Shown piece by piece: positions 1 to 64,000 of a stretch of 64,000 nucleotides of DNA. The translations under genes and the position numbers were made by a program. Source of the DNA: Eubacteriales bacterium (GTDB taxonomy: Bacteria; Bacillota; Clostridia; Oscillospirales; CAG-272); NCBI GenBank assembly GCA_045659905.1, contig JAZRCT010000040.1, positions 2,003 to 66,002 of the forward strand, written 5' to 3'. Every line of letters starts with the position of its first letter. Positions within the stretch are counted from its first letter, which is position 1. The notes beneath the pieces were generated by a model. The model ran no database searches, had not been told where the DNA came from, and saw only the letters and a list, made by a program, of their open reading frames with translations.

Positions 1-3000
1 TTTTCCGTAAGCGCAGTCTGGTTAAGCGCTATCGCCCACTTCTGCTTTGAATTGAGCGTACCGTTCTTTATTACGAGGGTGGTATCGTAAATGTCGGTTG
101 CGTTTGCTACTACGTCGAAGATATAAGCGCTGTTACGTGAAAGCGTATTGCCGCCAAGGTCGATGGTGAATACGCCGTTTATACCAAAGGGCTTAAGGGC
201 AACGGGATTATCTATGCTCTTACGGAGATAAGCCACCGAGCCGCCGTAGCCGTCCTCATATCCCGTAAGGTTTGCTCTTGCGTCCTTAAATTCGCCGTTC
301 TTGAAAAATGCGAAGGGATAAAGGTCCTTGTCGCTGTAATAAGCGGGAATAAAGCCGTAATCGTCTGCCTTTTCGGATGCGGTGAATAAGTATTTATCAA
401 AACCGCCGTCGGCAGTCACCGTCTTAAGCAGCGATACTCTGCCGTTTTTATCCTCGGCGTTGTTAAAGTTCGTCTTAATATCTGCGGGCGCAGTTCCCGT
501 AGCGATGCTAAAGGAGGTATAGCTTCCGTTATACTTACCAAAGGCGATAGAGTCGCCCGAGTCAAGCGTTGCGATAGCCGCCGTACTCATATTCTTTATA
601 GCGCCGCCGTTTACCGTAATTGATACGTTTATAGACTTTCTGCCGTCCTTTACGTCGGAGGCGTTGAATACCGCCTTCTCAGTAGCGTTCGTCATATCAA
701 ATTCGCAGCCGTTATAAGTAAGCTCAAGCTTAGTAGAGCCCGAGGGATTAGATGCCTGAGTCCAAATGGTGAGCGCCAAGGGATTAGATGCGGAGTCGCA
801 GCTGAAATTCACCCTTTCAAAGGTCATTTTAAAGGTCTTTTCGCCCGTAAGGCCGCTTCCGTGGTCTAGAGCTATCGCAGGAGAGCCTACGATAGTACCG
901 CCCGACACGTTTATTACGGTCGCAAAGCCGCCGCTTCCCGTGTGCGAGAAAATATCGAATACCGTTCTTGTGCCCTTAGAGAGCGTATTGCCGCCAAGGT
1001 CTATGTCAACCGTGCCGTTTATATGGCAGAGCTGCTGAGCCACCATATCGTTATCGTCGGTAGAGTAGGAGCTTCTGAGATATACACCAGCCCACTTGTC
1101 AGAAGAGCCGTTGACAGCCTCCTTAGCCGCCGTAATTGCCGCAACCCAGGTGGTATAGCCGACGTTAGTGCCGTCCTTCTTGAACACCACGAATTTATAT
1201 TCAGCGCCTTGGTACTCCTCGCTTACGATACCGAAGCGGGTTACAACGCCTGCTTCCTCAAAGCTATATACAGTATTTCCGTCTGCGGTAACGCCGCCGT
1301 TGGCATTAAGCGCATAAAGCTCGCCCTCGGAGTTCGAGAAGCTGTCGTACTTGGGAGCGACGCCCGCAGGAAGCGTGACGGTGGGATATTTTCCTTCCGC
1401 ACCCGTGCCGATTTTTACGGTGTCCTCGGAGGAGCTTGCAATCAAGGTGTAGCCCTCGTTCATTATAAAGTTGCCGCCATTTACGGTAAGGGTTACCTTG
1501 GTCTTGTCAGAAGCTGTGTCGCCTCTGCCCGAAAGGCCTATTGCTATCGGAGCGTTGGCTCTTGAGCTATCGAATACGCAATCGTCAAATACCGCATTGA
1601 CGGTGACGCCCGTGTTTGCCGTACCCCTGCCGTTTTCCCAGCAATCAAAGACGAGGCCTGTCGTTCTGCGCGCGCTGAGGTCGACGAAGGTTACGCCGTC
1701 AAAATTGAAATTGTAGGTCTTGGCTGCCGCATTTGCCGAGCTCGAGCCGTAGTTAAGACCTATAATCGGCGAAGTATTTATATCCGCAAGCGTACCGTTT
1801 TTGATATTTACGGTAGTGGTATAGGTAGAAGAAGAATTGTGGAATATATCAAAGATATACTTACTGCCTCTCGTCATAGTGTTGCCGCCAAGGTCGAGAG
1901 TGACCGTGCCGCCAAGCGCCGAGGGGACTGAGGTTACGTTGGTGTCAAGCTCAAAGGTCTTGTAATCCTGTCTTAAAAGGATTGTATACGCATCGGTGCT
2001 TTCAACTACGGGAAGCGCCGCCAGTACCTGATTCCAGCGTGCATAGCCCGAAACGAAGCTTCCGTTCTTAAAGAGCGCAAAGGGATAAGCCTTCTTAGAT
2101 GCGTACTGCGCCGAAATAGTGCCGTAATCGGTGGATATTCCGTCACCTATGCAGGAGGAGCTTACGTTAAAGGTCACGTTAGCATCGGGCATAGTAAAGG
2201 TGTAGCTGCCGTCACTAAGAGTAACGGAGGTTGCCGCAGCGCCGCCCACCGACATAGTCACGGAATCAATCTTAAAGCCGTCGTCGGGTGTGAAGCTTAC
2301 GGTAACGCTTGCGTCCTTCTTATGAATTCCGCCGTTTTCAAGCGTGAAATCTCCGCCTACTGCGCTTACCGTATGCTCGCTGTTTGCCGAAAGCGAGAAT
2401 TCAACGAATTTTTCGCCGAAATACTGCTGCGTCCAGGCATTGAAGTGCCAGCCGTCTATCTGAGCGTAGTATCCAAGCCCGCCGGCTTCGGTCAAGTCGG
2501 TATAGCCGTCAACCTTGGGAACTACGTCATCAGTCTTGTCGGTATCCCACTCCTCGTCGTCACCGTTGTGAAGATAGTATACGTTGTCAAGCCTTTGGGA
2601 GACTGCTACCTGAGCTAAGTTTATATTGTGAAGATAGGTCGGTTGAGAGTATATGTATGCGTCCTGCTCGTCCTTCTCCTTATTTCGGTATATATTACCT
2701 GCCGAGAAGGGCATTTTCGACTGGTCGCTGCCGAAAATCTCGGTCATTTCCTCTCTTACGTCCTTAATAAGACATTCAAGAAGCTCGTCGTAGCAATCAG
2801 CAAAGACCTTAGTTCCTGCCTCTGCCTCGCCCTGCATCCACCACATACCCCGAAGCACGGGGGTGTAGCCCATTTCACGCAGGTCCTCAACGCCCTTGCG
2901 TACTACCGATATAAACTGGCGGTACATATTTCCGACGATATATTCGCCCTTGTAGCTGTTGTCACCCGTCACGTAGGAATTGCGAACGTCCTCGGTAACG

Positions 3001-3539
3001 TCGGGATAGTCGTCGTTCGGGTCGTTGTTGGCAAGTCCCGTATTAGTAATCGGGTCGTAGTAGCTGGGAGGAGTCCAAGTACCCACCGATTTAGCGATAT
3101 TGCTGTTATTTTTAGGGTAAATCTCGGTAGCGCCTACCGCCACCTTGATTACCGCATTCATTTTGTCGGTATTACCAAGCGCCTTGGCTACGCCAAGCTC
3201 AGCGCCCGAGCGTGTCAAGGTCTGTCCGAAGCCAAAGGTAACGGGGGTAAAGCCCGAGACGTCATACTGAAATTGCTCGTGCTCACCAAAGAAAAGCACG
3301 TTATCAAAGCCCGTGTAATATCTGTCGTCGTTATCCTTGTCGGGAAATTTGTGCGTGGTTTCGTCCTGAGTGCCGTAGCCTACGGCGTTTGACTGTCCGC
3401 CGATAAGCCAGACGTCGATAGTACCCAAGCTTCCCGCCGCTTGCTGCGCATTGCCGATAAGCGCAAAGCTAAAGGCGAATGCAGACAAAAGCAACGAAAC
3501 GAGAAGTAACGCACCCGTAATTTTTCTTTTAACGTTCAT
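1..3539 (-). CDS. large secreted protein: signal peptide + SASA/SGNH-type carbohydrate (sialate O-acetyl-like) esterase domain, then at least 3 copies of a ~300-aa repeat module; 3' end lies outside the window
   Basis: ATG at 3539-3537 preceded by GGAG. Own translation gives MNVKRKITGALLLVSLLLSAFAFSFALIGNAQQAAGSLGTIDVWLIGGQSNAVGYG (signal peptide + GQSN esterase motif). The frame was re-checked by hand at 360-120 (DDYGFIPAYYSDKDLYPFAFFKNGEF...GYGGSVAYLRKSIDNPVALKPFGINGVFTIDLGGNTLSRNSAYI) and is still open and protein-like. It is absent from the ORF track only because no stop lies inside the window. The plus-strand ORFs 766-3392 are antisense shadows. Confidence 0.85.
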   Translation of the reverse strand, partial: MNVKRKITGALLLVSLLLSAFAFSFALIGNAQQAAGSLGTIDVWLIGGQSNAVGYGTQDETTHKFPDKDNDDRYYTGFDNVLFFGEHEQFQYDVSGFTPVTFGFGQTLTRSGAELGVAKALGNTDKMNAVIKVAVGATEIYPKNNSNIAKSVGTWTPPSYYDPITNTGLANNDPNDDYPDVTEDVRNSYVTGDNSYKGEYIVGNMYRQFISVVRKGVEDLREMGYTPVLRGMWWMQGEAEAGTKVFADCYDELLECLIKDVREEMTEIFGSDQSKMPFSAGNIYRNKEKDEQDAYIYSQPTYLHNINLAQVAVSQRLDNVYYLHNGDDEEWDTDKTDDVVPKVDGYTDLTEAGGLGYYAQIDGWHFNAWTQQYFGEKFVEFSLSANSEHTVSAVGGDFTLENGGIHKKDASVTVSFTPDDGFKIDSVTMSVGGAAATSVTLSDGSYTFTMPDANVTFNVSSSCIGDGISTDYGTISAQYASKKAYPFALFKNGSFVSGYARWNQVLAALPVVESTDAYTILLRQDYKTFELDTNVTSVPSALGGTVTLDLGGNTMTRGSKYIFDIFHNSSSTYTTTVNIKNGTLADINTSPIIGLNYGSSSANAAAKTYNFNFDGVTFVDLSARRTTGLVFDCWENGRGTANTGVTVNAVFDDCVFDSSRANAPIAIGLSGRGDTASDKTKVTLTVNGGNFIMNEGYTLIASSSEDTVKIGTGAEGKYPTVTLPAGVAPKYDSFSNSEGELYALNANGGVTADGNTVYSFEEAGVVTRFGIVSEEYQGAEYKFVVFKKDGTNVGYTTWVAAITAAKEAVNGSSDKWAGVYLRSSYSTDDNDMVAQQLCHINGTVDIDLGGNTLSKGTRTVFDIFSHTGSGGFATVINVSGGTIVGSPAIALDHGSGLTGEKTFKMTFERVNFSCDSASNPLALTIWTQASNPSGSTKLELTYNGCEFDMTNATEKAVFNASDVKDGRKSINVSITVNGGAIKNMSTAAIATLDSGDSIAFGKYNGSYTSFSIATGTAPADIKTNFNNAEDKNGRVSLLKTVTADGGFDKYLFTASEKADDYGFIPAYYSDKDLYPFAFFKNGEFKDARANLTGYEDGYGGSVAYLRKSIDNPVALKPFGINGVFTIDLGGNTLSRNSAYIFDVVANATDIYDTTLVIKNGTLNSKQKWAIALNQTALTE

Positions 3540-3562
3540 AAGTATACACTCCTTATTAACTA

Positions 3563-3581
3563 TTCACTCTTATCTCCAGAG
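3563..3581. repeat. 19-nt direct repeat TTCACTCTTATCTCCAGAG, copy 1 (copy 2 at 3725-3743); each copy abuts a short hairpin
   Basis: Exact 19/19 match read in the sequence. Copy 1 sits ~25 nt upstream (minus-strand sense) of the start codon of the 1-3539 gene. Confidence 0.8.
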
Positions 3582-3586
3582 ATATG

Positions 3587-3645
3587 CACGGCAGAGCCGT
3601 GATGCCATTCACTCTTACGAGTGATTATATACGCCTATGGCGTAT
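3587..3645. repeat. three consecutive short hairpins (CACGGC-aga-GCCGTG / TCACTC-ttac-GAGTGA / ATACGCC-tat-GGCGTAT) separated by short linkers
   Basis: Perfect 6-7 bp inverted repeats read directly. Same architecture as the hairpin-linker arrays elsewhere in the window. Confidence 0.7.
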
Positions 3646-3724
3646 GATGAATGGGGGACGAATGGCTAGCGAAAAAGCCGAGTCCATTTTTATTATACAA
3701 CTTTCACCTCTTCACTTTTCACTC

Positions 3725-3743
3725 TTCACTCTTATCTCCAGAG
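3725..3743. repeat. 19-nt direct repeat TTCACTCTTATCTCCAGAG, copy 2
   Basis: Exact match to 3563-3581. It overlaps the left arm of the 12-bp-stem hairpin at 3738-3764. Confidence 0.8.
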
Positions 3744-3764
3744 CATCTGTGTCAGATGCTCTGG
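3738..3764. other. perfect 12-bp-stem hairpin CCAGAGCATCTG-tgt-CAGATGCTCTGG overlapping the stop codon of the 42-aa ORF
   Basis: Inverted repeat read directly. No T-run follows on either strand, so it is not a canonical terminator. Confidence 0.75.
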
Positions 3765-3880
3765 TTCAAGTCCCACACGCCATCGGTATTTTCTACGGCG
3801 GTGGTTTCAGTTCCCGAGGTGGTAAGTACGTCCTGATTGATTTCCAAAGCTTCAAGAATAGGCTGCTCGTATTTTTTCAT
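3752..3880 (-). CDS. candidate small protein (42 aa, acidic): MKKYEQPILEALEINQDVLTTSGTETTAVENTDGVWDLNQSI
   Basis: ATG at 3880 with AGAAAGGAA 9 nt upstream; TGA at 3754-3752. It lies between the two giant genes on the same strand. It is below the ORF-track length cut-off and I recognise no homolog. Confidence 0.35.
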   Translation of the reverse strand: MKKYEQPILEALEINQDVLTTSGTETTAVENTDGVWDLNQSI

Positions 3881-4000
3881 ATCACTAGTTCCTTTCTTTT
3901 TTATATTTTTGCTCTCTGCCATGGGATTGCCGTTATGCTCACGGCAGAGAGTGTTTATCTGATTTGCAATTCTTTTATTTCACCTGATGAGCCGCATCGC

Positions 4001-7000
4001 TTAGCCAATTCGTGCGTTTCTGTACGCTTCGGCGCTCTGTGCGTAGCACATAAATCTCTCTACGAGAGTCTTAAGCTCCGCCTTCTTTTCGCCGCTGTAC
4101 TCGTTTACTACGAAATCGTAGTAAGCCGCAAGATTGTAAGCGCCGCCCGCAGCCGTGCCGTCGACCGTGAACTCTATATCGCCTGCAAGCACGTATGCAA
4201 AGCTCGTGACCTCAAGGTAATCGCCGTCAGTGTCCGTGCCTACGGTAAATTCAAGCGTCCTTGAGCCCTGCTTAAACTCGAATTCAGAGCTATCGGTCAC
4301 CGTGCCGTCAAGGTAGAAGCGCACCGACGGAACAGCCCCCAGCACGAAGGTTGCCTCGCCTATACCGCTTCCCGCCTCGGGCGTTACCGCAGTACCGAGG
4401 GTGGGCGTGTTATCGGCGTCGTAATCCGTGCCGAGAATTTCGTCTATTACCGCAAGGTCGGAATCGGTCTTGCCAAAGTATGCGTAAGCGCTCCTTACGT
4501 AAGAGAGGATATCCAGAAGAAGCTTCTCCTCTGCCGCAGCAGCGTTATTCGCCGTAGCGTTCTCTACGTATTTGACAAGACTCATAGTGTATCTGCCGCC
4601 TAGCGTTCCGCCGTCGGTGTCAACCTCTGCCAAAAGCACCATATCCGCAAGCGCTGCATCCGCAGAAAGCGATACCGTCAGCGTATAGTAAGCTGTGCCT
4701 CCAATGTCTGTTATAGGAAGCGAGGTAAGCGCTGCGCCCTCATAAACGGTGCCGTTAAGCGTAAGCTTTGTCAGCGCCGCTATATTTGAAACGTAGATAT
4801 TGTATCTTAAATCCGAATAGAGCGAGATGCTCGATTTTACGGTAAAGTCGCTGAGAGCCTTTACTCTCAGGCGGTAGGTTGCGGTAAGAGTGTTCTCGGA
4901 TTCCTTTATAAATTCCGCAGCTCCAAGCGCCGTCAAGTAATCGCCCGAGGGTGCTTCTGCGCTCTTGTCAAGAGTAATAGCAAGAAGCTTTCCGTCGGTG
5001 CTCCTGCCAAGCATTACGCCTCCAACAGAGTCAGCCTCAGTCGAGCTGAGAGTGAATTTATCAAGGCTTGCCGCCTTTATCTCACATCCGAGCACACTGG
5101 TATCGGAATGAATCTTGCCGTTGCCGCTGTCAAAGAGCTTCACACTCTTGTCTGCCGAGGTAACGTCAAACCTACAATTCTCGTAGGATACGTGGGTGTT
5201 AGCAGTAGCGTTCGGCGTGTTGGAATCCTGATAATAGTATACGAGCGAGGTCGCCGTACCCTTAACGCTGAAGCCAACGTCGACAAACTTAAGGCTTACC
5301 TCCTTATCCTCCATATAATAATCGTCTCTGTCGGGATAGGTCGTGCCGTCCTTGTTGTTGCCTGTCCAAGCCGCAAAGCTTACTATTCCTCTGTTGGTCA
5401 GAACCATACCGCCGTTCTTCATTACAATCTCGGTGGGGAAGATATTTGCATCGCCCGAGCCGCCCCAAGGCTTAATTGAGAACGGTATCGCCACTCTGTC
5501 ACTTGGTGCGGTAAGGGTAAATCCGCCAAAGTCGACGGTAAGCGTGCCCTGAATCTGAGCTACGTTATTGTATTGCTCGTTCGACGCCATAGCGTAATCT
5601 CTGCGCATAAGGATAAACGCCGCACGGGGATTGTCACCGTAGCTGCCGTCTGCGTAAACGTTGCCCTTCATATACTCCTTAGCTACATTAAGCGCACCGT
5701 CGTTTTCATACTTATCCGTAATATCAAGGAAGGTGTCGTCGCCTGCAATAAAGCCGCCTTGCTCGTTGAATACTGCGAAGGGATATGCGTTAGCATCCGC
5801 ATAGGTGTAAGGAATTTCTCCGTACTCGGTAGCTACCGCCTCGCCAAGACGGTATACGGTATTCGTGCCGCTGACGCTCTCCTTACCGAGAGTAAGCGCC
5901 TTGCCTGCCGCATTGTATACGACGAAGCTCGTGTGAGTGGGAGCTGTCACCGTTGCAGGAAGAATTATTGCGGTGTATTCTCCGCCGCCGCAGCGCTCGT
6001 AGGCAAGCGATTCGTCGCTCCTCATATTAGCAAGCTTGTAATTTGTAAGGTCGGGATACATAACGCTGCCGCCCGTGAACACTACCGTCGAGGTCATATT
6101 ATTTTTGTTGTCGTTGCAGTCAAGAAGTCTTGCGCCGCTCGGAGCGCCGGTAAAGTCTACCGTACAGTTATCGAAATAATAGCCAAGCACAAGCGAGCCG
6201 CCGGTCTTACCGTCAAACTCTGATACCATATACTTCGAGTTGCCTATAAACCTGAAGGTAACGTCGGTAAAGCAGAAATCGAGCGCCTTTGACTTAGTGC
6301 TGTCACCGTTTGAATGCTGAAGTCCAAAGAGAGGAAGCGTTGCCTTGGGCGAGCCGTCGTCGTTAAAGCCGATGCGGTTGTTTACGATAGTACCGTTTTT
6401 GAATTCTATCGTAGACTTGCCGAGATAGGAGGTATTGTTAAAGTTAACTCCGCAGTCTCCGATATACGTGGTGCTTTCCAGCGTATAGCCGTTAAGGTCT
6501 ACTACGATTTTACCTCTTGCCGCATTGAAATTAGAGCCTGCCGTCGAGGTATATTCGTATCTTAAAACTATCGTCGCAACCGTATTTTCCTTGCCCTCGT
6601 CCTTTAAGAGGTCTCTTGCCGCACCTAGAGCTGCGCTCCAGGAGGTATTTGCCGACTTAAAGGCAGTGTCCTCAAACACGAAGAAGGGATAGTCTACTGC
6701 CGAAAGGTTCTTTCCTTCGTTTATATAGGCGGTCTTATCGCCAAAGGTCATAGGAAGAAGCTCGTAGGTAGACTTAGTGCCGTCGTCCTTGACCTCTATA
6801 AAGTATCTCTTTCCCTCGGTAGTGTTAAACGAAGTCGTGCCGTGCAAATAATCCTTCGCATTGCTTACTGCTGTCATATAGGTATATTTGCCGTTATATT
6901 TACCAAAGGTAACGCTGTCGTTTTCCGTATTAAGCGAAGAAAGGATAACGTTTGAAATATTATCGCAAATTATTTCGCCGCCGTTTATCACGAGGTGGTT

Positions 7001-9106
7001 GTTTATAAGGTCGGTATATCCGTAATTCTCTGTGAAATCAAAGAGCACGGGCTTATCGCCGCTTGGGAGGTTAGTCTTAAGGTCAAGCACGCAATCGTTC
7101 AGAGTTATGTTGGTATTTGATTTCATGGTGCAGGTGTTAGGTACTGCAACGTTATTCTCCTTCGTGGGGTTGGTCCAGGCACCGAAAAATGCCTCACCGG
7201 ACCTCACCGCATCGGGAGCAAATCCGAGCGTAACCTTTTCAAGAGTAACGTTCCACTGTTTCACCTTATCGCTCGTAGCCGTGCCTATCTGATTTGCGAA
7301 AATCGGACTCTTCAAGGTACGAAGCGAGCCATTCTTAATCACTATATTGGCGGGGGAGGTGTTCGTATTTCCGTAATAGAAGTCGAAAATAACCTTATCT
7401 CTCGTGAAGGTAAAGCCGCCAAGGTCTACGGTAAGCGTTCCGTTCGCCTTGTTAAATCCGCCGCTGTTTGCCGCATCGCCCGTGTTGGTGTAATCCTTGC
7501 GAAGCAGAATTTGAGCGTCGGCGTCGGGTTTTCCGTGAAGAAGACTTCCAATAGAAGCCGTAACGCTATTCCAGGTTGCGTGAGCGGAAATAAACTCGCC
7601 GCCCGAGAAGAGCAAGAAGGGATATGCGTCGGCGTCTGCCTTTGCGGTAGGAATTACGCCGTAATCGGTGACGTTGTTGTTCACCGTAAGGGTATAGATA
7701 TCGTAGTCACCCTCGGTCGTGCCGTCGGTGGTAAAGTTGGTATATTCACCCTCTGCGGTCTTGAAGTTGTCTGAAATCGAAGCGCCGCCCGCCTTAACCT
7801 TAAGCGACGGAAGCTCTCCGTCAGAGCCTATTCCTGCGGTGAGGGTGTCCTCGGCATCGGTTTTCGCAAAGGTGTACGCTGCGCCGTTGGTCACGAAGTC
7901 TCCTCCGAGAATATTGATATTAGCATCTGCGTAGGCGTTGCCTATCGTAATAAGCGTACCGCCGCTTGCAGGAGCGTTAGCTTCAAGGTCGAAGCTGCAA
8001 TCCTTATAGGTAAGATTGGTGACGGTATTTACTTTATGGTCGTTATGCCAGAAGTTCCAGAAAACACCCGATACCGAGCTTACCGTAAAGCCTGCGTCAA
8101 ATCCAAAGGTAACCTTATCAAAGGTAATATCGAAGGTCTTAATCTCGGTAGTATCGGCAAGGTAATGAGTAACGCCTATCGGGCTGTTTGACTTTGCGTT
8201 AATTCTACCGTTGGTAAATATTACCGAGGTTTCATAATCGTAAACGGTGTTTGAATTTATCACCGCATTTATAATGGTCTTGGTTCTTGCAAGCGTCTTT
8301 CCGCCAAGGTCTATAAGAACCGTGCCGTTTGTCGAGCCAAAGCTTATCTCATCGGTGTTGTCAAAGTCTGCTCGCATAAGTATTTCTACTCTGCTATCGG
8401 CATATTCCGAACCGGCAAGGCGCTTGTTTGCTATAGATACCGCAAGCTTAAGCGTTGCTGCGCCCTCGATAAGAGCGCCATCGCTGAATACGAGGAAGGG
8501 ATAATCCGTAGCGCTCATAAACTCCTCGCTGATTACGCCGTAGCGTGTCGAATTTTCCTCGCACGCAAGCGTGTAGGTCGCCATATAGGAGGCGTCGGTG
8601 CTTGCCTTGTGATAGCCCGCATAGCCGTCAGCCATAAGGTATGAGCCTGCGACGGACTTCGTCACCGCTTCGGGCATTATAAGCTTGGTATAATTCTCGC
8701 TTGAATCCTTAAAGAATTCTACTATGGACGCATTGGAGGAAACGCTTATCCATCTCTGCGAGGAAAGTCTTATCTCGCCGCCCGTCACGCCGTAGCTGAG
8801 CTTAAGCGCCGCCGAGGTGGGTGCGGGGAATATTACCGTCGCATCCTTCGAGTGAAGTCTCTCGTCAAGGTCGAACACGCAATCGGTAAAGTCTATATAG
8901 GCATTTACCGAAGCGCCCGACTTGATTGCCGATGAGCAGATAAGCTCGGTTGTGAAGGAATTTTCACCAAAGCTTATATTTACGCCGTCAAAATTGATAT
9001 CGAAGCTCTTATTTTCCGCCGTAGCGTCACTAAAGGATATAAGAGCCGTTCTTCCGAGCTTGATTTTACCGCCCGAAATATTTATCTCGCTCGCCGCAGT
9101 GCTTGC
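4001..9106 (-). pseudogene. C-terminal ~1701 codons of a giant secreted repeat protein, with 4 full copies of the ~300-aa module plus a unique C-terminal region. It is in frame with, and continuous with, ORF 9107-12319 across one TAG.
   Basis: The ORF track lists 4001-8878 (GTG-initiated). I translated 9106-8879 by hand (ASTAASEINISGGKIKLGRTALISFSDATAENKSFDINFDGVNISFGENSFTTELICSSAIKSGASVNAYIDFTDCVF) and found no stop and no ATG. The repeat module runs straight through the TAG. Confidence 0.8.
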
Positions 9107-12100
9107 CTAATTATCGTAGATAAGAGCGCCCGTCTTGTTTGCAGAGGTGAGAGTGTAGCCGTTAAGGTCAAGATTTACCTTAGCAAAGCCGCCAATGCCG
9201 CTGTATACGCCCGAGTCGTCAAGCGTGTAATCGGATTGAAGCTTTAAGGTGTATCCCGATACGAATGCCGCAAAGGCGTCCTTGAGGGTTGCGTATTCGC
9301 CAACCTTGGCATCGCCGTTATATACCGCTATCGGACTATCCGATACAGGTGCGCTATAAGCGAAGCCGCTCCGGTCGTCGGTCTCGGCAAGTCCTGCCTC
9401 AGATACGGTAATATCGGTAATCTGCTCGGTGACGAGAAGACCTCTTATATAAGCCTTCTTCGCTTCATTTCCGGAGGGGGAGAGCGAAAGCGTCAGCGAC
9501 TGAGTGTTCGTATCCGAGGGGAAGCCGTAATCAGGCTCGTAGACCTCGTAGGTAAATTCAACGTGTACCCATTCGTTTGCCTTGGTGGCTACGTTGAAAT
9601 ATACGTTATCGTAGTCGATAGTGCCGTACGCCTCTCTCTTGGTCATAGAGTTGAGCTTCACAACGAGAGTGCGGCTCACGGTATCGTATAAATCGAAGCC
9701 TACGGTAAAGCGTCTGCCGTAGTTTTCAGCCGTGATAGGCACTCCGCCCATAATCTGCTTATAGGTGAGAATCTGCGTCGGATTGCTGTAATATACCGAA
9801 AGAGGATTCGAGGACGAAGGCTTCTTCGAGGTTGCGGTAACTATGACCGATACCGCCGCCATATTATCTACGGTGTCCTCGGCAAAGGTTGCGTTTTTCT
9901 TCGTGGCGTTCGAATCGGTAAGAATTAGCTTGCCGTCGGCGCTCGAAAGCACCTCCTTTGCATCAACCTTTTCGTTCTTTGCCTTAAGAAGAAGCGTTAC
10001 CTCGCTTCCCTTATTTTCAACGATAAAGTCCGAAATATCTATTTCGTAAGTGCCTGCTCCACGGAGATTTACCGAGCCTAAAAGCTCTCCTTCGGTAGCG
10101 GTTGCGCTTTCTACTGCGTAAAGCTCGGCTATATTAGCCGCATCGTTTGCCACAGCAAAGCGGAATGCGTAGCCGTTGCCTGAGGTGAATTCAGCGGGTG
10201 CGGTAAAGGTATAATAGCCGCCGTTCGCCGTAAGCTCGCTTACCTCATCCGCCTTGGTGATAAAGCTCGTAGAGTATGCGCTGCCCATAGCGACGCCGTT
10301 CTTGCCGCAGAAGTCAGCGGGAATATTGACGGTGTAGGCAGAGCCGCCCGAAAGAAGCTCGGTCGGGGTAAATTCCCATACCACGCCGCCAAACGAGGAC
10401 TCCCAGATACCCTCAAGGGCGCTGCCGCCGAGAGATACCGTAATTTTTTCGACCTCGGCGAGCGTAGCCACGCCCGTAAAGCCTATCTTGATTTTAGCAT
10501 TAAGGTCGGTATTTCCCGCCTTATCCATAGGCGAGATATAGGCGATATCGATAGCTTCGTTCTTAAGGAAATATCCGACGTACTTAAAGAAGGCGTCGTA
10601 GGAATTTACGTTGTAATTCATATCGTTGCCCTCGGTAAGGGTATGACCTATCGGAAGCTCGAACTGTAAAAGAGGAATATCAAGCTCACGGCATATATTG
10701 TAAACGTTTACCGAATAGCTGTACGCAGCGTTGTAATCGTCCTGCATATTGCCCGTAACGAATACGGGACAGTGACCTGCGCTTATATCCTCCTCCTGCG
10801 AGCCGTTTGATGCGTATGTAAGCTGAACGCCGGAGATTATTTCCTTGCCTTGGTTGTCGCCATTTTCGTAGGTTAGCCAGGGCTGACGCTCTGCCGCACG
10901 GATTGTAAAGCCGGTTATGTCGTCCTTTTCGTCGGTAAGATGCCCCTCCTGATAGCGGGTTTCACCGTGGTGTCCGTCAAAATATCTGTCGGGCACGAGT
11001 GACGATAGCGCCTCGTTTATTGCCGCCTCCTTAGCGTCGGCGCTGGCGTAGCTGCCCTTAGCAAGCTCACTCTGAAGCACCTCCTCGCCGAGGTATGAGA
11101 ACCAGCCGCCCTTGGAGTTGCCGTATACGCCAAAGGCGTCGAGGTCGAATTTGATGTCTGCCTCGTTTTCGGAAATATGACGCAGATAACGCATCGCCGC
11201 AGTATTTACGAGCTTATCGTTATACATCATTACCGCATAGTTCATATGGTCGCCCGTGTTGCCCGAGCTTCCGTCGTAATAGCCAAAGCTTGCGTTTCTC
11301 GCCATAGGCATCCAGAGGTAGTCGAATACCACGTTAGCGTAGCCCTCGTAGAGGAAATTGTTAGAATGAGTGCGCAGGTACTGCGAGTCTGTGCCAACGC
11401 TCGTTCTCGGGTTGCCCGACGAGTTGGCAAGCGACATTACGGGTACTTCATTCGCAGGATTGGTGGGATATACGATATTGATATAAAGGTTCATATCAAT
11501 AAAGCTTCCGTCGGGGTCTACGCAGTCGTAAATATCCTCTGCCACGGTGTACTTAAGCTTGGTGTAAAGACCGTTTGCGTCCACGTGCGAATCCTTACAC
11601 TCTATATTGTTATACCAGATAACGTCAGAGGTAGTCGTCTTTCTCGTAGCAACGGTATCGCCCGTAGCCCACTTAACGCCTCGGTTAGGCTTCGAGGTCT
11701 TAAGGTCGGTATTCCAGTTGTCTACTATCTTCTCAAGCGTACCCTCGGTAGAGTGCTTGTCAATCTCCCAGAATACGGCGTTTAAAATGACGTTGCAGCC
11801 TGCGGGGCATACGAAATGCTCCCAGACCGCCTTGCCGCCCGAAAATCCGTCAAAGGTCAATATCTTTCCAAGCGAAAGCTGCTGTCTGAACGTCTGCGTG
11901 GAGCTTGCAAGCATTTCGGTGCTTTTCGTTGTGTGAAGATAGTCCATTACGATAACGACGTAACCGCGCTCAAGCATCGAGGTGATTATATTCACGTTGG
12001 AATCCGTGCCCGTCTTCACCGCCGTCGGATGGTTGACAGTGTAAAGAATTACGGGCGTGCCCTCATAGCCCGGCACGGTCGTTCCCTTCGCCGTATCGTA

Positions 12101-12319
12101 ATACACGGTATACTCAAATTTACCGACGTATTTATCGGTATGCTCTGCGGTGCTCTGCACGAGATAGCTCTCGTCAAACGCCGCCTTGATTTCTGTCATT
12201 TCGTCGGTGACGCTGTTCGCAAAAACGTTCACCGCTACAAGTCCCGTAACGAAGATAGCTAAAAGCAGCACGGTCGCCAAAATTCTTCTTACGAGCGAAA
12301 AATTCCTTCTTCCTTCCAT
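9107..12319 (-). CDS. N-terminal part of the giant secreted protein: signal/anchor peptide, alpha/beta-hydrolase (GxSxG: YGNSKGGW) esterase-like domain, Ig-like/beta-rich region, and the first repeat module truncated by TAG at 9107-9109
   Basis: AGGAGGA lies 6 nt before the ATG at 12319 (MEGRRNFSLVRRILATVLLLAIFVTGLVAVNVFA); the ORF-track start at 12352 has no spacing from the RBS. The nucleophile-elbow motif GNSKG is present. The ORF ends ...DLNGYTLTSANKTGALIYDN-TAG. Confidence 0.85.
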   Translation of the reverse strand: MEGRRNFSLVRRILATVLLLAIFVTGLVAVNVFANSVTDEMTEIKAAFDESYLVQSTAEHTDKYVGKFEYTVYYDTAKGTTVPGYEGTPVILYTVNHPTAVKTGTDSNVNIITSMLERGYVVIVMDYLHTTKSTEMLASSTQTFRQQLSLGKILTFDGFSGGKAVWEHFVCPAGCNVILNAVFWEIDKHSTEGTLEKIVDNWNTDLKTSKPNRGVKWATGDTVATRKTTTSDVIWYNNIECKDSHVDANGLYTKLKYTVAEDIYDCVDPDGSFIDMNLYINIVYPTNPANEVPVMSLANSSGNPRTSVGTDSQYLRTHSNNFLYEGYANVVFDYLWMPMARNASFGYYDGSSGNTGDHMNYAVMMYNDKLVNTAAMRYLRHISENEADIKFDLDAFGVYGNSKGGWFSYLGEEVLQSELAKGSYASADAKEAAINEALSSLVPDRYFDGHHGETRYQEGHLTDEKDDITGFTIRAAERQPWLTYENGDNQGKEIISGVQLTYASNGSQEEDISAGHCPVFVTGNMQDDYNAAYSYSVNVYNICRELDIPLLQFELPIGHTLTEGNDMNYNVNSYDAFFKYVGYFLKNEAIDIAYISPMDKAGNTDLNAKIKIGFTGVATLAEVEKITVSLGGSALEGIWESSFGGVVWEFTPTELLSGGSAYTVNIPADFCGKNGVAMGSAYSTSFITKADEVSELTANGGYYTFTAPAEFTSGNGYAFRFAVANDAANIAELYAVESATATEGELLGSVNLRGAGTYEIDISDFIVENKGSEVTLLLKAKNEKVDAKEVLSSADGKLILTDSNATKKNATFAEDTVDNMAAVSVIVTATSKKPSSSNPLSVYYSNPTQILTYKQIMGGVPITAENYGRRFTVGFDLYDTVSRTLVVKLNSMTKREAYGTIDYDNVYFNVATKANEWVHVEFTYEVYEPDYGFPSDTNTQSLTLSLSPSGNEAKKAYIRGLLVTEQITDITVSEAGLAETDDRSGFAYSAPVSDSPIAVYNGDAKVGEYATLKDAFAAFVSGYTLKLQSDYTLDDSGVYSGIGGFAKVNLDLNGYTLTSANKTGALIYDN

Positions 12320-12527
12320 ATACATTCCTCCTACGTATAAAATATTTACCATAAAAGTTATATCATATAAAATTCAAGAGAGGAATAGCTAAACGGCATT
12401 TTTTCAAATATTTTTTGTTTCAAATACACAATTTTCACAAAATTAGATAAGCTTTATTGTTGATATTGCCTATATATCAATATAACCCTTTGAAAAAGCG
12501 GAAACTTCACCAATAAAAAAGGGGGCT

Positions 12528-12611
12528 GTCTCATTAAGAATTCAATAAAATCAATGCAAAATCGGAGAAAATGCGGCAAGAAATAAAGATTTAGCGAATT
12601 CTTAATGAGAC
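12528..12611. repeat. 16-bp perfect inverted repeat GTCTCATTAAGAATTC / GAATTCTTAATGAGAC enclosing 52 nt
   Basis: Read directly (12528-12543 and 12596-12611). It lies in the intergenic region upstream of the giant gene. Confidence 0.75.
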
Positions 12612-12781
12612 TCTGAACCTTGGGGTGAACGAATTTAGGTAGGAAAGCGGCGTTTGCGACCGAAGGCGTACGAGGGTACGGCGAGAGTTCAGCAAACGAC
12701 GGTAGAATAAAAAACAAATAAAAAAGAGGAAAAACAAGAGTTTTTCAACCTTAATTTCCTCAAAATTACGCTTATTATCGG

Positions 12782-12824
12782 GAGGGGTACTGTGTTTCTT
12801 TTACAATACCCCTCGTTTTTTATT
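12782..12824 (+). terminator. orphan intrinsic-terminator-like hairpin (GAGGGGTA-17nt-TACCCCTC + GTTTTTTATT) with no upstream plus-strand gene
   Basis: 8-bp perfect stem followed by a T-run on the plus strand. The nearest genes are both on the minus strand. Confidence 0.5.
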
Positions 12825-12885
12825 CGGTTATGCCTAAATGCGAAAGCCTCTTGGGGCCCGAAAGCATTTTTGGGTGTATTTTTTA

Positions 12886-13000
12886 TTGCCACGTGGCAAT
12901 ATCACTCTTTGCGTGAGCAAAGAATATCACTGTCACCTAAGCGACAATATCACCCTCGCCGTGGTGAGGATATCACTGCCACCAAAGGTGGCTATATCCC
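12886..13000. repeat. hairpin-linker array A: 5 units of [5-7 bp-stem hairpin] + AATATCACT-like linker
   Basis: Units: TTGCCAcgTGGCAA-tATCACT; CTTTGCgtgaGCAAAG-AATATCACT; GTCACctaaGCGAC-AATATCACC; CCTCGCCgtGGTGAGG-ATATCACT; GCCACCaaaGGTGGC-TATATCCC. The array starts at the TAG stop of the 12992-13699 gene. Confidence 0.8.
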
Positions 13001-13699
13001 AATAAGGTGAGAATAGTGCGAAAACTCGCCGCCGACAAGCTCTTTCCCGTCGAAATACACGGTAGTAACCGAAGCGTTGTAAGGGAAGTCCACCTCCTGC
13101 GTCACACGCTCGGGGGCAACGCCGATAAGCCTTGCGTAAAAGGCTCTGATAACTGCTGCGTGAGCGGTAATCAGCACGCACTCGCCGATATGTTTTTTTG
13201 CTATCGAAAGCAGCGCATTGTGAAATCTCTCGGCTGCGGCGCTTACAGGCTCTCCATCGGGGGGTGTGAAAATGCCGAAATTCTGCTTCCAGCCTACGGT
13301 AAATTCCTCGCCGTATATCCTCTCTATATCCTCGATTTTGGAATTTTCCCACTTTCCGATATAGATTTCCCGAAGCTCACGCATCGGCACGATTTCTATA
13401 CCACGGTACTCCGCATTCGGACGGGCGGTATCATAGGCTCTTATCAAATCGCTTGAATATATAGCCGAAATCGGCTCGCCCTTGAGGAAATCCGCCGTCG
13501 CCTGCGCCTGGACGTGTCCTCTTTCGGAAAGTCCTAAGTCGGTATGACCGAGAAAGGCGTGCTCTGCATTGGCAATGCTTTCTCCGTGACGCACCACGAG
13601 CAGTCGAGTGCTATATCTTTCGTCTACGAAAAGCGGTGTCATATCACGCTGAATACCGCTCTCGCTATCCTTTATTTCTTCGGTAATTATCTCTTTCAT
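12992..13699 (-). CDS. histidine phosphatase family protein (phosphoglycerate-mutase-like)
   Basis: 235-aa ORF with the LLVVRHGESIANAEHAFLGHTDLGLSERG (RHG catalytic) motif; GGAG before the ATG. Confidence 0.85.
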   Translation of the reverse strand: MKEIITEEIKDSESGIQRDMTPLFVDERYSTRLLVVRHGESIANAEHAFLGHTDLGLSERGHVQAQATADFLKGEPISAIYSSDLIRAYDTARPNAEYRGIEIVPMRELREIYIGKWENSKIEDIERIYGEEFTVGWKQNFGIFTPPDGEPVSAAAERFHNALLSIAKKHIGECVLITAHAAVIRAFYARLIGVAPERVTQEVDFPYNASVTTVYFDGKELVGGEFSHYSHLIGI

Positions 13700-14119
13700 A
13701 AAGCTCCATTCTGATTGCCGATATAATAGGCATCTTATAAGCAGTCGTTGTATTTTTCGGGAATTGAGCCGCCCCGCCTCGGCATAAATGCGGCTAAAAA
13801 GGATAAGTCAATCCTCAAAGCGGTGCTGCCGACACGCACTTTCAAAAAAGCTTCTCAAAGTCGAACGGCGGCAAAAATTCGTAACTTTTCGTAATTTCAC
13901 GAGTGCATATCCTTGTGAATTTTTATTCACCGCCAATAAGGACACTTTTTCGAAAAATCTCCCGTCAAATAAAAGCGTGTTTTGCAAGTTCAAAGCACAA
14001 GAGCGGTAGCCGTGCCCCTTGCCGAATCAAAAGCAAAATCCCAAAGCTCCACCTCGCTTTCGGTAAGGGTCTCCACAAGCGCCGACTTGTACCAACGAAT
14101 GACGAGCAAGCGCCCCAAA

Positions 14120-14376
14120 GAATCCGCCCGATAGTTCGAGATAGCAAATCCGTAACCAAAAAAGGATAAATCCACCCGATTCAACTCCAAATCCGTCGGC
14201 TTTGTCTCAAAATCCGTCCACTTTAATAATAAATCCGTCCCGTTCAGACGAAAATCCACCCAATTTAATGGCAAATACACCCGCTTTAGTGAAAGTACGC
14301 CAGCCTTAGCTAAAAGTACGCACGCTTTAGCAATAAATACGCAGTCTGATAAGAAAAATCCCGCAATAAAGCACGG
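14120..14376. repeat. 21-bp tandem array I (~12 degenerate units, consensus AAATCC(R)(Y)CC-N11)
   Basis: Unit starts at 14146, 14168, 14189, 14210, 14231, 14252, 14273, 14292, 14313, 14335 and 14356 (spacings 22,21,21,21,21,21,19,21,22,21). Confidence 0.8.
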
Positions 14377-15010
14377 ACAACCCCACAATAAACTACAAAT
14401 ATTTAAATCAAAAGCAACAACACGGATATTATACCACCAAACCGAAGCAATGTCAATAAACGCAAAGCAGCGCCGGCGTCAGCGTCTGTGTCAGAAGTTC
14501 CGCACCAAAAATAAGGCGCAATTCAAAGCGGTCATCGCCGCATCTCGCAAGAGGAAAGGTCGGGGCGAGACGAAGCAAAATCAATTCGGAATCCAAAGCA
14601 TAAATCAACAGCCAAATCAAATAAAAAGGCTAAGTAATCCACCACGCAAAATAGAGCATTTTTTCTTTCCGTTTTTCTAAAATCAGCGCCATAAAATTCT
14701 GAATTTTCCGCATATCACAACCTCAATTATACAAAACTTTTTACCGCATATTTTCGTAATATTTTGGAATTTTTCGCAAAAATCAGAAAAATTCTTCAAA
14801 AAACGCTCAAAAAAACAAGGAGCAGCTAAAACCGTGACAATTTTTACCATATTTAACCATATTTTCCCATTTTCGTAGCAAAATGTATATCAGAGCCAAA
14901 AAATCCGCCCACCCCGAAGCTTGGCGCATGCACGGTCAAAATCTAAGCTGCCACAGCGCCTGCGACATTTTTTTGCACTGCTCCGTAGGTCTTTTCAGCG
15001 CTCTGTTGAA

Positions 15011-15181
15011 TTTTTTAAGAGTTTTATTGGCTTTTCGAGTGATAAATCAGCTTTTTAGCATTTTTTCGTTTCCTGAGGCGTTTTTTCGGCTTTTTGTTCG
15101 TTTTTTCATTAAAATAAAGCTTTTTTGCTGTATTTTCTCGCCGTAGTGTGGCGTTTTCGCCCATATTTTTTCTATTTTGTT
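15011..15181. repeat. helically phased T-tracts (T4-T6 every ~10-11 bp); predicted intrinsically curved DNA
   Basis: T-tract starts at 15011, 15022, 15032, 15052, 15061, 15069, 15081, 15091, 15101, 15121, 15133, 15154, 15166 and 15175. Confidence 0.7.
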
Positions 15182-15364
15182 TGAAAAATGCGTTCTCACG
15201 ATACAAATATCGTCTCAAGGCTATCTCCAAGGCAATTTACGGTCGCAAAAAGCCGCTTCAAAGCCGCAAAGAGCCCCTTAATTGTCAAAAACGCCGCTAC
15301 CCGAACTTTTATATCAATCAAGAATCTCCTGCCGATGCCAAGCGGTTTTTTAGCGTATCCTTAT

Positions 15365-15482
15365 AAAAAATTGCAAAATCACCTCAAAAAGCGCCTGTTT
15401 TTTCCTTGTAAAGCAAAAAATCTTTAAAAAATCCCCTAAAATTCGCAAAAAAATCACCCAAAATCCGCAAAATTGCGCCAAA
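15365..15482. repeat. helically phased A-tracts (A3-A7 every ~10-11 bp) ~90 bp upstream of parS-1
   Basis: A-tract starts at 15365, 15375, 15386, 15415, 15426, 15438, 15447, 15460, 15469 and 15480. Confidence 0.7.
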
Positions 15483-15570
15483 TCGGGTGCTAAATCAGCC
15501 GAGCCTTAGGCGCTTAAGCCTTAATTGCATATTCAAGGGAAATTCAAAGGGCAGACTGTTTATCAGGCAA

Positions 15571-15586
15571 TGTTTCACGTGAAACA
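15571..15586. promoter_or_regulatory. parS: parS site 1 (TGTTTCACGTGAAACA), ParB/Spo0J binding site
   Basis: Perfect 16-bp palindrome matching the Firmicute parS consensus tGTTNCACGTGAAACa. It extends to the 20-bp palindrome AATGTTTCACGTGAAACATT. Confidence 0.9.
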
Positions 15587-15793
15587 TTAAAATCCAGGCA
15601 AAAACAGCGAAAAAATATATTTCCCCGCCAAATCCAGGTTGTTTCAAGTGAATTGTCCCCTTATTTACCTTAAAACCGAATTGAGCGAGATTTTGCCGCA
15701 AAAATATGGGGGATTCGTGAGCTTACGGCTAAAAAGGGAACTCAAAAGCTTTTACGGCAAGAATGTAGCAGAATTCAATTGATAAAATCCAAT

Positions 15794-15809
15794 TGTTTCA
15801 CGTGAAACA
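15794..15809. promoter_or_regulatory. parS: parS site 2 (TGTTTCACGTGAAACA)
   Basis: Identical 16-mer 223 bp from site 1, flanked by imperfectly symmetric AAATC(C)AAT arms. A degenerate relative (TGTTTCAAGTGAATTG, 4 mismatches) lies at 15640-15655. Confidence 0.9.
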
Positions 15810-15973
15810 TTGATTTCCCCATCACGATTCGCCCGGAAACAAGAAAAGCCACAAAGCATAAATAAAAAATCGCCAAAAACGCAAAATTTCACAAGCTTCA
15901 CCCAAAATCACCTCAAAGATTACTCCAAAACCGCTTCGAAACACCTATAAAATGCTATAAACCCCAAGCTTAT

Positions 15974-16105
15974 ACTCGGATTGTAACACAGATTGCAACT
16001 CAGATTAAAACTCATATCAAAGCTCGTATTAAAACTCATATTAAAGTCAGTATTAGAACTCCGATTAAAGCTTCAACAAAGACTGCTTCAATTCCGTCCA
16101 ATTCA
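15974..16105. repeat. 12-bp tandem array (~10 degenerate units, consensus ACTCRKATTAAA)
   Basis: actcggattgta/acacagattgca/actcagattaaa/actcatatcaaa/gctcgtattaaa/actcatattaaa/gtcagtattaga/actccgattaaa/... read directly. Confidence 0.8.
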
Positions 16106-16420
16106 GCAAAAACGCCGAAATTTGTACAAAAACCAGTTAAAATACGCCTTGCAGTAAAAATTATCGCATTAAATTGCAAAAAATCGTAGCGTTTAACCGC
16201 AATTTCCGCAAAACGTCTCAGCTCACCGCTCGCAATTTCTCGGAAGTCAAGCCCAAGCCCGCTAAAACTCAGACCAAGGGTTTGCAGCACAGCAAAAGAA
16301 CACAGCCCTGCCGCATACGAACTCAATCACAAACGCCAACTCGAGAAAAATCGCACTCAAAGCTCAAAATCCAACCCATCATAACAATTTCGATATAACC
16401 AAAGTCAGAGTCGTTTTGCT

Positions 16421-16660
16421 AAAAAGCTCAATTCAGAAACGTTTTAGCAAAAAATCTTGATTCAAAGGCGTTTCGGCAAAAAGCTCAATTCAGAGGCACT
16501 TCAACGTGGCAAAAGATTAACGAAAGGGCATTTTGGTTTAAAAATTTCGCTTCAACGGCAATTTCGCTTCGAAAACCTATTCAGAAGAAGGATACTGCTT
16601 AAAAACTTGTCAAAAAATCATTTTTCCAGCAAAAGCCCTCAGTATAACCGGAATTTCACC
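16421..16660. repeat. ~30-bp tandem array (8 degenerate units, each opening with A4-A6)
   Basis: Unit starts at 16421, 16449, 16478, 16511, 16540, 16572, 16601 and 16631, e.g. AAAAAGCTCAATTCAGAAACGTTTTAGC / AAAAAGCTCAATTCAGAGGCACTTCAACGTGGC. Confidence 0.75.
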
Positions 16661-16693
16661 GTCGGCTCGCATTTCTTCGTGCCGTTCTTTGTG

Positions 16694-16860
16694 CTTAGGG
16701 TAGTTTTCTTGCTGCTTAAGCTAGGATTATGCGCTTAAGGTGGGGTCCTCGACGCTTAAGCCGGCTTTCTTGGCGCTTAAGACGGGTTTCTCGGCGCTTA
16801 AGGCAGGGTTATCGGTGATTAAGCAGCTTTCCGAAGGGCGCTTCGCCTTTTAATTGTTTG
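16694..16860. repeat. 21-bp tandem array II (8 units built on GCGCTTAAG)
   Basis: CTTAAG-like cores at 16694, 16715, 16734, 16755, 16776, 16797, 16818 and 16841 (spacings 21,19,21,21,21,21,23). Confidence 0.8.
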
Positions 16861-17065
16861 GCAGCCGTTTCCGCCTCATTCCGTCATAAAATCCCCGACA
16901 GACAACTTATTTTGACGCATTTCGACATAAATTTGGTATTAGTCTGCGCTCTCTTTTAGTTTTCCATTTTTTACCATAAGTTATCAAAAATATAAAAATT
17001 CCAAGCTATGACACGCAAAAGTAGGTCTATTTCTGGATTTTTTGAAAAAAACGTCGATTTACCGA

Positions 17066-17094
17066 TTGACTTTTTCCTTTTATTACTATATAAT
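17066..17094 (+). promoter_or_regulatory. sigma-A-type promoter of parA-parB (TTGACT-17-TATAAT)
   Basis: -35 TTGACT at 17066-17071, a 17-nt spacer, and -10 TATAAT at 17089-17094, ~110 nt upstream of the parA ATG. Confidence 0.7.
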
Positions 17095-17201
17095 CATTAT
17101 ATAACATATATATTAATCATTTAATAATGCATAAGTGTGGTTTTTGCACGATATTTCATTTGCATAGCTATCACTTACAAAAGGAGTATATAACAAAGCT
17201 T

Positions 17202-17975
17202 ATGGGCAAAATCGTTTCTTTCTCCAACCAAAAGGGCGGAGTCGGCAAGACGACCTCTTGCGTGAACATATCGGCACAGATTGCCAACAAGGGCAAAAAG
17301 GTTCTTATGATTGATATGGATCCTCAGGGCAACGCCACGAGCGGACTTGGACTTCCGAAGTCTAAAATCAAGAAGACCATTTACGACGTCGTTATCGGCA
17401 AATGCTCTATGGAGGATGCTATAATAAAGACGAGGTTTAAGAATCTTTCGGTAGTACCCGCTACGATAAACCTTGCAGGCGCAGAGCTTGAGCTTCACGA
17501 CCTCGAGGAGGCTGCGGACGAGAATCTCAATTTCTTTAATAAGGAAATAAGCTCGGTTAAGGACGATTACGACTACATATTTATAGATTGCCCTCCCTCG
17601 CTCGGTATGCTTACCGTAAAGGCGCTTTCGGCGTCTGACGGCGTAGTAATTCCTATGCAATGCGAGTTCTATTCGCTTGAGGGTATGTCGCAGCTTTTCA
17701 ACACGATAAAGCGCATCCATCAGCTTTTCAATCCCTCGCTTCGTGTAGTGGGAATTCTTCTTACTATGTATAACGGCAGACTTACGCTTACAAATCAGGT
17801 AGTAGCAGAGCTTAGAAAATATTATCAGGACAAGCTCTTTAAGGTGCCGATTTCAAGGACGGTCAGAATCTCGGAAGCCCCCGGCTACGGTGAGCCTATT
17901 TGCTATCACGACCCTTACGGCAAGGGCTCGCTTGAATACGCAGCGGTAGCAAAGGAGCTTATGACGAGAATTTAA
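17202..17975 (+). CDS. parA: chromosome partitioning ATPase ParA/Soj
   Basis: MGKIVSFSNQKGGVGKTT (deviant Walker A). AAGGAG lies upstream of the ATG at 17202; the ORF-track start at 17127 adds an implausible N-terminus. Confidence 0.93.
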   Translation: MGKIVSFSNQKGGVGKTTSCVNISAQIANKGKKVLMIDMDPQGNATSGLGLPKSKIKKTIYDVVIGKCSMEDAIIKTRFKNLSVVPATINLAGAELELHDLEEAADENLNFFNKEISSVKDDYDYIFIDCPPSLGMLTVKALSASDGVVIPMQCEFYSLEGMSQLFNTIKRIHQLFNPSLRVVGILLTMYNGRLTLTNQVVAELRKYYQDKLFKVPISRTVRISEAPGYGEPICYHDPYGKGSLEYAAVAKELMTRI

Positions 17976-18045
17976 GCCGTAGGCAAAAGCCCCCGAACAT
18001 CTTACAAATACTCGCCCTTGCGGCGGCAGAAACGGAGAACTAAAA

Positions 18046-18935
18046 TGCCAAGAAAGAACAGAGGCCTCGGCAGAGGCATTGACGCTATATATCTTGAAAA
18101 TGCGCTCGACAATATGGGCGGCACAGGCGAAAACACTATCACTATGCTGAATCTCGGAATGGTTGACCCCAAGAGCGACCAGCCGAGAAAATATTTCGAT
18201 AAGGAAGCGCTTGAGGCACTCTCCGAGTCCATTAAGCTTAACGGACTTCTTCAGCCTATTATCGTACGTGAATACGCCGACGACAGATATCAGATAATCG
18301 CAGGCGAGAGAAGATTCAGAGCCTCAAAGCTTGCGGGACTCGAAGAAATCCCCGCAGTTATTCTCGACAGAGACGACAGAGAAGCCGCAGAGCTTTCACT
18401 TATCGAGAATATCCAAAGAGAGGACTTGAATCCCGTAGAGGAGGCGCTTGCATACAGAGCGCTTATCGAAAACCACTCGCTCACTCAGGAGGAGCTTTCG
18501 GCAAGAATAGGCAAGAGCAGAAGCGCAATTGCCAACTCTATGCGTCTTATCGACCTTCCCGACGAGGTGCTTGAAATGGTTGCTAACCGAGATATCTCGG
18601 CAGGTCACGCAAGAGGACTTCTCGGTCTTAAGGACAGAGCCAATATGCTCCCCCTCGCCAATAAAATAGTAGAGTACGACCTTTCGGTAAGACAGCTTGA
18701 GGAGGAGGTAAAGCGAATCAACCGCCAAAAGCCTCCCGTAGAAAACGAAGTAGAGCTTCCTCTCGTTGATTACTTTAGAGAGATGGAGCTTAAAATTCAA
18801 TCGCATCTTGGCAGAGTAGTAAAGATTCAGGGCAAGGGCAAGAAGAAGTCCGTAACCCTCTTTTACGAGGACAACGAGGACCTCGACGAGCTTCTTAAGA
18901 CGATATGCGGCAAGGATTTCCTTGACGAGGTATAA
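18046..18935 (+). CDS. parB: chromosome partitioning protein ParB/Spo0J
   Basis: MPRKNRGLGRGIDAIY..., the IAGERRFRASKLAGL box and an HTH region. It lies directly downstream of parA; GGAG precedes the ATG at 18046. Confidence 0.93.
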
Positions 18936-18940
18936 TTTAT

Positions 18941-19007
18941 AAAGCTTGCGTGTTATGTCAACTATGGTTTGCATATATGCCGTTTTATTCGGTTGCACGC
19001 AAGCTTT
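18941..19007 (+). other. 12-bp-stem hairpin AAAGCTTGCGTG-43nt-CACGCAAGCTTT after parB
   Basis: Perfect inverted repeat followed by CCTTTT. It may be a weak terminator or attenuator before the 19052 gene. Confidence 0.4.
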
Positions 19008-19051
19008 CCTTTTACATTAAATTTAGTGATTTTTAGTAAAGGAGTCGCTTT

Positions 19052-19870
19052 ATGCTCAAAGAATTTTACCACAAATATATCGAACTTAATCTTAAGGATT
19101 ACCCAAATATAGGACTTGACCTTGAGATAAACAAGCTTCTTTTCTTCGTCTTTCTCGCCCTTATTGCGGCATCGGTTTTCGCAAGCTATATTCAGGCAAG
19201 CATTGCCCTTATGGTAAAGAAGCTGCTGAGAACCTCCTCCTTCAATGAGGAAAGCTCAAAGACGCTTGCCGACCTCGGACTTGATAAGCACAAGACGCTG
19301 AAATTTGCTCTTACGAGAGCGACAGGCTCGGCAGCTCTTATTATAAGAGAGGTCGGCAAGCGTACACCGACCTACGAGGAGTATATGGATATCGAGCGCC
19401 GTGAAAAAGAACAGAAGAAAGAGAAGAAAAAGCAAAAGCGTGCTAACCGCCCCTCCTTCTTGTCCTCGCTGAAAAAGCTCGACAGCATAAATAGTCAGCC
19501 AGCGTCAAAAGAGAGTAATTCAATAAGCGTCGCACCCGAAGCTATCACGAAAGAAAGCACCAACGTCGCAACCGCACCCGAGAAAATCGCTGAGGCTTCA
19601 ATCACTCCTGAGGGAAGCGCCGACACCGCTTGCGCAAAGGAAGCCGTATCCGCAAAAGAGCTTCTTCGCAGAGCCGCACCCGATTTTGATACGGCAAAAT
19701 TTTACATTCCAAGCGATATGGAGGAGCGTGCGCTCAGATATTACAACACCAAGCAAGGCTCGGTTGTAAAGACCGTGCTTTCCTGTCTCGGGCTTCTCGC
19801 CTTTTATATCGCCCTCGTCTTTTTGATGCCGACGGCGCTTTCGGCGCTAAGCTCGCTTCTCGGGGGTTAA
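19052..19870 (+). CDS. hypothetical membrane protein with a Lys/Glu-rich low-complexity linker
   Basis: 272-aa ORF with AAGGAG before the ATG, hydrophobic segments near both termini, and a KEQKKEKKKQKR stretch. No family recognised. Confidence 0.6.
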   Translation: MLKEFYHKYIELNLKDYPNIGLDLEINKLLFFVFLALIAASVFASYIQASIALMVKKLLRTSSFNEESSKTLADLGLDKHKTLKFALTRATGSAALIIREVGKRTPTYEEYMDIERREKEQKKEKKKQKRANRPSFLSSLKKLDSINSQPASKESNSISVAPEAITKESTNVATAPEKIAEASITPEGSADTACAKEAVSAKELLRRAAPDFDTAKFYIPSDMEERALRYYNTKQGSVVKTVLSCLGLLAFYIALVFLMPTALSALSSLLGG

Positions 19871-19872
19871 TT

Positions 19873-20613
19873 ATGGCTTCAAGCAAAAAAGTATTTATAT
19901 ATATGCTGACCGCCGAGGAAGGCTCAATTACCGACGCCGAGCTTGATATGCTCTCCGCAGCTCTGCCAGAGGCGCTTTCTGCAAGGTGCGAGGCGGCAAA
20001 CGCCAAGGAGCTAAGGCACGACCGAATTCTCGCCTACACCGCTCTTATGTACGCGCTCTACGAGGCAGGTCACGACCCTGACAATATCGGATTTTCATTC
20101 TCGGAGCTTGGAAAGCCAAGTATACCCAATTCGGACTACAACGTATCAATGTCGCACGCAGGCGGAATCGGCATTGCGGCAATTTCAGGTGACCTTGACC
20201 TCGGAATTGATATCGAGCTTCTTGACGAAAAAACCGCTACCACTCTCCAGCGTGTCTGCAAGCGCTTCGTACCCGATTTTTATCCCGAGCCAAGCTCTCT
20301 TGCCGACTGCATTTTTGACGACGAGCCGAGCTTCACCCCAGACCTTGAAGTGAAGCTTTGCGAGCTTATACCGAAAAGGCAGGAAGGAAGGCTCTATCTT
20401 GAAAAATCAACCGCACGCTGCTGTACGGGGCTTGAATCCTCAAAGGCTGAAAAATGGACCTGCGCCGAGGCGCTCCTCAAGCTTGACGGCAGAGGCTTCA
20501 CCGCCCTCCCACAGCTTGCTGCGATAAGAGAAAGCGCCCACCTTTACTCAACGGCAGTAAAGCCTCACGGCAAAAGCTCCCTCCTCGCCGTTTCTCTCGC
20601 AACGAAACAATAA
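19873..20613 (+). CDS. 4'-phosphopantetheinyl transferase superfamily protein (Sfp-like)
   Basis: SMSHAGG...LGIDIE and WTCAEALLKLDG (W/F-x-x-K/A-E-A-x-x-K) motifs. The start is coupled to the upstream stop (TAATTATG). Confidence 0.7.
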   Translation: MASSKKVFIYMLTAEEGSITDAELDMLSAALPEALSARCEAANAKELRHDRILAYTALMYALYEAGHDPDNIGFSFSELGKPSIPNSDYNVSMSHAGGIGIAAISGDLDLGIDIELLDEKTATTLQRVCKRFVPDFYPEPSSLADCIFDDEPSFTPDLEVKLCELIPKRQEGRLYLEKSTARCCTGLESSKAEKWTCAEALLKLDGRGFTALPQLAAIRESAHLYSTAVKPHGKSSLLAVSLATKQ

Positions 20614-20680
20614 AAATTTTAAAAAAAGGGGCTGTCACATAAGTATTTAATAAAGGGACTTTGCAGCCAAAGTCCTCCTT

Positions 20681-20714
20681 ACACCCCGAAAGCATTTTGG
20701 GGTGTGTTTTTTTA
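20681..20714 (+). terminator. intrinsic terminator ACACCCC-11nt-GGGGTGT + GTTTTTTTA
   Basis: 7-bp GC-rich stem with a T7 run, 68 nt after the stop of the 19873-20613 gene. Confidence 0.8.
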
Positions 20715-20881
20715 TCCAATGCGTCAAGCTTTGGACTTCATCCAAGCGTAAGTCTTGGACTTAATCCATCGAAGATGGACTTCACCCGAGCGTAAGCGAG
20801 GATATCACTGCCACATTAGTGGCAATATCACTCTTTGCGGGAGCAAAGAATATCACTCCTCGCCGTGGCGAGGAATTTCCC
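20715..20881. repeat. hairpin-linker array B: 3 units [TCCAxx hairpin]+CTTMA followed by 4 units [hairpin]+AATATCACT
   Basis: TCCAA-11-TTGGA-CTTCA; TCCAAGcgtaagtCTTGGA-CTTAA; TCCATCgaaGATGGA-CTTCA; (degenerate)-ATATCACT; GCCACattaGTGGC-AATATCACT; CTTTGCgggaGCAAAG-AATATCACT; CCTCGCCgtGGCGAGG-AATTTCCC. Confidence 0.8.
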
Positions 20882-20957
20882 ATTTCGCCCTGAAAGTATT
20901 TTAAGCAGTTATTCGCTTTTATTTACATATGAGTAAATAATTGTTTACTCCTCAAGA

Positions 20958-21000
20958 CAAAAAAGCAAGAGATTTGACAAAGTCTGTCTCTTGCTTTTTG
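20958..21000. terminator. bidirectional intrinsic terminator (AAGCAAGAGA-14nt-TCTCTTGCTT flanked by A-run and T-run)
   Basis: 10-bp perfect stem. On the minus strand it is followed by TTTTTTG, directly downstream of the rnj stop at 21018. Confidence 0.8.
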
Positions 21001-21017
21001 TCTATTTTTTACTTTCT

Positions 21018-23003
21018 TCAGGAATCAAGAATAATCGATATAATCATAGGCTTACGCTTGGTTTCACGATAGATATACTTAGCTAAAGAATCACGGATTT
21101 GATTCTTAATTTCGTTAAAATCACGCACACGCCTATCGAGCGCCGTATTTATTGCAAGCTCGCACACGCGCTTGGCGGCTGCCATAAGGTCGCCGGATTC
21201 CTTTACGTACACGAAGCCTCGGGATACGATATCGGGTCCCGATACAAGATATCCGCCGCGCATATCTATGCCTGCGCAGACTATGACAAGTCCGTCCTCC
21301 GAAAGCAGCTTTCTGTCACGAAGCACAACGCTTCCTATATCACCGATTCCCGAGCCGTCTATCATAACCTTTCCAGCCGACACACTCTCTCCGAACGATG
21401 CTCTCTGCCTTTCAAGCACAAGCACACGGCCAAGCTCGGATATGAAAATATTAGACGAGGGGATTCCCATAAATTCGGCTATTTGCCGATTGGCGTAAAG
21501 GTGCCTTGCCTCGCCGTGTATCGGCATATAATATTTCGGCTTAAGCAGAGCTATCAGAAGCTTGATTTCCTCGCTGCAGGCGTGTCCCGACACGTGGACG
21601 TCCTCCACCGAATCGTTTACCACCTTTACCCCGTTTTTAACGAGAGCGTTTATAATCTTACCGACGAGCTTTTCGTTGCCCGGGATTGCCGACGAGGAAA
21701 GGACTACGGTATCGTTAGTGGAAAGCTTCACCTTTTCGTGCTCCGAAAAGGCTATTCTGTAAAGCGCCGACATAGGCTCGCCCTGGCTTCCCGTGGTAAT
21801 AAGCGTGATTTCCTCGGGGCGGAAGCGCTTTATTTCGGAAATATCTATAAGCGTATCGTCGGGAATTTCCATATACCCAAGCTCGGCGGCAGCGCCTATA
21901 ATATTTACCATACTCCTGCCAAGCACGGCTACACGCCTATGATATTTTGCGCTTGCGTTAATTATCTGCTGTACTCTATGCACGTTTGACGAGAAGGTGG
22001 CTATTATGAGTCTGTTGTTCTCGTTTTGCATAAAAATTCTATCAAGAGAATTTCCGACCGTGCGCTCAGACGGGGTGTATCCCGCTCTTTCCGCATTGGT
22101 TGATTCGCAAAGCAAGAGGTCAACTCCGCTCTTTCCTATCTCGCCTATTCTGGCAAGGTCCATAATTTTACCGTCTATCGGCGATACGTCGAGCTTAAAA
22201 TCGCCCGAATGAAATACCGTTCCTGCGGGTGTCTTTATATAAAGTGCGCAGGCGTCTGCAATAGAATGGTTTACGTGTATAAACTCAACCTTAAATACGC
22301 CGACGCTTATCACGTCGCCTGCCTCAACCGTATAGAGCCTCGGTGTATTCGGCGGCTTATGCTCATCAAGCTTGCCCTCGATTATTCCAAGTGACAGACG
22401 TGTGCCGTAAATCGGGGTATCAATAGAGGAAAGCAGATAGGGAATTCCACCTATATGGTCCTCGTGACCGTGAGTTATGAAAACACCTCTTAGCTTGTGG
22501 GCGTTGTTTATTACGTAGGAAAAATCGGGGATAACCAAGTCAACACCCGGCATATCCTCGTCAGGAAAGGCAAGTCCGGTATCGACGATAATCATATCCT
22601 CGCCGTATTCAAGCACCGTCATATTCTTGCCGATTTCGCCAAGTCCGCCAAGCGGAATTATTTTAAGCTTACCCGCTCTCTTGTGCGGCTGCTTTTCGGA
22701 GCTTTTCGGGTTCTTTTCTTTAATTTTCATAAAATCCCCGTTCGTTTTTACGTTTTTTTCCGCTTTGCCACCCGCCCTATTATGAGCGCTTATTCCGCTT
22801 TTTCTTTGCTGACTCTTTTTTGCGACGGTCTTGTGCTTTTTTTCTTCTGGTGTGCTCCTTTTCGATTCAAGCCTTGGCTTTGACGCCCCACGCACCAAAT
22901 CCTTGCGGGCGCCACGCTCTAAAGCTGTACCCTTCGTCTTTTTTTCTTGGGGTATTGTGTTTTTTTCTTTGATTTTTGTGTTTTTGTTTTTTTCTTTAAT
23001 CAT
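21018..23003 (-). CDS. rnj: ribonuclease J (metallo-beta-lactamase/beta-CASP) with a ~100-aa Lys-rich N-terminal extension if the first ATG is used
   Basis: KLKIIPLGGLGEIGKNMTVLEY and HGHEDHIGG motifs. An alternative start at MKIKEKNPK (about 22730) has GGGGA upstream. Confidence 0.9.
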   Translation of the reverse strand: MIKEKNKNTKIKEKNTIPQEKKTKGTALERGARKDLVRGASKPRLESKRSTPEEKKHKTVAKKSQQRKSGISAHNRAGGKAEKNVKTNGDFMKIKEKNPKSSEKQPHKRAGKLKIIPLGGLGEIGKNMTVLEYGEDMIIVDTGLAFPDEDMPGVDLVIPDFSYVINNAHKLRGVFITHGHEDHIGGIPYLLSSIDTPIYGTRLSLGIIEGKLDEHKPPNTPRLYTVEAGDVISVGVFKVEFIHVNHSIADACALYIKTPAGTVFHSGDFKLDVSPIDGKIMDLARIGEIGKSGVDLLLCESTNAERAGYTPSERTVGNSLDRIFMQNENNRLIIATFSSNVHRVQQIINASAKYHRRVAVLGRSMVNIIGAAAELGYMEIPDDTLIDISEIKRFRPEEITLITTGSQGEPMSALYRIAFSEHEKVKLSTNDTVVLSSSAIPGNEKLVGKIINALVKNGVKVVNDSVEDVHVSGHACSEEIKLLIALLKPKYYMPIHGEARHLYANRQIAEFMGIPSSNIFISELGRVLVLERQRASFGESVSAGKVMIDGSGIGDIGSVVLRDRKLLSEDGLVIVCAGIDMRGGYLVSGPDIVSRGFVYVKESGDLMAAAKRVCELAINTALDRRVRDFNEIKNQIRDSLAKYIYRETKRKPMIISIILDS

Positions 23004-23024
23004 AATTATAATTTTTGACCTTGA

Positions 23025-23288
23025 TTAAATCAGAAGTAAAGCCGTAATAAAAATAAGCATACAGAAAAAGAATCCTGCGCCAAAAAACAAGGCTCTCTCC
23101 GAAAGCCTCGGCGTACGACTCTTTTTTATTCTTTGTTTTTTGTTTTTATTGATAATCCTGCACGCCTCACTGACTATTTCGTCAGAAACCGGCTCGCCTA
23201 TATCCCCTTTGATAATGAAATAGGCTTCCTCAAAGATATCACTCTCGGGATTTTTCAAAAAAACAACTCTTTTCTGATATCCGCGCAT
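23025..23288 (-). CDS. hypothetical small tail-anchored membrane protein
   Basis: 87-aa ORF with a C-terminal hydrophobic helix (ALFFGAGFFFCMLIFITALLLI). No family recognised with certainty. Confidence 0.5.
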   Translation of the reverse strand: MRGYQKRVVFLKNPESDIFEEAYFIIKGDIGEPVSDEIVSEACRIINKNKKQRIKKSRTPRLSERALFFGAGFFFCMLIFITALLLI

Positions 23289-23414
23289 AATTCACCCTTG
23301 TATCACGGTGCTTGGTTTATGCGCCGTGCGCACAGCCTCCGTCAAATACTTATGATATTATAGACAAAGCTATGCGCACTCTATTCGCCATCCTCTCGAT
23401 TTAATCAAAAAGGA

Positions 23415-23810
23415 TTAAACGGGAGCTTCAACCTCGTTGCCGTTCTCGTCTACGTAAACCTCAATTTCCTCGTAGACCTCGTCGTCTGCAAGCTCTACCT
23501 CGTTACCGTCCTCGTCTACGTAAACCTCAACCTCAACGTAGTCAGCGTCCTCTACCTTTGCCTTGGGCTTAGGACCTCTCTTCTTTCTCTTCTTCTCGGG
23601 GAGGGGAATATCAAAGGTGTCGTCAAGAAGGTCGTCTATCGAGATGTTGAAAAGCAGCTTGATTTCAAGAAGCTTTGCTACCTCAGGATAAGACTGAGCG
23701 CTTTCCCACTTATAAACCGCCTGACGAGAAACGCCAACTGCACATGCAAGTTCGTCCTGGGTAATCTTTTTGATTTTTCTGAGTCTTACGATTTTCTCTG
23801 CGAAGGTCAT
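23415..23810 (-). CDS. XRE-family helix-turn-helix protein with an acidic tandem-repeat tail
   Basis: N-terminus FAEKIVRLRKIKKITQDELACAVGVSRQAVYKWESAQSYP (Cro/C1 HTH). C-terminus VEVYVDEDGNEVELADDEVYEEIEVYVDENGNEVEAPV. Confidence 0.8.
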   Translation of the reverse strand: MTFAEKIVRLRKIKKITQDELACAVGVSRQAVYKWESAQSYPEVAKLLEIKLLFNISIDDLLDDTFDIPLPEKKRKKRGPKPKAKVEDADYVEVEVYVDEDGNEVELADDEVYEEIEVYVDENGNEVEAPV

Positions 23811-23858
23811 TGTTATGTCCTCTCTTTACGTTTTATTTTTATTTTATATTTTAAAAAA

Positions 23859-24533
23859 TTATTCGGTTGACCCTACGTCGTATCTTTTGTAGGTTGGATT
23901 GTTTATGCGGAAGCCGTTTTGCTCCTCGATAAGCTCAACCTCTGCGTAGGTGCTTCGGCTCTTACCGTCGGGATTTGTAACCTTAACCGCTATTTTGACG
24001 AATATGCTCTCGCCCTTTACTCTTTCTACCGAAAGCGTGCTGTAATCATACTCGCACTTATCCTTTAAGAACACCTCAGCGTTCTTATATACCATAATAC
24101 ATTCGGGCTTCTCGTCAAGCGCACTGTATTTCTGGTAATATCTTGCGTATATCTTAATACCGTCCTCATCGCTTACCGAGGAGAGCTTCGTTCCGATTAC
24201 TATATTTGCATAGTCCTCGGTAAAGGTATCCTTGGTAAGAGCTACTATATCGTCAACAGTCTCAACACCTAGAAGCATCAGGGATTCCTCGTCTGCGGCG
24301 TAATATGCGCCGTTTGCCAGCGACAAATCAGGGGAATACATTATTCCCTCGCCCCAATAAATTATATTGAGCCTTTCGGATTTCTTTATAAGATTTTCGG
24401 CAGCTAAAAGCACCTCGGCTTCGTCGTAATCTCTGTTCTTTTCTCCGCACGAAGAAAGAGAAAATATCGAAGATATGACAACAAATATTGACAATATCAA
24501 GGAAATAAGAGCTTTTATTCCCGGCTTTTCCAT
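23859..24533 (-). CDS. putative lipoprotein, function unknown
   Basis: Signal peptide ending in the lipobox LSSC ([31 protein letters not shown]). The start overlaps the gyrA stop. Confidence 0.65.
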   Translation of the reverse strand: MEKPGIKALISLILSIFVVISSIFSLSSCGEKNRDYDEAEVLLAAENLIKKSERLNIIYWGEGIMYSPDLSLANGAYYAADEESLMLLGVETVDDIVALTKDTFTEDYANIVIGTKLSSVSDEDGIKIYARYYQKYSALDEKPECIMVYKNAEVFLKDKCEYDYSTLSVERVKGESIFVKIAVKVTNPDGKSRSTYAEVELIEEQNGFRINNPTYKRYDVGSTE

Positions 24534-27088
24534 CAGAAGCTTTCCTCTTCATCAAAGCTTGCTCTCTCAACCTCGGGTGCCGCCTTTGCCTCCTCGGTGG
24601 GCAGCATCTCATCAAGAGCCTTTGCCTCTGCCTCTATATCCTCGCTCTTTTCAAGACGGGAAAGGTTGATAACCTTCATACCTTCACCAAGCCTCATTAC
24701 TATGACACCAGACGCCACTCTTGAATAAACGTTGATATCCGATACCGACATTCTGATAATAGTGCCGGTGTTCGTAATAAGCATTATATCGTCATCCTCG
24801 GATACAGTTGAAATAGCTGCAAGCTTGCCCGATTTCTCGGTAAGCTTATGGCAGGTAACACCCTTACCGCCTCTGTGCTTCATTTCACGGAAGTCCGAGA
24901 AGCTCGTTCTCTTACCAAGACCGCCCTCGGTAACGGTAAGAAGCGTCTTTTCGTCGTCAACGAGCGCAACGCCTATTACGACGTCGTCACCTGAAAGAGT
25001 GATACCTCTTACACCTCTTGCGGTTCTGCCCATAGAACGGACGTTGTTTTCGTCAAAGCGTACGCACATACCGTCTCTTGTAGCAAGAATCAGGCTTTCG
25101 TTACCTTTGGTGTGGCGCACAAAGATAAGCTCGTCGCCCTCGTCGAGGTTGATTGCTATCTTTCCGCCCTTTCTCTGATACTCAAAATCGGTAAGAGCGC
25201 ATCTCTTGATTACGCCGTATCTCGTCACCATCGTAAGATATTCGCCCTCGGTGAACTCCTGAATGCTTATCATAGAAGTAACCTTTTCGCCCTCGGCAAG
25301 TCCCTCTATAATATTTACGAGGTTAGAGCCCTTGGCGGTTCTTCCCGCCTCGGGAATTCTGTACGCCTTCTTTGCATATACCTTACCGTTGTTGGTAAAG
25401 AAGAGAATGTAGGAATGGCTCGACGCTACAATTACCTTTTCTACGTAGTCGTCCTCCTTGGTGGTCATACCGATTATACCCTTACCGCCTCTGTTCTGAG
25501 CGTTGTATACGTCAGCCTTCTGGCGCTTGATATAGCCCGTATGGCTCATAGTGATAACGCAGGTGTGTCTTTCTATCAAATCCTCAAGGTCTATTTCCTC
25601 GGTAGCCTCGGTGATTTCGGTAAGTCTTCCGTCACCGTACTTATTCTTTATTTCGTTAAGCTCGTCCTTAAGTATATCCTTAACCTTTTCCTCGTCCTCG
25701 AGGATTCCCTGAAGCTCGGCTACTATTACGGTAAGCTTGGCAATTCTGTCCTCAACCTTCTGTCTTTCAAGACCTGAAAGCTTACCGAGCGTCATTTCGA
25801 CGATTGCCTGAGCCTGAGCGTCCGAAAGCTCGAATCTTGCAATAAGAGCCTCCTTTGCTGCGGGTATGGATTCACTCCTCTTGATAATAGCTATAACCTC
25901 GTCTATATTATCTATTGCTATTTTGTAGCCCTCGAGAATATGCATCTCACGAAGCGCCTTATCAAGATCAAACTTAGTTCTGTTTACAATTACGGATTTC
26001 TGGAATTCAATATATCTGTCAAGCACAGCTCCGAGCGATAAAATCTTAGGCTCGCCGCCGTCGATAACCAGCATATTGATAGAGCAGGTGTCCTGAAGCT
26101 GAGTATACTTATAAAGCTGATTGAGTATAACCTCGCCGTTGGCGTCTCTCTTATACTCTACTACTATTCTCATTCCACCGCGGCCCGATTCGTCACGAAG
26201 TCCCGAAATACCCTCTATTTTCTTGTCCTTTACAAGGTTGGCTATGCTCTCTATAAGCATAGACTTATTTACCATATAGGGAATTTCGGTGAATATGATT
26301 CTCTTGTGGTCGTCCTCTACCGTCGCTCTCGCTCTGATATATACTCTGCCTCTGCCCGTCTCATAAGCCTCCCTTATACCTCTCGTACCGTATATTACGG
26401 CAGCGGTGGGGAAGTCTGGGCCTTTTATATATTCCATAAGCTCGTCAACCGAGCACTCGGGATTATCTATTCTGTATACCGTACCGTCTATTACCTCGGT
26501 GAGATTGTGCGGGGGAATATTGGTCGCCATACCTACTGCTATACCGACGGAGCCGTTTACCAGAAGATTCGGAAATCTTGAGGGAAGCACAGTGGGCTCG
26601 TCTCTCGTATTATCAAAGTTCCTCGTCATAGGAACGACGCACTTTTCGATATCGCTCATCATATGATTTGCGATTTTCGCCATTCTTGCCTCGGTGTAAC
26701 GGTATGCGGCAGGGGGGTCACCGTCAACACTACCGAAGTTACCGTGTCCTTCAACGAGAGGATATCTCAACGAGAAATCCTGAGCCATTCTTACCATCGT
26801 GCCGTAAACCGCAGAGTCACCGTGCGGATGGTATCTACCAAGCACGTTACCTACCGTCGTAGCCGATTTTCTGAAGGGCTTTTCGTGGGTAAGATTGTCC
26901 TCGTACATAGCGTAAAGAATTCTTCTCTGACCGGGCTTCATACCGTCTCTTACATCAGGAAGAGCTCTTGAGGTGATAACGCTCATAGAATACTCTATAA
27001 ACGAGGTCTCAACCTCACGCCTCATATCACGAAGCTCTATTCTCTGCTCGGGAAATTCTATATCCGAGCTTTTGTAATTATGTTCCAT
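24533..27088 (-). CDS. gyrA: DNA gyrase subunit A
   Basis: 851 aa; [12 protein letters not shown] (QRDR) and [10 protein letters not shown] active-site region. Confidence 0.97.
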
Positions 27089-27117
27089 TTCAAATTCCTT
27101 TCGTTTTTATGCGAATC

Positions 27118-29331
<2,214 letters not shown>

Positions 29332-29332
<1 letters not shown>

Positions 29333-30429
29333 TATATATAATTACCCCCGCATACCTTTATTTCTCTGTCGGGAATTATTATACCCTCGTTGTCTTCACA
29401 GCTGCTTATTATTATCTGCTTATCGGCATTACCCGAAAGCACGTATTTTTTGCGTCTTTCATCAAGCTCCGATAAAACGTCATCAAATAAATACACGGGA
29501 TATTCTCCGCATATTTCACGGCTTACCTCACCCTCTGCAAGCTTTAAGGATAAAACTATCGACCTTTGCTGTCCCTGACTTGCAAAGCTTCTTGCTTCCT
29601 TGCCGTTTATCATAATTTCAAGGTCGTCCCTCTGAGGACCGTAAAGGCTTACTCCTGCGTGAATTTCCTTTTCGGTGTTTTCCCTGAAAATCTCTATGTA
29701 TCTTCTTTTTATTTCCTCTCTTGTAAGGTCTGTTTCCGAATTTATATTGCTTTTATAATTAAATTCTATAATTTCCTTACCGTCGGATATATCAAAAACA
29801 CACCTTTTAGAGTATACCTCAAGCTTTTTTATATAATCTCTCCTGTATAAATAAATATATGAAGAATACTCCGCTAAGACCTCTGACCAGGATAAAAGCT
29901 CTTTTTCGTCTATATAAAGACCTTTATTTGCGCTTTTTATAAGAGCGTTTCTATTTTCAAGAGCTTTTTTCATTCCCGAAAAATAGTCAATATAAGAAGG
30001 ATAGCACTGACTTATTCCTATATTGAGAAAATCCCGCCTTAAATCAGGACCGCCCTTTACCAGCATCAGGTCGTCGGGATAAAAAAGCACGGCTCTGAAA
30101 TTTGATAAAAGCTCCCTTGCGCTCTTTAATTTGTATCCGTTCTTCTTTCTTTGTCTTACCTTTCCGAAAAGAGAATATTCAAGCTTATTTTCTCCACCCT
30201 TGTCGGTGTATTCTATTTCGCAAAAAAAGCCCTCTTTGCCGAATTTTATAAGCTCCTTATCGTCAGAAGTGCGAAATGACCTGCCCCTTGCGAAAAGATA
30301 TATAGCCTCGATTGCGTTAGTCTTACCCTGAGCGTTTTCACCCTTAAGAAGATTAACCCTCGGGGAAAAGCTTATATTACATTCCTCTATATTTCGGAAA
30401 TTTCTTACCCTTAAGCCTTTGATTATCAT
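29332..30429 (-). CDS. recF: DNA replication/repair protein RecF
   Basis: 365 aa; Walker A GENAQGKTNAIEAIY; the SMC-like signature SQGQQRS and LFDDVLSELD. Confidence 0.95.
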
Positions 30430-31574
30430 TCAGCTTCGTTCATTCTTAAAGGAAGAACCATATAGAAATACTTGAATTTCTCGTCAGGCTCTTTCGGCTC
30501 TATCGTAATAGCGTTAAGCGAGCCCTTCATTGTGATATATATCTTATCACCCTCAGATGCCTTTACCGAGTTTATAAGGTAACGGCAGTTAAAGCCAATC
30601 TCTATATCTCCGCCGACCTTTTCACACTCGATTTCGTCTACCACGAAGCCGTTTACAGACTTTGAGGTAAGCACGAGGCTTGAACCCTCGGTCTTAAGCT
30701 TAACGTAGCTCTTACCGCTTCCCTGAATTTTTTCCTCTGCTATTATATTAGCTCTTTCAAGTCCAGATAAAATTCTTTCTCTGTCTATGGTAATGAAAAT
30801 ATCGTTTTCCTTAGGAATCATTCTGTTGTAATCTATGTATTCGGAGTCAATAGTCCTAGTAAAGAATACGGTATCCTCTTTTCTTACTATTGCGTGCTTT
30901 CTCGTAAGATAGAATTCAATTCTCTCGTCGGTATCGCCTATAATCTTTACCATTTCAGCAAGAGCGTGACCGGGAATTATAAAAGAGGAAGCTCCGCCTA
31001 CTCCAAGATAATTTATATCACAATCCATAGAGCAAAGAGAAAGAGTATATCCGTCACAGGAAACTACCTCTATATTGCCCTCTTTAATTTTAAAGAAAGC
31101 TCCTCTTAACATAGGACGGTTGTCTAAATCCGCAATAGAGTGAGATACCTTAGCTACCATCTTGCGAAGGACCTCGCAATCTATATCAAAGCCTCTGTCG
31201 GTGGTAAGCTCGGGAAGAGCGGGAAATTCCTCGCCTCTCATTGCGAACATAGAAAAGCTTGCCTTGCCTGCGGATATAGTGCAGTTAAGTCTGTCGTTTA
31301 CGTCAATCGTAATTTCGTCCTCGGGAAGCACTCTTATTGTATGATAAAATCTCTGAGCATTTATTATAAACTTACCCTCTCTCTCAATCTCAGTGGGGGT
31401 AAATAAGCTTCTCACACCCTTATTCATATCGTAGGTGGAAAGCCTTACTCTGCCGTCGGGCATAGTCTCAAGAAGCACGCCCTCAATAGAGGTAATGGTA
31501 TTTTTATTGGAAACCGTTCCCATAGCAGGGGAAAGCTTCTCCATTAAGGTAGATTTAAGCACTGTAAATTTCAT
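30426..31574 (-). CDS. dnaN: DNA polymerase III beta subunit (sliding clamp)
   Basis: 382 aa, in the dnaA-dnaN-recF synteny, with a typical three-domain length. Confidence 0.93.
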   Translation of the reverse strand: MKFTVLKSTLMEKLSPAMGTVSNKNTITSIEGVLLETMPDGRVRLSTYDMNKGVRSLFTPTEIEREGKFIINAQRFYHTIRVLPEDEITIDVNDRLNCTISAGKASFSMFAMRGEEFPALPELTTDRGFDIDCEVLRKMVAKVSHSIADLDNRPMLRGAFFKIKEGNIEVVSCDGYTLSLCSMDCDINYLGVGGASSFIIPGHALAEMVKIIGDTDERIEFYLTRKHAIVRKEDTVFFTRTIDSEYIDYNRMIPKENDIFITIDRERILSGLERANIIAEEKIQGSGKSYVKLKTEGSSLVLTSKSVNGFVVDEIECEKVGGDIEIGFNCRYLINSVKASEGDKIYITMKGSLNAITIEPKEPDEKFKYFYMVLPLRMNEAE

Positions 31575-31881
31575 ATGTAAATCCTCTTTTTATTAAATTT
31601 AAAGTAAGTGACGAAAAGCCTTTTTATCGTGTCGTTTGCGAAGCGCAAATTACGTAAATAAATAATATAACGGTAGGAGTATTAATAGTAGGGGGTGTTA
31701 GTTTGTGGGAAAACCCTGAAATATGGCTGGGACAAGCCTTTTTTTCTCCACGGTAACCTAACATTCCTGAGGATAGAAAAGGTGTGCTCCTTTTAAATCA
31801 AATTTCCCACGGAAAATAAACCCTTTATTATACCCTTTTCAATAACTTTTCAACCGGTTCTCAACGGGTATAGGTGGAAAA
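31575..31881. other. dnaA-dnaN intergenic region with degenerate DnaA-box-like 9-mers (candidate oriC element)
   Basis: TGTGGGAAA (31704-31712), TTCTCCACG (31744-31752), TTTCCCACG (about 31803) and GGTGGAAAA (31872-31880), each 2-3 mismatches from TTATCCACA/TGTGGATAA. An AT-rich stretch lies at 31575-31680. No perfect box is seen. Confidence 0.4.
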
Positions 31882-33288
31882 CTAAAGCTCCTTTACCTTC
31901 TTTATAATTTTCTTAATCTGGCTCTCGGTATTTTTCATAGTCCTAATATCAATTTCAACCTTATTGCAGGATGCCATAATGGTAGTCCTGTCACGGTTGA
32001 AGATATCGCCGATATCCTGATAGGATTTATCTGTAAGCTTCTTGATTATGTATACCGCAATATGGCGTGCGTTAGCTACGTTATTAGTCTTTCTTTTAGA
32101 CTTGAGAGCCTCCTCGGGAAGATTGTAATGCTTGCTTACCTCTTTTAAAATTCGTTCTACAAGAATATCGGTAGGCACGTTGCCGGGGTCTATTGCCGTA
32201 ATGCACTTATCTACCGTGTCCTTATTGATTTCAGCGCCGTGAATGGTGTGAAGCATATGCATCTTCTTTATAACGCCCTCTATCTGCCTTATATTCTCGT
32301 GCAGACGGTCGGCAAGATATTCAACGAGGTCGTTTGGAATTACCATATCGAGCATCTCGCTCTTTTTCTTTATAATAGAGGTACGAAGCTCGGGGGACGG
32401 GGGCTGTATGTCGGCTATAAGTCCTCCCTCAAATCTCGTCCTTATACGATCCTCAAGAGGCTTAATTTCGTGAGGCGGACGGTCTGAAGTGAGTATTATC
32501 TGCTTATTCGATTCGTAAAGATAAGAGAAGGTGTGGAAAAATTCCTCCTGAGTTGCAACCTTACCCGATAAAAACTGTATATCGTCGATAAGAAGAACGT
32601 CGGCTCCTCTGTATTTCTCTTTAAACTTATCCATAGAAAATGAGCCGATAGCCTGCACAAGCTCATTCAGAAATTCCTCGCATTTGATATAAACTATCTT
32701 AAGGCTCGGGAACTTTATTTTCATATGGTTGATAACCGCACACAGCAGGTGTGTCTTGCCAAGACCTGAATTTCCGTATATGAAAAGAGGGTTATAATCG
32801 TTGGCGGGGAAGGAATTTGCGACCGCCTCGCACGCCTTCTTTGCAAATTTATTGGAAGCGCCCTCTATGAAGTTATCGAAGGTGTATTCGTCAAGCTTTG
32901 AGCTGCCCTCCTCTATCTTCTCCGAAAGAAGCTGTCTTATCTTTTCCTCTCTTTCCCTGTTTTCCTTTTCCTCCTCAGGGGTAAGCTCTCGTTCTTCCTC
33001 TATTTCTTCATCGTCGTCGTTCTTTAAATTACTGTTCTTTACGACAATAATATCAACCTCAACCTCAAAGCCTATAACGGCGCAAAGAGACTCGGATATG
33101 ATATTTTTAAACCTATTTTGAAGGATAGATTGTCTTAAAGAATTGATTGTGCTGAAAACGGCGCTTTTGTCGTCAAGCGAAACCAGCCTGAATTCACCGA
33201 ACCAAAGGTCGAAGGTAGAAGGAGCGATATTAAGCTTTTGCTTGATTTCGGGAAGCATTATATCTACTATGCTTTGAAGATCGTCCAT
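31882..33288 (-). CDS. dnaA: chromosomal replication initiator DnaA
   Basis: 468 aa; Walker A GNSGLGKTHLL and a C-terminal DNA-binding region (ARHIAVYIIKKLT). It ends with TAG. Confidence 0.97.
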   Translation of the reverse strand: MDDLQSIVDIMLPEIKQKLNIAPSTFDLWFGEFRLVSLDDKSAVFSTINSLRQSILQNRFKNIISESLCAVIGFEVEVDIIVVKNSNLKNDDDEEIEEERELTPEEEKENREREEKIRQLLSEKIEEGSSKLDEYTFDNFIEGASNKFAKKACEAVANSFPANDYNPLFIYGNSGLGKTHLLCAVINHMKIKFPSLKIVYIKCEEFLNELVQAIGSFSMDKFKEKYRGADVLLIDDIQFLSGKVATQEEFFHTFSYLYESNKQIILTSDRPPHEIKPLEDRIRTRFEGGLIADIQPPSPELRTSIIKKKSEMLDMVIPNDLVEYLADRLHENIRQIEGVIKKMHMLHTIHGAEINKDTVDKCITAIDPGNVPTDILVERILKEVSKHYNLPEEALKSKRKTNNVANARHIAVYIIKKLTDKSYQDIGDIFNRDRTTIMASCNKVEIDIRTMKNTESQIKKIIKKVKEL

Positions 33289-33341
33289 CTTTGATTCCTC
33301 TCTTTTAGCGTCTTATTATAATATAAACAATACTTAACATT

Positions 33342-33370
33342 ATTATAACATATAAATATTTAAAAAGCAA
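33342..33370 (-). promoter_or_regulatory. candidate dnaA promoter (TTGCTT-17-TATAAT with TGT extension) inside a ~150-bp highly AT-rich stretch
   Basis: The minus strand reads TTGCTTtttaaatatttatatgtTATAAT. A second TATAAT-like element lies at ~33316. Confidence 0.4.
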
Positions 33371-33435
33371 CAAAAAATAAAAGAAAAATATAAAATTCCG
33401 AAAAACTGAAAAAGAAGAAAATTTAAAAATAAAAA

Positions 33436-33804
33436 TTACAAAAATCTCGATTTTTTAGGCTTGCCTTTAAAGAAAAGAGCAAACAAAAATCCGAAAAACA
33501 AAGCTGAGGTACAGCCAACCGAGCCTGCAGTAAAGGGTCCCTTTAATACTCCTAAAAGACCGAATTGGTCTACCGCCTCCCTTACTCCTTTTGCAATATT
33601 AGCTCCGTATCCAAGCAGAGGCAGGGATGCGCCGCACCCCGAAATATCAAAAAGAGGAGAGTAAATTCCAACTGCGGACAAAAGCACGCCGAACACCGCA
33701 AGGCCTGCAAGTATTCTTGCGGGGGTAAGAGCAGTCAGGTCTATTAAAATCTGGCAGATAGCGCATATTCCGCCGCCGACTAAAAATGCGTAAAGAAAAT
33801 TCAT
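33436..33804 (-). CDS. spoVAE: stage V sporulation protein AE (SpoVAEB-like)
   Basis: 122-aa polytopic membrane protein, MNFLYAFLVGGGICAICQILID..., following spoVAD. Confidence 0.88.
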   Translation of the reverse strand: MNFLYAFLVGGGICAICQILIDLTALTPARILAGLAVFGVLLSAVGIYSPLFDISGCGASLPLLGYGANIAKGVREAVDQFGLLGVLKGPFTAGSVGCTSALFFGFLFALFFKGKPKKSRFL

Positions 33805-33842
33805 AAATTATTCCTTTCGGGGAAGTGTAATAAAATTTCAAG

Positions 33843-34853
33843 CTACACTGATTTTATTTTAACGAGAGGGGCAATTCCGTATATATTTTCGCCTTGATTT
33901 ATGCTTAAGGGGCTCATAAGCGCACCGGTCGAAACAAGAAGCATCTGCTTTATCTCTTTTCTTTTCAGCTTCGGGAAAATAAAAGCCGAAAATACCGACG
34001 CCGAGCAGCCGCACCCTGACGCTCCCGAATGAACGTCCTGATTTTCAAAATCGTAAAGCAAAAGTCCTGCGTCGTTATGGACTGATGCGATTTTTTCGCC
34101 GAGTTTTCCGAGCTTATCAGAGAGAAGCTCTCTTAGCACCGAGCTTCCCACCCGCCCCAAATCTCCCGTAAGAATAAGGTCGTATTCCTCGGGGCTTTCA
34201 GTGCTGTTCTCAAAGAAGGCGCTTAGCGTATCGAATGCCGAAAGCGCCATAGCCGCTCCCATATTTGTTTTATCCTTTGTGTAGCCGTCTATTATTTTTC
34301 CGACCATAAAAGCATCTATATACACCGACGATGGAAGCGAGGACAGGATAATAGCTCCGCCTGCCGTAGCCGTCCACTGTGAGGAGGGCGTTCTCTGACC
34401 GCCGTATTCAAGAGGAGAGCGATACTGACGCTCCTCTGCCGAATTGTGAGAGGAGGCTACCGAGGCGCAAAAGCGTGCCTCCCCGTCGGCTTGAAAATAG
34501 GAGCTTACGGTTATAATGCTCTCCGTAAAGGTAGAGCAAGCGCCGTAAAGACCGATATAGGGCGCTCCGAAGGAAATAAGCCCCGACGAGGATGCAACGC
34601 ATTGATTTTGAAGGTCACCCGATGCAATAAGTGAAAGCTCGGAGGGCGAAATCCCAGCCTTTTTTAAAGCTATATTGAGAGCGATTCTGCTCATTTCACC
34701 CTCGGCACGCTCAAAGGATTTCATACCGAAAAGGTCGCTGTCGTCGGTAAGGTCGAAATGTGAGCCTATAGCTCCCCGCCCCTCCTCCCTGCCGCCTACC
34801 GCAGCAGAGGAATGAATATATACTTTTCTCTTAAGATAAACAGGACACCGCAT
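33843..34853 (-). CDS. spoVAD: stage V sporulation protein AD (thiolase-fold)
   Basis: 336 aa; GACSTFTES, SSHNSAEERQYRSPLEYGGQ and ILTGDLGRVGS match my recollection of B. subtilis SpoVAD. GGAGGA RBS. Ends with TAG. Confidence 0.9.
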   Translation of the reverse strand: MRCPVYLKRKVYIHSSAAVGGREEGRGAIGSHFDLTDDSDLFGMKSFERAEGEMSRIALNIALKKAGISPSELSLIASGDLQNQCVASSSGLISFGAPYIGLYGACSTFTESIITVSSYFQADGEARFCASVASSHNSAEERQYRSPLEYGGQRTPSSQWTATAGGAIILSSLPSSVYIDAFMVGKIIDGYTKDKTNMGAAMALSAFDTLSAFFENSTESPEEYDLILTGDLGRVGSSVLRELLSDKLGKLGEKIASVHNDAGLLLYDFENQDVHSGASGCGCSASVFSAFIFPKLKRKEIKQMLLVSTGALMSPLSINQGENIYGIAPLVKIKSV

Positions 34854-34877
34854 AAATATCCTCCGTTCTAACTCTTT

Positions 34878-35318
34878 TTAAAAAAGACCTACTATAAAAT
34901 AAATAAGTCCGTAAACAACCCCAGCCACCGTGGCGTATAAAATGACGGGTCCCGCTACCGTAAAAATTCCCGAGCCGAGACCGATTACCATTCCCTCGTT
35001 CTTTGAATCTAGAGCAGAGGATACCACAGAGTTTGCAAAGCCCGATACGGGTACTAAAGTGCCTGCTCCCGCATATTTTGCAATGCAGTCGAATACTCCG
35101 AGAGCAGTAAGAAGTGCCGAAAGAAAAATAACGCTGACCGTAACCCATAAATAAGCGTCGTTCCTCTCAATGCCGAAGGAGGAAAAGAGGGTAGCCAAGG
35201 CTTCGCCCGCAGTGCAAAGTATACCGCCGAAAATGAAAGCGAGAGAGGTGTTTTTAGCTAAGGGGGATTTCCCGGTATGTTTTTTTATAAGGCTTTTGTA
35301 TTCGCTGGATTTATACAT
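34878..35318 (-). CDS. spoVAC: stage V sporulation protein AC
   Basis: 146-aa membrane protein, KKHTGKSPLAKNTSLAFIFGGILCTAGE, first gene of the spoVAC-AD-AE triad. Confidence 0.9.
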   Translation of the reverse strand: MYKSSEYKSLIKKHTGKSPLAKNTSLAFIFGGILCTAGEALATLFSSFGIERNDAYLWVTVSVIFLSALLTALGVFDCIAKYAGAGTLVPVSGFANSVVSSALDSKNEGMVIGLGSGIFTVAGPVILYATVAGVVYGLIYFIVGLF

Positions 35319-35579
35319 TTTTAAACCTCTTTATAAAGATTTGTTGTGATAATTTTTGCCGAATTTTAAGGGTAATATGTAAATAATAATTTCCAAAATA
35401 AGGCTTTTAGTGCGTTTTTAAATGAAAGACTTAACGAGCAAAACAAGCTTAATACCGAAAAGCAAATGGAAAAGCAAAAAATATAAAGACGCTTTATATA
35501 CGATATACGACTCATATAAGCTGAAGCATAAGGGATATTGCAGTAAGTGTCTAAAAAAGTCAGTATAAGCAATTTTTTC

Positions 35580-35608
35580 TTGACAACACTAAAAATATGA
35601 ATTATAAT
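35580..35608 (+). promoter_or_regulatory. consensus sigma-A promoter (TTGACA-17-TATAAT)
   Basis: TTGACA at 35580-35585 and TATAAT at 35603-35608, 22 nt before the ATG at 35630. Confidence 0.75.
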
Positions 35609-35629
35609 ATATAAAGAAAATCGGACGAA

Positions 35630-36076
35630 ATGGGGGTGTTAGACGTGGAATACGGCTCGGATTATTTCGATAAGAGCGGCAAGCTTTTGTCGCAGAGCGA
35701 CGAGGCATCTGCTTCTGTAAATTCAGACGGAGAAAGTCTCGATTATGCTGATAAGACCGCAGATAATAGCCCCTCGGGTGAAGACAGATACGACGAGATT
35801 TTCGACACCACGAAGCGCAATACCAGAGTATTTTCGGTGATTTCTTTGGTACTTAGCGTAATATCTCTTTTATGCTCCTTCGTAGGACCTCTCGGATTTA
35901 TCCTCGGTATTATTTCGGTGGTGTCAGCTCTTGTTTCACGCAAGGTTCTCGGCTATTTTGACGGTATCGGCGTTGCAGGGCTCGTCCTTGGAATATTCGC
36001 CGCAGCCTTTGGCGCAGCTATTTTTATTCTCGGACTTTTCACAGACGTCCTTGATGCGATTAAAAATCTTTTTTAA
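35630..36076 (+). CDS. small membrane protein (DUF4190-like C-terminal double TM)
   Basis: 148 aa with an acidic N-terminal half, then VFSVISLVLSVISLLCSFVGPLGFILGIISVVSALVSRK. Confidence 0.65.
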   Translation: MGVLDVEYGSDYFDKSGKLLSQSDEASASVNSDGESLDYADKTADNSPSGEDRYDEIFDTTKRNTRVFSVISLVLSVISLLCSFVGPLGFILGIISVVSALVSRKVLGYFDGIGVAGLVLGIFAAAFGAAIFILGLFTDVLDAIKNLF

Positions 36077-36126
36077 GCTAATTCCCATACACTTGGGACA
36101 AAATAAATAAAAAAAGGACACAAAAA

Positions 36127-37905
36127 ATGACAATAGTACTTGATGTAATTTTGCCCTTGCTTTGCGGACTGTCGTTATTCCTTTTCGGAATGGACGTAAT
36201 GGGCGATGCGCTGAAAAAGAGCGCAGGCAACGGACTTAAGACAATCCTTGGCAAAATGACCTCGAATCCCGTGAAGGGATTTCTTTTAGGACTTGGCGTT
36301 ACCGCCATTATTCAGTCCTCGTCGGCTACCACCGTTATGGTCGTCGGCTTCGTTAACTCCGGCACTATGACGCTTGTGCAGTCGGTTGGAGTTATTATGG
36401 GCGCTAACGTAGGTACGGCGGTCACCGCCTGGCTTACCGCTCTTTCGGGCATAGAGGGCGGCGGACAGAGCGCTTTCAATTACCTCGACCTGCTTAAGAC
36501 CGACTCCTGGATGCCTATACTTGCGGTAATAGGTATTTGCCTCATTCTTTTTGTAAAGAGAGGAAAGAAGCGTGATGTAGGCTTCATTCTCGTGGGCTTT
36601 GCCGTGCTTATGGTAGGTATGTCGCTTATGTCGGATTCGGTAAAGGGAATCGACCAGGACGCCCTTGGCTCTATTCTTACCACCTTTAAGAATCCCATAC
36701 TCGGCGTGCTTGCAGGTATGATACTTACAGCGATAGTTCAGTCCTCGAGCGCATCTATCGGTATTCTTCAGGCGCTCTCGGTTACGGGCGCTATCGACTT
36801 CGGTATGGCAATTCCGATTGTTCTCGGACAGAATATAGGTACCTGTATTACCGCAATGCTTTCCGCAATAGGCGCAAGCCGCAACGGTAAGCGTGCCGCA
36901 ATAGTGCATCTTTATTTCAATATTATCGGCGTTATATTCTGGCTTTCTACCTTCTATATAGTAAATGCGTTTGCACACTTCCCATTCCTTGAGATGCCTA
37001 TCAATATGTGGGGTATAGCAGCCGTTCACACGATATTCAAGATACTCTCCGTAGCTCTTATTTCTCCCTTCTACCGTCAGCTTGAGCGTCTTGCAAGGCT
37101 TACTATCAGAGAGAAGAAGGACGAGGGTGAGACCGTCAATATGCTTGACGAGCGTCTTTTCGCTACTCCCGCCGTAGCGGCAAGCAGCGCAACCACCGCT
37201 ACCTACAAGATGGCAGAGCTTGCCTGCGATTCTATAAAGCGCGCTATGACGCTGCTTGACGAATTTGACCCGAAGCTTGCCGACGAGATAAGGGATATCG
37301 AGGGCAAGGTTGATACCTACGAGGATACTCTCGGAAGCTATCTTGTAAAGCTTTCGAGTGTTGATATGACTGAGCGTGACTCTTTGCAGATTACGAAGCT
37401 TCTTCACATTATCGGCGACCTTGAGAGAATTTCCGACCACGCTGTAAATATCGTAGAGAGCGCAGAGGAAATGAAGGACAAGAAGCTTTCCTTCTCCGAC
37501 GAGGCAAAGCGTGAGCTTAAGGTTATGAGAGCCGCTATTTCGGATATCGTTACTATGACATATCAGGGCTTTATTTCAAACGACGTAAAATGTGTCCTCG
37601 AGGTAGACCCGCTTGAGGAGGTCGTTGACAGAATCCGTGATACAATCAAGAAAAATCACGTCAACAGACTCAAAAAGAGCGAATGCACCATAGAGCACGG
37701 CTTCGTTTTATCCGACCTGCTTACCAACTTTGAGCGAGTTTCTGACCACTGCTCGAATATTGCGGGCTGTGTATTTGAAATATCGAGCTTCGATGCGCTC
37801 GACCTTCACAAATACTCGCAGCAGCACAAGAGCGGCGACGAGGCGTTTGACGCTAAGGTAAATGAATTTACCGAAAAGTATAAGCTTGCGTTTGAGGAAG
37901 CGTAA
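36127..37905 (+). CDS. Na/Pi cotransporter family protein with C-terminal PhoU-like domains
   Basis: 592 aa; duplicated QSSSA(T/S) motifs (IIQSSSATTVMVVGF / IVQSSSASIGILQAL) and a PhoU-like helical C-terminus (ISDHAVNI, VSDHCSNI). Confidence 0.88.
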   Translation: MTIVLDVILPLLCGLSLFLFGMDVMGDALKKSAGNGLKTILGKMTSNPVKGFLLGLGVTAIIQSSSATTVMVVGFVNSGTMTLVQSVGVIMGANVGTAVTAWLTALSGIEGGGQSAFNYLDLLKTDSWMPILAVIGICLILFVKRGKKRDVGFILVGFAVLMVGMSLMSDSVKGIDQDALGSILTTFKNPILGVLAGMILTAIVQSSSASIGILQALSVTGAIDFGMAIPIVLGQNIGTCITAMLSAIGASRNGKRAAIVHLYFNIIGVIFWLSTFYIVNAFAHFPFLEMPINMWGIAAVHTIFKILSVALISPFYRQLERLARLTIREKKDEGETVNMLDERLFATPAVAASSATTATYKMAELACDSIKRAMTLLDEFDPKLADEIRDIEGKVDTYEDTLGSYLVKLSSVDMTERDSLQITKLLHIIGDLERISDHAVNIVESAEEMKDKKLSFSDEAKRELKVMRAAISDIVTMTYQGFISNDVKCVLEVDPLEEVVDRIRDTIKKNHVNRLKKSECTIEHGFVLSDLLTNFERVSDHCSNIAGCVFEISSFDALDLHKYSQQHKSGDEAFDAKVNEFTEKYKLAFEEA

Positions 37906-37906
37906 A

Positions 37907-38107
37907 GCGTGATACGCTTAGCAGAGTATCACGCTAACTCTATTCGCCTCCGGCGAGTTATATTGCTACGCAGTGATATTCGGATTATGACGAGTGATAT
38001 TTGCTCCGCAAGCTTAGGGCGAATAGAATATAACTGAAGCCACAAGGCTTCAATATCACTGTCGCTGAGCGACAATATAACTCTTTGCGTTAGCAAAGAA
38101 TATCACT
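37907..38107. repeat. hairpin-linker array C: linker motif present in both orientations (GTGATA x3 then TATCAC/TATAAC x5)
   Basis: GCGTGATAC-10-GTATCACGC hairpin (37907-37934); AGTGATATT at 37972 and 37993; 9-bp inverted repeat CTATTCGCC/GGCGAATAG (37940/38018); then AATATAACT-GAAGCCacaaGGCTTC-AATATCACT-GTCGCtgaGCGAC-AATATAACT-CTTTGCgttaGCAAAG-AATATCACT. Confidence 0.8.
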
Positions 38108-38117
38108 TTATACTAAC

Positions 38118-38191
38118 AAAAAAAGAGAGATCATTTCGGTGCACAAGTCCATTTTTAAGGACTCGTGAATACCGATTTGCTCTCTCTTTTT
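38118..38191. terminator. long imperfect bidirectional terminator hairpin (A-run ... AGAGAGA / TCTCTCT ... T-run)
   Basis: AAAAAAAGAGAGAtcaTTTCGGTgCACaaGTCC-atttttaa-GGACtcGTGaatACCGAtttgcTCTCTCTTTTT, between the convergent 36127-37905 (+) gene and ilvA (-). Confidence 0.75.
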
Positions 38192-38314
38192 GCTTATAAT
38201 AAGCGTTTAGGCTTAGCCCGAGTGCATTGACTTGTCGAAAGACTTTAACGCACTGCGCTTAATGTTCAAATTCTCTGATTTTGGCGTAATGGCAAAGGCG
38301 CACGGATTTTTTAA

Positions 38315-39511
38315 TTAAACAACTATTTTAAAGCCTGCGCTGACCAGTGCGTTCTTTATTTGCTCTATGTGCTCGAAGTTTCTCGTCTCCATAATAATTC
38401 TTAAGTAACAGCCGTTTACGTCCGAGCCCTCGTTTGCCCTTTCGTGATGCACCGAGGTGACGTTGCCGCCGAGTTCGGATATAATTCTCGATACGTCGGT
38501 AAGCTGTCCCGGCTTATCTACAAGCTCTACTGTGAGCTGATAGTTTCTTCCCGACATAAGAAGACCGCGCTTTATTACCCTTGAGAGAATAGTAACGTCG
38601 ATATTTCCGCCTGAGAGCAGACATACCGTCTTTTTGCCCTCAAGGTCGAGCTTGCCGAACATAGCTGCCGCTACCGCTACCGCTCCCGCACCCTCGGTGA
38701 CGAGCTTGTGCTTTTCCATAAGGGCGAGAATTGCCGCTGAAATCTCGTCGTCGGTGACGGTGACTATCTCGTCTACGTACTTTTCGCAAATTTCATAAGT
38801 AAGGTCGCCGGGGCGTTTTACCGCAATGCCGTCTGCAATGGTTCTTACCGAAGGAAGCTCCTCAATTTTGTGGTCCTCTACCGAATTTTTCATAGAGGGC
38901 GCACCGCTTGCCTGAACGCCGTATACCTTTACTCTCGGGTTTATGCTCTTTATAGTATAAGCAACGCCCGAAATAAGTCCGCCGCCGCCGATAGGCACTA
39001 TAATGGCGTCGAGGTCGGGAAGCTGGTCGGCGATTTCAAGCGCTATCGTGCCCTGACCTGCAATTACGTCGGGGTCGTTAAAGGGGTGTATAAAGGTGTA
39101 GCCGCATTCGTCACGAAGCGAGATAGCCTTATTGTAGGCGTCATCGTAAACGCCCTTGACAAGACAAACCTCAGCGCCGTAGCTCTTGGTAGCCTCTATT
39201 TTGGAAATGGGCGCACCGTCGGGCAGACAGATTACCGCTTTTATGCCGTTCTTCTGTGCGGCAAGCGCTACGCCCTGTGCGTGATTTCCCGCAGAGCAGG
39301 CGATTACTCCGCGCTTTTTCTCCTCGGGGCTAAGCTTCGACATTTTGTAGTAAGAGCCTCTTACCTTAAACGAGCCCGTGGTCTGAAGATTCTCGGTCTT
39401 AAGATAAAGCTCAAGTCCCTCTTTAAGCTTGGGAGCGTAAATTATATCGGTCTTGCGGACTACGTCCTTCAGCACGTAGCTCGCTCTGTATACGTTATCA
39501 AGTGTAAGCAT
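38315..39511 (-). CDS. ilvA: threonine ammonia-lyase (threonine dehydratase) with a C-terminal ACT-like domain
   Basis: 398 aa; PLP-lysine motif TGSFKVRGSYYKM and the GGGGLISG loop. Confidence 0.92.
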   Translation of the reverse strand: MLTLDNVYRASYVLKDVVRKTDIIYAPKLKEGLELYLKTENLQTTGSFKVRGSYYKMSKLSPEEKKRGVIACSAGNHAQGVALAAQKNGIKAVICLPDGAPISKIEATKSYGAEVCLVKGVYDDAYNKAISLRDECGYTFIHPFNDPDVIAGQGTIALEIADQLPDLDAIIVPIGGGGLISGVAYTIKSINPRVKVYGVQASGAPSMKNSVEDHKIEELPSVRTIADGIAVKRPGDLTYEICEKYVDEIVTVTDDEISAAILALMEKHKLVTEGAGAVAVAAAMFGKLDLEGKKTVCLLSGGNIDVTILSRVIKRGLLMSGRNYQLTVELVDKPGQLTDVSRIISELGGNVTSVHHERANEGSDVNGCYLRIIMETRNFEHIEQIKNALVSAGFKIVV

Positions 39512-39554
39512 AATTCCTCTTTTCGGTCTGTTTTACAAACAAAGGTTGACAAAT

Positions 39555-40736
39555 TTAGGGTTTAGATAAGAGAAGCGTGTCGACGAACTGCTCGGCGCAT
39601 CTTGCGGAACGGCTGCCCCGCCTCAGGGCGAACGCCTCTGCCTTGATTTCAAGCTCCGAGCCTTCAATTTCAACGCCGGCTCTTCTCGCAAGCTCTCTTA
39701 CTATATCGAGGTAGAGCTTTTTCGAGGGCTTTTCAAAATACACGACGAGCCCGAAGCGCTCGGATAGCGAAAGGGTTTCCTCAAGCGTATCGTTCCTATG
39801 CACGTCGTCGCCTGCACGGTCGCTGAAGCTCTCCTTGATTATGTGACGTCGGTTGGAGGTTGCGTATATTACCGCATTGTCAGCCTTTGCGCTGGCAGAG
39901 CCCTCAAGTGCCGCCTTAAGCATACTGAAATTATCGTCGCTTGCGGTAAACGAAAGGTCGTCGATAAAGATAATGAATTTAAGCGGATTTTGGCTTATGC
40001 GCCCCATAACGAAGGGAAGCCTTGAGAGCTGGTCCTTTCTCAGCTCGATAAGCCTCAGACCCTTACCGAAAAATTTATTCGCAATAGCCTTTACCGTCGA
40101 GGACTTGCCCGTGCCTGCATTGCCGCAGAGCAGAGTGTTAAGCGACGGACCTCCCCTCAGGTGCGCAAGTGTATTCTCAATAACCCTCTCTCGCTCAGTC
40201 TCGTAGCCGACGAAATCCGAAAGCGAGGTCTTGTCGGCGCTGATTACAGGCTCGATTTCTCCCTCGTCCGACAGCCTGAACATAACGTGCGACGAGAATA
40301 TTCCGTAGCCTCTTTTGCGGACGTTCCTTGCGTGCGATTCGTAAAGTGCGGGAAGATTTATCTCCTTAACCCCAAAGGGCGACACGTAGGCAATTCCAAG
40401 CTCCGAGCGGAAATGCTCGGGGGTAAGCGCCGCAAGCTCCGAGAATACCGAAAGCTCGTGACGCAGCGCCGCCTTCACCTCGTCTTTGATTTTGGATTTT
40501 TCGGCACGTGCTCTGATATATACGTTCTCGTCCTCAAACAGCAGTCTTGCTACGAGAAGCGAGAGTGGAAGCTGCGCCTCGTAAATCTCACTGACGAATG
40601 CGGCGTAAGCGGAAATCTTCTCCTCGTCGGTGATATCCTCCTTGCAGAATTTTCCGAAATTCTTTAAAAGCGGCGTGTCAAGCACACCCTTAAATATGCT
40701 TGACATACATAGCCTTATGTAAAGTTCTCTTAGCAT
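39555..40736 (-). CDS. DUF815-type AAA/P-loop ATP-binding protein
   Basis: 393 aa; Walker A LLCGNAGTGKSSTVKA and Walker B IIFIDDLSF. An alternative start MSSIFKG (40706) has AAGG upstream. Confidence 0.75.
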   Translation of the reverse strand: MLRELYIRLCMSSIFKGVLDTPLLKNFGKFCKEDITDEEKISAYAAFVSEIYEAQLPLSLLVARLLFEDENVYIRARAEKSKIKDEVKAALRHELSVFSELAALTPEHFRSELGIAYVSPFGVKEINLPALYESHARNVRKRGYGIFSSHVMFRLSDEGEIEPVISADKTSLSDFVGYETERERVIENTLAHLRGGPSLNTLLCGNAGTGKSSTVKAIANKFFGKGLRLIELRKDQLSRLPFVMGRISQNPLKFIIFIDDLSFTASDDNFSMLKAALEGSASAKADNAVIYATSNRRHIIKESFSDRAGDDVHRNDTLEETLSLSERFGLVVYFEKPSKKLYLDIVRELARRAGVEIEGSELEIKAEAFALRRGSRSARCAEQFVDTLLLSKP

Positions 40737-40739
40737 ATA

Positions 40740-41807
40740 TTACAATCTTTCGATTATTTTGTCGGTAATCTCTGTGGTGGTAAGATAGTCCTTTCCGTGC
40801 GCAAGGTCCGCCGTGCGGTAGCCCTCGTTAAGAACCTTATCGACAGCCGATACTATGCACTCGCTCTCCTCTTTTAAGTCAAAGGAATAAAGCAGCATCA
40901 TAGCACAGGAAAGAATAGTAGCTATCGGGTTCGCAATATTTTTGCCCGCTATATCGGGAGCTGAGCCGTGTATCGGCTCGTAAAGACCTCGCTTCGTGTA
41001 GCCGAGCGACGCCGAGGGAAGCATACCGATAGAGCCGGTTATCTGCGACGCCTCGTCCGAAAGAATATCTCCGAACATATTGGAGGTGACTATAACGTCA
41101 AACTGCGCAGGATTTCTTACGAGCTGCATTGCGGCGTTGTCTACCAGCATATCCGATACTTCAACCTCGGGATATTCCGCCGAAAGCTCACGAACCGTTT
41201 TTCTCCATAGTCTTGAGGTATCAAGCACGTTAGCCTTGTCGATGCTGATAAGCCTCTTGTCACGCTTCATAGCCGCATCAAACGCAGCTCTTGCTATTCT
41301 CTCTATTTCCATACGGCTGTACGCCTCGGTGTCGTAAGCCTCCTCGCCGTATTTACCTATGCGAGTGCCACGCTCGCCGAAATAAATACCGCCTGTAAGC
41401 TCTCTTACAATCATAATATCAAAGCCCGAGGCTACGATATCCTCTCTGAGAGGGCAATCGCCGGAAAGCGCAGGATAAAGCTTTGCGGGGCGAAGATTGG
41501 TAAAAAGCTCCATAGCGGAGCGTATGCCGAGAAGCGCACGCTCAGGACGCATATTGCCGGGCAGCGTATCCCACTTAGGACCGCCGACCGCACCGAGCAG
41601 GACGCTGTCGGACTTAAGACAGCCCTCGACCGTTGCCAGGGGAAGCGGCTCGCCGTGTCTGTCGATAGCGCAGCCGCCGATATCGTAGGGAGTAAATTCA
41701 AAGCTGTGACCGAATTTTTCGCCTACTGCATTCATTACTCTGACGGCGCTGTCGGTAATTTCAGGACCGATTCCGTCGCCTGCCAGAAGCGCAATACTGT
41801 ATTTCAT
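40740..41807 (-). CDS. leuB: 3-isopropylmalate dehydrogenase
   Basis: [11 protein letters not shown] and [12 protein letters not shown] motifs. GGAG lies 7 nt before the ATG at 41807; the ORF track starts 4 codons earlier. Confidence 0.95.
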
Positions 41808-41859
41808 AATTTTCTCCATTCTGCCGTCGGGAAAGCTCCCTACGGAAAGATTTTTGCGA

Positions 41860-41988
41860 TAAGCCCTAGCCTTGCCGGCTTGGCGCTTTACTTAAGCTTT
41901 CGTTTGGCGATTTACACGCTTCACTTAACTTTAGCTTGGCGCTTCGCTTAGCTTTAGCTCCGTGCTTTTCTTAGCTTAGCGCTTCACC
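41860..41988. repeat. degenerate GGCGCTT/CTTAGC-rich low-complexity repeats filling a 170-bp spacer inside the leu operon
   Basis: tggcgctttacttaagc.../tggcgatttacacgcttcac.../ttggcgcttcgcttagctttagc... read directly. It resembles the GCGCTTAAG array at 16694-16860. Confidence 0.6.
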
Positions 41989-42492
41989 TTACTTTATAGC
42001 GCCTCGCTTTATGGACTCGATAAGTCCGCCGTTTTCAATTATTTTCTGTATAAACTCGGGGAAGGGCTTAGTCTTGAAGCTATTTCCCGTGGTCTTGTTG
42101 TAAATCATACCGAGGTCAAGGTCGCATACCACCTCGTCACCCTCGCTTATCTCCTCTGCCGCCTCGGGACATTCGAGAATGGCAAGTCCTATGTTTATCG
42201 AATTGCGGTAAAAAATTCTTGCGAAGCTCTTGGCTATGACGAGCGAAATTCCGCTTGCCTTAATAGCGATTGGGGCGTGCTCTCTTGACGAGCCGCAGCC
42301 GAAATTCGAGCCTGCTATCATAATATCTCCCGCATTTACCTTGTTCTTAAAATCAAGGTCGATATCCTCCATACAGTGAGAGGCAAGCTCCTTGTGGTCT
42401 ATGGTGTTGAGATATCTTGCGGGGATAATTACGTCGGTGTCGACGTTATCGCCGTACTTTATTGCTTTTCCTTGGAAATTCATACCTGACAA
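41989..42492 (-). CDS. leuD: 3-isopropylmalate dehydratase small subunit
   Basis: 167 aa; [14 protein letters not shown] motif. Confidence 0.95.
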
Positions 42493-42499
42493 ACCCTCC

Positions 42500-43765
42500 T
42501 TATTTCATTACTTCGTCGGGGCTTGCTATTCTGCCAAGCACGGCAGACGCCGCCGCTACGGCAGGGCTTGCGAGATATACCTCGCTCGTAACGTCGCCCA
42601 TTCTGCCGACGAAATTGCGGTTGGTCGTAGCTACCGCACGCTCGCCTGCCGCAAGAATTCCCATATATCCGCCGAGGCAGGGACCGCAGGTGGGGGTGGA
42701 TACCACGCAGCCAGCCTCAATAAAGATTTTAAGAAGTCCTGCTTCCATAGCCTGAAGATATATATTCTGCGTTGCGGGAATGATAATCGCGCGCACGCCT
42801 CTGGCAACCCGTCTGCCCTTAAGGATTTCCGCCGCCTCGGCAAGGTCCTTATAGTGACCGTTGGTGCAAGAGCCGATAACCACCTGGTCAATCTTCACCT
42901 CGCCCGCCTCGTCTACCGTGCGGGTATTCTCGGGAAGATGCGGGAAGGCTACCGTCGATTTTATCTTTGAAAGGTCTATTTCGTAAACCTCGTCGTATTT
43001 TGCATCTGCGTCCGCCTCGAAAATTCTGATTTCTCTGTCGGTGCGTCCCTTTACGTATTCGAGAGTTGCCTCGTCTACGGGGAAAATGCCGTTTTTAGCG
43101 CCTGCCTCGATAGCCATATTGGATATGGTAAGACGGTCGTATACCGACAGTGCCGAAACGCCCTCTCCCGTGAACTCCATAGACTTATAAAGCGCTCCGT
43201 CGACGCCAATCATTCCTATAATGTGAAGAATTACGTCCTTTCCCGAAACCCATTTCCGAAGCTTTCCCTTAAGGACGAATTTGATAGCCGAGGGTACTTT
43301 AAACCAAGCCTTGCCCGTCGCCATTCCGCACGCCATATCGGTAGAGCCGACGCCGGTAGAAAACGCACCGAGCGCACCGTAGGTGCAGGTGTGAGAGTCA
43401 GCGCCGATAACCACGTCACCGGGAACAACGAGTCCCGCCTCGGGAAGAAGTGCGTGCTCTATACCCATTCTTCCTACGTCAAAGAAATTCACAATCTCCT
43501 CTTTTTCGCAGAAATCACGGCACATTTTGCACTGTACTGCCGCCTTTATATCCTTATTGGGGGCAAAGTGGTCCATTACCATAGTGACCTTTTCCTTGTC
43601 GAAAACGCCGCTTTGTCCTATCTTTTCATATTCACGTATAGCAACGGGTGAGGTAATATCGTTGCCAAGCACTCGGTCTATATTGACGAGCACGAGCTCG
43701 CCTGATTCGACCTTGTCGAGCCCCGCATGGGCTGCGAGGATTTTTTCGGTCATAGTCATTCCCAT
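42500..43765 (-). CDS. leuC: 3-isopropylmalate dehydratase large subunit
   Basis: 421 aa; the aconitase-family motif [15 protein letters not shown] and the Fe-S ligand cysteines (GSCTNG, CGPCLG). Confidence 0.95.
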
Positions 43766-43777
43766 GGCATAAATTCC

Positions 43778-45451
43778 TTATTTGTTGATTATTGCTCCCT
43801 TGTCGGCGGAGCTTACCGTCATAGAATATCTCTTAAGGTAGCCGGTGATGCCTTCCTTGCGCTTGATAGGCATTTCCGCCTTGCGCTTCGCCAACTCCCC
43901 ATCACTTACCTTAAGCTCTATTTTGTATTCGGGAATATTTATAGATATGATATCGCCGTCCTTTACGAAGGCGATAGGTCCGCCGCTTACAGCCTCGGGG
44001 GATACGTGTCCTATCGAAGCTCCTCGGGTAGCGCCCGAAAATCTTCCGTCGGTGATAAGAGCGACGTCACGGTCAAGCCCCATACCCGCAATAGCGGAGG
44101 TCGGCGAGAGCATCTCTCTCATACCGGGGCCGCCCGCAGGTCCTTCGTAGCGGATAACCACCACGTCGCCTGCTACGATTTTGCCTGCGTAAATAGCCGC
44201 AATAGCCTCCTCCTCGCTCTCGAATACCTTGGCAGGTCCTTCGTGAACGAGCATTTCGGGAGCAACTGCGCTTCTCTTTACCACGCAGCCGTCGGGCGCA
44301 AGATTTCCTCTCAGCACGGCAATACCGCCGGTCTTGCTGTAAGGATTGTCCACCGTCCTTATTACGCCCTCGTCAAGGTTCTTCGCTCCCTCGATATTTT
44401 CCTTAAGCGTCCTGCCCGTGCATGTCATAACAGAGGTGTCAAGAAGCCCGAGCTTGTCGATTTCACGAAGCACAGCATATACGCCGCCCGCTTCGTTTAA
44501 GTCCTCCATATAGGTAGGGCCTGCGGGAGCGAGGTGGCAGAGATTGGGCGTTCTCTCGCTTATTTCGTTTACAAGGTCAAGATTGAATTCTACGCCGCAT
44601 TCGTTGGCGATTGCGGGCAGGTGAAGCATACTGTTGGTCGAGCAGCCAAGCGCCATATCGGCGGTGATAGCGTTTCTTATAGCGCCCTCGGTCATAATAT
44701 CACGGGGACGGATATTCTTTCTTACAAGCTCCATTACCTGCATACCTGCGTGCTTTGCAAGCTGAATTCTTGCCGAGTGAGGCGCAGGAATAGTGCCGTT
44801 GCCCGCAAGTCCCATACCGAGAACCTCGGTAAGGCAGTTCATAGAATTTGCCGTATACATACCCGAGCAAGAGCCGCAGCTGGGGCACGCCTTATTCTCA
44901 AATTCAAGCAGTCTGTCGTCGTCTATTTTGCCTGCCTTGTAAGAGCCAACCGCCTCAAACATTGAAGAAAGGCTGGTCTTCTTGCCGCAAACCCTGCCCG
45001 CAAGCATAGGTCCGCCGCTGACGAACACCGTCGGAATGTTAAGCCTAGCCGCCGCCATAAGAAGCCCGGGGACGTTCTTGTCGCAGTTGGGAATCATAAC
45101 GAGGCCGTCAAAGCCGTGAGCCATAACCATAGCCTCGGTGGAATCGGCAATAAGGTCACGGGTGACGAGCGAATACTTCATACCCACGTGTCCCATAGCG
45201 ATGCCGTCGCATACTGCAATGGCGGGGAACATAATCGGCGTACCGCCCGCCATTGCCACGCCAAGCTTTACGGCATCGCAGATTTTATCAAGATTCATAT
45301 GCCCGGGGACTATTTCGTTATAGGAGCAGACGATACCGATAAGCGGCCTTTCAAGCTCCTCCTTGGTAAGTCCCAGAGCGTTATATAACGAACGGTGAGG
45401 CGCATTGTGCGCACCGTCGATAATTCTGTCTTTAACCATAATAATTTCCAT
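43778..45451 (-). CDS. ilvD: dihydroxy-acid dehydratase
   Basis: 557 aa; [20 protein letters not shown] and [17 protein letters not shown] motifs. Confidence 0.96.
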
Positions 45452-45479
45452 TCCGTCGCAGAGTGTGCGACCGTAAGCC

Positions 45480-47065
<1,586 letters not shown>

Positions 47066-47082
<17 letters not shown>

Positions 47083-48769
47083 TACCTACCTTTACGCTGG
47101 TGATTATATCGTCGATAGAGCCGCCGGGAGGAAGCATCGGAAGGACGAACTCGTCCTTGTCGATAAGAGTATCGATTACGACGGTAGTGCCAAGTTTCAG
47201 CGCCTCACGGAACGCCTTATCAAATTCCTCTCTCGTCGCAGCTCTCATACCGACAGCTCCGAACGCCTCGGCAAGCTTGACGAAATCGGTCTTTCTGTCG
47301 GTAAGGACGGTGTTTGAATATCTCTTTCCGAAGAAAAGCGTCTGCCACTGGCGCACCATACCGAGCACGCCGTTGTTCATAACCACTATAATTACGGGAA
47401 TGGAAGCCGAAACGCAGGTCGCAAGCTCGTTGAGATTCATACCGAAGCTGCCGTCACCGGTCACGAGAACCGTCGTATCGCCGCTCGCCACTCTTGCGCC
47501 AATCGCAGCGCCAAGACCGAAGCCCATAGTGCCAAGACCGCCCGAGGAAACTATTCTTCTCGGTCTGTCGAATTTTGCATACTGGGCGCACCACATCTGA
47601 TGCTGACCGACGTCGGTAGCAAGCACCGTGCCCGCAGGCTTCGCCGCATTTATAGCTTCAAGCACCGATTTCGGCGTCATTCGCTCACGGCTTTCCTCGT
47701 CGTGGCGTGCTTCAAAGGCCTTTTCCTCGGCGATAAGCGCCTCGACCTCGTCGCTCCAATCCTTGTTGCTCTTGGGACTTGCGCCCTTTGATATTTCAAG
47801 GAATGAGTGCATTACGTCGCCGACGATGCCGCAATCTACCTTTACGTTCTTATTTATCTCCGAAAAATCGGGGTCAAGCTGAATAATTTTACTGTTTTTT
47901 GCAAATTTTGCAAGATTTCCCGTTGCTCTGTCATTGAAGCGCACGCCGACGCCGATTATAAGGTCGCTCTTATTCTGCGCCATAGAGGAGGCGTAGTGAC
48001 CGTGCATTCCCTGCATACCGAGGAATCTGTCGCAGTCGCTCTCAATCGCCGAAAGTCCCATAAACGAGCAGCCGATATAAGCGTTAATCTTGTTGGCAAA
48101 GGCAACTATATCCTTGCCAAGTCCGAGACCTGCCGCACCGCCGCCTATGTATATGTAAGGACGCTTCGATTCGTTGATAAGCTCTATTGCCTCGGCTATT
48201 TTTTCGTCGCTTGCGAGCGGAAGCGGAATCTTCTCGGCAATCTCGCCTGCCTCCCATTCGCACTCTGCTATCTGCACGTCCTTAGGGACGTCGATAAGCA
48301 CAGGACCCGGTCTTCCGCTCTTGGCTATGGAAAACGCCTCTCTTATGCTGTCGGCAAGCTCCTCGACCTTGTTTACGAAATAGTTGTGCTTGGTAATAGG
48401 GAGAGTAATTCCCGTAATGTCGATTTCCTGAAAGCTGTCCTTGCCTATAAGAGAGCAGGGAACGTTTCCCGTGATAGCCACCATAGGAATAGAGTCAAGC
48501 ATAGCCGTAGCTATACCCGTGACGAGGTTGGTAGCGCCGGGACCTGAGGTAGCGATGCATACGCCGACCTTTCCCGTTGCCCTCGAATAGCCGTCTGCTG
48601 CGTGAGATGCGCCCTGCTCGTGAGCGCAAAGCACGTGATTTATTTCGTCCTTATGCTTATAGAGCGCATCGTATACGTTGAGTATCTGTCCTCCCGGGTA
48701 GCCGAATACGTCGGTAACGCCCTGCTCTATCAGCGTTCTTACTATAATTTCCGAGCCTGATAATTTCAT
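47066..48769 (-). CDS. ilvB: acetolactate synthase large (catalytic) subunit
   Basis: 567 aa; the ThDP enzyme motifs GYPGGQILNVYDAL and GLGTMGFGLGAAIGA...GDGSFGMN. Confidence 0.96.
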
Positions 48770-48851
48770 TTAACTTAAAACTCCTTAGAAAATGCGTAAA
48801 GCCTGCCCGAAATCCGCAGTAAAGCGCCTGCGGCACGGGTAAAGGCTACAA

Positions 48852-50510
48852 TTAGCCGTTTAACATTCTGTTGATAGCGCACACGAGCGCCTTTACGGAG
48901 GAATTTCCGATATCGCTGTCGACACCGCAGCCAAAATAGGTCTTGCCTCCGGAAATTATGCTTACGTAGGACGCCGCCCTTGCGCTGGTAGTGCCGTCTA
49001 TTGCGTGCTGGGTGTAAAGGTCGAGCGTGTAGTCAAGACCGAGCGCCGCTTTAATAGCGTTGCTGACGCAGTCAAGACGGCCGTTGCCCGAGGAGCGAAT
49101 CTCCTTTTCGCCGTCGTTAAGCAAGACGGTGACTACCGCCTCGATGCCGCCGTCAAGCTCAAGATACTGAGCGCGCTTGACCGAGAGGGTGTCCTGACGG
49201 TTGACGAAGTCACGCATAAAAATGTCGTAAACCTCCCTCGGCTGAAGCTCTCTGTGACCGTGGTCGGAGATGCTCTTTATATGATATCCGAATACCTCCC
49301 TCAGCTTCGGGGGAAGATTCATATTGAACTGCGTTTCCATAATATAGCCGATGCCGCCCTTGCCTGACTGCGAGTTGATTCTGATAACGTCAGCCTCGTA
49401 TACCCTGCCGACGTCGGTGGGGTCAAGCGGAAGATAGGGAACTGTCCAAGGAATATCCTTGGCCTCTCTGAATTTCATACCCTTGGCAATTGCGTCCTGA
49501 TGCGAGCCTGAGAATGCCGCAAACACGAGCTGTCCCGAGTAAGGCATACGCTCATACACACGCATACGGGTGACCTTTTCGTACACCTCGGTAATGGCGG
49601 GAAGATTGGAAAAATCAAGCCCCGGGTCTACGCCCTGCGAATACATATTGAGCGCAAGCGTGATAATGTCCACGTTGCCCGTGCGCTCGCCGTTGCCGAA
49701 AAGCGTACCCTCTATTCTGTCGCCGCCTGCAAGAAGTCCCATTTCGCTATCTGCCACGGCGCAGCCTCTGTCGTTGTGCGGGTGAAGCGAGATTATGACG
49801 TTTTCTCTGTCAATAAGATTTTTGTCCATATAAGCCACCTGGGCGGCGTAAATATGGGGCATTGAGTGCGACACCGTGACGGGAAGATTTATAATAACCT
49901 TATCCTCTGCCGTGGGCTGCCAGATTTTTAAAACCTCATTGCAGATTTCAGCGGCGTACTCGGGCTCCGTGCCGGTAAAGCTTTCGGGCGAATACTCAAA
50001 GGTGATTTTGCCCTTCGCCTTCGCCTTGTAATCACGGCAAAGCCTTGCGCCGAAAACGGCGATATCTATAATTTCCTGCTTGCTTTTCCTGAAAACCTGC
50101 TCTCTTTGCGCTACCGAGGTGGAATTGTAAAGATGCACCACGGCGTGCGGAGCGCCGTCTATCGCCTCAAAGGTCTTCTTGATTATGTGCTCTCTTGACT
50201 GGGTGAGGACCTGAATCGTCACGTCGTCGGGAATGAGCTTTTGCTCTATGAGAGTGCGGCAGAATTCATACTCGGTCTCGGAGGCGGCGGGGAAGCCTAT
50301 CTCGATTTCCTTGAAGCCGACCTCTACCAGCAGCTTGAAAAACTCAAGCTTTTCTTCAAGGCTCATAGGAATTATGAGCGCCTGATTGCCGTCACGCAAA
50401 TCGACGCTGCACCATCTTGGGGGCTTGTCTATGTATTCCTTATTCGCCCAGCTGAAATCAAGCCTTTCGGGCGAGAAAAACTGCCTTTTGTACTTTGCGT
50501 AGCCTTTCAC
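48852..50510 (-). CDS. leuA: 2-isopropylmalate synthase (long LeuA form), GTG start
   Basis: 552 aa; RWCSVDLRDGNQAL and HPHNDRG motifs; C-terminal regulatory domain. Confidence 0.94.
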   Translation of the reverse strand: MKGYAKYKRQFFSPERLDFSWANKEYIDKPPRWCSVDLRDGNQALIIPMSLEEKLEFFKLLVEVGFKEIEIGFPAASETEYEFCRTLIEQKLIPDDVTIQVLTQSREHIIKKTFEAIDGAPHAVVHLYNSTSVAQREQVFRKSKQEIIDIAVFGARLCRDYKAKAKGKITFEYSPESFTGTEPEYAAEICNEVLKIWQPTAEDKVIINLPVTVSHSMPHIYAAQVAYMDKNLIDRENVIISLHPHNDRGCAVADSEMGLLAGGDRIEGTLFGNGERTGNVDIITLALNMYSQGVDPGLDFSNLPAITEVYEKVTRMRVYERMPYSGQLVFAAFSGSHQDAIAKGMKFREAKDIPWTVPYLPLDPTDVGRVYEADVIRINSQSGKGGIGYIMETQFNMNLPPKLREVFGYHIKSISDHGHRELQPREVYDIFMRDFVNRQDTLSVKRAQYLELDGGIEAVVTVLLNDGEKEIRSSGNGRLDCVSNAIKAALGLDYTLDLYTQHAIDGTTSARAASYVSIISGGKTYFGCGVDSDIGNSSVKALVCAINRMLNG

Positions 50511-50583
50511 TTAGGGTATCCTTTCGTATCGCTGAGGACAGGCTTTACCGTGCCTGCCTGCGCATAAAATAATAATTAGTAAC

Positions 50584-50612
50584 ATTTTAGCACAAACTCG
50601 TTAGTTTGTCAA
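50584..50612 (-). promoter_or_regulatory. sigma-A promoter of the leuA-ilv-leu operon (TTGACA-17-TGcTAAAAT)
   Basis: The minus strand reads TTGACAaactaacgagtttgTGcTAAAAT. The leader to the GTG start is ~65 nt, and no T-box core is visible in it. Confidence 0.65.
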
Positions 50613-50638
50613 TTAGATTTTAGCATAAAGCGGAAGAA

Positions 50639-50653
50639 AATTTTGTGAAAAAA
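50639..50653. promoter_or_regulatory. weak CodY-box-like 15-mer AATTTTGTGAAAAAA upstream of the -35
   Basis: 12/15 match to AATTTTCWGAAAATT. The position (about -40 to -55) would fit a branched-chain amino-acid operon. Confidence 0.25.
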
Positions 50654-50702
50654 GCAAGGGTAAACCGACGGAAAAAAGAGCAGACTCGGCGTGATGTCCT
50701 TA

Positions 50703-50842
50703 ACGGACAAAGCACGCGGTTAAATCCGTCTTCGACGGGTGAAATCCACCTATGGTGGATGAAATCGCTTTCGCAATGAAATCCTGCTTCGCAGGGTTAA
50801 GATAGACAAGCTTGATTTCATCGTTGCCTGCAACGATTTCAT
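50703..50842. repeat. hairpin-linker array D with ATGAAAT linker (4 forward units, then 2 ATTTCAT inverted)
   Basis: CCGTCttcGACGG-GTGAAAT; CCACCtatGGTGG-ATGAAAT; CGCTTTCGCA-ATGAAAT; CCTGCttcGCAGG-GTTAAGAT; ...ATTTCAT-CGTTGCctGCAACG-ATTTCAT. It lies between the ilvE terminator and the leuA promoter. Confidence 0.75.
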
Positions 50843-50851
50843 TGAACTAAC

Positions 50852-50884
50852 AAAAAAGAGCAGACGTACAAGATTTCGTCTTGC
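50852..50884 (-). terminator. intrinsic terminator after ilvE
   Basis: The minus strand reads GC(a)AGACG-aaatcttgta-CGTCTGC followed by TCTTTTTT. Confidence 0.6.
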
Positions 50885-50981
50885 GTATCTGCCCGTTTTT
50901 ATAATGATGTGCTTGTCACTGTAAAAGCGATTGCGCATAGCATACGCCTGTTCACGGCGGCGCTTGGCTTCGTAGGAAAAA

Positions 50982-52043
50982 TCAAATCTTGTATACCCAG
51001 CCGTAGCTGTCGGTAATCTTGCCCCATTGGATTCCCGTAAGGGTGTCGTAAAGCCACTGGGTGACCTCTCCGATTTTCTCGCCGCCTATTACGAACTCCT
51101 CGTCCTTATACATAAGCCTGCCTATCGGAGAAACGACGGCGGCTGTGCCGCAGCCGAACGCCTCCTCGAGCCTGCCCTCCTTAAGAGCGAGAATAAGCTC
51201 GTCAACCGAGAGTAAGCGCTCCTCGACAGTATAGCCCTTGCTCTTTAATACCTCTATGCAGGATTTTCTCGTAATACCGGGGAGAATAGAACCCGTGAGC
51301 TTCGGGGTGACTATGACGCCGTCTATCTTGAACATTACGTTCATGGCGCCGACCTCTTCGATATACTTGCGGTGAACGCCGTCGAGCCACAGCACCTGAG
51401 AATAACCCTTCTTGTTGGCACGCTCGCCCGCTCTCGTGGAGGCTGCGTAGTTGCCGCCGCATTTTGCATAGCCGGTGCCGCCTCTTACGGTGCGGACGTC
51501 CTCCTCCTCTATCATAATCTTTACAGGGTTGATGCCCTCCTTGTAGTAGCTGCCGCTCGGCGAGGCTATTACCATAAATTTAGCGCGCTTTACTGCGTGA
51601 ACTCCGAGAGCCTCGTCGTTGCCAAAGAGGAAGGGACGAAGATAAAGCGACGTGCCGAACGAATAGGGTACGTATTCCTGCTCACACTTCACAAAGGCGG
51701 TAATCAAACCGAGCATCTCGTCCTCGTCCATTTCGGGCAGCGACATACGCTCGGCAGAGCGGTTCATTCGTCTTACGTTCTCCATAGGTCTGAAGAGCTG
51801 AACGCTTCCGTCCTTGGTGCGATACGCCTTAAGTCCCTCGAAAATTTCAGCGCCGTAATGAAGCACTGTTGAGGCAGGATGCAAAGAAATGTTGGCAAAA
51901 GGCTTGATTTCTGCGTTGTGCCATCCGTTTTCCTCGTCGTAGTCTACGGTGAGCATATGGGGCGTGAAATAAGTGCCGAAGCCAAGCTCGCTTTCCTTTG
52001 GGAGATTAGGCTTGTTTGGATTTTTCGTGATTTTGATTTCCAT
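50982..52043 (-). CDS. ilvE: branched-chain amino acid aminotransferase
   Basis: 353 aa; LHYGAEIFEGLKAYR and GGTGYAKCGGNYAAS motifs (fold-type IV PLP). Confidence 0.94.
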   Translation of the reverse strand: MEIKITKNPNKPNLPKESELGFGTYFTPHMLTVDYDEENGWHNAEIKPFANISLHPASTVLHYGAEIFEGLKAYRTKDGSVQLFRPMENVRRMNRSAERMSLPEMDEDEMLGLITAFVKCEQEYVPYSFGTSLYLRPFLFGNDEALGVHAVKRAKFMVIASPSGSYYKEGINPVKIMIEEEDVRTVRGGTGYAKCGGNYAASTRAGERANKKGYSQVLWLDGVHRKYIEEVGAMNVMFKIDGVIVTPKLTGSILPGITRKSCIEVLKSKGYTVEERLLSVDELILALKEGRLEEAFGCGTAAVVSPIGRLMYKDEEFVIGGEKIGEVTQWLYDTLTGIQWGKITDSYGWVYKI

Positions 52044-52110
52044 TTCGTTTTCCTCTTAGAATTGTTATTTCTTATATAATTTGCGAGAAGCTCTCCGCCT
52101 TTTTTCGCTT

Positions 52111-52890
52111 TTATATAAGCTGCGAGAAGCTTTCGAATTTGTAGGCCACGTTTTCCTTTTGGTGAGCGTCGCTCGATAAAATGAAGCCTGCTCCGAGAGA
52201 GCGCAGGTAGGAGTAAAGCTCACCCTTTGGATACGGCTCGTCAGTGTAGCCTCGGCTGATAGCGCCCGTGTTTATCTCGAATAAAAGACCGTCGTCCGTA
52301 AGCCGCCTTGCCGCTGCTTTTGCTGCCGAGAGGTATCTTTCGTCAGCGGGATTGAAAAGCGAATTATCCTTATTGAATTTTGTTATAAGGTCGAAATGAC
52401 CTACTATATCGGCGTTGCATTTGTCCTTGATTTCGGATACCAAGCGGTAATACTTGTCGGCAAGAGCGAAGAAGTCGCCGTCAAATTTCTCATTGACCGT
52501 ACGAACTAGGGTATCCCTTGAAAGGTCAATCGGCAGATATTCCTTGCCGATTTTGAGGTAGTGCGCCGAGCCGATTATATAATCGTAGCCGTCCTCACAA
52601 AAGGTGGTGTAGCAGTCGGTCTCTATTCCGCACAGCACGAGGATTTTATCCTTATACTTTTCACGAAGCCGCCGAATCTCCGCCTTGAAGCGAGGCACGT
52701 CCTCCTTGGATATCGAGCATTCTCTATCAAAGCTTACGGTGGAGTGATGCAGGATTCCTACGCAGGAAAGACCCTTTAGTATTGCGCTTACGACCATATC
52801 CTCGGGGGTGTCCCTGCCGTCGCAAAAGCAGGTGTGCGTATGCAAATCGCAGCTTTTTTTGTCAAGACGCTCTAAAATTTCATTTCTCAT
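52111..52890 (-). CDS. hisJ: histidinol-phosphatase, PHP family
   Basis: 259 aa; [12 protein letters not shown] (PHP His cluster) and SSDAH near the C-terminus. Last gene of the his operon. Confidence 0.85.
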
Positions 52891-53537
52891 TTCGTCATTT
52901 TTTCCTGCTTTACCTTCTTGTCTATGACGTGACGGGAGGCAAGCTCACGGTGTATATCCTCGAGCGAAATTCCCATCTGTATCATAAGGACGAGCAGGTG
53001 GTACGCAAGGTCGGCTATTTCGTAAATCGTTTCCTTTTTGTCGTCTGCCTTGGCTGCAATAATGACCTCGGTGCTTTCCTCGCCCACCTTCTTTAATATC
53101 TTATCGAGTCCTTTTTCAAAAAGGTAGGTGGTGTAAGAGCCCTCGGTCTTTTCGGTCTTTCTGCCCTCGATAAGCTTTACGAGCGCCGAAAGGGAAAATT
53201 CCTTCAGTTCCTCGCTCCTGAATACGGGATTGAAAAAGCAGCTTTCTTCGCCCGTATGGCAGGCGGGTCCTTCGGGCTCTACCGCGACGACCAGAGCGTC
53301 AAGGTCGCAGTCTGCGGTGATGGAAACTATATTCTGATAGTTGCCGCTAGTCTCGCCCTTGTGCCAAAGCTCGCCTCTTGAACGGCTGAAAAAGACGGTC
53401 TGCCCCTTTTCCATAGAGAGCTTAAGGCTCTCCTTATTCATATAAGCAAGCGTCAGCACACGCTTGGTGACAGCGTCTACTACTATTGCGGGGATTAAGC
53501 CCTTGCTATCAAATTTGAGATTGTCTATATTAAGCAT
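52887..53537 (-). CDS. hisIE: bifunctional phosphoribosyl-AMP cyclohydrolase / phosphoribosyl-ATP pyrophosphatase
   Basis: 216 aa; the HisI part ([18 protein letters not shown]...[10 protein letters not shown]) fused to the HisE part ([11 protein letters not shown]...[13 protein letters not shown]). Confidence 0.93.
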
Positions 53538-53561
53538 AATTTATTCTCCTTTATGCATATG

Positions 53562-54326
53562 TTAATTTACAATTCGCATAGGAATTCCGTTTGATTTGAG
53601 CATTTCCTTTAGCTCGGAAATCTTGACCTCACCAAAGTGGAATATTGATGCGGCAAGTCCTGCGTCCACCTTTGGAAGCGCTTGAAATAGCTTAAGGAAA
53701 TCCTCGGCGCAGCCGGCGCCCCCTGAGGCTATAACGGGGACTGATACGATATCGCACACCGCACGAAGCATCTCAAGGTCAAAGCCACGCTTCACGCCGT
53801 CGGTGTCGATAGAATTGAGCACAATCTCACCGGCTCCGCTGTCAACGCCTCGTTTTATCCATTCAAGGGCGTCAAGCCCCGTGTCCTCTCTGCCACCCTT
53901 GGCGAACACTCTGAACTGTCCGCCGACACGCTTTACGTCGCAGGACAGCACTACGCATTGGTCACCGTATCGCTTTGCCGCCTCGTAGATAAGCGAGGGA
54001 TTTTTGATAGCTCCCGAATTTACGCTTACCTTATCTGCGCCGCATTTAAGCACTCGGTCGAAATCCCGAAGCGAGTTTATACCGCCGCCCACGGTGAGCG
54101 GAATGAAGATGGTGCTTGCCACCTCCTTCAGTATGTCGGTAAAGAGCGCACGTCCCTCGCTTGAAGCGGTGATGTCGTAAAACACCAGCTCGTCAGCGCC
54201 GCAGCTGCTGTAATATCTGCCAAGCTCGACGGGGGAGGAAACGTCGGAGAGCCCCTTGAAGTTGACTCCCTTTACGACTCGGCCGTCTTTCACGTCAAGG
54301 CAGGGAATTATTCTTTTAGTAATCAT
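53562..54326 (-). CDS. hisF: imidazole glycerol phosphate synthase cyclase subunit
   Basis: 254 aa; RIIPCLDVKDGRVVKGVNF and ASGGAG motifs. Confidence 0.95.
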   Translation of the reverse strand: MITKRIIPCLDVKDGRVVKGVNFKGLSDVSSPVELGRYYSSCGADELVFYDITASSEGRALFTDILKEVASTIFIPLTVGGGINSLRDFDRVLKCGADKVSVNSGAIKNPSLIYEAAKRYGDQCVVLSCDVKRVGGQFRVFAKGGREDTGLDALEWIKRGVDSGAGEIVLNSIDTDGVKRGFDLEMLRAVCDIVSVPVIASGGAGCAEDFLKLFQALPKVDAGLAASIFHFGEVKISELKEMLKSNGIPMRIVN

Positions 54327-55036
54327 TTTGCCACCTCTAAGGCCTCGGCGAGCTTTATATCGCCCGTGTAGTATGCCTTACCTATTATAGCGCCGTAAAT
54401 TCCAAGCGAGCGAAGCCGCCTTACGTCCTCTATCGAGGATACGCCGCCCGACGCTATTATCTGAATTTTGAGCTTTTCCGAAAGCTCTCTGTAAAGCTCG
54501 TGGTTAGCTCCCATCATAGCTCCGTCCTTTGATATATCGGTGCAAATTACCGTGCGCACTCCCATATCCTCGAGATTTTTCATAAAGTCGAAGCCCGGAA
54601 GCTCGCTTTTTTCGGTCCAGCCCTTGATAGCCACGAAGCCGTCCTTAAGGTCGACGCCTACGGCTACCTTGTCACCGTATTTTTTTAAAGCCTCGCGCAA
54701 AAGCTCGGGGTTGGTCACTGCCGCCGTGCCGAGTATAACTCTGCCGACACCCGCCTCTATATATTTGTCTATAACCTCAATAGAGCGTATGCCGCCGCCA
54801 ACCTCGACGAAAAGCTTGGTTCTTTCAAGGATTCCTTTTATAACCTCAAGATTCGGCGTGCCGCCGCTCTTTGCTCCGTCGAGGTCGACAAGATGCATAT
54901 ATTCTGCCCCCGCGCGCTCAAATGCGAGAGCTACCTCGGACGGGTCGTTGCTGTATACCGTAACCTTATCGTAATCGCCCTTGTAAAGGCGCACCGCCTT
55001 GCCTGAAAGCAGGTCTATTGCGGGAAATATCTTCAT
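54323..55036 (-). CDS. hisA: ProFAR isomerase
   Basis: 237 aa; MKIFPAIDLLSGKAVRLYKGDY and LVDLDGA motifs. Confidence 0.95.
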   Translation of the reverse strand: MKIFPAIDLLSGKAVRLYKGDYDKVTVYSNDPSEVALAFERAGAEYMHLVDLDGAKSGGTPNLEVIKGILERTKLFVEVGGGIRSIEVIDKYIEAGVGRVILGTAAVTNPELLREALKKYGDKVAVGVDLKDGFVAIKGWTEKSELPGFDFMKNLEDMGVRTVICTDISKDGAMMGANHELYRELSEKLKIQIIASGGVSSIEDVRRLRSLGIYGAIIGKAYYTGDIKLAEALEVAK

Positions 55037-55148
55037 AGCTTTCTTCCTTTAAATAATTATATAGCAAACGGCTTTGCCGATGCAAGCTATTTCCGCTTGC
55101 GCAATGCGGTCGGCAAAATGCGCCGCCTGTCCTTTTTTTGGTATTCCC

Positions 55149-55760
55149 TTAAAGCTCACAAAAGGCTCTCAGAATATTAAGCCCAACCTCGCCGCTCTTT
55201 TCGGGGTGGAATTGACAGCCGTATACGTTGTCCTTTGCAACTGCCGCCGTAAGCCTTGCGCTGTATTCGGCAACCGCCGCCGTGTCGGCGTCGCACTCCC
55301 TAGCCGAGTAAGAATGAACGAAATAGACGCAGTCGCCGCTCTTTATATGCTTGAAAATGCCGCAATCCTTATTGGTAATTTCAAGAGCGTTCCAGCCTAT
55401 ATGCGGGATTTTCAGCGTCCTGTCGATAACCTCTGCTATCGGACGCACCTCGCCCGAAATAAGCCCCAGTCCCTCGTGGATACCGTATTCGTAGCTGCGC
55501 TCGAAAAGCAGCTGCATTCCAAGGCATATTCCGAGCAGAGGCTTTCCTTTCTTGGCTTCCTCAATCAAAAGCATGTCAAGCCCCGACGCACGAAGCTTGG
55601 CTATTGCGTCCTCGAATGCGCCGACGCCGGGAAGAATTATCTTGTCGGCACGCCTGATAACCTCCTCGTCGCTCGTTGCTACCGCCTCAGCACCTATCAT
55701 AGAAAAGGAGCTGACAAGCGAGAAAAGATTTCCGACGCCGTAATCAACGATGGCTATCAT
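55149..55760 (-). CDS. hisH: imidazole glycerol phosphate synthase glutaminase subunit
   Basis: 203 aa; IAIVDYGVGNL, GICLGMQLL (catalytic Cys) and HSY motifs. Confidence 0.95.
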   Translation of the reverse strand: MIAIVDYGVGNLFSLVSSFSMIGAEAVATSDEEVIRRADKIILPGVGAFEDAIAKLRASGLDMLLIEEAKKGKPLLGICLGMQLLFERSYEYGIHEGLGLISGEVRPIAEVIDRTLKIPHIGWNALEITNKDCGIFKHIKSGDCVYFVHSYSARECDADTAAVAEYSARLTAAVAKDNVYGCQFHPEKSGEVGLNILRAFCEL

Positions 55761-56347
55761 TAAAGCACTCCTTTTGTGGAGGGAAGCTTATCCTTAAATC
55801 TTTCGTCAATGCTTACCGCCTTGCGAAGGCTTCTTGCGCAGGACTTGAAAACTCCCTCGATTATGTGGTGAGCGTTAGCTCCCGCAAGCTGTCTTATGTG
55901 AAGCGTGACGCCTGCATTCATACAGAACGCCTGCCAGAATTCGTAAGTAAGCTCGGTGTCGAAATCTCCTACCTTTGCGCTCTTTATATCAAGCTCGCAG
56001 GCAAGAAAGCTTCTTCCCGATACGTCGATAGCCGAGAGAATGAGCGTCTCGTCCATAGGCAGAGTAGTGTCGGCGTAGCGGACTATTCCGCACTTGTCGC
56101 CAAGTGCCTCACGCACCGCCTGACCTAAGCAGATGCCGATATCCTCGGTGGTGTGATGGCAGTCAACCTCGGTGTCGCCTGCGCACCTGACGTCAAGGTC
56201 AAAGCCGCCGTGCCTTGCAAAGAGGGTGAGCATATGGTCAAGGAAGGCGCTGCCGCTCCTTATATTGGATACGCCCTCGCCGTCAAGATTGAGAGTAAGC
56301 TCGATATCGGTCTCGGCGGTCTTTCTTTTAATAGTAGAGGTTCTCAT
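55760..56347 (-). CDS. hisB: imidazoleglycerol-phosphate dehydratase
   Basis: [16 protein letters not shown] and [11 protein letters not shown] motifs. The ATG at 56347 overlaps the hisC TGA (ATGA coupling); the ORF track starts 5 codons earlier. Confidence 0.94.
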
Positions 56348-57408
56348 AGTATATCGCTCCATATTTCCTGGATTTTGTCAATAAGTGTTTGCATTTCTTC
56401 GGGATTTCCTACCGTTATACGGTTGTAATCCTTTATTCTTTCCTGAGTGAAATGGCGTACAAGGATTCCGTTTTCCTTAAGTCTTAGGTAAAGCTCCTCG
56501 CCGCTTATTTTTTCGTGCTTTGCAAAGATAAAGTTGGCGCTTGAATCGGTGGTGGAGAAGCCGAGCGCACGAAGCGCTGTCGCTGTTTTCTTCCTTGTGT
56601 CGATTATGCTCTTGCAGTTGTTCTTAAAATACTCCTCGTCACAGAGCGAGCCGACACCCATAGCCAAGGTCGTTCTGTTGACGTTATAAGGGTTGGTCGA
56701 ATATCTTAAGCGGTGGAGGTCTGAAATCAGTGCGCTGTCGCCTATTGCAAAGCCGAGCCTTGCGCCTGCCATTGAGCGTGATTTTGAGAAAGTGCCCGTC
56801 ACGAGCAGATTTTTATAGTCCTTCGTGAGCGCTACTGCGCTCTGTGCGCCGAAATCGACGTACGCCTCGTCCACTATTACGATTCTGTTCTCGTCCTCCG
56901 AGACAAGCTCCCTGATTTTCTCAAGCGGAAGCGCAATACCCGTCGGGGCGTTTGGATTGGCTATTATCACCGTGCCTCGCCTGCCCTTGTAATCCTCCGT
57001 CGCAATAGAGAAATCCTCCCTCAGGGGAATTATCTCGTAGGGTATTGAATTAAGCTCGGCGAATACTCGGTAAAAGCCGTAGGTTATATCGGCGAAAAGT
57101 GCGGGACGCTCCTCATCGCAAAACGCCATAAAAGCAAAATTCAGCACCTCGTCAGAGCCGTTGGTCATAATAAGCGAGTCCTCGCTCACCGAATAGTACT
57201 CCGCCATTTTTGCCCTGAGGTCACGCATCTCGGGGTCGGAATAGAGCATATTTCTCTCGACCTCACGCATAGCGTACTCTATTGCCCTCGGCGACGGCGG
57301 ATAGGGCGACTCGTTGGTGTTAAGCTTTATATAGCTTCGCTCCTTCGGCTGCTCGCCCGGGGTATAGGGCAGAAGCGTCCTGTATTTCTTAGTAAGATAT
57401 TTACTCAT
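56344..57408 (-). CDS. hisC: histidinol-phosphate aminotransferase
   Basis: 354 aa; class-II aminotransferase with [13 protein letters not shown] (PLP lysine). Confidence 0.93.
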
Positions 57409-58685
57409 ACCTCGTCCTCAAATCTTATTACCGCACTCTTTGCGTGAGCGGTAAGTCCCTCCTTGGTGGCGAAATATTCAACCTTTTTCGCTACCGCCTC
57501 GAGGGCAGGTCTTTCATAATATATATACTGAGTCTTTTTTACGAAATCGTCTACCGACAAAGGACTTGAAAATCTTGCAGTGCCGCTTGTTGGAAGCGTG
57601 TGGTTCGTGCCTGCGAAATAATCTCCCAGCGCCTCAGGGCAATTCTTGCCGAGGAATACCGAGCCTGCGTGCTTGATTTTGGGAAGATAATCAAAGGGAT
57701 TGTCCACGCACACCTCAAGATGCTCGGGCGCTATGGCGTTTGCCACCTCGACAGCCGAGGCTATCGAGTCGGTGACGATTATTTTTCCGTAGTCGTCAAT
57801 AGAGGCTCTTGCTATTTCCTCTCTTATGAGCAGAGGAAGCTGTCTTTCTATTTCGTCTCTTACCGCAAGTGCAAAGTCCTCGTCGTCGGTGACCAGCACT
57901 GCGCTCGCCATTCTGTCGTGCTCCGCCTGCGAAAGCAGGTCTGCCGCAACGTCCATAGGACGGTTGGTGGCGTCGGCTATTACGAGAATTTCGCTGGGGC
58001 CCGCTATCATATCTATCGATACCTCGCCGAACACCTGACGCTTCGCCTCTGCAACGAAGGCGTTACCGGGGCCGACAATCTTGTCTACCTTAGGCACGCT
58101 CTGTGTGCCGTATGCGAGCGCCGCAACTGCGCCTGCGCCGCCTATCTTGTAAATTTCGTCAACTCCCGCAACCTTAGCCGCCGCAAGAATAACGGGATTT
58201 ACCCTGCCGTCAGGCGAGGGGGGCGTCACCATAACTACTCTTTCGCAGCCTGCAATCTTGGCGGGGATAGCATCCATAAGCACGGTAGAGGGGTAAGCCG
58301 CCGTGCCGCCCGGGACGTAAAGTCCCGCACGCTCAACGGGGATAACCTTTTGACCGACGATAACGCCGCCCTCCTTTTTGATTTCAAAGCCGCCCGACTT
58401 TTGCTTCTCGTGAAATTTACGGATATTCGCTGCAGCTTCCTCGAGTATTTCGAGGAATTCCTTATCGACCAGCGAAAGCGCCTCCTCTATCTCCTCCTCG
58501 CTGACACGCAGGGAGGAAAGCTCCGCCTTATCAAAAAGCCTTGCGTAATATTTGAGCGCCTCGTCGCCCTCTTTTCTTACTCTGTCTATAATTTCGGATA
58601 CCTTGCCCGATACGTCTGGGCGCTCCTCCTTTGCCGAGAATATTTCCTCTCTCGTATTTAAGGAGTCCTTTATAATTCTTATCAT
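57405..58685 (-). CDS. hisD: histidinol dehydrogenase
   Basis: 426 aa; GPGNAFVAEAKRQVFG and SQAEHD motifs. Confidence 0.95.
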   Translation of the reverse strand: MIRIIKDSLNTREEIFSAKEERPDVSGKVSEIIDRVRKEGDEALKYYARLFDKAELSSLRVSEEEIEEALSLVDKEFLEILEEAAANIRKFHEKQKSGGFEIKKEGGVIVGQKVIPVERAGLYVPGGTAAYPSTVLMDAIPAKIAGCERVVMVTPPSPDGRVNPVILAAAKVAGVDEIYKIGGAGAVAALAYGTQSVPKVDKIVGPGNAFVAEAKRQVFGEVSIDMIAGPSEILVIADATNRPMDVAADLLSQAEHDRMASAVLVTDDEDFALAVRDEIERQLPLLIREEIARASIDDYGKIIVTDSIASAVEVANAIAPEHLEVCVDNPFDYLPKIKHAGSVFLGKNCPEALGDYFAGTNHTLPTSGTARFSSPLSVDDFVKKTQYIYYERPALEAVAKKVEYFATKEGLTAHAKSAVIRFEDEV

Positions 58686-58699
58686 AATAATGCCTCTGT

Positions 58700-59329
58700 T
58701 TATTCTATAATAGCCGAAAGGCTGTCCCTTATTTCGTCTATTCTTTTAAGATTGAATTTAAAGCTTGCTTTGTTGGCAATCAGCCTTGCGCTGATGGGCT
58801 GGAATTTCTCTACTACGGCGAGATTGTTTTCTCTTAGCGTAGCGCCGGTCTCCACGATGTCTACTATTACGTCGGAAAGTCCGAGTATAGGCGCAAGCTC
58901 GATAGAGCCGTTTAGGTGAATAATATCAATATCCCTGCCGATTGAGGAATAATAGCTCTTTGCTATTTTTGAAAACTTAGTAGCCACTCTTAAGGTCTTG
59001 CTTCTGTCGTCCTCGAAGTCCGCCTTTGCGGCAACCGCCATATCGCACCTGCCCATCTTAAGGTCTAAAAGCTCGTAAACCTCGGGCGAATATTCAAGCA
59101 GAATATCCTTGCCGCAAACGCCGATATCAGCAGCTCCCCGCTCGACGTAAATAGCTACGTCCGAGGGCTTCACCCAGAAATATCTGACGAGGCGTTCGCT
59201 ATTCTCGAATATAAGCTTGCGACCGGGCTCTTTGATTGACGGACACTCGTATCCCGCCCTCTCAAAAAGCTCGTAAACCTTTTCTCCAAGCCTGCCTTTT
59301 GGCAGAGCAATGTTAATATATCTTTGCAT
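58700..59329 (-). CDS. hisG: ATP phosphoribosyltransferase, short form
   Basis: MQRYINIALPKGRL. AAGGTGG RBS before the ATG at 59329; the ORF-track start at 59386 would overlap hisZ. Its short length fits the presence of hisZ. Confidence 0.93.
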   Translation of the reverse strand: MQRYINIALPKGRLGEKVYELFERAGYECPSIKEPGRKLIFENSERLVRYFWVKPSDVAIYVERGAADIGVCGKDILLEYSPEVYELLDLKMGRCDMAVAAKADFEDDRSKTLRVATKFSKIAKSYYSSIGRDIDIIHLNGSIELAPILGLSDVIVDIVETGATLRENNLAVVEKFQPISARLIANKASFKFNLKRIDEIRDSLSAIIE

Positions 59330-59339
59330 ATTGCCACCT

Positions 59340-60281
59340 TTATTCCTGCGATGGGAGCCTTTCAAGCTCGTTGAGATATACGGCAAAGCCCATACCTTTT
59401 GAGTCGATTTTCATTCTTGACATCAAATTATCGTACTGACCGCCCGAAAGCACGCTCGTGGGGATTTTGTCAATATATCCCTTAATAGCTACGCCGTTGT
59501 AATACTTGGTGTTGCCGACTACCGAGAAGTCGACGAAAAGCTTATCCTTAACACCGAGAGAGTAAAGCTTGTCTATAAGCTCGGAAAATCCGTCGATTAC
59601 ACGGGATATGCGGTCGTTTATCCTGAAAGCGGAAAGCTTTTTCAGCACCGAGCGAGGCTCGCCGTAAATATCTGCAAGCGAGGCAATCAGCAAAGCCTCG
59701 TCCTCGGAAGCTCCGCCGGCTATTGCGGCAGATAGGATTCCGTCCTTGTTCTTCACGCCAAGCTCGGCGATAATTTTGCGCCTTGCATCACCCGATACGC
59801 CGAATTCCGAGAAAAGCTCAGATAGGACGTCGAGATTTGAAATCTCAATTACGTAGGAATCCGAAAACTCGGCAAGGCTTCTGTCGGCAAGATAGATTAC
59901 CTCGGCAATTTCAGCCTCGCCCACCTCGCCGATGCATTCAAGACCGACCTGCATTATTTCCTTAAAGCCGTGTGCGCCCCGTGAGGAGCGGTATACGTTT
60001 TCGTTGTAGCAGAGCTTAGCGCAGCCGCCCCTGACGGGAGCGCAGTTCTTGATAATCGAAAGGGTGACGTCGGGCTTCAACGCCATAAGCTTGCCGTCCT
60101 CGTCGGTAAAGGTAATTATACCGTCCGAAATAAGAAAATCCTTATTCCGCATATAAAGCTCGTATTCCTCAAACTTGCTCATTTTGTACTGCTGATAGCC
60201 GTATTCCGAGAAAAGCGCTCTCAGCTTATATACGGCAAGCTCCTGCGGGGTGAGGGTGGAAATTATTCTGTCACAGTTCAT
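59340..60281 (-). CDS. hisZ: ATP phosphoribosyltransferase regulatory subunit (HisRS paralog)
   Basis: 313 aa; class-II aaRS-like core lacking an anticodon domain; directly upstream of the short hisG. Confidence 0.88.
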   Translation of the reverse strand: MNCDRIISTLTPQELAVYKLRALFSEYGYQQYKMSKFEEYELYMRNKDFLISDGIITFTDEDGKLMALKPDVTLSIIKNCAPVRGGCAKLCYNENVYRSSRGAHGFKEIMQVGLECIGEVGEAEIAEVIYLADRSLAEFSDSYVIEISNLDVLSELFSEFGVSGDARRKIIAELGVKNKDGILSAAIAGGASEDEALLIASLADIYGEPRSVLKKLSAFRINDRISRVIDGFSELIDKLYSLGVKDKLFVDFSVVGNTKYYNGVAIKGYIDKIPTSVLSGGQYDNLMSRMKIDSKGMGFAVYLNELERLPSQE

Positions 60282-60574
60282 TTCTTCTCCTCCTTAGCTC
60301 GATTAAGTACGGTACGGTATCCGCCGCCACCGTACATAAGGCACTTATTTACTCTGCTTATAGTGGCGCTGCTTGCGCCCGTCTTTGCTGAGATGGCGCT
60401 GTAATTTTCGCCCTCGGTGAGCATTTTTGCGACCTCGAGCCTTTGATTCATAGATTCAAGCTCGCCTATCGTGAGGACGTCCTCGAAGAAGCTGCGGCAT
60501 TCCTCGATGCACTCAAGCGACATCACTGCCTTGAAAAACGAATCGTACGCCTCTATTGAAAAGTTTTTATTCAT
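60278..60574 (-). CDS. yerC: YerC/YecD family TrpR-like protein (candidate his-operon regulator)
   Basis: MNKNFSIEAYDSFFKAV...RLEVAKMLTEGENYSAISAKTGASSATISRVNKCLMYGGGGY matches my recollection of B. subtilis YerC. GGAG lies 8 nt before the ATG at 60574; the ORF-track start at 60646 is unlikely. Confidence 0.85.
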   Translation of the reverse strand: MNKNFSIEAYDSFFKAVMSLECIEECRSFFEDVLTIGELESMNQRLEVAKMLTEGENYSAISAKTGASSATISRVNKCLMYGGGGYRTVLNRAKEEKK

Positions 60575-60683
60575 AAAAATCTCCATTCCGTGCAGGGAGG
60601 GGCAGGACTGCCCACAGCACAAGGGTATGAAAATAAAGTCTGCCATTGTCGCCTTACGGCTTGGCTGAAAATGTACGCTATAT

Positions 60684-60712
60684 ATTTTAGCACGCTAAAG
60701 TGATAAAGTCAA
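60684..60712 (-). promoter_or_regulatory. sigma-A promoter of yerC-his operon (TTGACT-17-TGcTAAAAT)
   Basis: The minus strand reads TTGACTttatcactttagcgTGcTAAAAT. The spacer contains TATCACT and a direct repeat TAGCGT-N11-TAGCGT spans the -10. Confidence 0.65.
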
Positions 60713-60761
60713 CCCTAATCTAAAAAATTATATATATTTTTGCAAAACGGGAGGTGAAAGC

Positions 60762-60806
60762 AGAAAAAAGAGCAAAAACCCGCCTGATTTTGCGGTTTTT
60801 TGCTCT
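60762..60806 (-). terminator. intrinsic terminator after spoIIE
   Basis: The minus strand reads AGAGCAAAAAACCGC-aaaatcag-GCGGGTTTTTGCTCT followed by TTTTTTC. Confidence 0.75.
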
Positions 60807-60810
60807 GAAA

Positions 60811-60960
60811 GACAAGCTTGGGTTACAGGGGCAAGCTTCGGCTAGGGTGGGTTTCGGCTGCGGTGACAAGCGCTATATAGGTGTGCTTCGCTTGAGGGAC
60901 AAGCGCCGTATACGGCAGGCTTTGCCAAGATAACGCAGCAGCCGCTCTCTTTCTTTAACG
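60811..60960. repeat. degenerate ~33-bp repeats (GACAAGCG...) with embedded palindromes in the spoIIE 3' region
   Basis: gacaagcttgggttacagggg / caagcttcggctagggtgggtttcggctgcggt / gacaagcgctatataggtgtgcttcgcttgagg / gacaagcgccgtatacggcaggctttgccaaga. It contains the GCCGTATACGGC palindrome. Confidence 0.6.
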
Positions 60961-60993
60961 GGCGCTTATATTATATTTTATGCAGCCCCTATT

Positions 60994-63102
60994 TCAGACG
61001 CTGAGAATCTTAATCACTATTACCGACATATCGTCCCTTTTTTGGTTGTGGCGCTTGGCAAGCTCTACTATCCTCTCGGCAACCGTGGAGGGTGTATCGT
61101 TTGCTCCGCAAAGATATTCTATCAGCCAGGGGGCGTCGGCGTCCTCACCGACTATTCCGTCGGAGAGCATAATCACGGTATCGTCGGGCCTCACCTCCGC
61201 CTTGATGCTTTCGGCGTCTATGCTGGGCAGGACGCCTATCGGCATAGTATCGCTTTTGATTCTGAATACCGAGGAATCCCTCTTTATATAAGATGCCGCC
61301 GCTCCCGCCTTGAAGAATCTGCACTCACCGGTGATTTTATCAAAGGAAAAGAGGTCGAGAGTTGCGGCGCATTCCTCGCCCTTGCGGCGAATCAGGCTGT
61401 TAAGAAGATACATTGCCGATTTTCCCTGCGAGGGAAGCTCCTTCAACGCAATCAGCACCTCGCTGGCGAAGGCAGAGGTAGCGCCTGCGCACGCACCGCT
61501 TCCCATTCCGTCTGAAATAAGAGCGTATGAAATACCGCGCTCGGCAGAGAACACCGCCACCGTATCTCCCGAAACCTCCTCACCGTCTGCCGTAAACGAC
61601 GCCTTACCGACCGACAGCCTGTATCTTTCGCAGGCGTGACATTCCATAAGCGCCATTTCACCCCGCCTGAAGAAGTGCGGCGGAGAAAGCTTTATCCCAA
61701 GCGCCCCCTCAAGTCTTGAGTGAAGCTCGCCCGAGCTGATTTTACTGCCGTCCTTATCTCTGGTGGCGAGTATCAGATATTTTTCACGCTCGCCAAATAC
61801 CTTTACCGTTCCCTCGGTAAAGCCGAAGCCGAAGAATTCCTCCTCCGCCTTCAGGGTAAGCTCCTCGTCAAGCTCACGCTCGTCGAGTGAGTATTCGTTT
61901 TCCTCGGAAATGAGGCGGGAAATCATAGTTATATCCTCGGAGACACTGTATTCGCTTCTGCCGACGAAGCGCTCTGAGAGCCTTGAAATTTCAAGGAGCG
62001 CCTTTTCTATATTCTCGGTGACGGGTGCTTTTCTCAATCGGTAGGAGAGCGCCATAGTTCCGACCATATCCTGAGAGGCACGAAGACAGTTGCCGCTCTC
62101 GCCGTCCCCCCTTTCACATTCAAGATGCTTGAATAGGGGGTAGCACAAAAGCGTTCCTATCAGGCACTCGGGCAAAAGCGACAAAAGCCCCGTCAGCCCC
62201 TCGGCGTATACAGCGAAAGCACTGAGCGCCACCACTCCCGACGAAAGCGCAAAGAGCGCACCAAAGGGGAAAAGTGCGCCTGCGGCAAGCCCCAGCAGGG
62301 CAAAGGACACCGAAAAGAGAGCCGAAATTCCTACCGACGAGAAAAATCCGAGCGTCAGGGCGTATACCGCTCCGAAGCGCTTTGCTGCAAAGAGCGTCGC
62401 CGCCACGGCGAAGATATACGAAAGGTCAATCCCGAAGAAGGAATATTTGGCGAGGGAAACCGAAATAAAAAACGCAAAGACCAACGCCGAAATGCAAAGC
62501 AGCACGAGGTCGAATTTTTCCTTACCCTGCCTCTTTGCCGTGAATATCTCCGTACCTCCGAGCAAAAGCTCCTCGGCTGAAAGCTCGGTATCGAAAAGTG
62601 CGGCGAGGGCAGGCGTTATAAGCACGGGAAGCAGAAGCGAGCTTGCGCCGAAAAGAAGCGAGGTGAGGCTTATGCCCGAAAGGAGAATTTCATATACGCC
62701 GATAATAAATCCGCACACGGCGGCAGACGCCACACGCAAAATGATGCTCTCCTTGAACATAGCAGACGGTGCGCTCGAACGAGTGCGGCCGCCGCCTATA
62801 ACCACCCGAAGAAATACCGCAAGCGTTGCTGCAAGCGCAAATACGACACCACCTCCCCTGAGCGTAAGCGAGCCTGCTATAACTCCCGCAAGAGCGAAGA
62901 ACACTCCCGAGGGAAGCGCCGAGACCAGAGCAAGCCCCAAGGGATACGCACCGAATACGGTATGACAGCCGCCGAAAAGAAAGCCTACCGCCACCGCTCC
63001 TATATTCAGCGCAAGCTTGATAAGCGACGAGCGTCTTTGTACGGGCGCTTTTATATCCTTCTCGGATTTCGCTAATTTTCTTCTGCTTTTGCTTTCGTTC
63101 AT
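60994..63102 (-). CDS. spoIIE: stage II sporulation protein E (membrane PP2C phosphatase)
   Basis: 702 aa; ~10 N-terminal TM segments and a C-terminal PP2C domain with LISDGMGSG and MLSDGI motifs. Confidence 0.92.
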   Translation of the reverse strand: MNESKSRRKLAKSEKDIKAPVQRRSSLIKLALNIGAVAVGFLFGGCHTVFGAYPLGLALVSALPSGVFFALAGVIAGSLTLRGGGVVFALAATLAVFLRVVIGGGRTRSSAPSAMFKESIILRVASAAVCGFIIGVYEILLSGISLTSLLFGASSLLLPVLITPALAALFDTELSAEELLLGGTEIFTAKRQGKEKFDLVLLCISALVFAFFISVSLAKYSFFGIDLSYIFAVAATLFAAKRFGAVYALTLGFFSSVGISALFSVSFALLGLAAGALFPFGALFALSSGVVALSAFAVYAEGLTGLLSLLPECLIGTLLCYPLFKHLECERGDGESGNCLRASQDMVGTMALSYRLRKAPVTENIEKALLEISRLSERFVGRSEYSVSEDITMISRLISEENEYSLDERELDEELTLKAEEEFFGFGFTEGTVKVFGEREKYLILATRDKDGSKISSGELHSRLEGALGIKLSPPHFFRRGEMALMECHACERYRLSVGKASFTADGEEVSGDTVAVFSAERGISYALISDGMGSGACAGATSAFASEVLIALKELPSQGKSAMYLLNSLIRRKGEECAATLDLFSFDKITGECRFFKAGAAASYIKRDSSVFRIKSDTMPIGVLPSIDAESIKAEVRPDDTVIMLSDGIVGEDADAPWLIEYLCGANDTPSTVAERIVELAKRHNQKRDDMSVIVIKILSV

Positions 63103-63221
63103 TTTTTAACTTCCTCTCTATAAAAACCGCTATATGACAAAAAATATTTGCATAAAATCCTGATTTTAGTCAAAAATTAAAGCTTATTACCTACATTATA
63201 TACATAGGTAAAAGCGAAAGC

Positions 63222-63242
63222 TGTCGTAAGCCGGCTGTCGAA
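63222..63242. promoter_or_regulatory. two Spo0A-box-like heptamers (TGTCGTA, TGTCGAA) upstream of spoIIE
   Basis: At 63222-63228 and 63236-63242. On the minus strand TTCGACA-gccggc-TTACGACA lies ~20 nt upstream of a TATAAT (about 63199-63204). Confidence 0.45.
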
Positions 63243-63335
63243 AAAAAGCCGTTAAAAATAAAAAAGGACGCCCACCGCCGAGAGTAGGCGATAAGCGTCG
63301 CTTTATTTTAGAATTTGCGAAAAGTATATTGAATA

Positions 63336-64000
63336 TTAGTTCCTCAAGGAATGAATGGGAGCAGGGATTCTGCCGCCTCGGTTGATAAAGTCGGCGCAGC
63401 CCTCCTTGTGGGTTGGCATAATCGGCGCATAGCCGAGAAGTCCGCCAAACTCGGCGCTCTCGCCGACACCCTTGCCGTATACGGGTATTACTCTTACGGC
63501 TGTCGTCTTGTTGTTTATCACGCCTATCGATATCTCGTCGGCAATGATGCCCGAAATCGTAGTAGCGGGCGTGTCACCGGGGACTGCGAACATATCAAGT
63601 CCTACCGAGCATACCGCCGTCATAGCCTCAAGCTTGTCAATGCAAAGCACGCCTCTTTCGGCTGCGGCAATCATACCTCTGTCCTCGGATACGGGAATGA
63701 AGGCTCCCGAAAGACCTCCGACGTGGTTGGTCGCCATAACGCCGCCCTTCTTCACAGCATCGTTGAGCAGTGCAAGCGCCGCCGTCGTGCCGTGAGTGCC
63801 TGCCATATCAAGTCCCATATTTTCAAGAATCTCCGCAACCGAGTCGCCTGCTGCGGGGGTGGGAGCTAAGGAAAGGTCTACTATTCCGTAGGGTGCGCCG
63901 AGCCTCGACGCCGCCTCTGCGGCTATAAGCTGACCTACTCTCGTGATTTTGAAGGCAATCTTTTTTACGGTCTCAGCAAGCACCGAGAAATTGCAGTCAC
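63336..64000 (-). CDS. UPF0210/DUF711 (PFL-like) family protein, C-terminal ~221 codons; 5' end outside the window
   Basis: The frame stays open upstream of the ORF-track GTG at 63983 (..[13 protein letters not shown]). [22 protein letters not shown] and [13 protein letters not shown] match my recollection of this family. Confidence 0.8.

Follow-up and report, generated by a model that had tools for sequence, protein, structure and literature searches.

Giant modular proteins of uncultured gut Clostridia combine interchangeable hydrolase heads with a shared ~300-residue module

At the left edge of the 64-kb stretch of DNA analysed here (the window), two genes for giant proteins lie on the minus strand, gene A at 1..3539 and gene B at 4001..12319, where an earlier note made from the sequence alone had correctly placed them. 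Gene A starts with an ATG at 3539, preceded by a ribosome-binding site, and its reading frame exits the window, so that of this A-type giant protein the first 1179 aa are left and the C-terminus is lost; the nearest full-length relative (P0016) has 1885 aa with four modules and a tail. Gene B, a B-type giant, runs from an ATG at 12319 to a TAA stop at 4001-4003 and comprises 2772 codons, broken by one in-frame TAG. Its residues are numbered below from an upstream ATG at 12352, and subtracting 11 gives the numbering from 12319. Between the two genes lies a mini-protein gene (3752..3880, minus strand), which has homologues and encodes an acidic product of 42 aa behind its own ribosome-binding site (MKKYEQPILEALEINQDVLTTSGTETTAVENTDGVWDLNQSI). 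Inspection of the sequence also revealed a hairpin with a 9-bp stem (CTCTCTGCC/GGCAGAGAG) at 3912..3951 on the minus strand, between the stop codon of gene B and the mini-protein gene.

The product of gene A begins with a putative signal peptide or signal-anchor, recognised by inspection (3441..3539, minus strand; MNVKRKITGALLLVSLLLSAFAFSFALIGNA followed by QQ), and carries an SGNH-like acetylesterase head at 2400..3422 on the minus strand. This head matched SASA (PF03629) with E=2.4e-12 and 47.4 bits against a gathering cut-off of 24.8. The GQSN motif occupies aa 48-51, with the codon of Ser50 at 3390-3392, and Q236-G237 and D362-x-W-H365 are conserved as well. In an orthologue alignment of 28 A-type heads, G48, Q49, S50, N51, D362 and H365 were kept in at least 93%. 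The SASA/GQSN acetylesterase-type domain that the earlier note had read at the start of this gene is therefore borne out, with its Ser, Asp and His in place. By family, head A is a putative SASA O-acetylesterase: the score above gathering, the GQSN nucleophile and the conserved QG and D-x-x-H blocks link it to the SASA / sialate O-acetylesterase family, while its fusion to modules and a tail is absent from characterised members.

In gene B, a predicted signal peptide (12218..12319, minus strand; MEGRRNFSLVRRILATVLLLAIFVTGLVAVNVFA followed by NS) precedes head B (10520..12109, minus strand), a probable alpha/beta-fold serine hydrolase, either esterase or peptidase. Its GxSxG motif reads GNSKGG, with the Ser codon at 11114-11116. 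This Ser, the Asp in GNMxD and the His in PIGH are invariant across 20 head B orthologues and occur in the expected order, as a putative triad. Head B scored below the Pfam gathering cut-offs with both Peptidase_S15 (PF02129; 22.9 bits against 23) and BD-FAE (PF20434; 17.8 against 26.8), and no PDB sequence relative was found even by profile search. Among the orthologues, BD-FAE matches appeared in 11 of 11 and Peptidase_S15 matches in 9 of 11, with a best E of about 4e-5. Likeness to these alpha/beta-hydrolases thus consists of recurrent matches spanning the GxSxG elbow and of the order of Ser, Asp and His; head B differs from them in its scores and in a large insertion that separates the elbow from the N-terminal strands. 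The label "esterase" is owed to these sub-threshold matches together with the conserved Ser, Asp and His, so the alpha/beta-hydrolase of the earlier note holds as to its motif, but not as a family match above threshold. An Ig-like Big_5 domain (PF13205; E 4.5e-6, 27.8 bits against a cut-off of 23.6) is located at 10256..10561 on the minus strand.

Gene B had also been taken for a single open gene, which it is not. A TAG at 9107..9109 (minus strand), inside module B1 and 13 residues past its DLNGYTL string, leaves a 1070-aa ORF followed by a same-frame continuation of 1701 codons. Orthologues carry Ser, Ala or Thr at this position and are uninterrupted, so the TAG reflects either a nonsense mutation or an error in the assembly; if it is real, the exported product would be a free 1070-residue head fragment only. 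Recoding of TAG as sense, or an alternative genetic code, was rejected because TAG ends dnaA, spoVAD and a His_Phos gene at normal lengths in the 64-kb window, in which there is no tRNA and hence no suppressor tRNA. Phage origin was likewise rejected as the cause, the window being chromosomal and oriC-proximal (dnaA, dnaN, recF, gyrB, gyrA, parAB, spoVAD).

Both proteins contain arrays of the same module, which HMM profile matches delimit on the minus strand as A1 (1248..2147; i-E 2e-110), A2 (360..1256) and A3 (6..380, clipped by the window edge) in A, and as B1 (8558..9421, with a divergent N-terminal cap), B2 (7676..8563), B3 (6746..7684), B4 (5825..6748) and B5 (4844..5845) in B. The modules are 290-335 aa each, abut without linkers and share 23-32% pairwise identity. 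Their DLGG-type motifs stand at aa 548, 846 and 1126 of A and at aa 1061, 1347, 1642, 1951 and 2273 of B. BLASTP of the A module region against that of B gave E=2e-43 with 27% identity over 750 aa in several registers, and B1 and A3, both held out of the seed profile, still matched it with i-E=3e-21 and 3e-19, respectively; the repeats are therefore far above chance. Every landmark string quoted in the earlier note was found in A and B, and its count of at least three and five copies, in paralogous arrays behind different heads, agrees with the motif positions, the BLASTP result and the HMM.

The earlier note had not recognised the module and had proposed a Pfam search, and our search found no sequence match in Pfam, NCBIfam or PDB sequences. 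Beta-helix Pfam profiles (Beta_helix, Pectate_lyase_3, NosD and similar) gave nothing at E<=5 in 21 module-plus-tail sequences or in the window proteins. Among the searches with the module, the tail, a full-length profile and head B, a single match to a pilin T-antigen (0.005) was rejected, as it covered 60 residues only and was not reproduced. AF2 models of B3 (pLDDT 80, pTM 0.84) and of a region including B5 (pLDDT 90) are confident and mostly beta, and their secondary structure suggests that an alpha/beta cap at the N-terminus is followed by a mostly-beta core and then by a beta region at the C-terminus. With Foldseek, the weak matches of the module were all beta-helix proteins (adhesin Awp3b, EspC, SufD, tailspikes, pectate lyases, a phage "parallel beta-helix" protein and KP34 depolymerase). 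PDB matches had E>=0.02 overall and E>=0.06 with a module-only model, the best BFVD match had E=1.5e-3, and TM-scores were 0.1-0.3. Since the structural matches are insignificant (PDB E>=0.02, TM<=0.3), the fold class is tentative. Beta-helix-like, as the earlier note had ventured, is the best description at hand, and the core may tentatively be read as a short beta-solenoid, of about 4-5 rungs by secondary structure. The module resembles right-handed parallel beta-helix proteins (pectate-lyase-like proteins, tailspike depolymerases, autotransporter passengers and Candida Awp adhesin A-domains) in its secondary-structure pattern and in the turn motifs xNGxI, NGG and DLxG, and every top Foldseek match belongs to this class, none of them significant. 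However, it is far shorter, has its own cap and beta region, and is repeated as a unit instead of forming one long helix.

In an alignment of 511 modules, 14 positions stand out as the most conserved (>=83%); ten of them are Gly, Asn, Leu, Phe, Pro or Cys, led by the G of xNG (100%), the C of DCxFD (98%), an L (96%), the G of NGG (95%) and an N (91%). Such conservation is the pattern expected of a scaffold, not of an active site. The other four positions are the D of DLGG (D83, 98%), D197 (85%), a Tyr (84%) and R62 (83%); of these, the polar D83, D197 and R62 could form a candidate ligand or Ca2+ site. Modules are largely position-specific between orthologues, and this, together with their 23-32% identity, speaks for differentiated binding functions no less than for an inert spacer.

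Gene B ends in a conserved C-terminal tail of ~275 residues (4004..4843, minus strand), delimited by AF2 and alignments as two tandem beta-sandwich-plus-helices units. Tails of 250-300 aa were present in 112 of 139 proteins, and hhalign shows the tail to be internally duplicated (probability 96%, E=1.6e-9). Neither the tail profile nor a full-length profile gave a usable match in Pfam, NCBIfam or PDB sequences. In line with the earlier note, Pfam, NCBIfam and motif checks found no SLH, dockerin, choline-binding or CWB match in A, B or the canonical tail, and no LPxTG or C-terminal TM segment in A or B; the conserved duplicated tail presumably stands in place of the classical anchors. In 4 of 152 relatives Cys-rich repeats take the place of the canonical tail, with a C-terminal TM segment and then a Lys/Arg tail behind them, and one of the four has an LPDSG motif, which puts the anchored end at the C-terminus. 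The giants have long N-terminal hydrophobic segments (median 22 residues); if these are uncleaved signal-anchors, as they could be, the topology would be inverted.

An exhaustive HMM search of 1.84 billion representatives returned 469 clusters (50% identity) with the module at E<=1e-3 and 413 at E<=1e-10, and the top 150 proteins carry 2-6 modules each. The clusters come almost exclusively from gut metagenomes or from MAGs of uncultured Clostridia; the latter are of Oscillospiraceae/Eubacteriales type, most of them from the guts of ruminants and other animals. A genome scan with a single protein as query gave no matches, while an orthologue alignment as query gave up to eight B-type loci per MAG. 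Heads on the common chassis, lectin-like domains among them, include SASA, alpha/beta-hydrolase, Metallophos, GH95, GDPD, GDSL, LamG and F5/8-C (discoidin) domains. The HMM search and the swapped heads bear out the modular family that the earlier note had proposed; its word "de-esterifying" is too narrow for GH95, metallophosphoesterase, GDPD, GDSL, LamG and discoidin heads. Existing annotation of the family goes no further than "Ig-like domain-containing protein", an exact database look-up of one window ORF (P0001) found no entry, and literature searches for the giant family or for the mini-protein motif strings returned nothing relevant. Pfam and NCBIfam leave at least three domain families uncovered, namely those of the module, the tail unit and the mini-protein.

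We propose, with a probability of about 0.5, that A and B are lineage-specific, exported and surface-displayed stalked exoenzymes of uncultured gut Clostridia, built on a new scaffold module. Each protein has four parts: a putative Sec-type N-terminal signal, an interchangeable hydrolase head, an array of 2-6 modules and the duplicated C-terminal tail. The ~300-residue module would be non-catalytic, its contiguous copies having diverged anciently, and the array would serve as a rigid stalk or scaffold holding the head off the cell, a rod geometry being assumed, with the C-terminus as the cell-proximal, retained end. Paralogues would then differ in the glycan-trimming activity (deacetylation, defucosylation, phosphodiester cleavage) that they bring to complex gut glycans, and a chassis that accepts unrelated hydrolase heads offers a route to enzymes that trim decorations off such glycans. 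The giants share a putative N-terminal Sec signal, a glycan-decoration head, long beta-rich module arrays, a presumed C-terminal retention element and several paralogues of different activity per genome with the multimodular surface glycan-active enzymes of Gram-positive gut bacteria, such as the Bifidobacterium bifidum GH95 fucosidase AfcA and the large sialidases of Clostridium perfringens. In contrast to these, the repeat of the giants is a new module and not FIVAR, Big, CBM32 or cohesin, no LPXTG, SLH or dockerin element retains them, a task that presumably falls to the new duplicated tail, and a mini-protein gene is linked to them.

Alternatively, the modules could be mainly glycan-binding, lectin- or CBM-like beta-helices with a specificity of their own at each position, which target the head multivalently to a complex polysaccharide or host mucin, the proteins perhaps being released. 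We regard this as unlikely. In its favour, beta-helix folds often bind polysaccharides, the weak Foldseek matches of the module include depolymerases and pectate lyases, and the absence of classical anchors suits a released protein. The modules are anciently diverged, position-specific and not homogenised, and polar positions are conserved, to which K153 (62%) can be added besides D83, D197 and R62. However, all modules keep the same conserved polar residues, a point against specificities that differ at that site, and the module has no CBM or lectin family match; the relatives with C-terminal TM or sortase-type anchors imply attachment to the cell instead of release.

That the giants are mainly fibrous adhesins or an envelope coat, with the heads as accessories, is improbable. 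The tail would then be the distal tip, provided that the N-terminal hydrophobic segment is an uncleaved anchor, and the length of these segments, the many paralogues per genome and the Foldseek matches, of which the best in the PDB is a fungal adhesin A-domain and others are autotransporter passengers, are consistent with such a role. Yet the catalytic residues of the heads are strictly conserved, the swapping among hydrolase heads suggests selection on enzymology, and some relatives are anchored at the C-terminus. It is very improbable that the modules are catalytic beta-helices in their own right, acting as polysaccharide lyases or hydrolases as in tailspike depolymerases and giving each protein several active sites, because their conserved Asp residues and weak BFVD matches (a phage parallel beta-helix protein, E=1.5e-3; the KP34 capsule depolymerase, E=4e-3, probability 0.9) are set against TM-scores <0.2, no sequence match to a lyase or GH family, the scaffold-type composition of the top conserved residues and the shortness of the solenoid.

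The reading that we favour also includes a probable partner of the stalked exoenzymes. All 24 copies of the mini-protein gene in the first 43 fetched loci lay just downstream of a tail-bearing giant gene, starting 14 to about 120 nt from it, so the two are possibly translationally coupled; at one further locus (L002) a hairpin occupies the equivalent position between giant gene and mini-gene. The mini-protein probably acts on the conserved C-terminal part of the giants, as a chaperone, cap, assembly or retention partner. It lacks a signal peptide and thus has no simple route to a Sec-exported partner on the outside of the cell. About one in three giants with the tail has no mini-gene, and a motif search downstream of 15 such giant genes found no divergent mini-ORF. 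Nor did any of 178 large proteins show a giant-mini fusion ("Rosetta stone"). A RiPP precursor, pheromone or signalling peptide was rejected, the mini-protein having no Pfam or NCBIfam match at E<=10 and its gene no radical-SAM, protease or ABC neighbour.

The linkage bears on how monoderm bacteria export or retain enzymes of 2000-2800 residues. Giant and mini-gene might even form a new, self-contained surface-display cassette, in which the mini-protein, made beside the C-terminus of the giant by coupled translation, would be the obligatory partner of the duplicated tail, serving for instance as a beta-strand cap, an export-competence chaperone or a retention adaptor. The two would then provide a hitherto undescribed means by which very large enzymes are exported or anchored in monoderms whose giants lack LPXTG, SLH or dockerin signals. 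We think this rather doubtful, and a new biological principle would follow only if mini-protein and tail do form a new display mechanism. The mini-protein family comprises 1489 clusters, almost all of 43-44 aa, and on further contigs its gene also stands behind SASA-type and GH95-type giants; its neighbours are giant genes or unrelated housekeeping genes. The mini-protein gene, like the conserved tail and the in-frame TAG, had been missed in the earlier note.

Gene A, on the minus strand, starts at an ATG at 3539 preceded by a ribosome-binding site and runs off the left window edge, so that the window shows 1179 aa of its product. These comprise a hydrophobic N-terminal signal, a SASA head (PF03629, E = 2.4e-12; 47.4 bits, cut-off 24.8) with GQSN at aa 48-51, a stretch weakly matching the InlB-B repeat, and three modules (A1-A3), with A3 truncated. 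Gene B (12319 to 4001, minus strand; ATG start, RBS GGAGG) encodes a signal peptide, a head of ~1000 aa that includes GNSKGG as well as a Big_5 domain, then five modules in direct succession (B1-B5) and a tail of ~280 aa. The motif strings quoted in the earlier note were all located in these genes. Further, a profile seeded with six modules recovered the two that had been left out (B1, i-E = 3e-21; truncated A3, i-E = 3e-19), and BLASTP of the A against the B module region gave E = 2e-43 in several registers. The repeated module proposed to be common to both genes is therefore confirmed. Pairwise module identity is 23-32%, and neighbouring modules are joined without linkers.

The module had also been called uncharacterised, which was borne out by searches with module, tail and full-length profiles: no match was found in Pfam, NCBIfam or PDB sequences. 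When 1.84 billion representatives were searched exhaustively by HMM, 469 clusters were obtained, 413 of them at E <= 1e-10. The modular family is real and uncharacterised. The 150 proteins with the best scores, taken together with the two from the window, were mostly 1000-3300 aa long with 2-6 modules each; the C-terminal region measured 250-300 aa in 112 of 139, and about 65 heads were B-type (like gene B) and about 35 A-type (SASA), each type being a conserved orthologous group. In B-type proteins, orthology follows position for both the first and the last module. The same chassis also carries metallophosphoesterase heads (with or without purple-acid-phosphatase N, LamG or sialidase-type lectin domains), GH95, GDPD and F5/8-type C (discoidin) domains, and GDSL occurs as a C-terminal add-on in some members. 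Where annotated at all, these proteins are named "Ig-like domain-containing protein [Clostridia bacterium]". B-type genes were found in 12 MAGs (GTDB species representatives) titled Oscillospiraceae, uncultured Ruminococcus, Clostridia or Eubacteriales, with up to 8 loci per MAG; isolate names indicate deer, goat, rumen and faecal sources.

Both heads had been proposed to be esterases. In A-type heads, S50 (GQSN), Q236-G237 and D362-x-W-H365 are each kept in 93% or more of the 28 sequences compared. The loss of catalytic residues that would have told against an esterase is therefore not seen, and the call for head A stands. In head B, the Ser of GNSKGG, the Asp of GNMxD and the His of PIGH are invariant in 20 orthologues. 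BD-FAE matched 11 of 11 B-type orthologues and Peptidase_S15 matched 9 of 11, all below the gathering threshold, and no relative of head B was found in PDB. Head B is probably an alpha/beta serine hydrolase, which may be an esterase or a peptidase.

The AlphaFold2 model of module B3 (6 sequences) reached pLDDT 80 and pTM 0.84, and that of module B5 plus tail (21 homologues) pLDDT 90. In the predicted secondary structure, a beta-beta-alpha-beta cap at the N-terminus (YPF...ILLR) is followed by a series of long beta strands with the most conserved residues (DLGG, xNG, DCxFD, NGG) in their turns, and then by a beta-rich C-terminal region. Foldseek with the module and tail models returned nothing significant: the tail gave generic tandem-Ig matches only, and the top PDB matches of the module alone were all beta-helix proteins, including Awp3b adhesin, EspC, SufD, tailspikes and pectate lyases, though weak (E >= 0.06, TM 0.1-0.3). 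The best viral match was a phage "parallel beta-helix repeat" protein (E = 1.5e-3, but TM < 0.2), and KP34 capsule depolymerase gave E = 4e-3, but again TM < 0.2. From the secondary structure and these weak fold matches, the long-strand run is tentatively read as a short beta-solenoid.

The tail consists of a beta-sandwich-plus-helix unit duplicated in tandem (hhalign: probability 96%, E = 1.6e-9). As the earlier note had observed, classical anchors are absent: no LPXTG, SLH, dockerin or TM segment was found in A, B or the canonical tail. In the family proteins P0008, P0034, P0048, P0132, P0007 and P0022, the tail is replaced by Cys-rich repeats (CxxCG...YGE...H), which we read as zinc-ribbon-like, followed in four of them by a C-terminal TM segment and Lys/Arg tail, with LPDSG in one. 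Since these four tail-less relatives have a C-terminal TM segment, we infer that the chassis is attached at its C-terminus and that the canonical tail is the positional equivalent of an anchor.

The most likely function, at a probability of about 0.5, is that of a stalked hydrolase displayed at the cell surface, the heads being interchangeable, and the main rival takes the modules for glycan-binding units. Over 511 modules, the most conserved positions are the G of xNG (100%), the D of DLGG (98%), the C of DCxFD (98%), a Leu (96%), the G of NGG (95%) and an Asn (91%), with Phe, Tyr, Pro and Gly making up most of the next ranks. Such conservation is consistent with a scaffold, but D83, D197 (85%) and R62 (83%) leave space for a ligand site. 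As multimodular Gram-positive exoenzymes, these proteins are of a known kind; the module, the tail and a mini-protein encoded downstream are new.

The mini-protein gene is a 42-codon ORF (3752-3880, minus strand) with its own RBS, 120 nt downstream of gene B, and is 62% identical to the mini-ORF at the syntenic locus of the closest gene B orthologue. Copies occur at related loci L001 (18427-18558), L003 (8808-8963, 18135-18281), L044 (4667-4798, 10001-10132) and others. They encode acidic proteins of 42-44 aa with the consensus MKKYxNPEIExxEL...DIITTSPGTETxPxEExDGIWD; Y4, P7, D17, S22, G23 and W36 do not vary in the alignment. In the first 43 related loci, each of the 24 copies sits shortly downstream of a giant gene that bears the tail, 21 of them immediately behind a module-bearing ORF and 3 behind tail fragments cut by a contig edge, with start offsets typically of 14-35 nt (about 120 nt in the window's lineage); of 33 tail-bearing giants whose downstream sequence is readable, about 20 are followed by a copy. 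In further metagenome contigs, the mini-gene follows SASA-type and GH95-type giants by 14 nt, and giant-mini pairs form tandem arrays. The mini-protein family comprises 1489 clusters, nearly all of 43-44 aa and none functionally named. We found no signal peptide, no Pfam or NCBIfam match, no maturase gene among the neighbours examined and no fusion to the giant among 178 large proteins. Such tight downstream placement suggests translational coupling to the giant gene and a role at its product's conserved C-terminal part; a new mechanism, if there is one, would most likely lie in this giant-plus-mini cassette. A perfect 19-nt direct repeat, CTCTGGAGATAAGAGTGAA, occurs at 3725-3743 and 3563-3581 (minus strand; 0.01 expected by chance) within the 212-nt spacer between mini-gene and gene A. 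Its first copy overlaps the 11-bp palindrome CAGAGCATCTG aca CAGATGCTCTG, which spans the mini-gene stop codon; these may form a terminator or regulatory element.

Gene B carries a single in-frame TAG (9107-9109, minus strand) inside module B1, beyond which the frame resumes. Recoding was rejected, as the closest orthologues, P0151 and P0002 (2767-2772 aa, about 63-67% full-length identity), are uninterrupted and TAG, judged from the window, is an ordinary terminator in this genome, ending dnaA, spoVAD and His_Phos. The aligned residue is Ser, Ala or Thr in 13 orthologues. The TAG is therefore either a nonsense mutation or an error of assembly. The NCBI gene call (P0001, 1625 aa) likewise begins downstream of it; were the TAG genuine, export would be limited to a signal-bearing head fragment of 1070 aa. 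At loci L013 and L015, both of MAG JBGVKA01 ("fecal_MAG_1"), the B-type tblastn match reaches far upstream of the longest ORF, which suggests further stop or frameshift interruptions, so that genes of this great length would be disrupted, or misassembled, more than once.

The window (GC ~50%) comes from the chromosome of a spore-forming Firmicute and contains dnaA, dnaN, recF, gyrB, gyrA, parA, parB, spoVAD and ilv/leu genes; no tRNA was found in it. Its sole Rfam match, a Gut-1 RNA motif (RF01706, 50717-50787, plus strand; 50.5 bits against a gathering score of 50), sits in the spacer adjoining a leuA-like gene, on the opposite strand. Beside parA/parB lies a ~3-kb low-GC stretch (13900-17100, about 0.40) with a longest ORF of at most 132 aa; its syntenic counterpart in L001 (5724-8691) likewise has no called gene. 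This stretch holds 21-nt-period repeat arrays (14168-14287 and 16691-16835) and, twice, the palindrome TGTTTCACGTGAAACA (at 15568-15586 and at 15794-15812), a match to the Bacillus-type parS consensus. The region upstream of gene B is long (about 630 nt) and includes, within 12520-12990, a 22-nt inverted repeat (12528-12549/12590-12611, 91% complementary) and repeated GTGATAT-containing units (12921-12941 and 12967-12987), which may be a regulatory or REP-like element.

Follow-up and report, generated by a model that had tools for sequence, protein, structure and literature searches.

In the window analysed here (the whole stretch of 64,000 nt), a histidine phosphatase gene (His_Phos_1) is directly followed by array A, a series of five short hairpins (H1 to H5) that differ in sequence and, read on the plus strand, are separated by exact copies of the heptamer ATATCAC at a period of ~23 bp (Table 1). 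The preliminary description of variable, self-complementary hairpins joined by a conserved linker was correct in its anatomy, as was its placement of the array at the phosphatase stop codon: the last base of H5 (12992) also opens the CTA complementary to TAG. It had counted five units, each with its linker. The five hairpins stood, but only four ATATCAC linkers are present, and the supposed fifth, TATATCC (12993-12999), belongs to the phosphatase gene, whose final codons GGG ATA TAG it gives in reverse complement. The C-terminal GGGATATAG/A of the phosphatase is conserved in its orthologues, and TATATCC is kept in orthologues whose arrays have a different linker. Two stems are imperfect on the plus strand, with the single G:T reported earlier located in H4 and an additional A:C in H3, which is a G:U on the minus strand.

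Array A is real and well beyond what chance would give. The window contains ATATCAC 21 times versus 4.8 +/- 2.0 expected, a count reached in 0 of 100 shuffles, and chains of at least two hairpin units between linkers of the form A-N-W-T-[C/A]-A-Y were found at five places in the window and in 0 of 30 shuffles.

Table 1. Coordinates of hairpin arrays, their parts and adjoining features in the window.
Feature	Position	Strand	Description
Terminator-like hairpin	12856..12885	+	CCCGAAAGCATTTTTGGG, then T-run; adjoins array A
Array A	12886..12992	-	five hairpins and four ATATCAC linkers, as read on the plus strand
Array A, H1	12886-12899	read on +	TTGCCAC/GTGGCAA
Array A, H2	12906-12923	read on +	T-CTTTGC-GTGA-GCAAAG-A
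Array A, H3	12931-12946	read on +	T-GTCAC-CTAA-GCGAC-A
Array A, H4	12954-12969	read on +	CCTCGCC-GT-GGTGAGG
Array A, H5	12977-12992	read on +	T-GCCACC-AAA-GGTGGC
Array A, exact ATATCAC linkers	12899, 12924, 12947, 12970	+	
Histidine phosphatase gene (His_Phos_1)	12992..13699	-	TAG stop 12992-12994 adjoins H5
Terminator-like hairpin, second copy	20683..20716	+	CACCCCGAAAGCATTTTGGGGTG, then T7; after plus-strand gene 19873-20613, before array B
Array B-left	20731..20796	+	three hairpins; linker ACTTCAT / ACTTAAT / ACTTCAC
Array B-right	20802..20874	+	ATATCAC x3; hairpins GCCAC, CTTTGC, CCTCGCC
Element C, leading hairpin L0	37906..37935	+	AGCGTGATAC...GTATCACGCT
Element C, left arm and centre	37936..38027	+	GTTATAT/GTGATAT joiners, small hairpins, then GGCGAATAGA
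Element C, right (open) arm	38028..38106	+	linkers ATATAAC, ATATCAC, ATATAAC, ATATCAC; hairpins GAAGCC, GTCGC, CTTTGC
Element D	50686..50851	+	left arm (G/A)TGAAAT x4, right arm ATTTCAT x2

Three further loci bring the content of the window to four loci in 64 kb, all extragenic and at unrelated genes. Element C is a full copy, and arrays A and B are array-only versions beside a common terminator-like hairpin, which precedes each of them on the plus strand; a near-identical copy of the hairpin next to array A flanks array B and also the orthologous locus L241 described below. The stem types CTTTGC, GCCAC, CCTCGCC and GTCRC are, as had been noted earlier, reused in arrays B and C with other loops, and the order of units is permuted among arrays A, B and C. 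Array B-right sits between convergent genes, the plus-strand gene at 19873-20613 and an RNase J gene on the minus strand. The leading hairpin of element C begins directly past the TAA stop codon of a Na/Pi-cotransporter-PhoU gene, and a large terminator-like hairpin (~38115-38195) lies past its right arm. In element C, CTCTATTCGCC at the beginning of the arm has its complement in the centre, and a long-range helix is predicted between them. Kissing between the loops of the two arms of element C appears unlikely, as no complementary pairs were seen by eye (left TCC, TAC, TCC; right ACAA, TGA, GTTA). Element D repeats this architecture with a different linker pair, runs antisense between two minus-strand genes with a terminator at its end, and is enclosed by a perfect 14-nt direct repeat, AAAAAAGAGCAGAC (50672-50685 and 50852-50865).

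The regions around arrays A and C did not contain intrinsic terminators in tandem (G+C-rich hairpins each with a U-tract). Three units were flagged there, all on the minus strand and with the mixed tails ATATTCTT, TATATTCT and TATATTGT, and none on the plus strand; the tails of the array units read GAUAUU or AAUAUCAC.

Relation to Gut-1 and architecture of the element

Read in the sense direction of the phosphatase gene (minus strand), array A is a compact hairpin stack of the Gut-1 type with GUGAUAU joiners (predicted fold -63.1 kcal/mol, z -5.1). Gut-1 was reported as an orphan non-coding RNA "detected only in human gut sequences", with a published motif that covers three hairpins only (Weinberg et al., 2010, Genome Biol 11:R31, PMC2864571). 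Array A matched the full length of the Rfam model (RF01706, positions 1-77) with 49.3 bits (E 4.8e-9; 12894-12978, minus strand), 0.7 below the curated gathering score of 50 bits. Within the window, element D exceeded the gathering score (50.5 bits, 50717-50787, plus strand), array B scored 40.3 bits (20797-20883, minus strand) and the left part of element C 36.2 bits (37935-38005, plus strand). Furthermore, 18 related loci gave 13 matches at or above the gathering score, including the reverse strand of ATATCAC and ATTTCAT arrays, and sister copies of the ATATCAC family in other genomes passed with 51-59 bits.

The resemblance extends to the details of the Gut-1 definition. Like Gut-1, array A comes from gut Clostridia and has at least three consecutive hairpins joined by GUGA(A/U)AU, with stems closed by A-U and U.G pairs that draw on the joiner; the U.G pair (columns 60/77) was present in 56 of 56 aligned relatives. 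Two seed rows from 2010 (BAAZ01000095.1 and BAAZ01025322.1) carry a GUGAUAU arm, the GGCGAAUAUA centre and AUAUCAC arrays, and in the seed alignment as a whole, GUGAUAU-type copies have AUAUCAC arrays behind them, and an arrangement of tRNA, terminator and element also occurs. Array A is very probably a copy of this catalogued family seen from the opposite strand. Because the seed alignment already holds GUGAUAU copies with AUAUCAC arrays, array A is a member of a known, unexplained family rather than a new class, and the full-length match to RF01706, a curated family, in essence counts against the preliminary description by its own standard, a match to a known REP or MITE family. The text of the Gut-1 paper and its Gut-1 note (PMC2864571) do not mention the leading hairpin, the long-range helix, the inverted open arm, other linker families, strand-polar loops or placement at stop codons and tRNA genes, and a literature search found no follow-up papers on Gut-1.

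To describe the family more broadly, one genome per species was scanned with the pattern ATATCAC-N12-20-ATATCAC-N12-20-ATATCAC, which returned at least 120 loci. Hairpin arrays were present at 93 of 120 loci among the matches listed, and among these same matches the hosts were nearly all gut MAGs, from Oscillospiraceae, Acutalibacteraceae, Ruminococcus, Christensenellaceae and unclassified Clostridia, with the same linker and grammar in several bacterial families. This spread over many gut Clostridia argues against local segmental duplication, in agreement with the preliminary description. Flanking sequences in other genomes had a low density of ~1 extra array per 195 kb, and the multi-copy density was seen in the 64-kb window only. 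A phage origin was rejected, with hairpin arrays in only 2 of 120 pattern matches on viral contigs.

A good alignment was obtained for fifty-six full copies. Followed along the upstream gene, the order of parts is stop codon, long leading hairpin (L0), compact left arm, centre and open right arm. The compact arm is the Gut-1 part, with four small hairpins joined by GTkmTAT / GTGATAT / GTGrTAT. It is followed by the centre, GTTTnnnn-GGCGAATAnA, and by the open arm, in which three hairpins each stand behind ATATCAC and a closing ATATCAC comes last, giving four linkers in total. Array A is a compact-only version of this element. The basic unit is a G-free 7-nt linker followed by a hairpin of 5-8 bp with T-A as its outer pair and a GNA/GNRA loop closed by C-G. 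The same genomes also use other linker dialects, namely ATTTCAY (Gut-1 proper), ACTTCAY (at 20731-20796 in the window), AATTCAT, AAATCAT, ATATCAT, GCTTCAT and YATGTAAT, of which YATGTAAT alone lacks the shared TCAY. Two loci, L069 and L120, combine arms whose linkers are of different types; the latter has 24 units that arose by eightfold amplification of a 3-unit block. Pairing between left and right linkers (GTGATAT with ATATCAC; RTGAAAT with ATTTCAT in element D) was considered and rejected as a general feature: the two do not covary within the family, in which left linkers vary (GTTATAT, GTGGTAT) while right linkers are fixed, and those of L069 and L120 are not complementary.

Stem pairing was maintained through compensatory change. 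In the stem covariation test, 96.4% of cells formed a standard pair versus 76.5% in column shuffles, and the covariation score was 0.485 versus 0.122, a value reached in 0 of 500 shuffles; slid controls gave at most 0.10. Compensatory changes were seen at 21 of 30 pairs. The earlier expectation that stems covary was therefore borne out. A long-range helix, TnTATTCGCC / GGCGAATAnA, is also predicted, in which one position is A-U in 23, U-A in 18 and C-G in 13 sequences with 0 breaks, but these three states track the three subfamilies defined by the leading hairpin and so represent few independent events.

The polarity of the units was assessed on the linker strand, for 256 distinct units that lie between ATATCAC-type linkers. 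Perfect stems of 5-8 bp were found in 221 of them, a T-A outer pair in 184 and a C-G loop-closing pair in ~212. The 5' stem arms took 160 different forms, which agrees with the earlier remark that the linker is conserved here rather than the palindrome, unlike in classical REP elements. Loops on the linker strand were strongly skewed (GAA 36, GCA 17, GTA 15, GCAA 14, GTAA 12; also AAA and GAAA), and their complements were rare (TTC 2, TGC 1, TAC 3, and none for GCAA and GTAA). Loops of the left arm, read on the plus strand, are TTC, TAC and TTAC, the same bias on the other strand, so that the full element consists of two arrays pointing away from its centre. On the linker strand, a C.A clash halts stem extension and leaves the linkers single-stranded ("open"). 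On the opposite strand, A-U, U.G and U-A pairs extend the stems into the linker and 3-nt joiners remain ("compact"), which is the structure of the Gut-1 model. Predicted folds of either strand are much more stable than those of shuffled sequences (z -4.3 to -7.0). The hairpins are thus selected and the units strand-polar. In array A and in all left arms, however, the stable GNA/GNRA loops lie antisense to the gene, and a single sense RNA does not explain them.

Placement behind genes and turnover at orthologous sites

Orientation of the element follows the upstream gene. The upstream ORF of canonical copies was co-directional in 29 cases and opposed in 9, a bias of ~80% that is not absolute and in which orthologous loci were counted more than once, so that the ratios overstate independence. 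Twelve further copies lie directly behind a tRNA gene and a bidirectional terminator, and all 12 are co-directional. Downstream genes had no orientation bias. By class of flanking genes, the copies were ++ (16), +- (16), -- (7) and -+ (5), with divergent promoter regions depleted. No replication-strand bias was detected by GC skew (24 versus 23). At ~25 loci the distance from the upstream stop codon was 120-145 nt to the centre of the element and 10-25 nt to the leading hairpin. Among 57 canonical copies, at least 21 have a leading hairpin that would serve well as a terminator. Given the terminator-like nature of leading and flanking hairpins, much of the element may be reached by read-through only.

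Orthologues of the phosphatase gene provide a view of how the arrays change. The closest (L241, 94% protein identity) carries the same array after its stop codon minus exactly one 23-nt unit, with all loops changed and most stems kept. A strong sense-strand terminator follows this array, which places it inside the 3' UTR. The orthologue with 83% identity (L243) has a full element of the RTGAATT / AATTCAT dialect with a tandem duplicate. Behind the more distant genes we found no hairpin array (L245, 66%), a plain terminator only (L246, 62%) and a degraded element further downstream (L247, 62%). Close orthologues thus differ by exactly one unit and distant ones can lack the array. This comparison indicates that the array is dispensable and turns over, while the 3' site of the phosphatase gene stays attractive.

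Possible functions and alternative explanations

Several features recall the REP, BIME and REPIN elements of Proteobacteria and their RAYT enzymes. Both are short extragenic hairpin repeats at gene 3' ends or between convergent genes, occur in inverted arrangements, have covarying stems and are dispensable at individual loci. REP elements stabilise the upstream mRNA and attenuate transcription. Unlike in REPs, conservation lies in the linker and not in the palindromes, which are flanked by ATATCAC or a TCAY-sharing relative of this heptamer rather than by a GTAG-type tetranucleotide, the host taxa are others, and no RAYT-like gene was seen at the 120 loci or in the window, which was a weak test. 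The alternation of conserved short elements with variable ones, and the change of arrays by whole units, resemble CRISPR. In contrast to CRISPR, the conserved part is 7 nt long and unstructured, the variable part is a hairpin of 13-19 nt that is too short and too palindromic to serve as a guide, no cas genes are nearby and hairpin types recur between arrays. Titrating RNAs such as RsmY/Z, CsrB and CrcZ likewise show a single-stranded motif many times between stem-loops, but are encoded by one to few dedicated genes with their own promoters, whereas the arrays are many and attached to stop codons and terminators.

We interpret array A as a copy of a modular, multi-copy and dispensable REP-like RNA element with which gut Oscillospirales/Clostridia end their transcription units, a reading to which we assign a probability of roughly 50%. 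The link to the direction of transcription, the fixed distance to the stop codon, the placement of the L241 array within the 3' UTR and the absent replication bias favour action at the RNA level, for which the odds appear somewhat better than even. Among the roles suggested in the preliminary description, that of a 3'-UTR RNA is the best supported, but not in the form of repeated AAUAUCACU sites: the phosphatase gene lies on the minus strand, and its mRNA would therefore contain GUGAUAU joiners instead. For a REP/BIME-like element serviced by a Y1 enzyme, position, dispensability and modularity agree with the suggestion. The Y1 part is unsupported, as no such gene was found by tblastn (a weak test) and orientation ignores replication.

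The alternative in which the arrays are REP/REPIN-like mobile single-stranded DNA elements is unlikely. Here an HUH enzyme (RAYT/IS200-type) or a similar one would read the hairpin and ATATCAC on one strand and copy, shuffle or delete units, and any RNA effect would be secondary. Strand-polar units with a conserved single-stranded motif beside the hairpin, two arms of inverse polarity as in REPINs, and extragenic positions at gene 3' ends or between convergent genes would suit such an enzyme. The loops would suit it too, since GNA/GNRA loops with C-G closure, GNA triloops among them, are a classic signature of stable DNA mini-hairpins as well. The permuted unit order of arrays A, B and C, the precise one-unit indel and family turnover at the phosphatase site, and the perfect direct repeat around element D point the same way. 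The last is an exception, however: the longest words shared between flanks of other copies were A-rich and barely above a shuffled control, so that target-site duplication is not general. No Y1 transposase was found by tblastn in ~0.8 Mb comprising the 120 loci and the window (two TnpA queries, a weak test), and no neighbouring protein recurs. Orientation follows the upstream gene and not the replication strand, hairpin sequences vary between units as those of REPs do not, and stems evolved by compensation in place at orthologous sites. A stand-alone, trans-acting small RNA, for instance a sponge that titrates an RNA-binding protein through its linkers, appears quite improbable. It accords with the classification of Gut-1 as a non-coding RNA gene by Rfam and in its first description (Weinberg et al., 2010, PMC2864571), with the antisense position of element D and its terminator, and with the likeness to titrating RNAs. 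Against it, the space that separates the element from the terminator or stop codon before it has no room for a promoter, copies occur several times per 64 kb at unrelated genes and keep close to stop codons and tRNA terminators, and the array is dispensable at a given locus. The centre was also considered as a promoter and rejected; it reads TAnAAT, no acceptable -35 was seen by eye in the consensus, and a scan of 37800-38350 gave no plus-strand promoter.

It is very improbable that the arrays are functionless by-products of slippage, through which tandem repeats and palindromes would expand where the 3' intergenic DNA is neutral. Loss in more distant orthologues, tandem amplifications and the low copy density in other genomes would be expected of such repeats. 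The persistence of one 7-nt linker and grammar across several bacterial families, compensatory changes that hold 96% of cells paired, the extreme biases in loops and closing pairs, and the TnTATTCGCC / GGCGAATAnA pair with its three pair types and no break would not. An array of protein-binding sites in duplex DNA (iterons, transcription-factor or partition sites) with a spacing of two helical turns is hardly credible, despite the ~23-bp period, the conserved heptamer and the vicinity of parAB and parS to the window. Complementary stems and a strand bias in loops are not expected of duplex sites, and copies are dispersed behind many unrelated genes; the DNA-level binding array of the preliminary description is disfavoured by these same strand-polar loops and covarying stems. 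By eye, ATATCAC did not match the consensus of a DnaA box, an IHF site or parS.

Returning to the REP-like RNA module, the element would work in cis on RNA in the manner of REP/BIME elements. Array A would be transcribed as the first 107 nt past the phosphatase stop codon, and the message would run from the end of the coding region straight into the five compact hairpins. By analogy with REP/BIME, this compact stack may fix and protect the 3' end of the upstream message. Where an open arm is present, it could show repeated single-stranded AAUAUCACU sites to a putative RNA-binding factor that would act on read-through transcripts, for example a termination or decay factor. The arrays would change at the linkers, where whole units are gained, lost or amplified in tandem. 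This specific role, 3'-end protection combined with a factor that reads the linker, is possible but doubtful.

A bolder version, which we consider decidedly unlikely, is that of a polar, two-faced boundary element between transcription units. A transcript entering from either side would obtain a compact protective stack and then an open arm, whose multivalent linkers with a UCAY core would load a conserved termination or decay factor. The arrays would grow in a CRISPR-like manner, with the linker duplicated for each inserted unit, and this would explain uniform linkers beside heterogeneous hairpins. The mirrored arms, loop optimisation on the open strand, placement at stop codons and terminators, enrichment between convergent genes and whole-unit indels all fit the boundary element, and none demonstrates it.

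Since 2010, Rfam has listed Gut-1 as an orphan "small RNA" known from gut metagenomes only. To the published description, the present analysis adds the full architecture, the linker dialects, the strand polarity, the placement at stop codons and tRNA genes and the unit-wise turnover. These results suggest that in Gut-1 the Clostridia have their own counterpart of REP/BIME elements. Were the arrays merely tolerated repeats, the main value would lie in avoiding misannotation. If the REP/BIME view is true, annotation would shift, as many "sRNA" matches in abundant gut bacteria would be repeat units on either strand. The arrays would also represent a compact natural design for very stable minimal hairpins, and would point to a putative factor that reads a 7-nt single-stranded motif.

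Canonical elements behind tRNA genes and the repeat around element D

At 12 of the loci listed by the scan for ATATCAC arrays (L011, L015, L024, L030, L033, L038, L046, L048, L053, L054, L068 and L110), a tRNA gene and a perfect bidirectional terminator were found directly 5' of a canonical element, that is, a full Gut-1-type copy, and gene and element were co-oriented in every case. Such tRNA-adjacent elements make up about 20% of canonical copies, compared with a much lower fraction of tRNA genes among all genes. The upstream gene was tRNA-Gln in five of the 12 (anticodon TTG in four, CTG in one).

Element D, a Gut-1 element within the window, is bracketed by a direct repeat (see table), the right copy of which corresponds to the A-run and 5' arm of a bidirectional terminator. 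Judged from this repeat, element D looks like an insertion accompanied by duplication; no comparable flanking direct repeat was observed at the other Gut-1 element copies checked.

Features in the window (window positions)
Feature	Position	Strand	Context
Four successive perfect hairpins, TATCTCCAGAGATA, CACGGCAGAGCCGTG, TCACTCTTACGAGTGA, ATACGCCTATGGCGTAT	3560-3745		
Promoter match, weak	12345-12373	+	overlaps one edge of the phosphatase/Big_5 spacer
Terminator-like hairpin	12782-12825	+	phosphatase/Big_5 spacer
Terminator-like hairpin	12856-12885	+	phosphatase/Big_5 spacer
parS-type palindrome TGTTTCACGTGAAACA, two perfect copies	15571 and 15794		inside 13700-17100
ParA gene	17127-17975		close downstream of 13700-17100
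ParB gene	18018-18935		close downstream of 13700-17100
Tandem repeat CGCTTCACTTAGCTTTAGCTCCG, 23-nt period, 2.7 copies	41917-41977		spacer separating two minus-strand genes
Direct repeat AAAAAAGAGCAGAC, 14 nt, perfect	50672-50685 and 50852-50865		both sides of element D

Surroundings of the histidine phosphatase gene

In L241, which carries a 94%-identical orthologue of the phosphatase gene, the 600 nt 3' of the gene is an array hot spot. This stretch holds further arrays (3400-3900 of L241) built on three additional linkers: ATATCAT and the complementary pair ATGAAGC/GCTTCAT. At the distant orthologous locus L245, a non-hairpin tandem repeat, GAGCGTAACA, lies 3' of the gene (2390-2500), the hairpin array being absent there.

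In the window, a 530-nt spacer (12353-12885) separates the phosphatase gene from a Big_5-domain gene, both on the minus strand. The spacer may encode an unannotated plus-strand transcript; its two terminator-like hairpins and the weak promoter match are listed in the table.

Beside the phosphatase gene lies a stretch of about 3.4 kb (13700-17100) without a long ORF, the plus strand of which is rich in A and C. Five short tandem-repeat blocks, each different and with periods of 11-28, are crowded into it. With its parS-type palindromes and neighboring ParA and ParB genes, it resembles a partition or origin-proximal region.

Other repeats and array expansion

The four hairpins at 3560-3745 are separated by spacers that differ from one another and are followed by a TTCACTC tandem repeat; the run could represent a degenerate array built on a different linker type. 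The CGCTTCACTTAGCTTTAGCTCCG repeat does not form hairpins.

In L120, a GTGAAGT-linked arm precedes an ATATCAC array of 24 units (2340-2950), a three-hairpin block amplified in tandem about eightfold, which shows that arrays are able to grow fast.

Follow-up and report, generated by a model that had tools for sequence, protein, structure and literature searches.

Why does a bacterium carry some 3.5 kb of gene-free DNA directly upstream of its chromosome partition genes? The question is raised by a 64,000-nucleotide stretch from an Eubacteriales bacterium (64 kb, hereafter the window), in which positions 13700-17201, or 5.5% of the window, form a gap (~3.5 kb) without genes. This gap separates a minus-strand histidine-phosphatase gene from the divergently oriented plus-strand pair parA-parB, and it is the only ORF-free stretch of more than 600 nt within the window. 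The corresponding spacer is also the main site of long gene-free DNA in related loci, where it supplies most (at least 20) of the 29 ORF-free stretches exceeding 1.5 kb in a total of ~1.3 Mb.

Coding capacity and gene neighbourhood

The first-pass annotation of this DNA had seen no credible gene in the interval, and ORF, hexamer, Pfam and relative comparisons over 13700-17201 all agree. The longest ORF measures 132 aa (13990-14388, minus strand) and is, as had been proposed, a read-through of a 21-bp tandem array; hexamer coding scores are below zero for every ORF of the gap, the window's genes scoring +0.6 to +1.1, and a six-frame translation of the gap matched zero Pfam families at E<=0.1. 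A heptad-repeat protein (21 bp being seven codons) was dropped as a reading of the 132-aa frame because that frame is broken in a close relative, L082. Nor do relatives carry intact genes at this position, their ORFs being junk-like; a pseudogene or decayed-gene remnant is not supported, with no six-frame Pfam match and no intact orthologues in relatives. Plasmid or phage insertion is not supported either, blastn returning no match in PLSDB or INPHARED. Exact-protein look-ups with the window's ParA and phosphatase matched no record, and a JGI metagenome scan with the phosphatase as query returned a single match, of 31% identity.

The features of the locus are listed below in window coordinates, with the strand where one applies.

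12992-13699, minus strand: histidine-phosphatase gene at the left edge of the gap (Pfam His_Phos_1, E=2e-46)
13700-14427, minus strand: putative 5' leader of the phosphatase transcript, ~720-730 nt, downstream of a perfect minus-strand promoter
14120-14376: 21-bp array of ~12 units (plus-strand unit AAATCCGYCC + 11 nt; minus-strand unit nTAAAGnGGnCGGATTT)
14428-14456, minus strand: sigma-70-type promoter TTGACA-17-(TG)TATAAT facing the phosphatase gene (12/12 match, extended -10)
14745-14885, plus strand: conserved module of ~110-140 nt (nhmmer, about 25 loci)
14900-15500: phased T-tract then A-tract block left of parS, predicted to be intrinsically curved (10.25-bp periodicity, z=11.4)
15414-15483: 11/22-bp A-tract array (tandem-repeat search)
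15571-15586: parS site 1, perfect 16-bp palindrome TGTTTCACGTGAAACA (sequence match)
15640-15655: degenerate parS-like site (4 mismatches, left half intact)
15794-15809: parS site 2, perfect 16-bp palindrome TGTTTCACGTGAAACA, its flanks lengthening the inverted repeat to 19 nt
15974-16072: 12/24-bp array, not present in the sister species L091
16405-16667: degenerate 28-29-bp array with TCAGA anchors (clear over 16405-16497, the rest by eye), not in L091
16691-16835: 21-bp array of 6-7 units with palindromic core GCGCTTAAG, not in L091
17066-17094, plus strand: near-consensus parA promoter TTGACT-17-TATAAT (11/12 match)
17202-17975, plus strand: parA, Soj-type ATPase (Pfam AAA_31, CbiA, ParA)
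18018-18935, plus strand: parB, Spo0J-type (Pfam ParB_N + HTH_ParB; GERRFRA motif in the translation); the true start is likely the ATG at 18045

The block list given earlier (arrays, phased tracts, parS, promoter) holds up, with some array limits shifted. Synteny of the neighbourhood is kept across the 80 related loci, in most of which the histidine-phosphatase gene is the left neighbour of the gap. Past parB lie genes for a membrane protein and a phosphopantetheinyl-transferase-like protein; the plus-strand block amounts to four genes only (17.2-20.6 kb) and minus-strand genes resume from 21 kb, which contradicts the "large-scale" strand divergence previously claimed for this point.

parS sites and the conserved left flank

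A mismatch scan confirmed the two perfect parS sites (15571 and 15794) and the degenerate one (15640) that had been annotated. Both perfect sites conform to the 16-bp palindromic consensus TGTTNCACGTGAAACA, are the sole matches at three or fewer mismatches in 64 kb (~0.17 expected by chance) and lie mid-gap, adjoining canonical parA and parB, that is, a Walker-type ParA and a ParB with ParB_N, HTH and the GERRxR CTP-binding motif. The position is origin-proximal, with the exact place of oriC uncertain: dnaA (31882-33288) and dnaN, recF, gyrB and gyrA (24.5-31.6 kb) lie to the right of the gap, dnaA at ~15-16 kb and the dnaA-dnaN-recF-gyrBA group as a whole 12-16 kb rightwards. Judged by these sequence features, it is established that the gap serves this Clostridia chromosome as its origin-proximal centromere region. 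Of the interpretations offered earlier, an extended centromere or ParB-loading region fits the evidence, and an origin and a structured RNA are not supported. No significant inverted repeats other than parS were found in the gap; a large one joining the T-tract and A-tract blocks was looked for and is absent.

A displaced or secondary replication origin made of iterons would account for 21-22-bp iteron-like arrays in AT-rich DNA with parAB adjoining, and is nonetheless extremely unlikely. The gap contains no DnaA box (TTATCCACA) at <=1 mismatch and no TTNTCCAC, the few relaxed DnaA boxes clustering at dnaN-dnaA, right of the gap; a rep gene is absent, as is any similarity to plasmids or phages; and cumulative GC skew in the 64-kb window falls monotonically through 13-34 kb, passing straight through the gap without a minimum.

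The conserved islands of the gap are the minus-strand promoter, the ~110-nt module, the parS sites and the parA promoter, the stretch around the last (16961-17103) being 78% identical to L088 and ~92% to L090-L093. Both hexamers of the minus-strand promoter are invariant in L082, L084 and L085, and L088 has an equivalent 12/12 promoter 430 nt upstream of the phosphatase gene, with the leader array absent. Adjacent to the phosphatase gene, 13700-13950 is ~85% identical in relatives, compared with 75% at 4-fold sites. The left ~730 nt of the gap is probably transcribed as a phosphatase leader with the 21-bp array inside it. This arrangement bears on a function at the RNA level, in which a long non-coding or leader RNA would have repeats that fold or bind protein: the perfect, conserved promoter (14456-14428) would put the 21-nt repeats in a ~720-nt leader, and there is a weak terminator-like hairpin at 16832-16851 on the plus strand. 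Yet the long structured RNA envisaged earlier fared badly in all three tests, with no gap match to Rfam 15 covariance models, whether at the gathering threshold or relaxed to E<=1, sliding MFE mean z-scores near zero on the two strands (-0.24 and -0.34) and 0 predicted pairs in a consensus fold of the conserved core alignment. The gaps also show no consistent strand asymmetry across species, their AT skew switching sign, the leader array is missing in L088, and at most the left ~730 nt could be explained in this way; we consider an RNA-level function very unlikely.

The module, whose motif occurs once in the 64-kb window, consists of a TCGTA-N5-TACGA-type palindrome, A-runs, an invariant AAAAACA(C/A)GGAGCA and then CCATWTTT direct repeats ~10-11 bp apart. 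It lies in parA orientation at every nhmmer locus, L002 having in addition a weak copy on the opposite strand, and it is 85% and 77% identical to relatives with 4-fold-site identity of 75% and 43-49%. The ~110-nt stretch would be best explained as a conserved regulatory DNA element; purely as speculation, its palindrome might be read as a Zur-like box and its CCATWTTT repeats as elements for a response regulator or a sporulation sigma factor (CATA). A GC palindrome near 14470 that resembles a RacA ram site was dropped, not being kept in relatives.

Tandem arrays, helical phasing and turnover

The gap carries at least five tandem arrays and accounts for nine of the 17 TRF rows of the whole window. 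Random scattering of the repeats had been named as an observation that would count against a special role; within the window, the motifs of the arrays are confined to the gap. In related loci, array density is 0.62/kb inside gaps and 0.147/kb outside, array periods cluster at 21, 42 and similar values, and 59% of 70 arrays lie at most 0.1 turn from a multiple of 10.5 bp (expected 20%; p=1.7e-12). The earlier view that the periods are multiples of the helical repeat stands for the 10.25-bp tract phasing and the 21-bp units and fails for the window's 12/24-bp and 28-29-bp arrays, which, being off the helical repeat, also count against selection for shape.

Phasing extends beyond the arrays themselves, being present in the unique, non-array filler of 14900-15500 as well. 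A/T tracts recur in 10-11-bp phase over several turns on both sides of parS, as in curved DNA: the right flank (15850-16900) has a 10.25-bp periodicity with z=10.5, and this value and that of the left block both exceed the 95th percentile of shuffle maxima. Among relatives, with controls that are for the most part coding DNA, or else a few intergenic pieces from elsewhere in the loci, 41% of 500-nt windows in expanded gaps have a normalised 9.5-11.5-bp power above 10, compared with 3.5% outside, and short gaps are phased too (median 12.2 vs 4.5). Against other intergenic DNA of the same loci (n=29 pieces) the values are 11.6 and 6.6, with p=5e-8, phasing p-values here being inflated because the statistics windows overlap and the species are related. 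Phasing falls with distance from parS and is strongest within ~700 bp of it throughout the lineage. The helical phasing noted at first is real; it is particular to this locus and, throughout the lineage, has its centre at parS.

The comparison set comprises 64 related Clostridia species of gut and rumen in which the gap is complete; among them spacer length ranges 30-fold, from 0.2 to 6.4 kb, and nearly all have 2-7 parS. Many have spacers of 220-600 nt; since these short spacers suffice, partition does not depend on kilobases of filler. Most of the phased block (~14885-15429) is not alignable with close relatives, and the filler generally is unalignable or has an identity no higher than the 4-fold-site level. 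Relatives that are 92-95% identical differ by indels one or more repeat units long; in the array at 14120-14376, close relatives differ in unit number, with indels of 20-21, 34-36 and 235 nt. The sister species L091, with an identical ParA protein, has a wholly different 1.1-1.4 kb between parS and the parA promoter: 15842-16961 has no counterpart there, and the array at 16691-16835 is replaced by 40/82-bp and 26/78-bp arrays. L091 retains two parS and strong 10.0-10.25-bp phasing despite the replaced sequence. Filler turnover is faster than neutral point substitution, and what outlasts it is A/T phasing near 10 bp, together with array periods close to multiples of 10.5 bp. Assemblies also often break at this locus: the six contigs of the 94% relatives all do so, and of 80 species contigs, eight end within 1.2 kb of parA.

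These comparisons bear first on the arrays as operator- or iteron-like sites, each bound on one helix face by a sequence-specific protein, for example one that regulates parAB or the phosphatase gene, or an accessory centromere protein of the kind known from plasmids. In the 21-bp units a conserved core does alternate with a variable spacer, and one such core, GCTTAAGC, is palindromic; the restriction of the array motifs to the gap would suit such sites, and the palindrome and direct repeats of the conserved module resemble a protein-binding element. Against this, the arrays contain no parS half-sites and no Noc-binding sites, no candidate DNA-binding gene lies nearby, and the arrays are not kept even where ParA is identical. 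As arrays without parS half-sites that are replaced wholesale between sister species, they are not conserved sequence-specific binding arrays, and we regard the operator reading as improbable.

A more serious rival is neutral, slippage-prone filler: a mutational hot spot for functionless tandem duplications, caused, for example, by fork stalling at the ParB-parS complex or simply by lack of constraint between two divergent promoters, with the periodicity inherited from a curved ancestral promoter region and from unit sizes that chance to duplicate. The 30-fold length range with its common short spacers, the low or unalignable identity, the variation in unit number among near-identical relatives, the species-specific arrays and the frequent assembly breaks all suit this account, and tandem duplication of already-curved DNA would carry phasing along without selection. 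It explains less well why phasing occurs in non-array filler too, is regained after complete sequence replacement (in L091), is maximal near parS and above other intergenic DNA, why array periods are so strongly non-uniform, and why DNA that is not needed, normally deleted from bacterial genomes, is kept. We rate neutral filler as possible though rather unlikely.

The reading that we put forward, with evenly divided confidence and with neutral filler as its serious rival, is a parS centromere region in which selection on the flanks acts on shape and not on sequence. ParB-CTP clamps would load at parS and then slide onto gene-free flanks kept AT-rich and intrinsically curved; the curvature may hold a plectoneme or bend in place at the parS cluster and so promote bridging and condensation by ParB, perhaps also SMC loading. 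Shape and periodicity would be what is selected, while slippage and unequal exchange of ~21-bp units would continually replace the arrays. The gap looks like a small bacterial "regional centromere", tolerated filler being possible as well. The stronger claim, that this lineage evolved such a centromere, with strictly conserved parS set in kilobases of phased, gene-free minisatellite DNA that may change freely in sequence while its curvature and periodicity are selected for mechanically organising the ParB (and SMC) partition complex, for instance through supercoils pinned at parS, is offered tentatively and is more doubtful.

Relation to known segregation systems

If the flanks act mechanically, this would be the first natural bacterial chromosomal centromere in which shape and not sequence is conserved, and its 0.2-6.4 kb variants would form an allelic series for flank length, curvature and absence of transcription, with ParB-CTP sliding, condensation and SMC loading as readouts. 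With neutral filler, too, the locus stands out as a striking exception, peculiar to this one place, to the compaction of bacterial genomes; it is also likely to serve as a VNTR-type strain marker for uncultured gut Clostridia, and it recurrently causes contig breaks beside parAB in short-read MAGs.

Chromosomal parS clusters beside parAB are found in Caulobacter, Mycobacterium and Corynebacterium. In Myxococcus xanthus, a 3-kb cluster of 22 parS lies ~4 kb upstream of parA (PMC3899335). Our locus shares with such clusters several 16-bp parS of the universal consensus upstream of parAB, an origin-proximal position and a CTPase-type ParB. In M. xanthus-type clusters parS itself is repeated, whereas here there are two perfect and one degenerate parS, accompanied by kilobases of gene-free non-parS arrays and phased A/T tracts, in DNA that varies 30-fold in length and is swapped between sister species. 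Plasmid centromeres offer a second comparison, F sopC being 12 x 43 bp and R1 parC consisting of 11-bp iterons, and further repeat centromeres are the parS heptads of pSM19035 (PMC9499535) and TP228 parH (PMC3130281). Like them, the gap has short repeats in helical phase just upstream of a parA-type operon and AT-rich spacers suggestive of bent or pliable DNA; unlike them, with their repeat as the conserved binding site, it has arrays that hold no ParB site and are not conserved, in a chromosomal system with type Ia-like ParB/parS. A plasmid-type repeat centromere (sopC, parC, parH) was rejected, the arrays lacking a half-site and being replaced in the sister species. With iteron origins the gap shares 21-22-bp direct repeats, each with a conserved core, spaced by two helical turns, but not the Rep gene, DnaA boxes, skew switch or iteron sequence conservation.

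A further comparison is with elements that act through DNA mechanics. Intrinsic curvature pins plectonemes (PMC6301789) and ParB condensation is enhanced by supercoiling, whereas ParB itself does not pin plectonemes (PMC11602141), findings that make the proposed mechanism physically plausible; 10-bp-periodic minisatellites are proposed as insulators (bioRxiv 10.64898/2026.08.08.743475). Such elements likewise have a ~10-bp period on tandem repeats and a proposed role in DNA mechanics; they differ in organism and context. By analogy only, the locus also recalls eukaryotic centromere DNA, in which a conserved segregation function goes with fast sequence turnover and with composition, periodicity and repeats that persist. 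The CDEII element of the budding-yeast point centromere is AT-rich and sequence-free. Satellite-based regional centromeres turn over rapidly (PMC11620609). Eukaryotic centromeres differ in reaching megabases, compared with kilobases here, and in their histone-based epigenetic specification and meiotic drive, both absent here, where the loading site (parS) is strictly conserved. If the flanks act mechanically, the locus would be a parallel, and a tractable one, to the fast-evolving centromeric repeats of eukaryotes, and if the regional-centromere reading is true, a bacterial counterpart of the eukaryotic centromere paradox.

Extent and content of the spacer

The gap is bounded on its left by a minus-strand histidine-phosphatase gene (12992-13699; Pfam His_Phos_1, E=2e-46), and 3,502 nt separate the start codon of this gene from the parA ATG at 17202. 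The first-pass annotation had described the stretch as a gene-free mosaic of repeats carrying parS, and we indeed found no credible gene in it: the longest ORF is just 132 aa (13990-14388, minus strand), is the 21-bp repeat read as protein, and in the close relative L082 falls into 43-aa pieces. Hexamer coding scores were negative for all 17 gap ORFs of at least 50 aa, under a model trained on the genes of the window, which score +0.6 to +1.1, and no Pfam family matched the gap at E<=0.1 in six reading frames with stops masked. With an ORF threshold of 120 aa, nowhere else in the 64-kb window do more than 600 nt pass without an ORF. To the left lie two very large minus-strand ORFs, 4001-8878 (1625 aa) and 9107-12352 (1081 aa), with a Big_5 Ig-like domain as sole family match; they correspond to a single 2763-aa protein in L082 (4088-12379), and may represent a split or variable surface protein.

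Tandem arrays in the gap, recovered with TRF and a repeat finder
14120-14376, 21-bp tandem array, about 12 units
15414-15483, 11/22-bp A-tract array
15974-16072, 12/24-bp array
16405-16497, 28-29-bp array, decaying up to about 16667
16691-16835, second 21-bp array, core GCGCTTAAG

These arrays are real and concentrated in the gap, which holds 9 of the 17 TRF rows of the window in 5.5% of its length, and we found no scatter of their motifs over the rest of the window. Both perfect parS palindromes (15571, 15794) were recovered, with no other match at <=3 mismatches in 64 kb, and the degenerate parS-like site at 15640 carries four mismatches; no parS half-sites were found in the arrays. The proposed parA promoter, TTGACT-17-TATAAT (17066-17094), matches at 11/12 positions.

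Short tandem arrays outside the par gap
20731-20796, 24-bp units
23428-23534, 33-bp units
41917-41977, 23-bp units

Two of these lie in intergenic spacers and the 33-bp array lies inside 23004-23858, which has coding potential; the genome may be generally given to short arrays, though they are far sparser than in the par gap.

The large-scale strand divergence that had been noted at the gap is really no more than an island of four plus-strand genes (parA, parB and the genes of a membrane protein and a phosphopantetheinyl-transferase-like protein), and minus-strand genes resume at 21 kb, including RNase J, gyrA, gyrB, recF, dnaN and dnaA. A replication origin, offered earlier as a candidate explanation for so much non-coding DNA, is hardly credible, with DnaA boxes, strict or relaxed, absent from the gap and cumulative GC skew dropping straight through it; the few relaxed boxes are clustered at dnaN-dnaA. 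Consensus boxes are absent beside dnaA (31575-31881, 33289-33842), where only degenerate TTYTCCAC-type boxes occur, in the dnaA-dnaN spacer; right of dnaA (38-64 kb) nearly all genes are on the minus strand, and cumulative GC skew does not turn anywhere in the window. Plasmid or phage DNA was rejected, as blastn gave no match, as was a mobile element, parS being the sole significant inverted repeat; no Noc sites were found in the gap.

Distribution, assembly and sequence turnover

A ParA search returned 80 loci at 80-90% identity, in species-level genomes from uncultured Clostridia of gut and rumen (recorded as Oscillospiraceae, 'uncultured Ruminococcus' or Eubacteriales MAGs), with a conserved gene order of phosphatase(-), gap, parA, parB, membrane protein and, further on, RNase J(-) and gyrA(-). 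Between the phosphatase gene and parA, the spacer can be as short as 222 nt or as long as about 6.4 kb; it has a GC content of 29-44%, and carries two to seven parS sites in nearly all related loci. Where the gap exceeds 2 kb, the cluster of parS sites falls within it (mean relative position 0.59), with non-coding DNA flanking both sides. Many species have additional parS between parA and parB, at times with kilobase-size expansions: this second spacer measures 42 nt in the window, and 1-2.6 kb, ORF-free and with tandem arrays of its own, in several species.

Expanded parA-parB spacers in related loci (also present in L021, L024 and L068)
L020, 10766-12273
L032, 10763-13355
L075, 10763-12528

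ORF-free stretches of more than 1.5 kb numbered 29 in about 1.3 Mb of loci; most of them (at least 20) are the phosphatase-parA spacer and several of the remainder the parA-parB spacer. Where other species have expanded spacers, the larger ORFs inside them resemble junk translations.

The same layout recurs in independent, partly overlapping assemblies of four samples, which makes an assembly artefact unlikely for the overall architecture. The spacer is nevertheless a recurrent assembly break point in short-read MAGs of the clade, with contigs often ending within it or at its edge and one scaffold having Ns there (broken or N-containing at or near the spacer: L001, L007, L024, L051, L061, L068, L077, L082-L087 and L090), and exact array copy numbers in the window therefore hold only as assembled.

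Nearer relatives, found via near-identical proteins, were compared with the window using 4-fold-degenerate sites as the neutral yardstick (75-78% identical in the closer relatives; saturated at 43-49% in the more distant L088). Against the closer relatives, two pieces of the gap are constrained (13700-13950 and 14619-14885, each about 85% identical), two are near neutral (14326-14604 at 71%, and the parS region 15429-15842 at 67-74%), and other stretches do not align at all; against L088 conservation is confined to two islands (14750-14873 and 16961-17103, 77-78% identical). L090 and L091 are contigs encoding a ParA 100% identical to that of the window, with 92.7% identity over 16961-18100, and neither has a counterpart of window 15842-16961, with its 12/24-bp, 29-bp and GCGCTTAAG arrays. 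They carry 40/82-bp and 26/78-bp arrays instead, in a 1.4-kb stretch that has no 12-mer in common with that segment. Relatives 92-95% identical in the left gap differ by indels of 20-21, 34-36 and 235 nt, i.e. whole repeat units. Operator arrays recognized by their specific sequence are, in the light of such replacement, an improbable account of the gap.

Helical phasing around parS

In the window, parS is flanked on either side by AAA/TTT tracts that recur in phase at 10.25 bp (z=11.4 at 14900-15500 and z=10.5 at 15850-16900, both above the 95th percentile of dinucleotide-shuffle maxima). The array periods had been taken as multiples of the helical repeat, which fails for the 12/24-bp and 28-29-bp arrays. 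Lineage-wide, among 70 non-redundant arrays from 112 kb of gaps (64 species plus the window), the modal period is 20-22 bp, and 59% lie within 0.1 turn of a 10.5-bp multiple versus an expectation of 20% (binomial p=1.7e-12, too strong a value given that the species are related). Inside gaps, arrays are about four times denser than outside.

Normalised power above 10 at 9.5-11.5 bp was reached by 41% of 500-nt windows in 23 expanded gaps versus 3.5% outside (Mann-Whitney p about 2e-73, a value by which overlapping windows and related species overstate the evidence). Gaps are also more phased than intergenic pieces from elsewhere in these loci (11.6 vs 6.6, n=74 vs 29, p=5e-8, overstated in the same way). 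Phasing peaks within about 700 bp of parS and falls beyond (Spearman rho -0.28). In L091, whose right flank is unalignable with that of the window, the gap has a power of 10-31 at 10.0-10.25 bp, versus 2.6-5.7 for parAB coding DNA.

Short gaps are likewise phased (median power 12.2 vs 4.5). Under the main rival explanation, the gap is neutral, slippage-prone filler whose phasing was inherited from a curved ancestral promoter region; we consider this rather unlikely, although many species do have short spacers, so that the extra kilobases must be dispensable for partition.

Conserved islands and a possible structural centromere

The conserved islands of the gap are a minus-strand promoter, a module of about 110 nt, the parS sites and the parA promoter.

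14456-14428, minus strand, sigma-70-type promoter TTGACA-17-TATAAT, perfect 12/12 match, with upstream TG (extended -10)
14745-14885, conserved module of about 110 nt, with TCGTA-N5-TACGA-type palindrome, A-runs, AAAAACA(C/A)GGAGCA and CCATWTTT repeats

Both hexamers of the promoter are unchanged in the close relatives L082, L084 and L085, and L088 has an equivalent 12/12 promoter 430 nt upstream of the phosphatase gene. Judged from its position, about 730 nt upstream of the phosphatase start codon, it should give this gene an unusually long leader of about 720 nt containing the 21-nt repeats, so that transcription probably covers the leftmost fifth of the 'gene-free' region. In the conserved stretch of 250 nt that precedes the phosphatase gene, 13878-13919 holds a conserved tandem TTCGTAA motif (ATTCGTAACTTTTCGTAATTTC), followed by a plus-strand hairpin (13896-13919) with a T-rich tail; the element could serve for regulation or as a small antisense terminator.

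The module occurs in about 25 loci, in parA orientation in every one, and its distance is 220-2,200 nt to the phosphatase start and 320-4,600 nt to parA; its CCATWTTT direct repeats are spaced one helical turn and AAAAACA(C/A)GGAGCA is invariant. The 64-kb window has a single occurrence of its motif, which is confined to the par gap in most loci (positions of the module in other loci: L002 7390-7503 and 9560-9594; L003 6810-6910 and about 9618; L075 about 11698). Each locus carries one copy, apart from L002, where a second copy is weak and on the other strand, and L003: in these two, a pair of copies in inverse orientation flanks the parS cluster, an arrangement reminiscent of the ends of an invertible or insulated segment. 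Indels in the module do not keep a reading frame, and we read it as a putative DNA regulatory element. A function at the RNA level, raised earlier as a long structured transcript, is very improbable: the gap has no Rfam match at E<=1, its mean MFE z-scores are -0.24 and -0.34, and no consensus RNA fold of the module was found. Elsewhere in the window, an intergenic match to the Rfam Gut-1 RNA (RF01706; 50717-50787, plus strand) scores 50.5 bits versus a gathering score of 50, upstream of the gene at 48852-50510.

The gap is a parS-bearing, gene-free, AT-rich spacer of variable length, with conserved parS-centred phasing and rapid array turnover. ParB-CTP clamps load at parS, slide over kilobases and condense DNA. 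Supercoiling reduces the ParB concentration required for condensation, with plectonemes not pinned by ParB itself (PMC11602141), and intrinsic curvature pins plectonemes (PMC6301789). Curved flanks, a property we infer from phasing, could hold the apex of a supercoil, or a bend, at the parS cluster and, with no genes in the spacer, would favour a compact partition complex; selection on shape would leave the sequence free for replacement via slippage of about 21-bp units. This reading, of the gap as a structural centromere, has in our judgement about an even chance of being correct.

On sequence grounds, we would file the gap with chromosomal parS centromeres, as a variant, and outside the plasmid repeat-centromere, iteron-origin and Rfam families, whose defining features were sought in the gap and not found. 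We found no description in the literature searched of such an expandable, helically phased parS spacer. Clusters of parS adjoining parAB are well known, as are plasmid centromeres built of phased repeats. Myxococcus xanthus, for example, has 22 parS in 3 kb (PMC3899335). Unlike in such systems, the repeats of the gap are neither ParB sites nor conserved, this locus is specifically, across the lineage, the hot spot at which gene-free DNA expands, and what persists in the spacer is physical periodicity.

Follow-up and report, generated by a model that had tools for sequence, protein, structure and literature searches.

A seven-hairpin intergenic array from a gut Clostridia genome, a probable variant copy of the Gut-1 element

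The intergenic array studied here (array B; positions 20715-20881 of the window, by which we mean the whole 64,000-nucleotide stretch of DNA analysed) very probably belongs to the Gut-1 family (Rfam RF01706), of which it is a somewhat atypical further copy: it has seven units and two linker variants, and it scores under the Rfam cut-off. We hold with moderate confidence the fuller statement that array B is a Gut-1 copy and that such elements act single-stranded at gene boundaries, most likely as RNA. Gut-1 was described in 2010 by Weinberg et al. from 43 human-gut metagenome examples, was rated certain RNA but not cis-regulatory, and was then without known host or function; their alignment already includes examples with GUGAUAU linkers and ATATCAC arrays downstream (PMC2864571). 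No follow-up work on Gut-1 after 2010 was found in the literature searched.

Array B and the Gut-1 model

Reading the sequence together with a hairpin list, we find that 20715-20881 consists of seven short hairpins joined by short constant linkers (Table 1): units 1-3 have TCCA..TGGA stems with CTTCA or CTTAA linkers, and units 4-7 carry (A)ATATCACT. The units are direct, not alternating, and the repeat period is 23-25 nt in total. Hairpin 4 needs tandem G.A/A.G for its pairing, has a GUAA (GNRA-type) loop, and is well formed on the plus strand only. All seven units of the original prediction are present at the positions it gave, and the modular hairpin-plus-linker array that it described is real, as judged by hairpin density, folding z-scores and a covariance-model match. 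Array B is the window's densest run of small perfect hairpins: its coverage, 0.67 of 150 nt, exceeds that of all 40 Markov simulations, modestly (mean 0.49, maximum 0.63). Folding z-scores are −4.3 (plus strand) and −5.7 (minus strand) as RNA, and −5.7 (plus) and −5.0 (minus) as DNA, and for either kind of fold 0 of 200 dinucleotide shuffles were as good. The better RNA fold is that of the minus strand, where the minimum-energy structure has stems of 9-10 bp including AUU/AGU closures.

An Rfam scan at relaxed threshold matched Gut-1 to 20883-20797 on the minus strand with 40.3 bits, under the gathering cut-off of 50 bits (E = 1.3e-6 on 421 nt, 2e-4 window-wide). The alignment spans model positions 1-77 of 77, with three hairpins and four linkers (GGGAAAU, then GUGAUAU three times) in register. 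In the Rfam model the flanking AUU/AGU pair (A-U, U.G, U-A), leaving three unpaired bases. Reverse-complementing the Gut-1 linker AGUGAUAUU gives the linker AATATCACT, and the ATATCACT part of array B reads as the reverse complement of the Gut-1 RNA motif. In Gut-1, each module joins a short, GC-rich hairpin to a linker of 7 nt; on one strand the linker is GUGAAAU, GUGAUAU or RUGAAGU, and on the opposite strand ATTTCAC, ATATCAC or ACTTCAT. Array B resembles RF01706 in its consecutive short hairpins with a constant 7-mer between them, in stems closed by A-U and U.G, in its gut Clostridia-type sequence, and in lying, as Gut-1 does, after stop codons or terminators; it differs in having seven hairpins instead of three, linkers GUGAUAU and RUGAAGU instead of GUGAAAU, a sub-threshold score, and one hairpin (hairpin 4) that is well formed on the opposite strand only.

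A second covariance model, R1, was trained on 49 right arms taken from other genomes, no window sequence being included. It matches array B at 20778-20858 (plus strand; 61.1 bits, E about 1.4e-9) and pairs hairpins 4, 5 and 6 with HP1, HP2 and HP3 of the family right arm; family HP1, to which hairpin 4 is aligned, often has the same tandem GA and GNRA loop, and HP3 is CTTTGC..GCAAAG in many species.

The linkers of the TCCA units read ACTTCAT, ACTTAAT and ACTTCAC on the plus strand, two to four positions away from ATATCAC and one to two from the ATTTCAT of array D; on the minus strand they read AUGAAGU, AUUAAGU and GUGAAGU, of which AUGAAGU is one base off canonical GUGAAAU. The CTTCAC ahead of hairpin 4 occupies the place of the first ATATCAC of the family right arm. 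To judge by these sequences, the CTTCA and CTTAA linkers are variants of the Gut-1 linker; the mid-array switch of linker family reported in the original prediction is a real change, but its two "families" are close variants of one 7-mer. The TGGAYTTMATCC junction of the TCCA units occurs, among 130 loci, in the window and in locus L001 only. As a whole, array B looks like a right-arm-type array on the plus strand, made of three variant units, a canonical three-hairpin arm and one extra unit; having neither the GCGAATA junction nor an opposed arm, it is a one-directional array, as are about 45 other loci.

Table 1. Positions of the Gut-1 arrays, the parts of arrays B and C, and neighbouring features in the window
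Feature	Positions	Strand	Remarks
Array A	12884-12999	minus	five hairpins, AATATCACT linkers; Rfam Gut-1 49.3 bits at 12978-12894 (minus); R1 75.6 bits (plus)
parA, parB	17.1-18.9 kb	plus	
Two genes without Pfam match	19052-20613	plus	the second, 19873-20613, lies directly upstream of array B
Intrinsic terminator of gene 19873-20613	20680-20714	plus	terminator scan; adjoins array B
Hairpin 1, TCCAA..TTGGA, TCCAAtgcgtcaagcTTTGGA	20715-20735		imperfect; then linker CTTCA, 20736-20740
Hairpin 2, TCCAAGcgtaagtCTTGGA	20741-20759		then linker CTTAA, 20760-20764
Hairpin 3, TCCATCgaaGATGGA	20765-20779		then linker CTTCA, 20780-20784
Hairpin 4, (C)CCGAGCgtaaGCGAGG, CCGAGC-GUAA-GCGAGG	20786-20801	plus	then linker ATATCACT, 20802-20809
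Hairpin 5, GCCACattaGTGGC, GCCAC type	20810-20823		then linker AATATCACT
Hairpin 6, CTTTGCgggaGCAAAG, CTTTGC type	20833-20848		then linker AATATCACT
Hairpin 7, CCTCGCCgtGGCGAGG, CCTCGCC type	20858-20873		end linker AATTTCCC, 20874-20881
Bidirectional terminator-like hairpin after the RNase J gene	20955-21003		about 75 nt from array B
RNase J gene	21018-23003	minus	RNase J domains
dnaA, dnaN, recF, gyrB, gyrA	24.5-33.3 kb	minus	
Array C	37906-38108	plus	full composite directly past the stop of a Na/Pi cotransporter gene
Array C, P0 hairpin	37906-37935		
Array C, left arm	37938-38017		GTKATAT linkers; then GCGAATAGA
Array C, right arm	38027-38108	plus	four ATATMAC linkers, three hairpins; R1 83.1 bits
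Array D	50689-50842	plus	P0 hairpin, then four hairpins linked by GTGAAAT or ATGAAAT, and a short right arm

Sister arrays and the orthologous loci

Four Gut-1 loci lie in the window, at 12.9, 20.8, 38.0 and 50.7 kb. Array A, on the minus strand, starts at the stop codon of a histidine phosphatase gene (12992-13699). Array C, which was aligned with 49 other composites, is the sole full composite among the window's arrays, and its left side matches Rfam Gut-1 with 36.2 bits at 37935-38005 (plus strand). Array D, whose short opposed right arm is GATTTCAT, a hairpin and ATTTCAT, is the window's only copy above the cut-off of 50 (50.5 bits at 50717-50787, plus strand); it has a minus-strand gene on either side, and a bidirectional terminator marks its end.

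The kinship of array B with array A that had been noted before is borne out by shared hairpin types (GCCAC, CTTTGC, CCTCGCC). The hairpins of array A are, in order, GCCAC, CTTTGC, GTCAC, CCTCGCC and GCCACC; the last three of array B are GCCAC, CTTTGC and CCTCGCC, which can be read in the order of A units 1, 2 and 4 with GTCAC missing. As GCCAC-type hairpins stand at both ends of array A, a circularly permuted alignment with array B is also possible. The right-arm order of array C (GAAGCC, GTCGC, CTTTGC) differs from those of A and B. Divergence of paralogous copies with loss or gain of units would explain the unit orders of all three. The loop differences (atta, ggga, gt) that had been described between the two arrays are real, but the "different order" of their common units is doubtful, since a collinear reading also fits; with one unit missing, the A/B order is compatible with collinearity, as paralogue divergence would leave it, and the argument against duplication that had been drawn from a shuffled order therefore fails. 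Similar hairpins with a T-run stand ahead (on the plus strand) of array A, at 12850-12887 (CCCGAAAGCATTTTTGGGTGTATTTTTT), and of array B, at 20681-20714 (CCCCGAAAGCATTTTGGGGTGTGTTTTTTT), and the duplicated unit behind A and B may include the terminator-like hairpin.

Gene annotation identifies the window as the origin-proximal region of a spore-forming Clostridia genome. Of the two terminators predicted to flank array B, the one on the plus strand at 20680-20714 is confirmed; the other, a terminator-like hairpin at 20960-20999, is formed by a perfect 13-bp inverted repeat between an A-run and a T-run. A search for promoter-like sites at array B found none on either strand. The 3.4 kb or so upstream of parA (13700-17126) hold no convincing gene, have a low GC content and abundant short tandem repeats with periods of 11-28, and contain two perfect parS sites, TGTTTCACGTGAAACA, at 15571-15586 and 15794-15809. 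A DnaA-box cluster was found nowhere in the window, and a link of the arrays to an origin of replication or to DnaA boxes was rejected (8 DnaA-box matches found, 9.1 expected).

The protein encoded directly upstream of array B has only seven homologues in a large protein database. Exact-protein look-ups (window ORF, P0001) returned no contig, a metagenome scan with a conserved 24-mer from the 3' end of the gene returned nothing, and one with a 19-mer at the unit 1/2 junction of array B returned unrelated coding matches only. Among the relatives, L001 (90% identity in the upstream protein) keeps the terminator and three TCCA units, with different loops and an 18-nt insertion, and its contig then ends; L002 and L125 (53% and 64%) have two hairpins and keep only the GTCGC hairpin, a CTTAATCCA remnant and CCCTCGCCgtGGCGAGGG; L127/128 (58%) and L129/130 (46%) have no array, with the hypothetical gene and the RNase J gene conserved and convergent as in the window. 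Array A is likewise missing from L002, where the histidine phosphatase is 85% identical. Scanning the loci orthologous to arrays A and B in relatives with model R1 gave no match in any. Since relatives with conserved flanking genes lack the arrays, Gut-1 arrays are gained or lost over short evolutionary distances, and array B is a lineage-specific copy of a dispersed repeat. The original prediction would have counted an accident of one lineage against itself: more distant relatives with both flanking genes do lack the array, yet many other genomic copies exist.

Another conserved motif, made of two hairpins (GGGTATGGGCnnnGCCC...GCATTTGTAATACAAATGCGAAACTGGCGATAAA), is present at 38197-38290 of the window and elsewhere, at least 15 loci in all, among them L102, L110, L054, L073, L017, L085, L006, L041, L119 and L127; it often lies past the promoter that comes right after a Gut-1 composite and just before the ribosome-binding site. 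L127/128 has a copy at the site of the window's array B. The motif had no Rfam match at E<=1.

Distribution and pairing of the Gut-1 family

The expectation that other genomic copies of the array exist is well supported: a pattern scan (three ATATCAC at hairpin spacing, one genome per species) found at least 120 loci, against a rough chance estimate of about 22. Of the pattern matches listed, nearly all are in gut MAGs of Oscillospiraceae, Acutalibacteraceae, Clostridia or Eubacteriales; a few are in phage contigs. Several of the MAGs have copies on more than one contig, some contigs carry two, and about 24 copies, by hand count, lie within roughly 300 nt of a contig end. We conclude that Gut-1 is a modular element, located between genes, that occurs in many copies in gut Clostridia of Oscillospirales type and also in some phage contigs.

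The junction that marks composites, GCGAATA plus linker, matched 67 copies, and fifty were aligned. Their order is as follows: a P0 hairpin (often terminator-like); AGTTnTATTCGCC..GGCGA; a left arm of three GTKNTAT linkers and four hairpins, which is the part modelled by Rfam; GGCGAATAnA; and a right arm of four ATATCAC linkers and three hairpins. The usual element is thus two-armed, whereas the Rfam Gut-1 model covers the left arm only.

The family is under selection for intrastrand pairing: in the composite alignment 97.3% of cells are paired, compared with 80.5% in shuffles (0 of 500 as high) and 32-48% in slid controls, and 279 cells are compensatory, compared with 71.5 in shuffles (0 of 500 as many). 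A long-range pair, TnTATTCGC/GCGAATAn'A, covaries at one position (AU 18, UA 17, CG 14, none broken), with three pair states that follow three subfamilies and so represent few independent events. Pairing between the linkers of the two arms was considered and rejected: the left linkers vary (GTTATAT, GTGGTAT, GTTCTAT) and the right ones stay ATATCAC, and the locus L122, which puts GTGAAGT units beside ATATCAC units in one element, also counts against it. L122 (2343-2976, from a Clostridia MAG) has five hairpins joined by GTGAAGT and, after them, an ATATCAC array of 22 linkers in which a three-hairpin block is repeated about seven times, so that arrays can evidently grow by tandem amplification.

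The genes upstream of 45 composites are unrelated to one another (45 singletons), and pairwise similarity between copies mostly stops at about −90/+90 nt from the centre. Similar sequence downstream of composites might be read as a sign of orthologous loci; this was rejected, as the window genes flanking the arrays gave no tblastn matches in those loci and the upstream genes are unrelated. At five loci (L012, L023, L085, L086, L088) the composite is followed by a promoter and a small gene for a four-helix-bundle-like protein (MSNSILRDKAKDFAK...), and the gene upstream differs by locus (GroEL in L023).

About 20 of the viral-contig pattern matches listed are true arrays; most are unrelated tandem repeats. 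The phage contig L319 (IMG/VR, 4487 nt) is a structural-gene fragment (portal, scaffold, major capsid, connector) with Gut-1-type arms in every intergenic region: left arms stand directly past the stops of the portal, scaffold and connector genes, and, at the portal and capsid genes, right arms directly precede the ribosome-binding sites. Between the arms lies a further repeated module of roughly 130-150 nt (GGTACACGCTnAnGCGTGATTGG...GGGAGATCAATGATCTCCCCTACA).

Likely role and comparison with known systems

On balance the family evidence points to a strand-specific role for single-stranded nucleic acid at the boundaries of genes, with RNA the most likely form, because of the placement after stop codons, the closing U.G pairs and the positions of the arms in the phage contig. 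Where a left neighbour could be called for a composite (52 cases), it is co-oriented in 40, and its end usually lies about 10 nt ahead of the element. The closing U.G of the left arm is invariant in two hairpins and stands at U.G 34 to U-A 15 in a third; on the forward strand of the right arm G.U outnumbers A.C (17 vs 8) and G.A outnumbers C.T (27 vs 4), and the left-arm G.U and A.C counts (4 vs 5) are uninformative. Across the family there are 11 tandem GA/AG pairs in the plus (hairpin 4) orientation and zero mirror C/T tandems. The original prediction argued for a DNA-level function of array B solely from its placement after a terminator; the co-orientation across the family, the U.G closures and the arms of L319 favour RNA instead. 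Arrays A and B, read on the plus strand, do lie downstream of terminator-like hairpins, as do many family copies, and forward transcription would require read-through; one subfamily sits after tRNA genes and a terminator, and one-directional arrays are oriented without bias with respect to their neighbours.

By analogy with known extragenic elements, we tentatively propose that Gut-1 elements act as RNA borne on the ends of neighbouring transcripts. A full element would place its left arm just past a stop codon or terminator and its right arm just ahead of the next promoter, ribosome-binding site or terminator; the hairpin stacks would mark and protect transcript ends in the manner of REP/BIME and BOX elements, the constant linkers would be read by a putative recognition factor, and the elements would spread as a dispersed repeat. 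Such a protective or boundary-marking role is, by this analogy, the most likely one for Gut-1.

Besides these observations, the loops point to DNA. Those on the ATATCAC strand are mostly C-GNA-G or C-GNRA-G (GAA 44, GCA 20, GTA 17, GTAA 13, GCAA 12), with a closing C-G pair in 82% and GAA far ahead of TTC (44 vs 2), and C-GNA-G is a classic, unusually stable mini-hairpin of DNA, not RNA. Moreover, the two arms of a composite bear C-GNA-G-type loops on opposite strands, which is hard to explain by one transcript. The boldest form of our proposal, which we think rather unlikely, takes Gut-1 to be, instead of a simple small RNA, a two-armed, modular gene-boundary element that Oscillospirales share with their phages and that spreads as a dispersed repeat. 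One arm would stand after stop codons and the other before promoters or ribosome-binding sites, and the element, with its own putative recognition protein, would be a counterpart of REP/BIME in Firmicutes; from the opposite-strand loops it would follow that selection also acts on a stage of single-stranded DNA (mobilisation or replication).

The same loops would be expected if Gut-1 were selfish REP- or MITE-like mobile DNA whose hairpins form in single-stranded DNA and whose ATATCAC is read by a transposase acting in trans (e.g. Y1/HUH), RNA effects being by-products. We regard this as an unlikely alternative, in spite of the many near-identical copies per genome, their enrichment at contig ends, their presence or absence between close relatives and their occurrence in phage contigs: no transposase was found beside any copy, no target-site duplication was recognised in the flanks, and the orientation is tied to the upstream gene. 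Two copies in L048 do share an identical right half with different flanks, the homology between copies ends at about −90/+90 around the centre, and the element ends can be read as inverted repeats (AGTKATATT ... AATATCACT); however, the hairpins differ between units and yet keep pairing by many compensatory changes, which argues for long-term structural selection and not for recent copying.

A stand-alone small RNA, as the Rfam class implies, whose repeated single-stranded linkers hold copies of an RNA-binding protein or pair with targets, is improbable to our minds. Most composites begin within about 10 nt of a stop codon and so leave no room for a promoter, none was found at array B, and copy and unit numbers vary widely (3 to 22 linkers); to our knowledge no partner protein of Gut-1 has been described. 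What would suit a small RNA is the four evenly spaced, nearly invariant 7-mers between stable hairpins, the position of array D between two opposite-strand genes with its end at a terminator, and the rating as certain, non-cis-regulatory RNA by Weinberg et al. (PMC2864571).

An iteron-like duplex-DNA array of protein-binding sites tied to the chromosome origin and partition region, the DNA-level reading taken earlier, might be suggested by a 7-9 bp motif repeated directly every 23-25 bp, by the window's dnaA, dnaN, gyrBA, parAB and two perfect parS sites and by the place of array B between two terminators. It is very improbable and was rejected, since its defining features fail: the spacer stems vary freely but keep pairing, for which a duplex-binding protein would have no need; members of the family are scattered over many genomes and phages, next to genes that are unrelated, instead of being bound to origins; and arrays A and B are missing from relatives whose origin-region genes are the same.

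As for array B on its own, the outcome is modest, namely one more variant copy that is lacking in relatives with conserved flanks. For the family, which has been in Rfam since 2010, the window and the other loci gathered here show that the Rfam model represents half of the usual two-armed gene-boundary element, and that the family can now be placed in Oscillospiraceae/Acutalibacteraceae-type gut bacteria and some of their phages, with many copies per genome. This is relevant to the annotation and assembly of gut MAGs, as contigs often break at Gut-1 repeats.

Array B resembles a CRISPR array in that a constant short sequence alternates regularly with variable sequence. That identity was rejected: the constant part is only 7-9 nt, as against repeats of 23-50 nt, with a period of 23-25 nt in total; the variable part is a self-complementary hairpin of 13-19 nt and not a spacer of 26-72 nt; the neighbours are parAB, RNase J and gyrA; and no cas gene is among the annotated genes around the arrays (about 4-40 kb of the window). 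An array of a type III toxin-antitoxin system (ToxI-like), in which identical tandem repeats stand beside a gene for a toxin endoribonuclease, was also rejected: here the sequence changes from unit to unit, neither of the two genes upstream matches Pfam, and RNase J lies on the other side. The closest parallels are REP/BIME of enterobacteria and BOX of the pneumococcus, which are multi-copy modular extragenic hairpin elements, often found just downstream of genes. Gut-1 shares no sequence similarity with them, and BIMEs alternate copies of one palindrome, whereas the hairpins of Gut-1 differ per unit, in direct orientation and with a constant linker; like REP/BIME and BOX, Gut-1 has a variable number of modules, and its copies are present in some genomes and absent from their relatives.
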